Of a DNA stretch of 15,823 nt, positions 1-15,823 are shown piece by piece. Source of the DNA: Candidatus Krumholzibacteriia bacterium. Its GTDB lineage: Bacteria > Krumholzibacteriota > Krumholzibacteriia > WVZY01. The notes beneath the pieces are model-generated. The model was given only the letters and a program-made list of their open reading frames with translations, was not told where the DNA came from and searched no databases. Positions within the stretch are counted from its first letter, which is position 1; every line of letters starts with the position of its first letter. The stretch is taken from assembly GCA_036478295.1 (NCBI GenBank), contig JAZGDW010000141.1, forward strand, positions 1 to 15,823. The letters are read 5' to 3'. A program made the position numbers and the translations under genes.

Positions 1-169
1 CCAGGGCGGGAAATCGGCCGACGCCGTGTTCAAGAGCCAGGGTGAATTTATCCGGAGCGAGACGCTCGCCGTGTCCACCGACAATCGGGAAGCGGACTGG
101 AATGAGCCCACGGAGCTCGAGGCGGCCGGCGAGACCATCCGGCTTTGGATCCGCCGAGAATCTGATTGA
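1..169 (+). CDS. ileS: 3' end of a probable isoleucine--tRNA ligase (type 2), partial
   Basis: Open frame from position 2 reads QGGKSADAVFKSQGEFIRSETLAVSTDNREADWNEPTELEAAGETIRLWIRRESD, stop TGA 167-169. FIRSETLA resembles the type-2 IleRS C-terminus, and ileS-dksA-lspA-rluA is a familiar gene order. Confidence 0.75.
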   Translation, partial: QGGKSADAVFKSQGEFIRSETLAVSTDNREADWNEPTELEAAGETIRLWIRRESD

Positions 170-194
170 CAAGCTACCGGGCCGCTAGTATTTT
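166..194 (+). promoter_or_regulatory. sigma70-like promoter upstream of the DksA-family gene
   Basis: TTGACA 166-171 (overlapping the ileS stop), 17-bp spacer, TATTTT 189-194. Confidence 0.6.
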
Positions 195-251
195 ACTTCC
201 GCTTTCGGGTCATGGCGATGTGCATAACGGGCTAATAAATAAGAGGTTAGC

Positions 252-629
252 ATGAACAAAAAGGAGCGAACCCGTTTCAAGAAACTTATCGAAGCCGAAA
301 GGGAAAGGGTCGCGGGTAAGCTCAGCGTTATCGGCGAAGGAATCTCGGACCGGGCAGCCAGTCAGTCTGCCGGCAATCAGAGTTATTCCAATCATATGGC
401 AGACGTAGGTAGCGACGCGATGGAGCAGGAACAGGCGTTCCAGCACGCCAGTGTCGGCTCCGATTATTTGCGAATGCTGGTGGATGCTCTCAAGCGCATC
501 GAGAAGGGTACGTACGGCGTATGCGAAGTCTGCAACAGCAAGATTCCGGTCAAACGTCTCGAGGCCTACCTGGCGGCGAGGCTCTGCATACAATGCAAGT
601 CCGCGCAGGAGAAGCTCCAAAGGAGCTAG
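252..629 (+). CDS. dksA: TraR/DksA family C4-type zinc finger protein
   Basis: Coiled coil with tip NHMADVGSD, ALKRIEKGTYGVCEVC...RLEA...ARLCIQC zinc finger; SD AGAGG upstream. Confidence 0.9.
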   Translation: MNKKERTRFKKLIEAERERVAGKLSVIGEGISDRAASQSAGNQSYSNHMADVGSDAMEQEQAFQHASVGSDYLRMLVDALKRIEKGTYGVCEVCNSKIPVKRLEAYLAARLCIQCKSAQEKLQRS

Positions 630-631
630 AG

Positions 632-1081
632 TTGGGTTTTCTGCTCCCTGCCCTGATTGTTCTCATCCTTGATCAAGCCACCAAGCAGTTCTTCTGGCAT
701 CTCGGCCGCAACTTCGATGTGATCGATGGATTCTTCCGTGTGACGCTTGTCCGCAATTCCGGCGCCGCGTTCGGCATGCTGCAGGACGGCCGGGTCTTCC
801 TGGTCGCGTCGAGCATTATCGCCTCACTGTTCATCTTGTTCCTTGCGCAGCGCCTGCCAGCCCAGAACCTCGCCCGGCGCGTATTCCTCGGTTTGATCCT
901 GGGCGGTGCACTGGGCAATCTCGTCGACCGTATCTACCCCGGGCAGGTCATTGATTTCATCGACATGGGCATCCCGGCCTATCGCTGGCCCGTCTATAAT
1001 ATAGCCGATTCCGCAGTGACGATAGGCGGACTGTTGCTCGTTCTCAGTGTCACGCGATCCCGTAACGGTGGAGAAGAATAA
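632..1081 (+). CDS. lspA: Lipoprotein signal peptidase II
   Basis: Motifs DQATK, NSGAAFG, GGALGNLVDR, VIDFI, YNIADS. Start re-assigned to TTG 632, after SD AGGAG at 621-625 (ORF track starts at 521). Confidence 0.95.
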   Translation: MGFLLPALIVLILDQATKQFFWHLGRNFDVIDGFFRVTLVRNSGAAFGMLQDGRVFLVASSIIASLFILFLAQRLPAQNLARRVFLGLILGGALGNLVDRIYPGQVIDFIDMGIPAYRWPVYNIADSAVTIGGLLLVLSVTRSRNGGEE

Positions 1082-2072
1082 TCAGGCAAACGTGCTGACC
1101 GTCGGTCCCGAACACGCAGGCCGGCGACTGGATGTGTTTTGCGCATCGCGCATTCCCCTCCTGTCGAGAAACCAGATCCAGAAACTCAACAAAGACGGTG
1201 CGATCGAAGTGGACGGTGTACGGCGCGCCGGCCGTTATCTCCTCAAGGAAGGTGAGATCGTCCGCGTCACGGTACCCATGCGGCGCGACGCGGAACCCCC
1301 GAAGCCCCAGGACATACCGCTCAGAGTTGCGTGGGAAGACGATGATATTATCGTCGTCAACAAAGACCCCGGAGTGGTGGTGCACCCCGCGTACGGCAAC
1401 GAAGAGGGAACCCTGGTGAACGCCATTCTCGGGCGGGGCAGTCAGCTGTCCGCCCTGGGTGGCGCAGACCGCCCAGGAATCGTGCACCGCCTCGACAAGG
1501 AAACATCGGGTCTCATCGTTGTCGCCAAGAGCGATGCCGCCTACCGGGGACTGAACGAGCAGATCCGGGAGGGCGGCTTCCGCAAAGTCTACCATGCCAT
1601 CGTGTGGGGTAATCTCGCCGCGCGCCGACAGACCATAGACGCGCCCATAAGCCGGCATCCCGTCCACCGCAAGAAAATGGCGGTCGCCAAGAGGGGGGGC
1701 AAGTCGGCAATCACGGAGGTGTTCGTGGTAGACAGCTTTGAGTATTTCGACTATATTCGGGTGGTTACCTTGACCGGCAGGACGCACCAGATTCGTGTAC
1801 ATCTGGCGCATGTGGCGCACCCGGTCCTGAGCGACGGCGTTTACGGGGGGCGGCGTAAGAAAGGCCTTCCTTCTAACATAAAGACTCGAAACTTCATTGG
1901 CTCGCTTCAGAAATCGATGCCGCGGCACGCCCTGCACGCGTCAACACTTTCATTTGTGCATCCGGGGTCGGGCGAACAGTTGAAATTCGTGACCACGCTA
2001 CCTGAAGACATGCGGCTGACGTTAGAGAGGTTGCATCGGGAAAACCTGGTTCAAGGAGGTGCGAGAAATTGA
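1068..2072 (+). CDS. rluD: RluA/RluD family 23S rRNA pseudouridine synthase with N-terminal S4 domain
   Basis: RLD S4 motif, VVNKDPGVVVHP, RPGIVHRLDKETSG (catalytic Asp), TGRTHQIRVH, RHALHA. Start uncertain (GTG 1047 or 1068). Confidence 0.93.
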   Translation: MEKNNQANVLTVGPEHAGRRLDVFCASRIPLLSRNQIQKLNKDGAIEVDGVRRAGRYLLKEGEIVRVTVPMRRDAEPPKPQDIPLRVAWEDDDIIVVNKDPGVVVHPAYGNEEGTLVNAILGRGSQLSALGGADRPGIVHRLDKETSGLIVVAKSDAAYRGLNEQIREGGFRKVYHAIVWGNLAARRQTIDAPISRHPVHRKKMAVAKRGGKSAITEVFVVDSFEYFDYIRVVTLTGRTHQIRVHLAHVAHPVLSDGVYGGRRKKGLPSNIKTRNFIGSLQKSMPRHALHASTLSFVHPGSGEQLKFVTTLPEDMRLTLERLHRENLVQGGARN

Positions 2073-2413
2073 AATTCAGTCGGCGTGATGTTGAAGGAGC
2101 CGTGGCGATTGATATCAAAGGCAAGCTGACCGGTGGCCCGGAGGCGGAGACGTTTCGTGAAATGTTCAAAGACCTGGTGGAGAAGGGCCAAAAGGACGTT
2201 ATCCTCAACCTCAAAGAGGTAGACTGGATTGCGAGTACCGGTATCGGCATCATGATCCGGGGGTACAAGACGATCGCCGAGGCCGGCGGCCGCTTCATTC
2301 TCGTCAACGTTGGAGAGAGAACCCAGCAGGTTTTCAACGTGATGCGGCTCTACGACATTTTTGAAATTCTGGATACGGAAGAAGAGGCTATCAAGAGCAT
2401 TGCCGGATCCTGA
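2069..2413 (+). CDS. STAS-domain anti-sigma factor antagonist (RsbV/SpoIIAA-like), copy 1
   Basis: 114 aa; ILNLKEVDWIASTGIG retains the phospho-acceptor Ser position; TTG start after SD AGGAGG. Confidence 0.92.
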   Translation: MKFSRRDVEGAVAIDIKGKLTGGPEAETFREMFKDLVEKGQKDVILNLKEVDWIASTGIGIMIRGYKTIAEAGGRFILVNVGERTQQVFNVMRLYDIFEILDTEEEAIKSIAGS

Positions 2414-2516
2414 CGCTGGGGTTCGGCCTCGCCCGCCTGGGTGTGGTTGGACGGTGGTGCGGCAGGAGCCCGTAGCTCGCCAGGCGCCGCGCTTGCTATT
2501 CTAAGGAGGAACAAGA

Positions 2517-2867
2517 TTGAAGGTTAACCAGAGAGAAGTCCATGGGGCGGCGGTTCTGGAACTGAACGGCAAGCTGACCGGTGGCCCGGAGGCGGAGACG
2601 TTTCGCGAGCTCTTCAAGACGCTGGTCGATCAGGGCAAACGCAATATCATCATCAACCTCAAGAAGGTGGACTGGATCAACAGTACCGGCCTCGGGATCC
2701 TGATTGCCGGACATTCAACGGTCCGCAAGGCGGGCGGCGAGCTCGTTCTGTGCAACGTTGGCGACAGGATCGACAGTATCCTCTATGTCACCAAGCTCAA
2801 CCTGTTGTTTCCCGCGTTCGAGGACGAAGAAGCTGCAGCCGACCACTTCAGGAAAGAAACAGAGTAG
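2517..2867 (+). CDS. STAS-domain anti-sigma factor antagonist (RsbV/SpoIIAA-like), copy 2
   Basis: 116 aa; IINLKKVDWINSTGLG; TTG start after SD AAGGAGG; clear paralog of 2069-2413. Confidence 0.92.
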   Translation: MKVNQREVHGAAVLELNGKLTGGPEAETFRELFKTLVDQGKRNIIINLKKVDWINSTGLGILIAGHSTVRKAGGELVLCNVGDRIDSILYVTKLNLLFPAFEDEEAAADHFRKETE

Positions 2868-2889
2868 TTTGCGGAGATTAGTTCGCACC

Positions 2890-3336
2890 ATGGCCGTTCG
2901 CCAAGAGAAGATGGAGTTCAGCATCCCCAGTGACTTCAAGTTTCTGGGCGCCGTGGACGCGGCCGTTCAGGATCTGGCCCGGGAGTTGTCCTGCGGGCAA
3001 AGATGGATCAACGATTTTAGCACCGCGCTGGTCGAGGCCTGTTCCAACGCCATCGAGCATGGTAATCAGTATGACAAGGGTAAGGCGGTGCGCGTAGTCA
3101 TTTGCTTGAATGGACACAGGCTCATCGCACGCGTGCAGGACGAGGGGAACGGTTTCAACTACGACGATTATCTCTCCGACGCGACTCCGCCTGATCCTCT
3201 CAGCGAGCGGGGCCGCGGTATACTTATAATGAGGGCCTTCACGGATGAGTTGACCTTCAGCCGGCGCTCCGGCGGCGGGGTTTGCGTCGAGCTCGTGAAG
3301 GACTGTGAAGACGGCTCGCCCTCGTCGCAAGCCTGA
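2890..3336 (+). CDS. RsbW/SpoIIAB-like anti-sigma factor Ser kinase (HATPase_c_2)
   Basis: N-box EACSNAIEHGN, G1 VQDEGNGF, G2 ERGRGILIM. Start likely ATG 2890 or 2911. Confidence 0.9.
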   Translation: MAVRQEKMEFSIPSDFKFLGAVDAAVQDLARELSCGQRWINDFSTALVEACSNAIEHGNQYDKGKAVRVVICLNGHRLIARVQDEGNGFNYDDYLSDATPPDPLSERGRGILIMRAFTDELTFSRRSGGGVCVELVKDCEDGSPSSQA

Positions 3337-3463
3337 CGATAACGGTAGCTTCCACCGTTCTTCCCGCACGCACGCCGCTTCCGCCAGCGCGGGAACCTTT
3401 GGGTTCGACCACGCGTATTTATTATAACAGGCTCCTGTCCGCCCCTGATCCCCCGGAGTATTC

Positions 3464-5728
3464 ATGGGTGTGCCGTTCACACTTCTGCTGTCCGTGTTCT
3501 ACCTGGCAAGCGGCATTTTCCTTTTCTTGCTGGGTCTGACCATCCTGAGAACGGGGAACAACAGTGCTCCCACCCGCGCCACCGCCTTGATTTTGTTCTT
3601 CGCTGGCGTGGGACCGATCCTTAGTGCGTCCAGCATTATTCTGCAGGGCAGCCTGAAACAGGACGCGGTCGTTTACCGGTCGATGGTGGATAACTTCGAG
3701 TACCTCTGGGAATTCTACTTTCCGGCGCTGTTGTGGTTTTCGTTGACCTTTCCCAGGCAGAAGAGGTTCTTCACCAATTTTGTGTTCGTCGGTGTGCTGG
3801 TCTTCGCGCCGTACGTGTTTCACCTCGCGATGATTATGGGCGGTGACGGCTTCTCGAGAACGATTATGAACATCGCGGACAACGTGCAGCTGTCGAGAGA
3901 GTTCTCGATAGCTGGGAGGACCGTGTCCCTGTCCCGCCTGGGCGATGTTATCTCTGCCATCTTCTCCACGCTGCTCAACCTGCACAAGCAGTTGTTCCTG
4001 CTCGTGAACATCCTCTACGCGTCCGCGGCGGCCGCAGTGCTCTTTCGCAGCATGAAGCTCCATATCAATCCGCGTATCACCGGCCAGCTGAGGACCGTGC
4101 TCATTGGACTGACGGTGAGTATCGGCGGTTATACGCTCGCCAAGGTGATGCCACTGCTTCCGGGACCGCTCACCTCGGAGACCATCAGCCTCGCCTTGAT
4201 CAACTTCGCCCTGGTGGCCGGTGGGGGATCGGTCGCGTGGGTCTTGATTCGCCAGCAGTTCCTCGGCATCCGCTATGTGACCCGCCGTGCCGTGTTGTAC
4301 GGGGGCGCCGCGCTGGTGTTCGCCGTGGTCTATCTCATTGTAGTCAAACCGGTGAGTGATTTTTTTGGACAGTACACTGTGGCGGGCAAGGAGGCCTTCG
4401 AGACCGGTTTCATTATTCTGACCATCATCGCGTTTCAGCCGGTGTTCTTCCGCATCGAGGAGGTTCTCGAGCGCGCGCTGCTGAAGGGCAGGGATGACCT
4501 GCAGACAAAATTCAGGGAGTTGGGTAGCGAGATCTCAAACGTCGTCACCGAGGAAGAGCTGGAACGCCGTTTGGGGGACGGCATTCGTCAGATTCTCGAC
4601 GCCACCGACGTCAAGATATACCTGAACGGCGATGAGCACAGGTTCGAGCAGCTGGCACCGATCCTCGAGGAGATCGGTGAGCCGATCCTCCGGCAGGAGC
4701 TTCTCGACCTCGGCGAAAAGGGACGGTTGCCCGGCCAGGCGGAGACGGAGAAGCCGCGTGACAAGGCCCAGGCGAAGAGAAAATCCAGGGAACGATTGGA
4801 GGCGGCCAGCAAGCTGGCGGGCGGCGACGAAGTGCTGGTGCCCATCCTGCGGGACCGCCGGTGCGCGGGTTTCGTGGCGCTGGGCGAGAAGACGTACGGG
4901 CTCAAGTACGAAGAGGAAGAGCTGGGATTCCTGTCCGTAATCGCGAACCAGGTCGGGGTGGCGTTGGACAATGTCCGTCTGCTGCGTGAAAACGTGGAGA
5001 AGAAAGTGATCGACAAAGAGCTGCAGATGGCCCGGCGCATCCAGTCGCAGCTGCTGCCCTCGGGGTCGCCGGAGATACCGGGCTACCAGCTGAGCGCAAC
5101 GACCATCCCAAGTCGATACGTGGCTGGAGATTACTATGATTTTCGGGTCCTCGACGACACCAGTCTGGTGCTGGTGGTGGCGGATGTTTCGGGCAAGGGT
5201 ATTCCCGCGTCACTGCTGATGGCGACTCTGCGGGCGGCGGTCAACTCGAACCAGGATGCCAGAAACCAGCCGGCGGCCATGTTGCGGCGGATAAACACTC
5301 TCCTCTACGAGAGCACGTCGCCGGAGGAGTTCGCGACCGTTTTTTATAGTGTGGTCGATTTGAGAAGCGGTGAGATAAGATACGCCAACGCCGGGCACGA
5401 ATTTCCTTATCTGCGCGCGGACGGACGGCTCGAACGGTTGGACGAAAGCGGGTTGGTGCTGGGCTGCGTTCTGGATTTTCCCTATGAAGAGAAATCGTGC
5501 AAGCTGCCTAACGGCGGATCGCTCATTTTGTTCACCGACGGTATGACGGACGCGGTCGCGAGCAGCGGCGAGAACTTCGGGGAGGATCGACTGCGACGGG
5601 CGATCGACTCCAATCACGACAAGGATTCCTCCGCTCTATGTGCGGCGCTCCTCGAGGAAGTGCGGGACTTCTCTCGCGGCGGCGACTACAACGACGACCT
5701 GACGCTGGTCGTGCTCAAACGCGAATGA
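3464..5728 (+). CDS. Membrane-bound GAF + PP2C/SpoIIE Ser phosphatase (RsbU-like)
   Basis: Multi-TM N-terminus; GAF-like segment (VLVPILRD...GFVALGEK...LSVIANQVGVALDN); ELQMARRIQ, AGDYYDF, VADVSGKG, YANAGH, FTDG, DDLTLVV. Confidence 0.93.
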   Translation: MGVPFTLLLSVFYLASGIFLFLLGLTILRTGNNSAPTRATALILFFAGVGPILSASSIILQGSLKQDAVVYRSMVDNFEYLWEFYFPALLWFSLTFPRQKRFFTNFVFVGVLVFAPYVFHLAMIMGGDGFSRTIMNIADNVQLSREFSIAGRTVSLSRLGDVISAIFSTLLNLHKQLFLLVNILYASAAAAVLFRSMKLHINPRITGQLRTVLIGLTVSIGGYTLAKVMPLLPGPLTSETISLALINFALVAGGGSVAWVLIRQQFLGIRYVTRRAVLYGGAALVFAVVYLIVVKPVSDFFGQYTVAGKEAFETGFIILTIIAFQPVFFRIEEVLERALLKGRDDLQTKFRELGSEISNVVTEEELERRLGDGIRQILDATDVKIYLNGDEHRFEQLAPILEEIGEPILRQELLDLGEKGRLPGQAETEKPRDKAQAKRKSRERLEAASKLAGGDEVLVPILRDRRCAGFVALGEKTYGLKYEEEELGFLSVIANQVGVALDNVRLLRENVEKKVIDKELQMARRIQSQLLPSGSPEIPGYQLSATTIPSRYVAGDYYDFRVLDDTSLVLVVADVSGKGIPASLLMATLRAAVNSNQDARNQPAAMLRRINTLLYESTSPEEFATVFYSVVDLRSGEIRYANAGHEFPYLRADGRLERLDESGLVLGCVLDFPYEEKSCKLPNGGSLILFTDGMTDAVASSGENFGEDRLRRAIDSNHDKDSSALCAALLEEVRDFSRGGDYNDDLTLVVLKRE

Positions 5729-5733
5729 CCTGG

Positions 5734-5783
5734 GGGGACTGCGCGGCGTCGACGTCGCCAAGACGTCGATACCCCGCAGCCCC
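5734..5783 (+). other. Long GC-rich intergenic stem-loop without U-tract
   Basis: GGGG-A-CTGCG...TCGACGTC-gccaa-GACGTCGA...CGCAG-CCCC, between the phosphatase stop and the ruvX SD. Confidence 0.6.
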
Positions 5784-5801
5784 ATGCGAAAGAAGGAGCG
5801 C

Positions 5802-6209
5802 ATGCGCATTCTAGGCATTGACCCCGGCGATCGCCGGATTGGGCTCTCCGTCAGCGACGAGACGGGTATCATCGCCCAGGGTCTCGACACGTTTGACAAG
5901 CGGAACGGGATCGATTTTCTTGTGTATATATCGGATTTGACGCGCACTTACGACGTGTCGGAAATCGTGATCGGTGACCCTGTTCTGCTCTCCGGCCGGA
6001 GGGGAGAATCGAGCGACAAAGCCAAGGCGCTGGCCGGGAAATTGCGGAGGAGGTTCGATATCCCGGTGACGCTGTGGGATGAGCGCCTGTCGAGCTCGGA
6101 GGCCAGGCGGGTGTTGCGAGGTTCCAAGAGCGACAAGGGTACAGTGGACAAGCTGGCGGCGGTGATCATCCTGCAAAGCTACCTGGATTATCGGAGGAAC
6201 GCTGAGTGA
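5802..6209 (+). CDS. ruvX: YqgF/RuvX family nuclease (pre-16S rRNA processing)
   Basis: MRILGIDPGDRRIGLSVSD, WDERLSS, VDKLAAVIILQSYLD; ATG 5802 after SD AAGGAG 5793-5798. Confidence 0.93.
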   Translation: MRILGIDPGDRRIGLSVSDETGIIAQGLDTFDKRNGIDFLVYISDLTRTYDVSEIVIGDPVLLSGRRGESSDKAKALAGKLRRRFDIPVTLWDERLSSSEARRVLRGSKSDKGTVDKLAAVIILQSYLDYRRNAE

Positions 6210-7213
6210 TCCGAAAACTCGTGTTCGGCGGTGCGCTGCTGCTCCTGCTGTCAGTCGGGTTCGGGGCCTTTGTTATAATGAGAGGTCTCTACCAGCGACC
6301 TGACGGGACCGGAGTGGAGCCCGTTCTTTTTACCGTCAAGAGCGGGGAATCGTTCTCAGGCGTCACACGGCGCCTGCAAGCGCAGGGGCTCATTGTCCGC
6401 AGGCGTCCACTCGTTGTTTATGCGTGGTTGCGGCGGCTCGATCGCCGGATTGCGGCCGGCACCTATCTGCTGGCCCCGGGGACGACTCCAAAAGATATCT
6501 TGTACAAGCTGGAGAACGGAGATGTCCACAAGGTGCCGGTTACCATTCCGGAAGGTTTTATGCACCGGCAAATCGCGGGCGTGCTGGCGGCCAGGACCGA
6601 CGTGGATTCCACCGCCTTTGCCAACCTGCTGACCGATTCGCTGATCCTTGCCGAGTTTGGCATTGACGGGCCCTCACTGGAGGGCTACCTCTTTCCGGAC
6701 ACCTACCTCATCCCGTGGGGGGCGGCGCTGCCGGAGATCGTAGGCGCCATGGTTCGAAGGCTCGGAGAGGTTTTTGATGGCAACCTGCGGCAACGCGCCG
6801 AAGAGCTGGGCATGACCCGCCGCGAGGTGCTGACGCTGGCCTCTATTGTAGAGGCGGAAACCCGGTTGCCGAAAGAGCTGCCACTCGTGGCGGCCGTATA
6901 TCATAACCGGCTCAAAAGGGGAATGAGGCTGGAAGCCGACCCCACAGTGGCCTACGCGATGGGCGGATACAAGGGCCGGTTGCTGTTCAAGGATCTGACA
7001 ATCGACTCGCCGTACAACACCTATAAACACGGCGGGCTGCCGCCGGGACCGATATGCAACCCTGGAGGAGCGGCAATCCAGGCGACGCTCAATCCAGACC
7101 CGGCGTGCAAGGCGATCTATTTTGTGGCTGAGGGCAACGGCAGACACATCTTCTCCTTGAACCTGCACGATCATCTTGCCGCGGTGCGCAAGGTGAGGCG
7201 TAGTCGTCGGTAG
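6206..7213 (+). CDS. mltG: Endolytic transglycosylase MltG (YceG)
   Basis: N-terminal TM; VTIPEG, LEGYLFPDTY, LASIVEAE, NRLKRGMRLEADPT, SPYNTY, GLPPGPICNPG. Confidence 0.96.
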   Translation: MIRKLVFGGALLLLLSVGFGAFVIMRGLYQRPDGTGVEPVLFTVKSGESFSGVTRRLQAQGLIVRRRPLVVYAWLRRLDRRIAAGTYLLAPGTTPKDILYKLENGDVHKVPVTIPEGFMHRQIAGVLAARTDVDSTAFANLLTDSLILAEFGIDGPSLEGYLFPDTYLIPWGAALPEIVGAMVRRLGEVFDGNLRQRAEELGMTRREVLTLASIVEAETRLPKELPLVAAVYHNRLKRGMRLEADPTVAYAMGGYKGRLLFKDLTIDSPYNTYKHGGLPPGPICNPGGAAIQATLNPDPACKAIYFVAEGNGRHIFSLNLHDHLAAVRKVRRSRR

Positions 7214-7232
7214 TGAAAGGTATTCGTTTAGA

Positions 7233-8120
7233 ATGACACGTGAACCCGCCACACCAGATACCGGGCCGATAGTTCCGGCGGAGCTCGAAGTGCATTACGC
7301 AAAGTTGCGTGACGTTGTGGAAAGCTATGGTTCCATGGTGGTGGCCTATTCCGGAGGCGTGGATTCCGGTCTGCTGGCTTGGGTGGCGCATGACGTGCTG
7401 GGCGGGCGGCGGGCGCTGCCCGTGATTGCCGTCTCGCCTTCGCTGCCGCAGCGTGAGAAACATGCGGCGCTTGACTTCCTTCTGCGGCACGGGATTCCCT
7501 GGGAAGAGGTGGCTACGGGCGAGATGGCGGACGAGAACTATGTAAAAAACAACCCGGACCGCTGTTATTTTTGCAAGAGCGAGCTGTTCGTGCGACTGAA
7601 CCGACTGGCGCAAAGTCGAGGCTATGCGTGCATCGCGTACGGTGCGAATGTGGATGACCTTGGCGACTACCGGCCCGGTGCGCTTGCGGCCAGGGAACAG
7701 CGCGTCGTTTCACCACTCGTGGAGGCGGGGTTGACCAAGCGGCGGGTAAGGGCTTTGGCCAGGGTTCTGGGGCTCTCGCTGTGGGATAAACCCGCCGCGC
7801 CGTGTCTGGCATCACGGATCCCGTACTTCGACCAGGTTACCGGCCACAAACTGGAGCAGATCGAGAGATCGGAAAACATCCTCAAAGATCTGGGCTTCGA
7901 AGTCTGTCGCGTACGCCACCACGGCGAGACGGCCCGCATCGAAGTGCCTCGCGACGAGCATGAACGGCTGCTGCGAGACGACAACTGGGCGCGGGTGGTG
8001 ACCGAGCTCGGACGGATCGGGTTTCGGCGGGTCACACTGCACGGGGACGGTTTCCGGAGCGGGCGGTTGAACCAGTCGCTGGCGCCCGGGCGCGCGGCCG
8101 GCGGGCGAGGAAGCGATTGA
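7233..8120 (+). CDS. larE: LarE-family ATP-dependent sulfur transferase (PP-loop)
   Basis: AYSGGVDS PP-loop, NPDRCYFCK, DDLGDYRPG, WDKPAAPCLASRIPY, RVRHHG, GFRSG. Confidence 0.93.
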   Translation: MTREPATPDTGPIVPAELEVHYAKLRDVVESYGSMVVAYSGGVDSGLLAWVAHDVLGGRRALPVIAVSPSLPQREKHAALDFLLRHGIPWEEVATGEMADENYVKNNPDRCYFCKSELFVRLNRLAQSRGYACIAYGANVDDLGDYRPGALAAREQRVVSPLVEAGLTKRRVRALARVLGLSLWDKPAAPCLASRIPYFDQVTGHKLEQIERSENILKDLGFEVCRVRHHGETARIEVPRDEHERLLRDDNWARVVTELGRIGFRRVTLHGDGFRSGRLNQSLAPGRAAGGRGSD

Positions 8121-8155
8121 CAACCGGGCCTCACGGGGCGAGTATTGTCGAGTGT

Positions 8156-8164
8156 TGTTATAAT
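8156..8164 (+). promoter_or_regulatory. Extended -10 promoter upstream of the small ORF and tRNA
   Basis: TG-t-TATAAT at 8156-8164. Confidence 0.5.
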
Positions 8165-8178
8165 GAGGGGCTCCTGAG

Positions 8179-8349
8179 GTGCAAAGCAAAAGCAAGACCG
8201 GATCCTTTAAGTTCAAGTGGAAGATCTTCGCCGCCGGAATCGTGTCCATTGTAGCGGGGTACGTGTTTCTGGCGGGCAACGACATTACCATCGCGCCGCT
8301 GCTGTTGGTCCTGGGCTACTGCGTGCTGGTTCCCCTGTCCTTCTTGTAA
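8179..8349 (+). CDS. Small two-TM membrane protein, DUF3098-like (56 aa; absent from ORF track)
   Basis: GTG start after GAGGGG 8165-8170; MQSKSKTGSFKFKWKIFAAGIVSIVAGYVFLAGNDITIAPLLLVLGYCVLVPLSFL*: basic N-terminus, two hydrophobic helices, APxLLVLGY. Confidence 0.78.
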   Translation: MQSKSKTGSFKFKWKIFAAGIVSIVAGYVFLAGNDITIAPLLLVLGYCVLVPLSFL

Positions 8350-8368
8350 GATTCCAAGCGGCAAGTTT

Positions 8369-8444
8369 GGGCGAATAGCTCAGTTGGGAGAGCGCCTGCC
8401 TTACACGCAGGAGGTCACAGGTTCAAGCCCTGTTTCGCCCACCA
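8369..8444 (+). tRNA. tRNA-Val (anticodon TAC)
   Basis: 76 nt; acceptor GGGCGAA/TTCGCCC with encoded ACCA; D arm GCTC..GAGC; anticodon arm CCTGC-CTTACAC-GCAGG; T loop GGTTCAAG. Confidence 0.98.
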
Positions 8445-8584
8445 TTCCTTGACATTTGTCACCTCACCGGCTGCGGGTTCTCGGCAATATTCCGGTATAT
8501 CCGACGCACCGCGGTGCCCTGAACAAAGGGCTGTTTTTGGCGTGCCCGATGTCCATAATCAGCTTGCGGGCGCCGATTTGGGTG

Positions 8585-8614
8585 TTGACAACGGCCCGTC
8601 CACTGTGATAGTAT
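8585..8614 (+). promoter_or_regulatory. sigma70-like promoter of the dockerin-like gene
   Basis: TTGACA 8585-8590, 18-bp spacer, TG-a-TAGTAT (-10 at 8609-8614). Confidence 0.65.
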
Positions 8615-8743
8615 CTACAGCTGTCGAGTAAGGCGTGCAAATGCCTCTGGTGGAAGGAAGAGAGACCTACCCCTGAGCTTCTTTCCCAAACAGGTGGTCT
8701 GCACCTGTCTTCAAGTGCATCCAAACTTTTTGGAGGTGTACGA

Positions 8744-9451
8744 ATGTTTAAAGGTAAACTGGCTGTTCTCTGTTTGCTTGCGGCATCACTGCTCATGATA
8801 CAAGGGATAGCCTTCGCGGGGATCATCAACCCGTGCGTTTCCAACTGCACACTGAGTGCCGCGGTAAACGGCGGCGCCCCGGGCGTCAACGGCAATTTCG
8901 CATTGTTCGTTTGTCCGCAGGGCGACACCGACACGTTCGACGATCAGATTGGGGGCCTCGGCTCCGGGGTCGGCTTCATCGTTTCTATCACGATGCTGGA
9001 AACAGACTCGACCCCGATTCCGAATATTCCGGGTCCCGATTTCTGGCTCGTTGACTGTGATCCGATCAACGACGCTATCCTCTGTGGAGGTTCCGCGTCG
9101 TCCGGTGCCGATTCTCTGACGAACGCCGCAGGCACGACAACCATGGGTGGCCTTGGTGGCTTCCAGGGTGGTGGCTGTACTGACGGCATCTCCGTCGTTG
9201 TGCAGGGTAACGCACTTCTGGATCCGGTCGTCAGCTGCGCAGCTGCGAAATGCCTCGGAGTCAGTATTCGCAGCCCCGACATGAACGGTGACAACGTGGT
9301 TGCCCTGGCAGATCTCGCGATTTTTGCCACGTCTTTCCCGCCGCAGCCGTACGATACGTGGGCCGATTTTGACCTTTCCGGCATCGTCAACCTGTCGGAT
9401 CTGGCCCGGTTCGCGTTTCACTTCGGTCCTCCGGGACACGCGTGTAACTAA
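8744..9451 (+). CDS. Secreted Cys-rich protein with C-terminal dockerin-like double EF-hand repeat
   Basis: SD GGAGG; Sec signal ending AFA|G; repeats DMNGDNVVALADLAIF and DFDLSGIVNLSDLARF (about 9278-9424); 9 Cys in the mature chain; no TWG tail. Confidence 0.8.
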   Translation: MFKGKLAVLCLLAASLLMIQGIAFAGIINPCVSNCTLSAAVNGGAPGVNGNFALFVCPQGDTDTFDDQIGGLGSGVGFIVSITMLETDSTPIPNIPGPDFWLVDCDPINDAILCGGSASSGADSLTNAAGTTTMGGLGGFQGGGCTDGISVVVQGNALLDPVVSCAAAKCLGVSIRSPDMNGDNVVALADLAIFATSFPPQPYDTWADFDLSGIVNLSDLARFAFHFGPPGHACN

Positions 9452-9539
9452 CGAAGCTGCGGAAAAGTTGGACAGGCAATAGCTCCTGAAAATTGGTTTG
9501 CGACAACAGGGCGTAACAGCAAGTAAGAGGAGTTGCCAG

Positions 9540-9626
9540 ATGAGAATTGCTAGAACATTGATCTTCGCGCTTGTCGCGCCGACCCTGATCGGCGCGTCTG
9601 TGGCGAGTGCGCAAACTCCCTACTAG
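9540..9626 (+). pseudogene. Truncated paralog of the type-A secreted gene (signal peptide + QTPY)
   Basis: MRIARTLIFALVAPTLIGASVASAQTPY* aligns with MTNVKVLVFALGVLAIVGASFAGAQTPY of 9833; both genes are preceded by AGGAGTTGC. Confidence 0.7.
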
Positions 9627-9640
9627 TGTCTGAAATCTTG

Positions 9641-9686
9641 AGCTGGATGAGCCCCAACGGGTTCATCCGAAGTGGTTCATCCAGCT
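9641..9686. repeat. Inverted repeat with a duplicated 3' arm
   Basis: AGCTGGATGAGCC 9641-9653 is complementary to GGTTCATCCAGCT 9674-9686; GGTTCATCC also occurs at 9660-9668. Confidence 0.75.
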
Positions 9687-9832
9687 TCCCAGAATCAGCA
9701 CTCCAGGGCGATTCAATGAATCAAAGGTTCTTCGCAATTTCTGACCAACAACTGTTTCAATGGGCGTAACCTCGACTTGAGCGAGATTACAACAATCAGG
9801 ACACGCAGCAAACAAGCAAAGGAGTTGCACCA

Positions 9833-10414
9833 ATGACGAATGTAAAAGTGTTGGTCTTCGCGCTGGGGGTGCTCGCAATAGTCGGAGCATCTTTCGCCGG
9901 TGCGCAGACGCCCTACGTAGCTGTCTTTTCGGACATATCACCCAGTGGGGACGGGCTGAACGAGGCCTTGATTCCGCCGGGTGTGCTGGGCCAGGTGGAT
10001 TCGCTCTTCCTCGTTGCCTACAATTTGAACTGTCTGGTAACAGGTATTGATGTTCGGGTCAATTACCCGGCGGCCATCATCTGGATCGCGGATATTGACA
10101 CACAGCCGGTGACCATTGGCACGACGCCGACGGGCATGTCCATGGGATGGGCCATTCCACAGAACGGGTTCGAGGGCGTAAACATCGCGACTGTCATCTT
10201 CCAGTGGGATATCACCTCCTGTGGAGGGAACAGGAGGGACCTTGAGATAGGAGTTGTTGGCCATCCGTTGTTCGCGACCCCTCTCGAGCCGGCGTACGCC
10301 TGCTTTCAGCAGGTACCCCTGTCCGCTGCGGTGGGTCTGACCGCGCTCATTTGCGCGACGGTGCCGGTTGAAGAGAGTACGTGGGGCAAAGTGAAAGCGC
10401 TGTATACGCGATAG
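9833..10414 (+). CDS. Secreted cohesin-like protein, type A, with C-terminal TWG tail
   Basis: SD AAGGAG; signal AGA|Q; beta-rich body (GIDVRVNYP...IATVIF); tail VPVEESTWGKVKALYTR. The ORF is secure; the fold call is tentative. Confidence 0.8.
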   Translation: MTNVKVLVFALGVLAIVGASFAGAQTPYVAVFSDISPSGDGLNEALIPPGVLGQVDSLFLVAYNLNCLVTGIDVRVNYPAAIIWIADIDTQPVTIGTTPTGMSMGWAIPQNGFEGVNIATVIFQWDITSCGGNRRDLEIGVVGHPLFATPLEPAYACFQQVPLSAAVGLTALICATVPVEESTWGKVKALYTR

Positions 10415-10533
10415 GTTGTATTGAGTTGCTCCATAGTTTCTGGAGCCCGGTACTACGGACTTGGAAGTACCAGTTATTTGGCGCGCGTTGCGTCGGCCAG
10501 GTCTGTTGGAGCGGCGGAGAGCCGGGATTGAAG

Positions 10534-10563
10534 TTGACATGAGCGGCTCTGTTATGGTAACAT
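10534..10563 (+). promoter_or_regulatory. sigma70-like promoter of the type-B gene
   Basis: TTGACA 10534-10539, 18-bp spacer, TG-g-TAACAT (-10 at 10558-10563). Confidence 0.65.
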
Positions 10564-10589
10564 CTACGGGCTCCAGAAAAGTCCAGGTC

Positions 10590-10767
10590 CTTAGTCGGCA
10601 CTCGAAAGGGAGGTAGCTGTCGGTTTCTCAGCGAGAGAGTTTTTTTGACCGCGCGGACACACCAAGCGGTTAAGCTCTTGTCCGATCTCCAACGTGCTAC
10701 CGGCTGAGCGAATGGAAAATGGTAAATGGCAAGCAGGCCTTTCACCCCGTTCACTCAAAAAGGAGTG
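10590..10767 (+). promoter_or_regulatory. Candidate structured cis-regulatory 5' leader (riboswitch-like)
   Basis: P1 10590-10597/10701-10708, GAAA hairpin 10601-10610, anti-SD CACTC 10752-10756, alternative helix 10705-10715/10747-10757. Confidence 0.45.
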
Positions 10768-10771
10768 TTTC

Positions 10772-11347
10772 ATGAAAAAGGTGATACTGTTAACTACGGT
10801 TATGCTTTTCGGCGCGAGCCTCGCGTTCGGCCAGGTGGGATTTCTCGGTACCTACGCCGATCCGGGCGGTCTCGAGTGTAACGTCGACGATGCAGTCGCG
10901 GGATTGCTGAACGTCTTTATAGTCAGCACGCACTCGATCGCCGCGGCTGTCGCTTTTAAGGCGGAGACGCCACTTTGTATGAGCACGACGGGTGCGTCGT
11001 TTCTCGCCGACACGAAGCCGTTCCCGGTGACGGTCGGTAACTCGCAGACCGGCGTTTCTGTGGCATACGGCGCCTGTTTAGGCCCCGATGCGACTAACGT
11101 TCTGATCATCGCCTACTTCGCCAGCGGGACGACCCCGTTGTGCTGTTTCTTCCCGATCACGGGCGATCCGGCCCAGCCCGGGGGCGAGATTATCGTTACC
11201 GATTGTGCTTTCGATGACAACATTGGAGTCGGTGTTATACACACGGTCAACGGCACACCCGAGAACTGTGCTTGCACCCCCCCGAGCCCTCCGGTGCCGG
11301 TTGAGGAGAGCACGTGGGGCAAGGTGAAGTCGCTGTACGTCGAGTAG
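10772..11347 (+). CDS. Secreted Cys-rich protein, type B, with C-terminal TWG tail
   Basis: ATG 10772 after SD AAGGAG (ORF track starts at 10694); signal AFG|Q; 8 Cys; Pro-rich linker then VPVEESTWGKVKSLYVE. Confidence 0.82.
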   Translation: MKKVILLTTVMLFGASLAFGQVGFLGTYADPGGLECNVDDAVAGLLNVFIVSTHSIAAAVAFKAETPLCMSTTGASFLADTKPFPVTVGNSQTGVSVAYGACLGPDATNVLIIAYFASGTTPLCCFFPITGDPAQPGGEIIVTDCAFDDNIGVGVIHTVNGTPENCACTPPSPPVPVEESTWGKVKSLYVE

Positions 11348-11374
11348 AGACTGTTCGGTTATACTTGTTTCGTT

Positions 11375-11415
11375 GAGATGACGCCCGCTGCCACGTAGCG
11401 GGCGTTATCTTTTTT
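11375..11415 (+). terminator. Rho-independent terminator
   Basis: AGATGACGCCCGCT / AGCGGGCGTTATCT stem followed by a T-run. Confidence 0.85.
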
Positions 11416-11716
11416 CTCGAGTCTTGCCGTTTGGCAGCCGATTTTGCACTCTGCGAGAGTGCCGGCCGGGCCAGGCGAACGGACTGCCTCTCCCGCAGCT
11501 CCCCGGTCTCCCGAGTGTGGAAGCCCCTCAGGAAAAAGCTGCCCAAACGGGGGCGCATACGGTCGCACAACGGCCGGTTAGTTCCGGCACGAGATTTGGC
11601 CCTCTCCGGGACGATTCCTGGTGCCGTGCCCGCCCGTTGGGTCCATCTCTTGCATACGATACCCGCAGGACGTCCTGATCCAAAAACCTGGTTAATTTCT
11701 AGAGCGAGGTGATCGT

Positions 11717-12271
11717 ATGCGCATTTTTCGATCGATAGCGGTGGCGGCTCTGCTGCTCGTGGTCTGCACGGGCCTGTCCTTGGCGCAGACACCCACTGTC
11801 CGAATCTATTTTGACACGGGGCTCACGGCACAGAGCGAGAATTGCCCGCCCGGCGGTGGGCTTGATTCGATGTTCGTCGTGGCCCAGGCGTTCGGCTCCC
11901 TCATCATGGGCCTGGAGCTGGCCATCAACTTTCCCGGGACCATGACATGGCTCGCGGACGTAGGCACACCCCCGGTGACCTTCGGCGACTCGCCGACGGG
12001 CATTTCCATGGGCTGGCCGGTGCCGGAGAATGCGTTCGGGAGGTTCAGGGCCTACATGGTCCTGTTCACGTGGAACTGCAATGGTTGCGGGGTCACCGAC
12101 GATCCCGCCGTTGTCGTACCGAACCCAAGCACCGGATTTGTCGGCGCTGCGTCATTCCCGACCTACCAGCTCATCAGCGCTGTTGGCATGACATCACTGG
12201 TGTGCGCCACAGTCCCCGTCGAAGAGACAACCTGGGGCCGCGTCAAGGCCCTCTATTCTGCGACGCGATAA
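11717..12271 (+). CDS. Secreted cohesin-like protein, type A', with C-terminal TWG tail
   Basis: SD GAGGTG; signal SLA|Q; paralog of 9833 (WLAD...PVTFG...PTGISMGW); tail VPVEETTWGRVKALYSATR. Confidence 0.82.
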   Translation: MRIFRSIAVAALLLVVCTGLSLAQTPTVRIYFDTGLTAQSENCPPGGGLDSMFVVAQAFGSLIMGLELAINFPGTMTWLADVGTPPVTFGDSPTGISMGWPVPENAFGRFRAYMVLFTWNCNGCGVTDDPAVVVPNPSTGFVGAASFPTYQLISAVGMTSLVCATVPVEETTWGRVKALYSATR

Positions 12272-12304
12272 GCGACGTTTTCCGCATACGTCTCCGACGA
12301 TAAC

Positions 12305-12344
12305 CCACCCACGAGAGGCCGCCTCCCGTGGGTGGCTGCTTTTT
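12305..12344 (+). terminator. Probable Rho-independent terminator
   Basis: CCACCCACG-A-GAGG-ccg-CCTC-C-CGTGGGTGG followed by CTGCTTTTT. Confidence 0.7.
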
Positions 12345-12407
12345 AGCCGGTTGCCGGGCATAAACGTCCGATCGCACGGGCGGGCCTTTTCCAAACCACA
12401 AAAAAGC

Positions 12408-12437
12408 TTGACATCCACGACGGCTCCGTTGAACACT
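12408..12437 (+). promoter_or_regulatory. Possible sigma70-like promoter of the type-B' gene
   Basis: A-tract then TTGACA 12408-12413; only a weak -10 (AACACT 12432-12437, 18-bp spacer). Confidence 0.4.
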
Positions 12438-12597
12438 TACTCCGCGGTCGTCCTGTGCCGCTTGGTTCACGTTGGTTTGCGTGGCCGCCGCTCGAGACGG
12501 CTTGCCGTTTGGGCGATGGCAAGGGGTGCACGGGGCTGCCTGTGCCGCCGGATGTAAGGGCTCGTTGCGTATTTCCTCGTCTTCGAAGGAGACGTCT

Positions 12598-13152
12598 ATG
12601 AAAAAGGCTTTGTTATTGACGATCGTGTTCACGCTGTGGGCGACCATGGCTTTTGCCCAGGCGGGGCTTATTTCGATATTCGCGGACGTCGGGGGCAACG
12701 ACTGCAACCTGGTGGACGTAGCAGGCGTAAACAACTGGAACTTCGTGCACATGGCCACGGTGGGCGCGACCGCGATCTGGTTCAAGGCGGAGTTTCCCGC
12801 TTGTTATGCGGGCAGTTTTATAGCGGACCAGGTCCCGTTCGCTGTCTCGAATGGCAACTCGCAAATTGGCCTTGCCGTTGGGTATGGCCAATGCTTGGTG
12901 TCGCCGATCCTTGTTGCGACGGTGGTCTCGATTGGTTTGGGTAACACACTCCCCTGCTGCGCGTACCCGATTGTCGGCGACCCTTTCTCTTTGTCGGGGA
13001 CGATCGAAGTGACGGATTGCGCCTTCAAGGACATTCCCAATGTTCCCAGCCAGAACGGGATGATAAACAGCGACGCGACGTGCCTGTGCGCCGTTGCCGT
13101 CCACGAGACGACCTGGGGCCAGATCAAAGCAATCTATCGGTCGGCCGATTAG
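12598..13152 (+). CDS. Secreted Cys-rich protein, type B', with C-terminal TWG tail
   Basis: ATG 12598 after SD AAGGAG (ORF track starts at 12472); signal AFA|Q; all 8 Cys align with 10772; tail VAVHETTWGQIKAIYRSAD. Confidence 0.82.
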   Translation: MKKALLLTIVFTLWATMAFAQAGLISIFADVGGNDCNLVDVAGVNNWNFVHMATVGATAIWFKAEFPACYAGSFIADQVPFAVSNGNSQIGLAVGYGQCLVSPILVATVVSIGLGNTLPCCAYPIVGDPFSLSGTIEVTDCAFKDIPNVPSQNGMINSDATCLCAVAVHETTWGQIKAIYRSAD

Positions 13153-13179
13153 TCACAGCGCGTAGTTAATCCAAGTGTT

Positions 13180-13218
13180 CGGCCCTTGCCCCTGTAGGGG
13201 TAAGGGCCGTTCTTTATT
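13180..13218 (+). terminator. Rho-independent terminator
   Basis: CGGCCCTTGCCCC-tgta-GGGGTAAGGGCCG followed by TTCTTTATT. Confidence 0.85.
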
Positions 13219-13261
13219 GACCATGCGGTACGTGGGTACCGGTAACCCATGAGCCGGGCGA

Positions 13262-13291
13262 TTGACAACGGGCACCGGTCCGCGGTATACT
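13262..13291 (+). promoter_or_regulatory. sigma70-like promoter of the C25 peptidase gene
   Basis: TTGACA 13262-13267, 18-bp spacer, TATACT 13286-13291. A second candidate TTGACG-N17-TAAGTT lies at 13313-13341. Confidence 0.7.
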
Positions 13292-13429
13292 GATACTCGA
13301 TCTCGCTTCGACTTGACGGCGACGATTGGATCTAATAAGTTTTAGCTAGTTTGCCAGCCTGCTTTTAGCCCCCTGCGACATCCAAACACGGTAACCCCTG
13401 TGCTTGAAGCCTTGGGAGGTTGTATCTAC

Positions 13430-15823
13430 ATGCGTTCCGGCCGTTTTTTCGTAGTGCCCCCCCCACACGGGTTGTGGTTCGGCGTCGTGCTGGCCTGCGC
13501 CGCACTCGTCGTGGCAGGACCCGCCGCGGCGCCCGCCGTCGGTGCGGAGGTCAAGCTCGTGTCCTCAGACGCCTCCCGGCTGGTTTTCGAAGTGAACCTG
13601 GAAGGGTTCCGTTTCGAGGCGTCACCGTTTCTCGCGGGGACCGAAAGACTCGAGATACCGGATTTCGGGACCCTGACCGGAGAAGGCGAGCCCCGGCTGC
13701 CCGGGCGCTACTATATGGTCGCCCTGCCGCCTGAGGGCCGCTACTCGCTTCGCTCCACGATCGTTCGCTCGCAACCCCTCGGCCGGCACCGGCTGGAGCC
13801 GGCGCCTTCGGCGGTTGCCGTGCGGGACGGAGCGGATTTCGTGACCACCCGGGAAATCTACCGCATCGACGACTCGGTATACGGGCAAAAGAAGTACACC
13901 ATCGGTGTGACGGACGCCGGCGTCGGCCGCGTGCGACACCAGCGCATCGTGTCGCTCCGGGTGGATCCGGTGGCGTACGACCCGGCGACGGGAGAGACCG
14001 TTTTGGCCACGATCATCCGCATCGAGGTGTCCTTCGACCCGGCCGGCCGGAACAGGCTCGGCCCGGGCCGTGAGGACGCCCTGCGACCTGTCCCCGAGTC
14101 CGATGTGTGGGACCGTATCCTGTCAGGAATGCTGGTGAATCCGGGGCAGGCCCGGGAATGGCGGGCCGCGCCGAGGCGATCTGCAGTCTATCGGGAAACA
14201 GCCCAGGCCGCCCTGGCGCTGGCCGGTCCCGTGGTAAAACTCCAGGTGAAGGAGAGCCGGATGCACCGCGTGAGCGCCGCCTCCGTCATTGCCGAAGGGT
14301 TTCCGGCGGGGACGGCAACCGCAGATCTACACTTGTTCAAACGCTCGTACGACGACGCCATCCTGGCGGAGCGCGTCGTCGATGTGGCCTACAAGGTGGT
14401 CGAGGACCCGGCTGGCACGGTGGGCACTTTCGACGGCAACGACTACGTGATTTTCTACGGCCAGCAGCTCCGCGAAGACACGCTGCAAGACGATCCGATT
14501 CAGAAGTTCACCGACGATAACATATACTGGCTGGGTGCGTCTGCCGGCCCGCAGATGAGTCCCAAGACCGTCGCGCCCGGGTTCGTGACCGGCGACACCA
14601 CCTCGGCGTCGTTCCCCGTGACCCGCCGTTTCGAACGGGACCTGTGGTTCCGCGAGAAGACGCCGCCGCTGGAGCGGGATTTTTTCTACTACCATAATCC
14701 ACGGCTGCAGTCTTTTTCGGCGCCGTTTGTGCTCGACGCGGTCGACGGCGGCGACCAGTTTCGCGTGAAGGCCCGGTTTTTGGGCGCAGACCGCAACGTC
14801 ATCTCGCGCGTCATAAGGGTGAGAATCCTCAACAGCAAAGGCACGACCGTCTTGAAGCAGGTATCCGTGCCGAGGAACACACTGATCAACTACGACTCCG
14901 GGCCGATGTTTGCCGGTTCTCTGGTCGAAGGCCTCAACACCTTTCGAATCACGCCAGACGCTCAGAACCAGGCGTCGTTCCTCGACGTGCTCCTCAACTG
15001 GTTCGACCTCGAGTACCAGTCACCGTACCGCGCCAAGGGCAACGTGCTGGATTTTCACTCCGCCTCGTTGGCCGGTGACACCAGTCTCACCGTCACCGGT
15101 CTCAGCCGCCCGGACGTGATGCTCTTCGACGTCACCGATCCGCTCGCGCCCCGCGATTGCCAGCTCGGAGGCGGGCACCTTACCCCGGTAGGAGGCGGTT
15201 GGGTACTGTCCTTTCGAGAAACGCTGGTGTCGCAGAGGCGTTACATCGTGACACCGCTGGACAAGATAAAAGAGATCTCAGGGGGCGACGTCATCTCGGA
15301 CGTGGACGGTGGTCTGATCGACAATCCGGCCAAGGGCGGCGTGGACGTTCTTGTGGTGTCGCACAGGAACTTTCTCGGCGAGATGCAGCGCTGGGTGGAT
15401 TATCGCAAGTCGCAGGGCTACCGGGTGCTGATGGCCGACGTCGATGAGATCTACGATGAGTTCAACGGCGGCGTCAACCACCCGCGGGCAATCCGCAGGT
15501 TCATCCGCCATTTCTTCGAGAACGGAAACGCCAGCTTCGTGCTGCTGGTGGGGGACAGCAACGAGGACAACAAGCGCGTGCACGGCACCGACTCGGGTAT
15601 CAATTTTGTTCCGACCGAGTCGTTCACCGAGTTCGTCGGCGCCGGATTCAACGAGGACGAGGTGGTGACGACCGACAAATGGTACGTCATGCTCGACCAT
15701 GATTTCATCAAGGATCCGCTGCGAGAGTTTCCGCTGCCCAACCCGGTGAATTTCATTCCAAGCCTGATCATCGGCAGGCTGCCCGCGGGCAACACCACGG
15801 AGCTGCGCCGGATGATCGACAAG
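13430..15823 (+). CDS. C25-family (gingipain-like) cysteine peptidase with propeptide, PorU/sortase-like; 3' partial (798 codons in window)
   Basis: ATG 13430 after GGAGGT; signal peptide; propeptide motifs GEPRLP and VDPVAYDPATG; PorU-like FDGNDYVIFYG and FTDDNIYWL; C25 domain DVLVVSH, IYDEFNGG..HPRAIRRF, VLLVGD, TDKWY, IGRLPA. Absent from the ORF track because there is no stop in the window. Confidence 0.88.
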   Translation, partial: MRSGRFFVVPPPHGLWFGVVLACAALVVAGPAAAPAVGAEVKLVSSDASRLVFEVNLEGFRFEASPFLAGTERLEIPDFGTLTGEGEPRLPGRYYMVALPPEGRYSLRSTIVRSQPLGRHRLEPAPSAVAVRDGADFVTTREIYRIDDSVYGQKKYTIGVTDAGVGRVRHQRIVSLRVDPVAYDPATGETVLATIIRIEVSFDPAGRNRLGPGREDALRPVPESDVWDRILSGMLVNPGQAREWRAAPRRSAVYRETAQAALALAGPVVKLQVKESRMHRVSAASVIAEGFPAGTATADLHLFKRSYDDAILAERVVDVAYKVVEDPAGTVGTFDGNDYVIFYGQQLREDTLQDDPIQKFTDDNIYWLGASAGPQMSPKTVAPGFVTGDTTSASFPVTRRFERDLWFREKTPPLERDFFYYHNPRLQSFSAPFVLDAVDGGDQFRVKARFLGADRNVISRVIRVRILNSKGTTVLKQVSVPRNTLINYDSGPMFAGSLVEGLNTFRITPDAQNQASFLDVLLNWFDLEYQSPYRAKGNVLDFHSASLAGDTSLTVTGLSRPDVMLFDVTDPLAPRDCQLGGGHLTPVGGGWVLSFRETLVSQRRYIVTPLDKIKEISGGDVISDVDGGLIDNPAKGGVDVLVVSHRNFLGEMQRWVDYRKSQGYRVLMADVDEIYDEFNGGVNHPRAIRRFIRHFFENGNASFVLLVGDSNEDNKRVHGTDSGINFVPTESFTEFVGAGFNEDEVVTTDKWYVMLDHDFIKDPLREFPLPNPVNFIPSLIIGRLPAGNTTELRRMIDK

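Follow-up and report, generated by a model that had tools for sequence, protein, structure and literature searches.

Among the described systems closest to the locus reported here is the T9SS, with its type A C-terminal domain (CTD, TIGR04183), the peptidase PorU (NF033707), PorV and SprA. Each T9SS signal described so far consists of a folded domain some 100-235 residues long, according to PMC12618676, and PorU cleaves at X/(GSA)(VLI), for example at EPT/ATEQ in HBP35, according to PMC4560394. The LPXTG, PEP-CTERM, GlyGly-CTERM and MYXO-CTERM systems place one short tag on dozens of unrelated secreted proteins, and cohesins pair with dockerins outside cellulosomes in Clostridium perfringens (2vo8/2ozn) and Archaeoglobus (2xdh). 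Here we describe a gene block of a Candidatus Krumholzibacteriia bacterium, a member of a phylum that has been little studied; the block suggests a surface-anchoring route with a far shorter address label than the known ones.

The window, i.e. the whole stretch of DNA that was analysed (15,823 nucleotides), holds five consecutive plus-strand genes, D and then T1 to T4, each with an N-terminus like a signal peptide and an RBS-like sequence upstream. The N-terminal part of a C25 peptidase gene follows on the same strand (13430, or 13400, to 15823), its reading frame continuing past the window edge. The gene calls thus bear out the run of secreted-type genes, one dockerin-like and four TWG-tailed, that the initial annotation had placed before a C25 gene. 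That annotation overlooked a plus-strand piece at 9540-9626, which runs from a signal peptide to AQTPY and then a stop. Its DNA is 84% identical to both ends of the first tail gene in relative L001, whose middle part, about 470 bp, is absent; by this alignment it is what an internal deletion has left of a sixth gene of the array. Between the array and the C25 gene lie a terminator-like hairpin (13180-13209) and a promoter-like site (13262-13291, 11/12), both plus-strand consensus matches of kinds whose counts are near shuffle level (4 vs 2.0 ± 1.5 and 10 vs 5.8 ± 2.7, respectively); the C25 gene may be transcribed separately from the array. In one marine-sediment metatranscriptome run, where uncovered parts of the window carry no evidential weight, 0.06 of the words were present; the contigs, mostly 85-95% alike, fall on the tRNA/D/T1 region and allow no reading of gene ranking or of the organism's own expression.

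T1 (9833-10414, 193 aa) and T3 (11717-12271, 184 aa) end in tail subtype A, VPVEESTWGKVKALYTR and VPVEETTWGRVKALYSATR, and T2 (10772-11347, 191 aa) and T4 (12598-13152, 184 aa) end in subtype B, VPVEESTWGKVKSLYVE and VAVHETTWGQIKAIYRSAD; all four are plus-strand genes encoding a signal peptide and a cohesin-fold (T1) or cohesin-like domain before the tail. We found that a broad tail HMM gave 34 matches of at least 20 bits among the 39,011 stop-to-stop frames of the own genome, all at most 14 residues from the stop, and 36 terminal matches and 1 internal match at 10 bits or more. The terminal position of the tail is no chance effect. Bodies ending in the tail include NHL, CHRD, LTD, beta-helix, BACON and cytochrome c, and 19 of the 36 tail ORFs have no cohesin-like body. 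Hence, the proposed tag of about 15 residues proved portable across unrelated domains, and its supposed tie to cohesins was dropped.

The tail motif lies 9-13 residues from the C-terminus, and no hydrophobic segment, transmembrane helix or basic cluster was found C-terminal to it. NCBIfam tail models gave zero matches, and neither the tail profile nor the subtype-B profile found a significant match among PDB sequences. Conservation is much stronger at Trp/Phe, Gly and Lys than in the cleavage-like half; alignment A4 is invariant at Lys only, and Lys is present in 100% of 204 tails that were partly selected on it. One internal copy of the motif lies in a lipoprotein loop. The NTF2-like lipoprotein was rejected as an in-cis tail receptor, the internal motif occurring in just one of its four own paralogues, and an amphipathic membrane helix found no support: 204 nine-residue cores had the same hydrophobic moment (0.282) as shuffles (0.282 ± 0.008), and the tail is unstructured in the model.

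The same passengers occur with the tail or with a T9SS CTD, and CHRD and beta-helix bodies end at about the same point with either. None of the 36 tail ORFs of the own genome overlaps its 92 CTD ORFs; in Poribacteria, the tail immediately precedes a T9SS CTD in five proteins of one family. We found that 12/18 Fermentibacterota, 21/35 Poribacteria and 72/199 Krumholzibacteriota array tails (Gln being accepted besides the acidic residue in this last count) carry the triplet [GSA][VLIFT]+acidic at one and the same offset ahead of TWG; no other offset had more than 4. Pro occupies the putative P1' in 60/199 array tails and in 24/27 of the window's own family. Because the tail ends unrelated domains and swaps with the CTD on the same passengers, and because the fixed-offset triplet resembles a PorU site in three phyla, we read the tail as a putative T9SS tag; Pro at the putative P1' differs from known PorU sites and weakens this reading. 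In a survey of five sampled phyla, with Bacteroidia outside the sample, the tail occurred in Krumholzibacteriota, Poribacteria, Fermentibacterota and the phylum that contains Ignavibacteria, and in 0/81 Acidobacteriota. Among titles and abstract openings, no published description of the TWG tail or of the D-T-C25 block was found, and none of these phyla is named in the term-searched text of PMC11205867.

The T1 model had a pLDDT of 87.8 overall and under 50 in the tail. Its fold (VIA) matched 2vo8 with Z 12.8, rmsd 2.4 and 120 aligned residues; the top 18 rows were all cohesin entries, pilin domains ranking after them (Z 8.5-8.9). Foldseek and Atlas searches were also in support, and PF00963 occurs in 16% of the members of a neighbouring Atlas cluster. 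The model thus gives T1 a predicted cohesin beta-sandwich fold. T3 is 39% identical to T1 over 152 residues and is a row of alignment A1; T2 is 44% identical to T4 and is matched by the tail-free array HMM; and subtype B aligns with subtype A at an hhalign probability of 99.8, signal peptide and tail within the alignment. By these comparisons T1-T4 are one family. The cohesin fold first suggested for the array proteins is upheld by the T1 model, and T2 and T4 are probably cohesin-like by profile homology.

D (8744-9451, plus strand, 235 aa) comprises a signal peptide, a Cys-rich Ig-like domain (~26-177) and a C-terminal dockerin-like module (~175-234), and has neither a TWG tail nor a T9SS CTD. 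Its structure model (pLDDT 94.5) gave modest matches to dockerin chains (Z 4.5-5.1), among them 2ozn_B (Z 5.1, rmsd 2.2, 55 aligned) and 2y3n_D (Z 4.6), and the best Foldseek rows were X-dockerin-containing chains, none reaching E<=0.001. The C-terminus has two EF-hand-like Dx[ND]xDxxVNLxD-type loops and helices at 188-195 and 217-224, and the loop-12 Asp of both repeats is present in 100% of 90 D homologues. Predicted structure and alignment hence show the two Ca-binding loop-helix repeats of a dockerin, and the module named in the initial annotation was confirmed at that level. Pfam cohesin/dockerin models gave zero matches among the window proteins (PF00963 at E<=0.1); PF00404 was found in 7/120 D-family members (E<=0.01), with the own-genome D paralogue over the cut-off. 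The D family occurs in 192/201 genomes. The predicted complex of D with T1 scored 0.58 vs 0.00 for the best control, with a partner pLDDT of at least 88 and runs that share at least 97% of contacts. Of the solved pairs 116/157 reached the mark, and of the mismatched pairs 2/215, but only 18 of those solved pairs, and both mismatches, scored 0.60 or below. This score may reflect memory of solved cohesin-dockerin pairs, and the prediction gives a hint that D binds the T1 cohesin.

The window part of the C25 protein matches Propeptide_C25 and Peptidase_C25; the catalytic His and Cys and a type A-like CTD lie outside the window, on contig C292. The sole match in a PDB sequence search was PorU 6za2 (E 1.9e-17). 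Against the PorU model NF033707 (cut-off 420), the window C25 scored 115.9 as a partial protein and full-length orthologues scored 193.5, 212.4, 146.4, 110.8, 207.3, 172.7 and 92.6, all below, vs 428-555 for canonical PorU copies in four genomes of the phylum. Aligned to canonical PorU-family columns, His and Cys are intact in 73/73 orthologues, the own C292 piece included, and most paralogues have Ala, Met or Ser after the catalytic His, where PorU has Gly. The following gene is murQ (L001, L002 and C292); canonical PorU copies are followed by porV instead. In a quick tree, for which a domain-length filter kept 72/76 rows, the window type formed a separate clade of 18 rows (SH-aLRT 100), and none of the C25 rows sampled from the other three tail-bearing phyla fell inside it. 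Judged from sequence, the window C25 is a PorU paralogue, not PorU itself, and canonical PorU-PorV are encoded elsewhere. The earlier label of PorU-like sortase thus holds for the C25 family and the His/Cys dyad and fails for PorU identity. The short array-adjacent C25 frames of G079 and G126 stop at assembly gaps and were not taken as real truncations, and L044, a duplicate of L001, was left out of the dyad alignment, the P1' and moment counts and the triplet, flank and remnant analyses.

D and at least one tail gene lie directly upstream of C25 in 36/40 C25-anchored loci, which are relatives and hence non-independent; the adjacency put forward earlier is conserved to this extent. The other four, three in family f4 and one a second copy in f3, have C25 without an array, and those f4 genomes nonetheless have 19-42 tail matches. 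Since ruvX-mltG is likewise upstream in 35/40 loci, the synteny is partly that of a conserved chromosomal block; in 17 loci of families f5, f8 and f9, the D-T-C25 block is retained and the tested flanking genes are absent. One genome, G275, has one tail protein and a canonical PorU as its sole C25. This genome and the window-type clade, which holds no sampled C25 row from the other three phyla, indicate that the paralogue is dispensable for the tag.

The host genome encodes SprA, PorV and PorU. SprA was found in 60/61 relatives and the PorV family gave 6 matches over the cut-off, in line with the expected co-occurrence of the tail with both. GldM models gave zero matches in 8 distinct genomes, where the positive control was equally silent; PorZ gave a partial match under the cut-off, and all poribacterial SprA matches were under the cut-off.

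What the analysis shows are the predicted folds, the portability of the tag, the synteny, the separate paralogue with an intact dyad and SprA/PorV/PorU in the genome. We propose, at a little short of an even chance, a short T9SS-linked tag that is processed by the PorU paralogue and builds a structural cohesin-dockerin coat. The tail would be a soluble C-terminal sorting tag for T9SS-type machinery that replaces the ~100-residue CTD. In it, a small, a hydrophobic and an acidic residue would form a PorU-type cleavage site, and the [ST][WF]Gx[VIL]K motif after this site would serve for recognition. We infer the steps of export, cleavage, anchoring and binding: tagged proteins would cross the inner membrane by Sec and be collected through SprA by a PorV-family shuttle, and the PorU paralogue encoded next to the array would cut them and join them by transpeptidation to a surface acceptor. 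The D-T-C25 block would be the core module of the phylum, with the cohesin-fold T proteins as anchored subunits on which D, lacking its own export tag, would be held by Ca-dependent dockerin binding; the end product would be a structural coat and no enzyme scaffold. A bolder version, possible and on the doubtful side, would have a third T9SS signal class outside Bacteroidota (a ~15-residue peptide in at least four phyla), a dedicated Krumholzibacteriota PorU paralogue, and a phylum-wide cohesin-fold coat or covalent polymer, cross-linked by one Ig-dockerin protein that is exported riding on its cohesin partner.

Several of these results can be read differently. The frequent Pro at the putative P1' in the own family, the stronger conservation of Trp/Phe, Gly and Lys, the conserved ruvX-mltG flank and the internal motif copy would suit a tail that stays uncleaved and serves for docking or retention by binding a receptor, a shuttle or a carrier in the envelope, while C25 acts elsewhere or is merely co-inherited, and the poribacterial motif before the CTD could be the remainder once the CTD is removed. 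We consider this unlikely, if worth serious attention, given that three phyla share the cleavage-like triplet at its fixed offset, that f5, f8 and f9 retain the block where the tested neighbours are missing, and that the dyad is intact in all 73 orthologues. If cleavage does occur, canonical PorU might perform it and the paralogue might have another job, e.g. processing D or CTD cargo, as G275 and the lack of sampled rows from other tail-bearing phyla in the paralogue clade would allow. This is improbable: the neighbour of the array across the phylum is the paralogue, not canonical PorU, and the own tails (Pro) differ from the own CTD linkers ([TV][GAS][IVF] in 44/85), which would fit a separate enzyme for each.

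A class C pilus sortase is encoded beside its pilin genes. By analogy, the paralogue might join T subunits into a polymer, the acceptor being the tail Lys or some other amine and D capping or cross-linking the chains; subunit genes and a dedicated transpeptidase in gene order, the conserved Lys and the pilin domains next after cohesins in the fold search agree with this. Cohesins are by far the better fold match, propellers and cytochromes, unlikely shaft subunits, also end in the tail, and a cut upstream of Lys would remove it, so that this polymer is quite improbable. The cohesin and dockerin folds, and the few large dockerin proteins that some relatives encode, recall a cellulosome-like scaffold of anchored cohesins that recruit many dockerin-bearing enzymes, a reading with very little chance: vs 21 cohesin-like ORFs in the own genome, the D-derived HMM finds 3 that are dockerin-like and Pfam finds 2, two of these being D-type without a catalytic domain, and four other genomes have 0-4 Pfam dockerins each. 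Many dockerin-bearing enzymes per scaffoldin, as in a cellulosome, are thus not found in this genome. The folds behind the idea of TWG proteins as single-module scaffolds for dockerin-bearing partners stand, and the idea is too broad because of these counts; since dockerins are so few, we favor the structural coat over an enzyme scaffold.

Compared with known systems, the paralogue shares Propeptide_C25, the dyad and an own CTD with the T9SS peptidase, and the tail begins as a PorU cleavage linker does and swaps with the CTD where SprA and PorV are encoded. Unlike type A or B cargo, with folded CTDs of about 70-235 residues, D and T1-T4 lack such a domain, the tag being ~15 residues without a folded beta-sandwich; unlike PorU, the paralogue scores below 420, lies away from porV, has Ala/Met/Ser after His and coexists with a separate canonical PorU. 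The cohesin fold (Z 12.0-12.8) is like that of the non-cellulosomal pairs, and the Ig-like domain before the dockerin module of D recalls X-dockerin dyads. In contrast to those pairs and to single-cohesin anchoring scaffoldins, the window proteins have no Pfam cohesin or dockerin match, are Cys-rich and provide many cohesins per dockerin protein; the host is a diderm, with a TWG tail where such scaffoldins use LPXTG or SLH. As with LPXTG and the CTERM tags, a candidate protease lies beside the array, but the tail has no transmembrane helix or basic cluster, and its candidate enzyme, a C25, is secreted and is no membrane protease.

A peptide tag replacing the folded CTD would, if true, change the view of how PorV and PorU recognize cargo, identify how tens of proteins per genome are exported in four phyla and supply a minimal display tag. 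With the block, the tag gains the candidate enzyme that it had lacked, and cohesin-dockerin pairing gains a proposed role in a diderm that is structural and non-enzymatic. Ignavibacteria, among them the cultured Rosettibacter firmus, have a single-copy version of the tail, which makes the tag testable.

The window's contig (C48) belongs to a 3.5 Mb draft genome, and the closest locus, labelled Candidatus Krumholzibacteriia, shares 74% identity over the C25 peptidase. Positions 252-8120 hold a housekeeping run whose members we take to be DksA/TraR-like, lspA-like, RluA-like, two STAS anti-sigma antagonists, RsbW-like, RsbU-like and ruvX-like genes, together with mltG (YceG, by Pfam) and a LarE-like gene. 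A hydrophobic ORF of 56 codons (8179-8349, + strand) and, directly upstream of D, a tRNA-Val (8369-8444, + strand) come next. D, an Ig-like and dockerin-like protein (8744-9451), is followed by an array-gene remnant (9540-9626), the array genes T1-T4, whose products end in the ~15-residue TWG tail, and the C25 gene, which runs on into contig C292. The block is placed among peptidoglycan-related genes, with the mltG side upstream and murQ and anmK-like genes downstream. Pfam gave no match for D or T1-T4 at E ≤ 0.1; NCBIfam gave one chance-level match for D and none for T1-T4.

We found the D family in 192 of 201 genomes and a C25 orthologue in 145 of 151. Forty loci from families f3, f4, f6 and f7 were picked by C25 alone, according to the upstream sequence available. 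In 36 of them D and one or more tail genes immediately precede C25 in the same orientation; hence, the array-C25 adjacency seen in the initial annotation is conserved in relatives, with the caveat that these genomes are related and the loci not independent. The four others comprise three f4 loci and an additional copy in one f3 genome. Starting from D, C25 was reached in 29 of 40 loci and a contig edge came first in 7; the remaining four are D paralogues in genomes with the array elsewhere. Counting against over-reading this synteny, 35 of the 40 loci picked by C25 likewise have ruvX and mltG upstream. Since 17 loci of f5, f8 and f9 keep the block while lacking all seven neighbours looked for (in 15 cases over only ~3 kb of upstream DNA, enough to show mltG in f2), D-T-C25 seems to move as one unit. 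Judged from sequence, the block is a real, phylum-wide module and the TWG tail is a tag of four phyla.

Terminal tail copies in the window's own genome numbered 34 by motif search, 38 (plus one internal) by PSSM and 36 (plus one internal) by the broader HMM at 10 bits or more. A signal-peptide-like N-terminus is present in 28 of 36 tail ORFs (crude rule), and 19 of the 36 tail proteins lack the array-type body; several of 32 scanned carry NHL, CHRD, LTD, beta-helix, BACON, temptin or cytochrome c domains. The array tails (n = 204) have the consensus [VIT][APG][TVAN][EQ][ED]x[ST][WF]Gx[VIL]Kx[LM][YF], in which Lys conservation is biased because tails were partly chosen by its presence; their Ser/Thr lies 9-13 residues from the protein end. 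A lipoprotein-like protein (G000:C45:28609-30159, + strand), with a C-terminal domain that is presumably NTF2-like, has a tail-like motif inside an internal loop; three paralogues lack the motif.

Tail matches occurred in 201/201 sampled Krumholzibacteriota genomes at a loose E ≤ 1 (best E-values 0.013 or better). At E ≤ 0.05, the broader profile, into which members of the first two phyla had gone, matched Poribacteria (61/61), Fermentibacterota (41/41) and the phylum of the Kapaibacterium locus (26/81); Acidobacteriota gave 0/81. In the Kapaibacterium-locus phylum the match is nearly always one secreted protein of 130-140 residues, which has no name in the databases searched; the motif ends 120 of 120 homologues among the matches listed, the named ones mostly Ignavibacteria. 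At L148-L152 and L229-L236 this protein is conserved and single-copy with a near-invariant tail, and at L148-L152 its gene is upstream of a maf-like gene. One Poribacteria locus (L003) has two tail genes 2 kb downstream of a C25 gene. In Fermentibacterota (genome G348 and locus L013) there are tail-protein genes in tandem arrays, 17 C25 matches in a genome of 2.4 Mb and tandem PorU-like genes ahead of porV.

The array had been called cohesin-like, and this is borne out for T1 by its modelled fold and for T2 and T4 by profile homology. The T1 model is good, and cohesins are its best structural neighbours (VIA Z 12.8, rmsd 2.4, 120 aligned); cohesin entries fill the first 18 rows, the next row has Z 8.9, and Foldseek and Atlas agree. 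T3 is 39% identical to T1, and a tail-free HMM and hhalign place T2 and T4 as a probable second subtype of the family. D combines an Ig-like domain with a predicted dockerin-like module, with modest structural scores; among 90 homologues, of which 88 have their C-terminal end at Cys, both dockerin-type loops show good conservation, and an own-genome paralogue exceeds the Pfam dockerin cut-off. D has neither TWG tail nor CTD (the folded T9SS sorting domain). The T1+D predicted complex scored 0.58 against 0.00 for the best control (contact agreement ≥97%, partner pLDDT ≥88). Among solved pairs 116 of 157 reached the mark used, against 2 of 215 among mismatched pairs; those that did so with scores ≤0.60 were just 18 of the solved pairs, together with both mismatches. 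The score may also reflect likeness to solved cohesin-dockerin pairs; the prediction weakly favours binding. One cohesin-like gene (G000:C182:24631-25296, - strand) has TGA ahead of the part coding for its tail, being either broken or read through, and a protein at G000:C156:23503-24798 (+ strand) carries a subtype-A cohesin-like domain with a T9SS CTD in place of the tail. Latescibacteria genomes reportedly contain cohesin and dockerin genes.

The C25 was initially considered PorU-like, which holds insofar as PorU is its sole PDB sequence match and the catalytic His and Cys are retained in 73/73 window-type peptidases, but these are not PorU itself: the PorU-model scores of seven full-length orthologues are 93-212 bits (cut-off 420) and canonical PorU is coded elsewhere. 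The orthologue at relative locus L001 has 1380 residues, in which Propeptide_C25 and Peptidase_C25 are joined by a FlgD_ig/CTD-like domain at the C-terminus. A quick tree built from 72 C25 domains recovers the window type as a single clade (18 rows, seven families, SH-aLRT 100) with no rows from other phyla, sister to canonical PorU with weak support (84). A second own-genome C25 gene, with 428 bits from a partial frame, is assigned as the porV-adjacent canonical PorU by orthologues and a CTD piece on C288. Of 61 relatives, 60 have SprA, and there are 88 FlgD_ig/CTD matches. GldM models, for which no positive control gave a match, had none in 8 distinct genomes; PorZ produced just one partial match, below its cut-off. 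Six PorV-family genes exceed the cut-off (G000:C288, C81, C218, C101, C203 and C190), several directly behind CTD-bearing genes as candidate dedicated shuttles.

We tentatively favour, at a little under an even chance, a reading in which a short T9SS-linked tag on the T proteins, which would be exported, is cut and transpeptidated by the PorU paralogue to a putative acceptor; the anchored cohesin-fold subunits would then hold D and form with it a structural coat. Consistent with such a link, no own-genome ORF has both tail and CTD and homologous passengers occur on either (median ORF length 233 residues for tail, 654 for CTD), and the tail immediately precedes a CTD in 5 Poribacteria proteins of one family. 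The PorU site is X/(GSA)(VLI) (PMC4560394); a triplet resembling it, for which Phe and Thr were accepted as well, stands at a fixed tail offset in 12/18 Fermentibacterota, 21/35 Poribacteria and 72/199 Krumholzibacteriota array tails, and the Ignavibacteria protein carries Ser-Val at this place, although Lys-Arg comes next. T9SS signals in print are folded domains of ~100 (type A) or 150-235 residues (type B) (PMC12618676), whereas the TWG tag is ~15; a passage of PMC11285876 on FCB phyla possibly with T9SS does not include Krumholzibacteriota, Poribacteria or Fermentibacterota.

Against the link, Pro occupies the putative P1' in 60/199 array tails, 24 of 27 in the window's own family, and the tail might instead be an uncleaved docking peptide, a possibility we regard as doubtful. 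Genome G275 also argues against the link, carrying the tag yet only canonical PorU as its C25; processing by canonical PorU is nonetheless unlikely, and a polymer built by the sortase improbable. A scaffold for dockerin-bearing partners, also proposed initially, keeps its cohesin and dockerin-like folds but loses the many partners: own-genome dockerins number 2-3 (0-4 in each of four relatives) vs 21 cohesin-like ORFs. This ratio is the reverse of a cellulosome and makes an enzyme scaffold very improbable. The module and its tag combine parts of known kinds in an undescribed arrangement; a title- and abstract-level literature search found no published description of the tail or the D-T-C25 block. 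In one Poribacteria genome (G264), 28 dockerin-like matches lie on long proteins.
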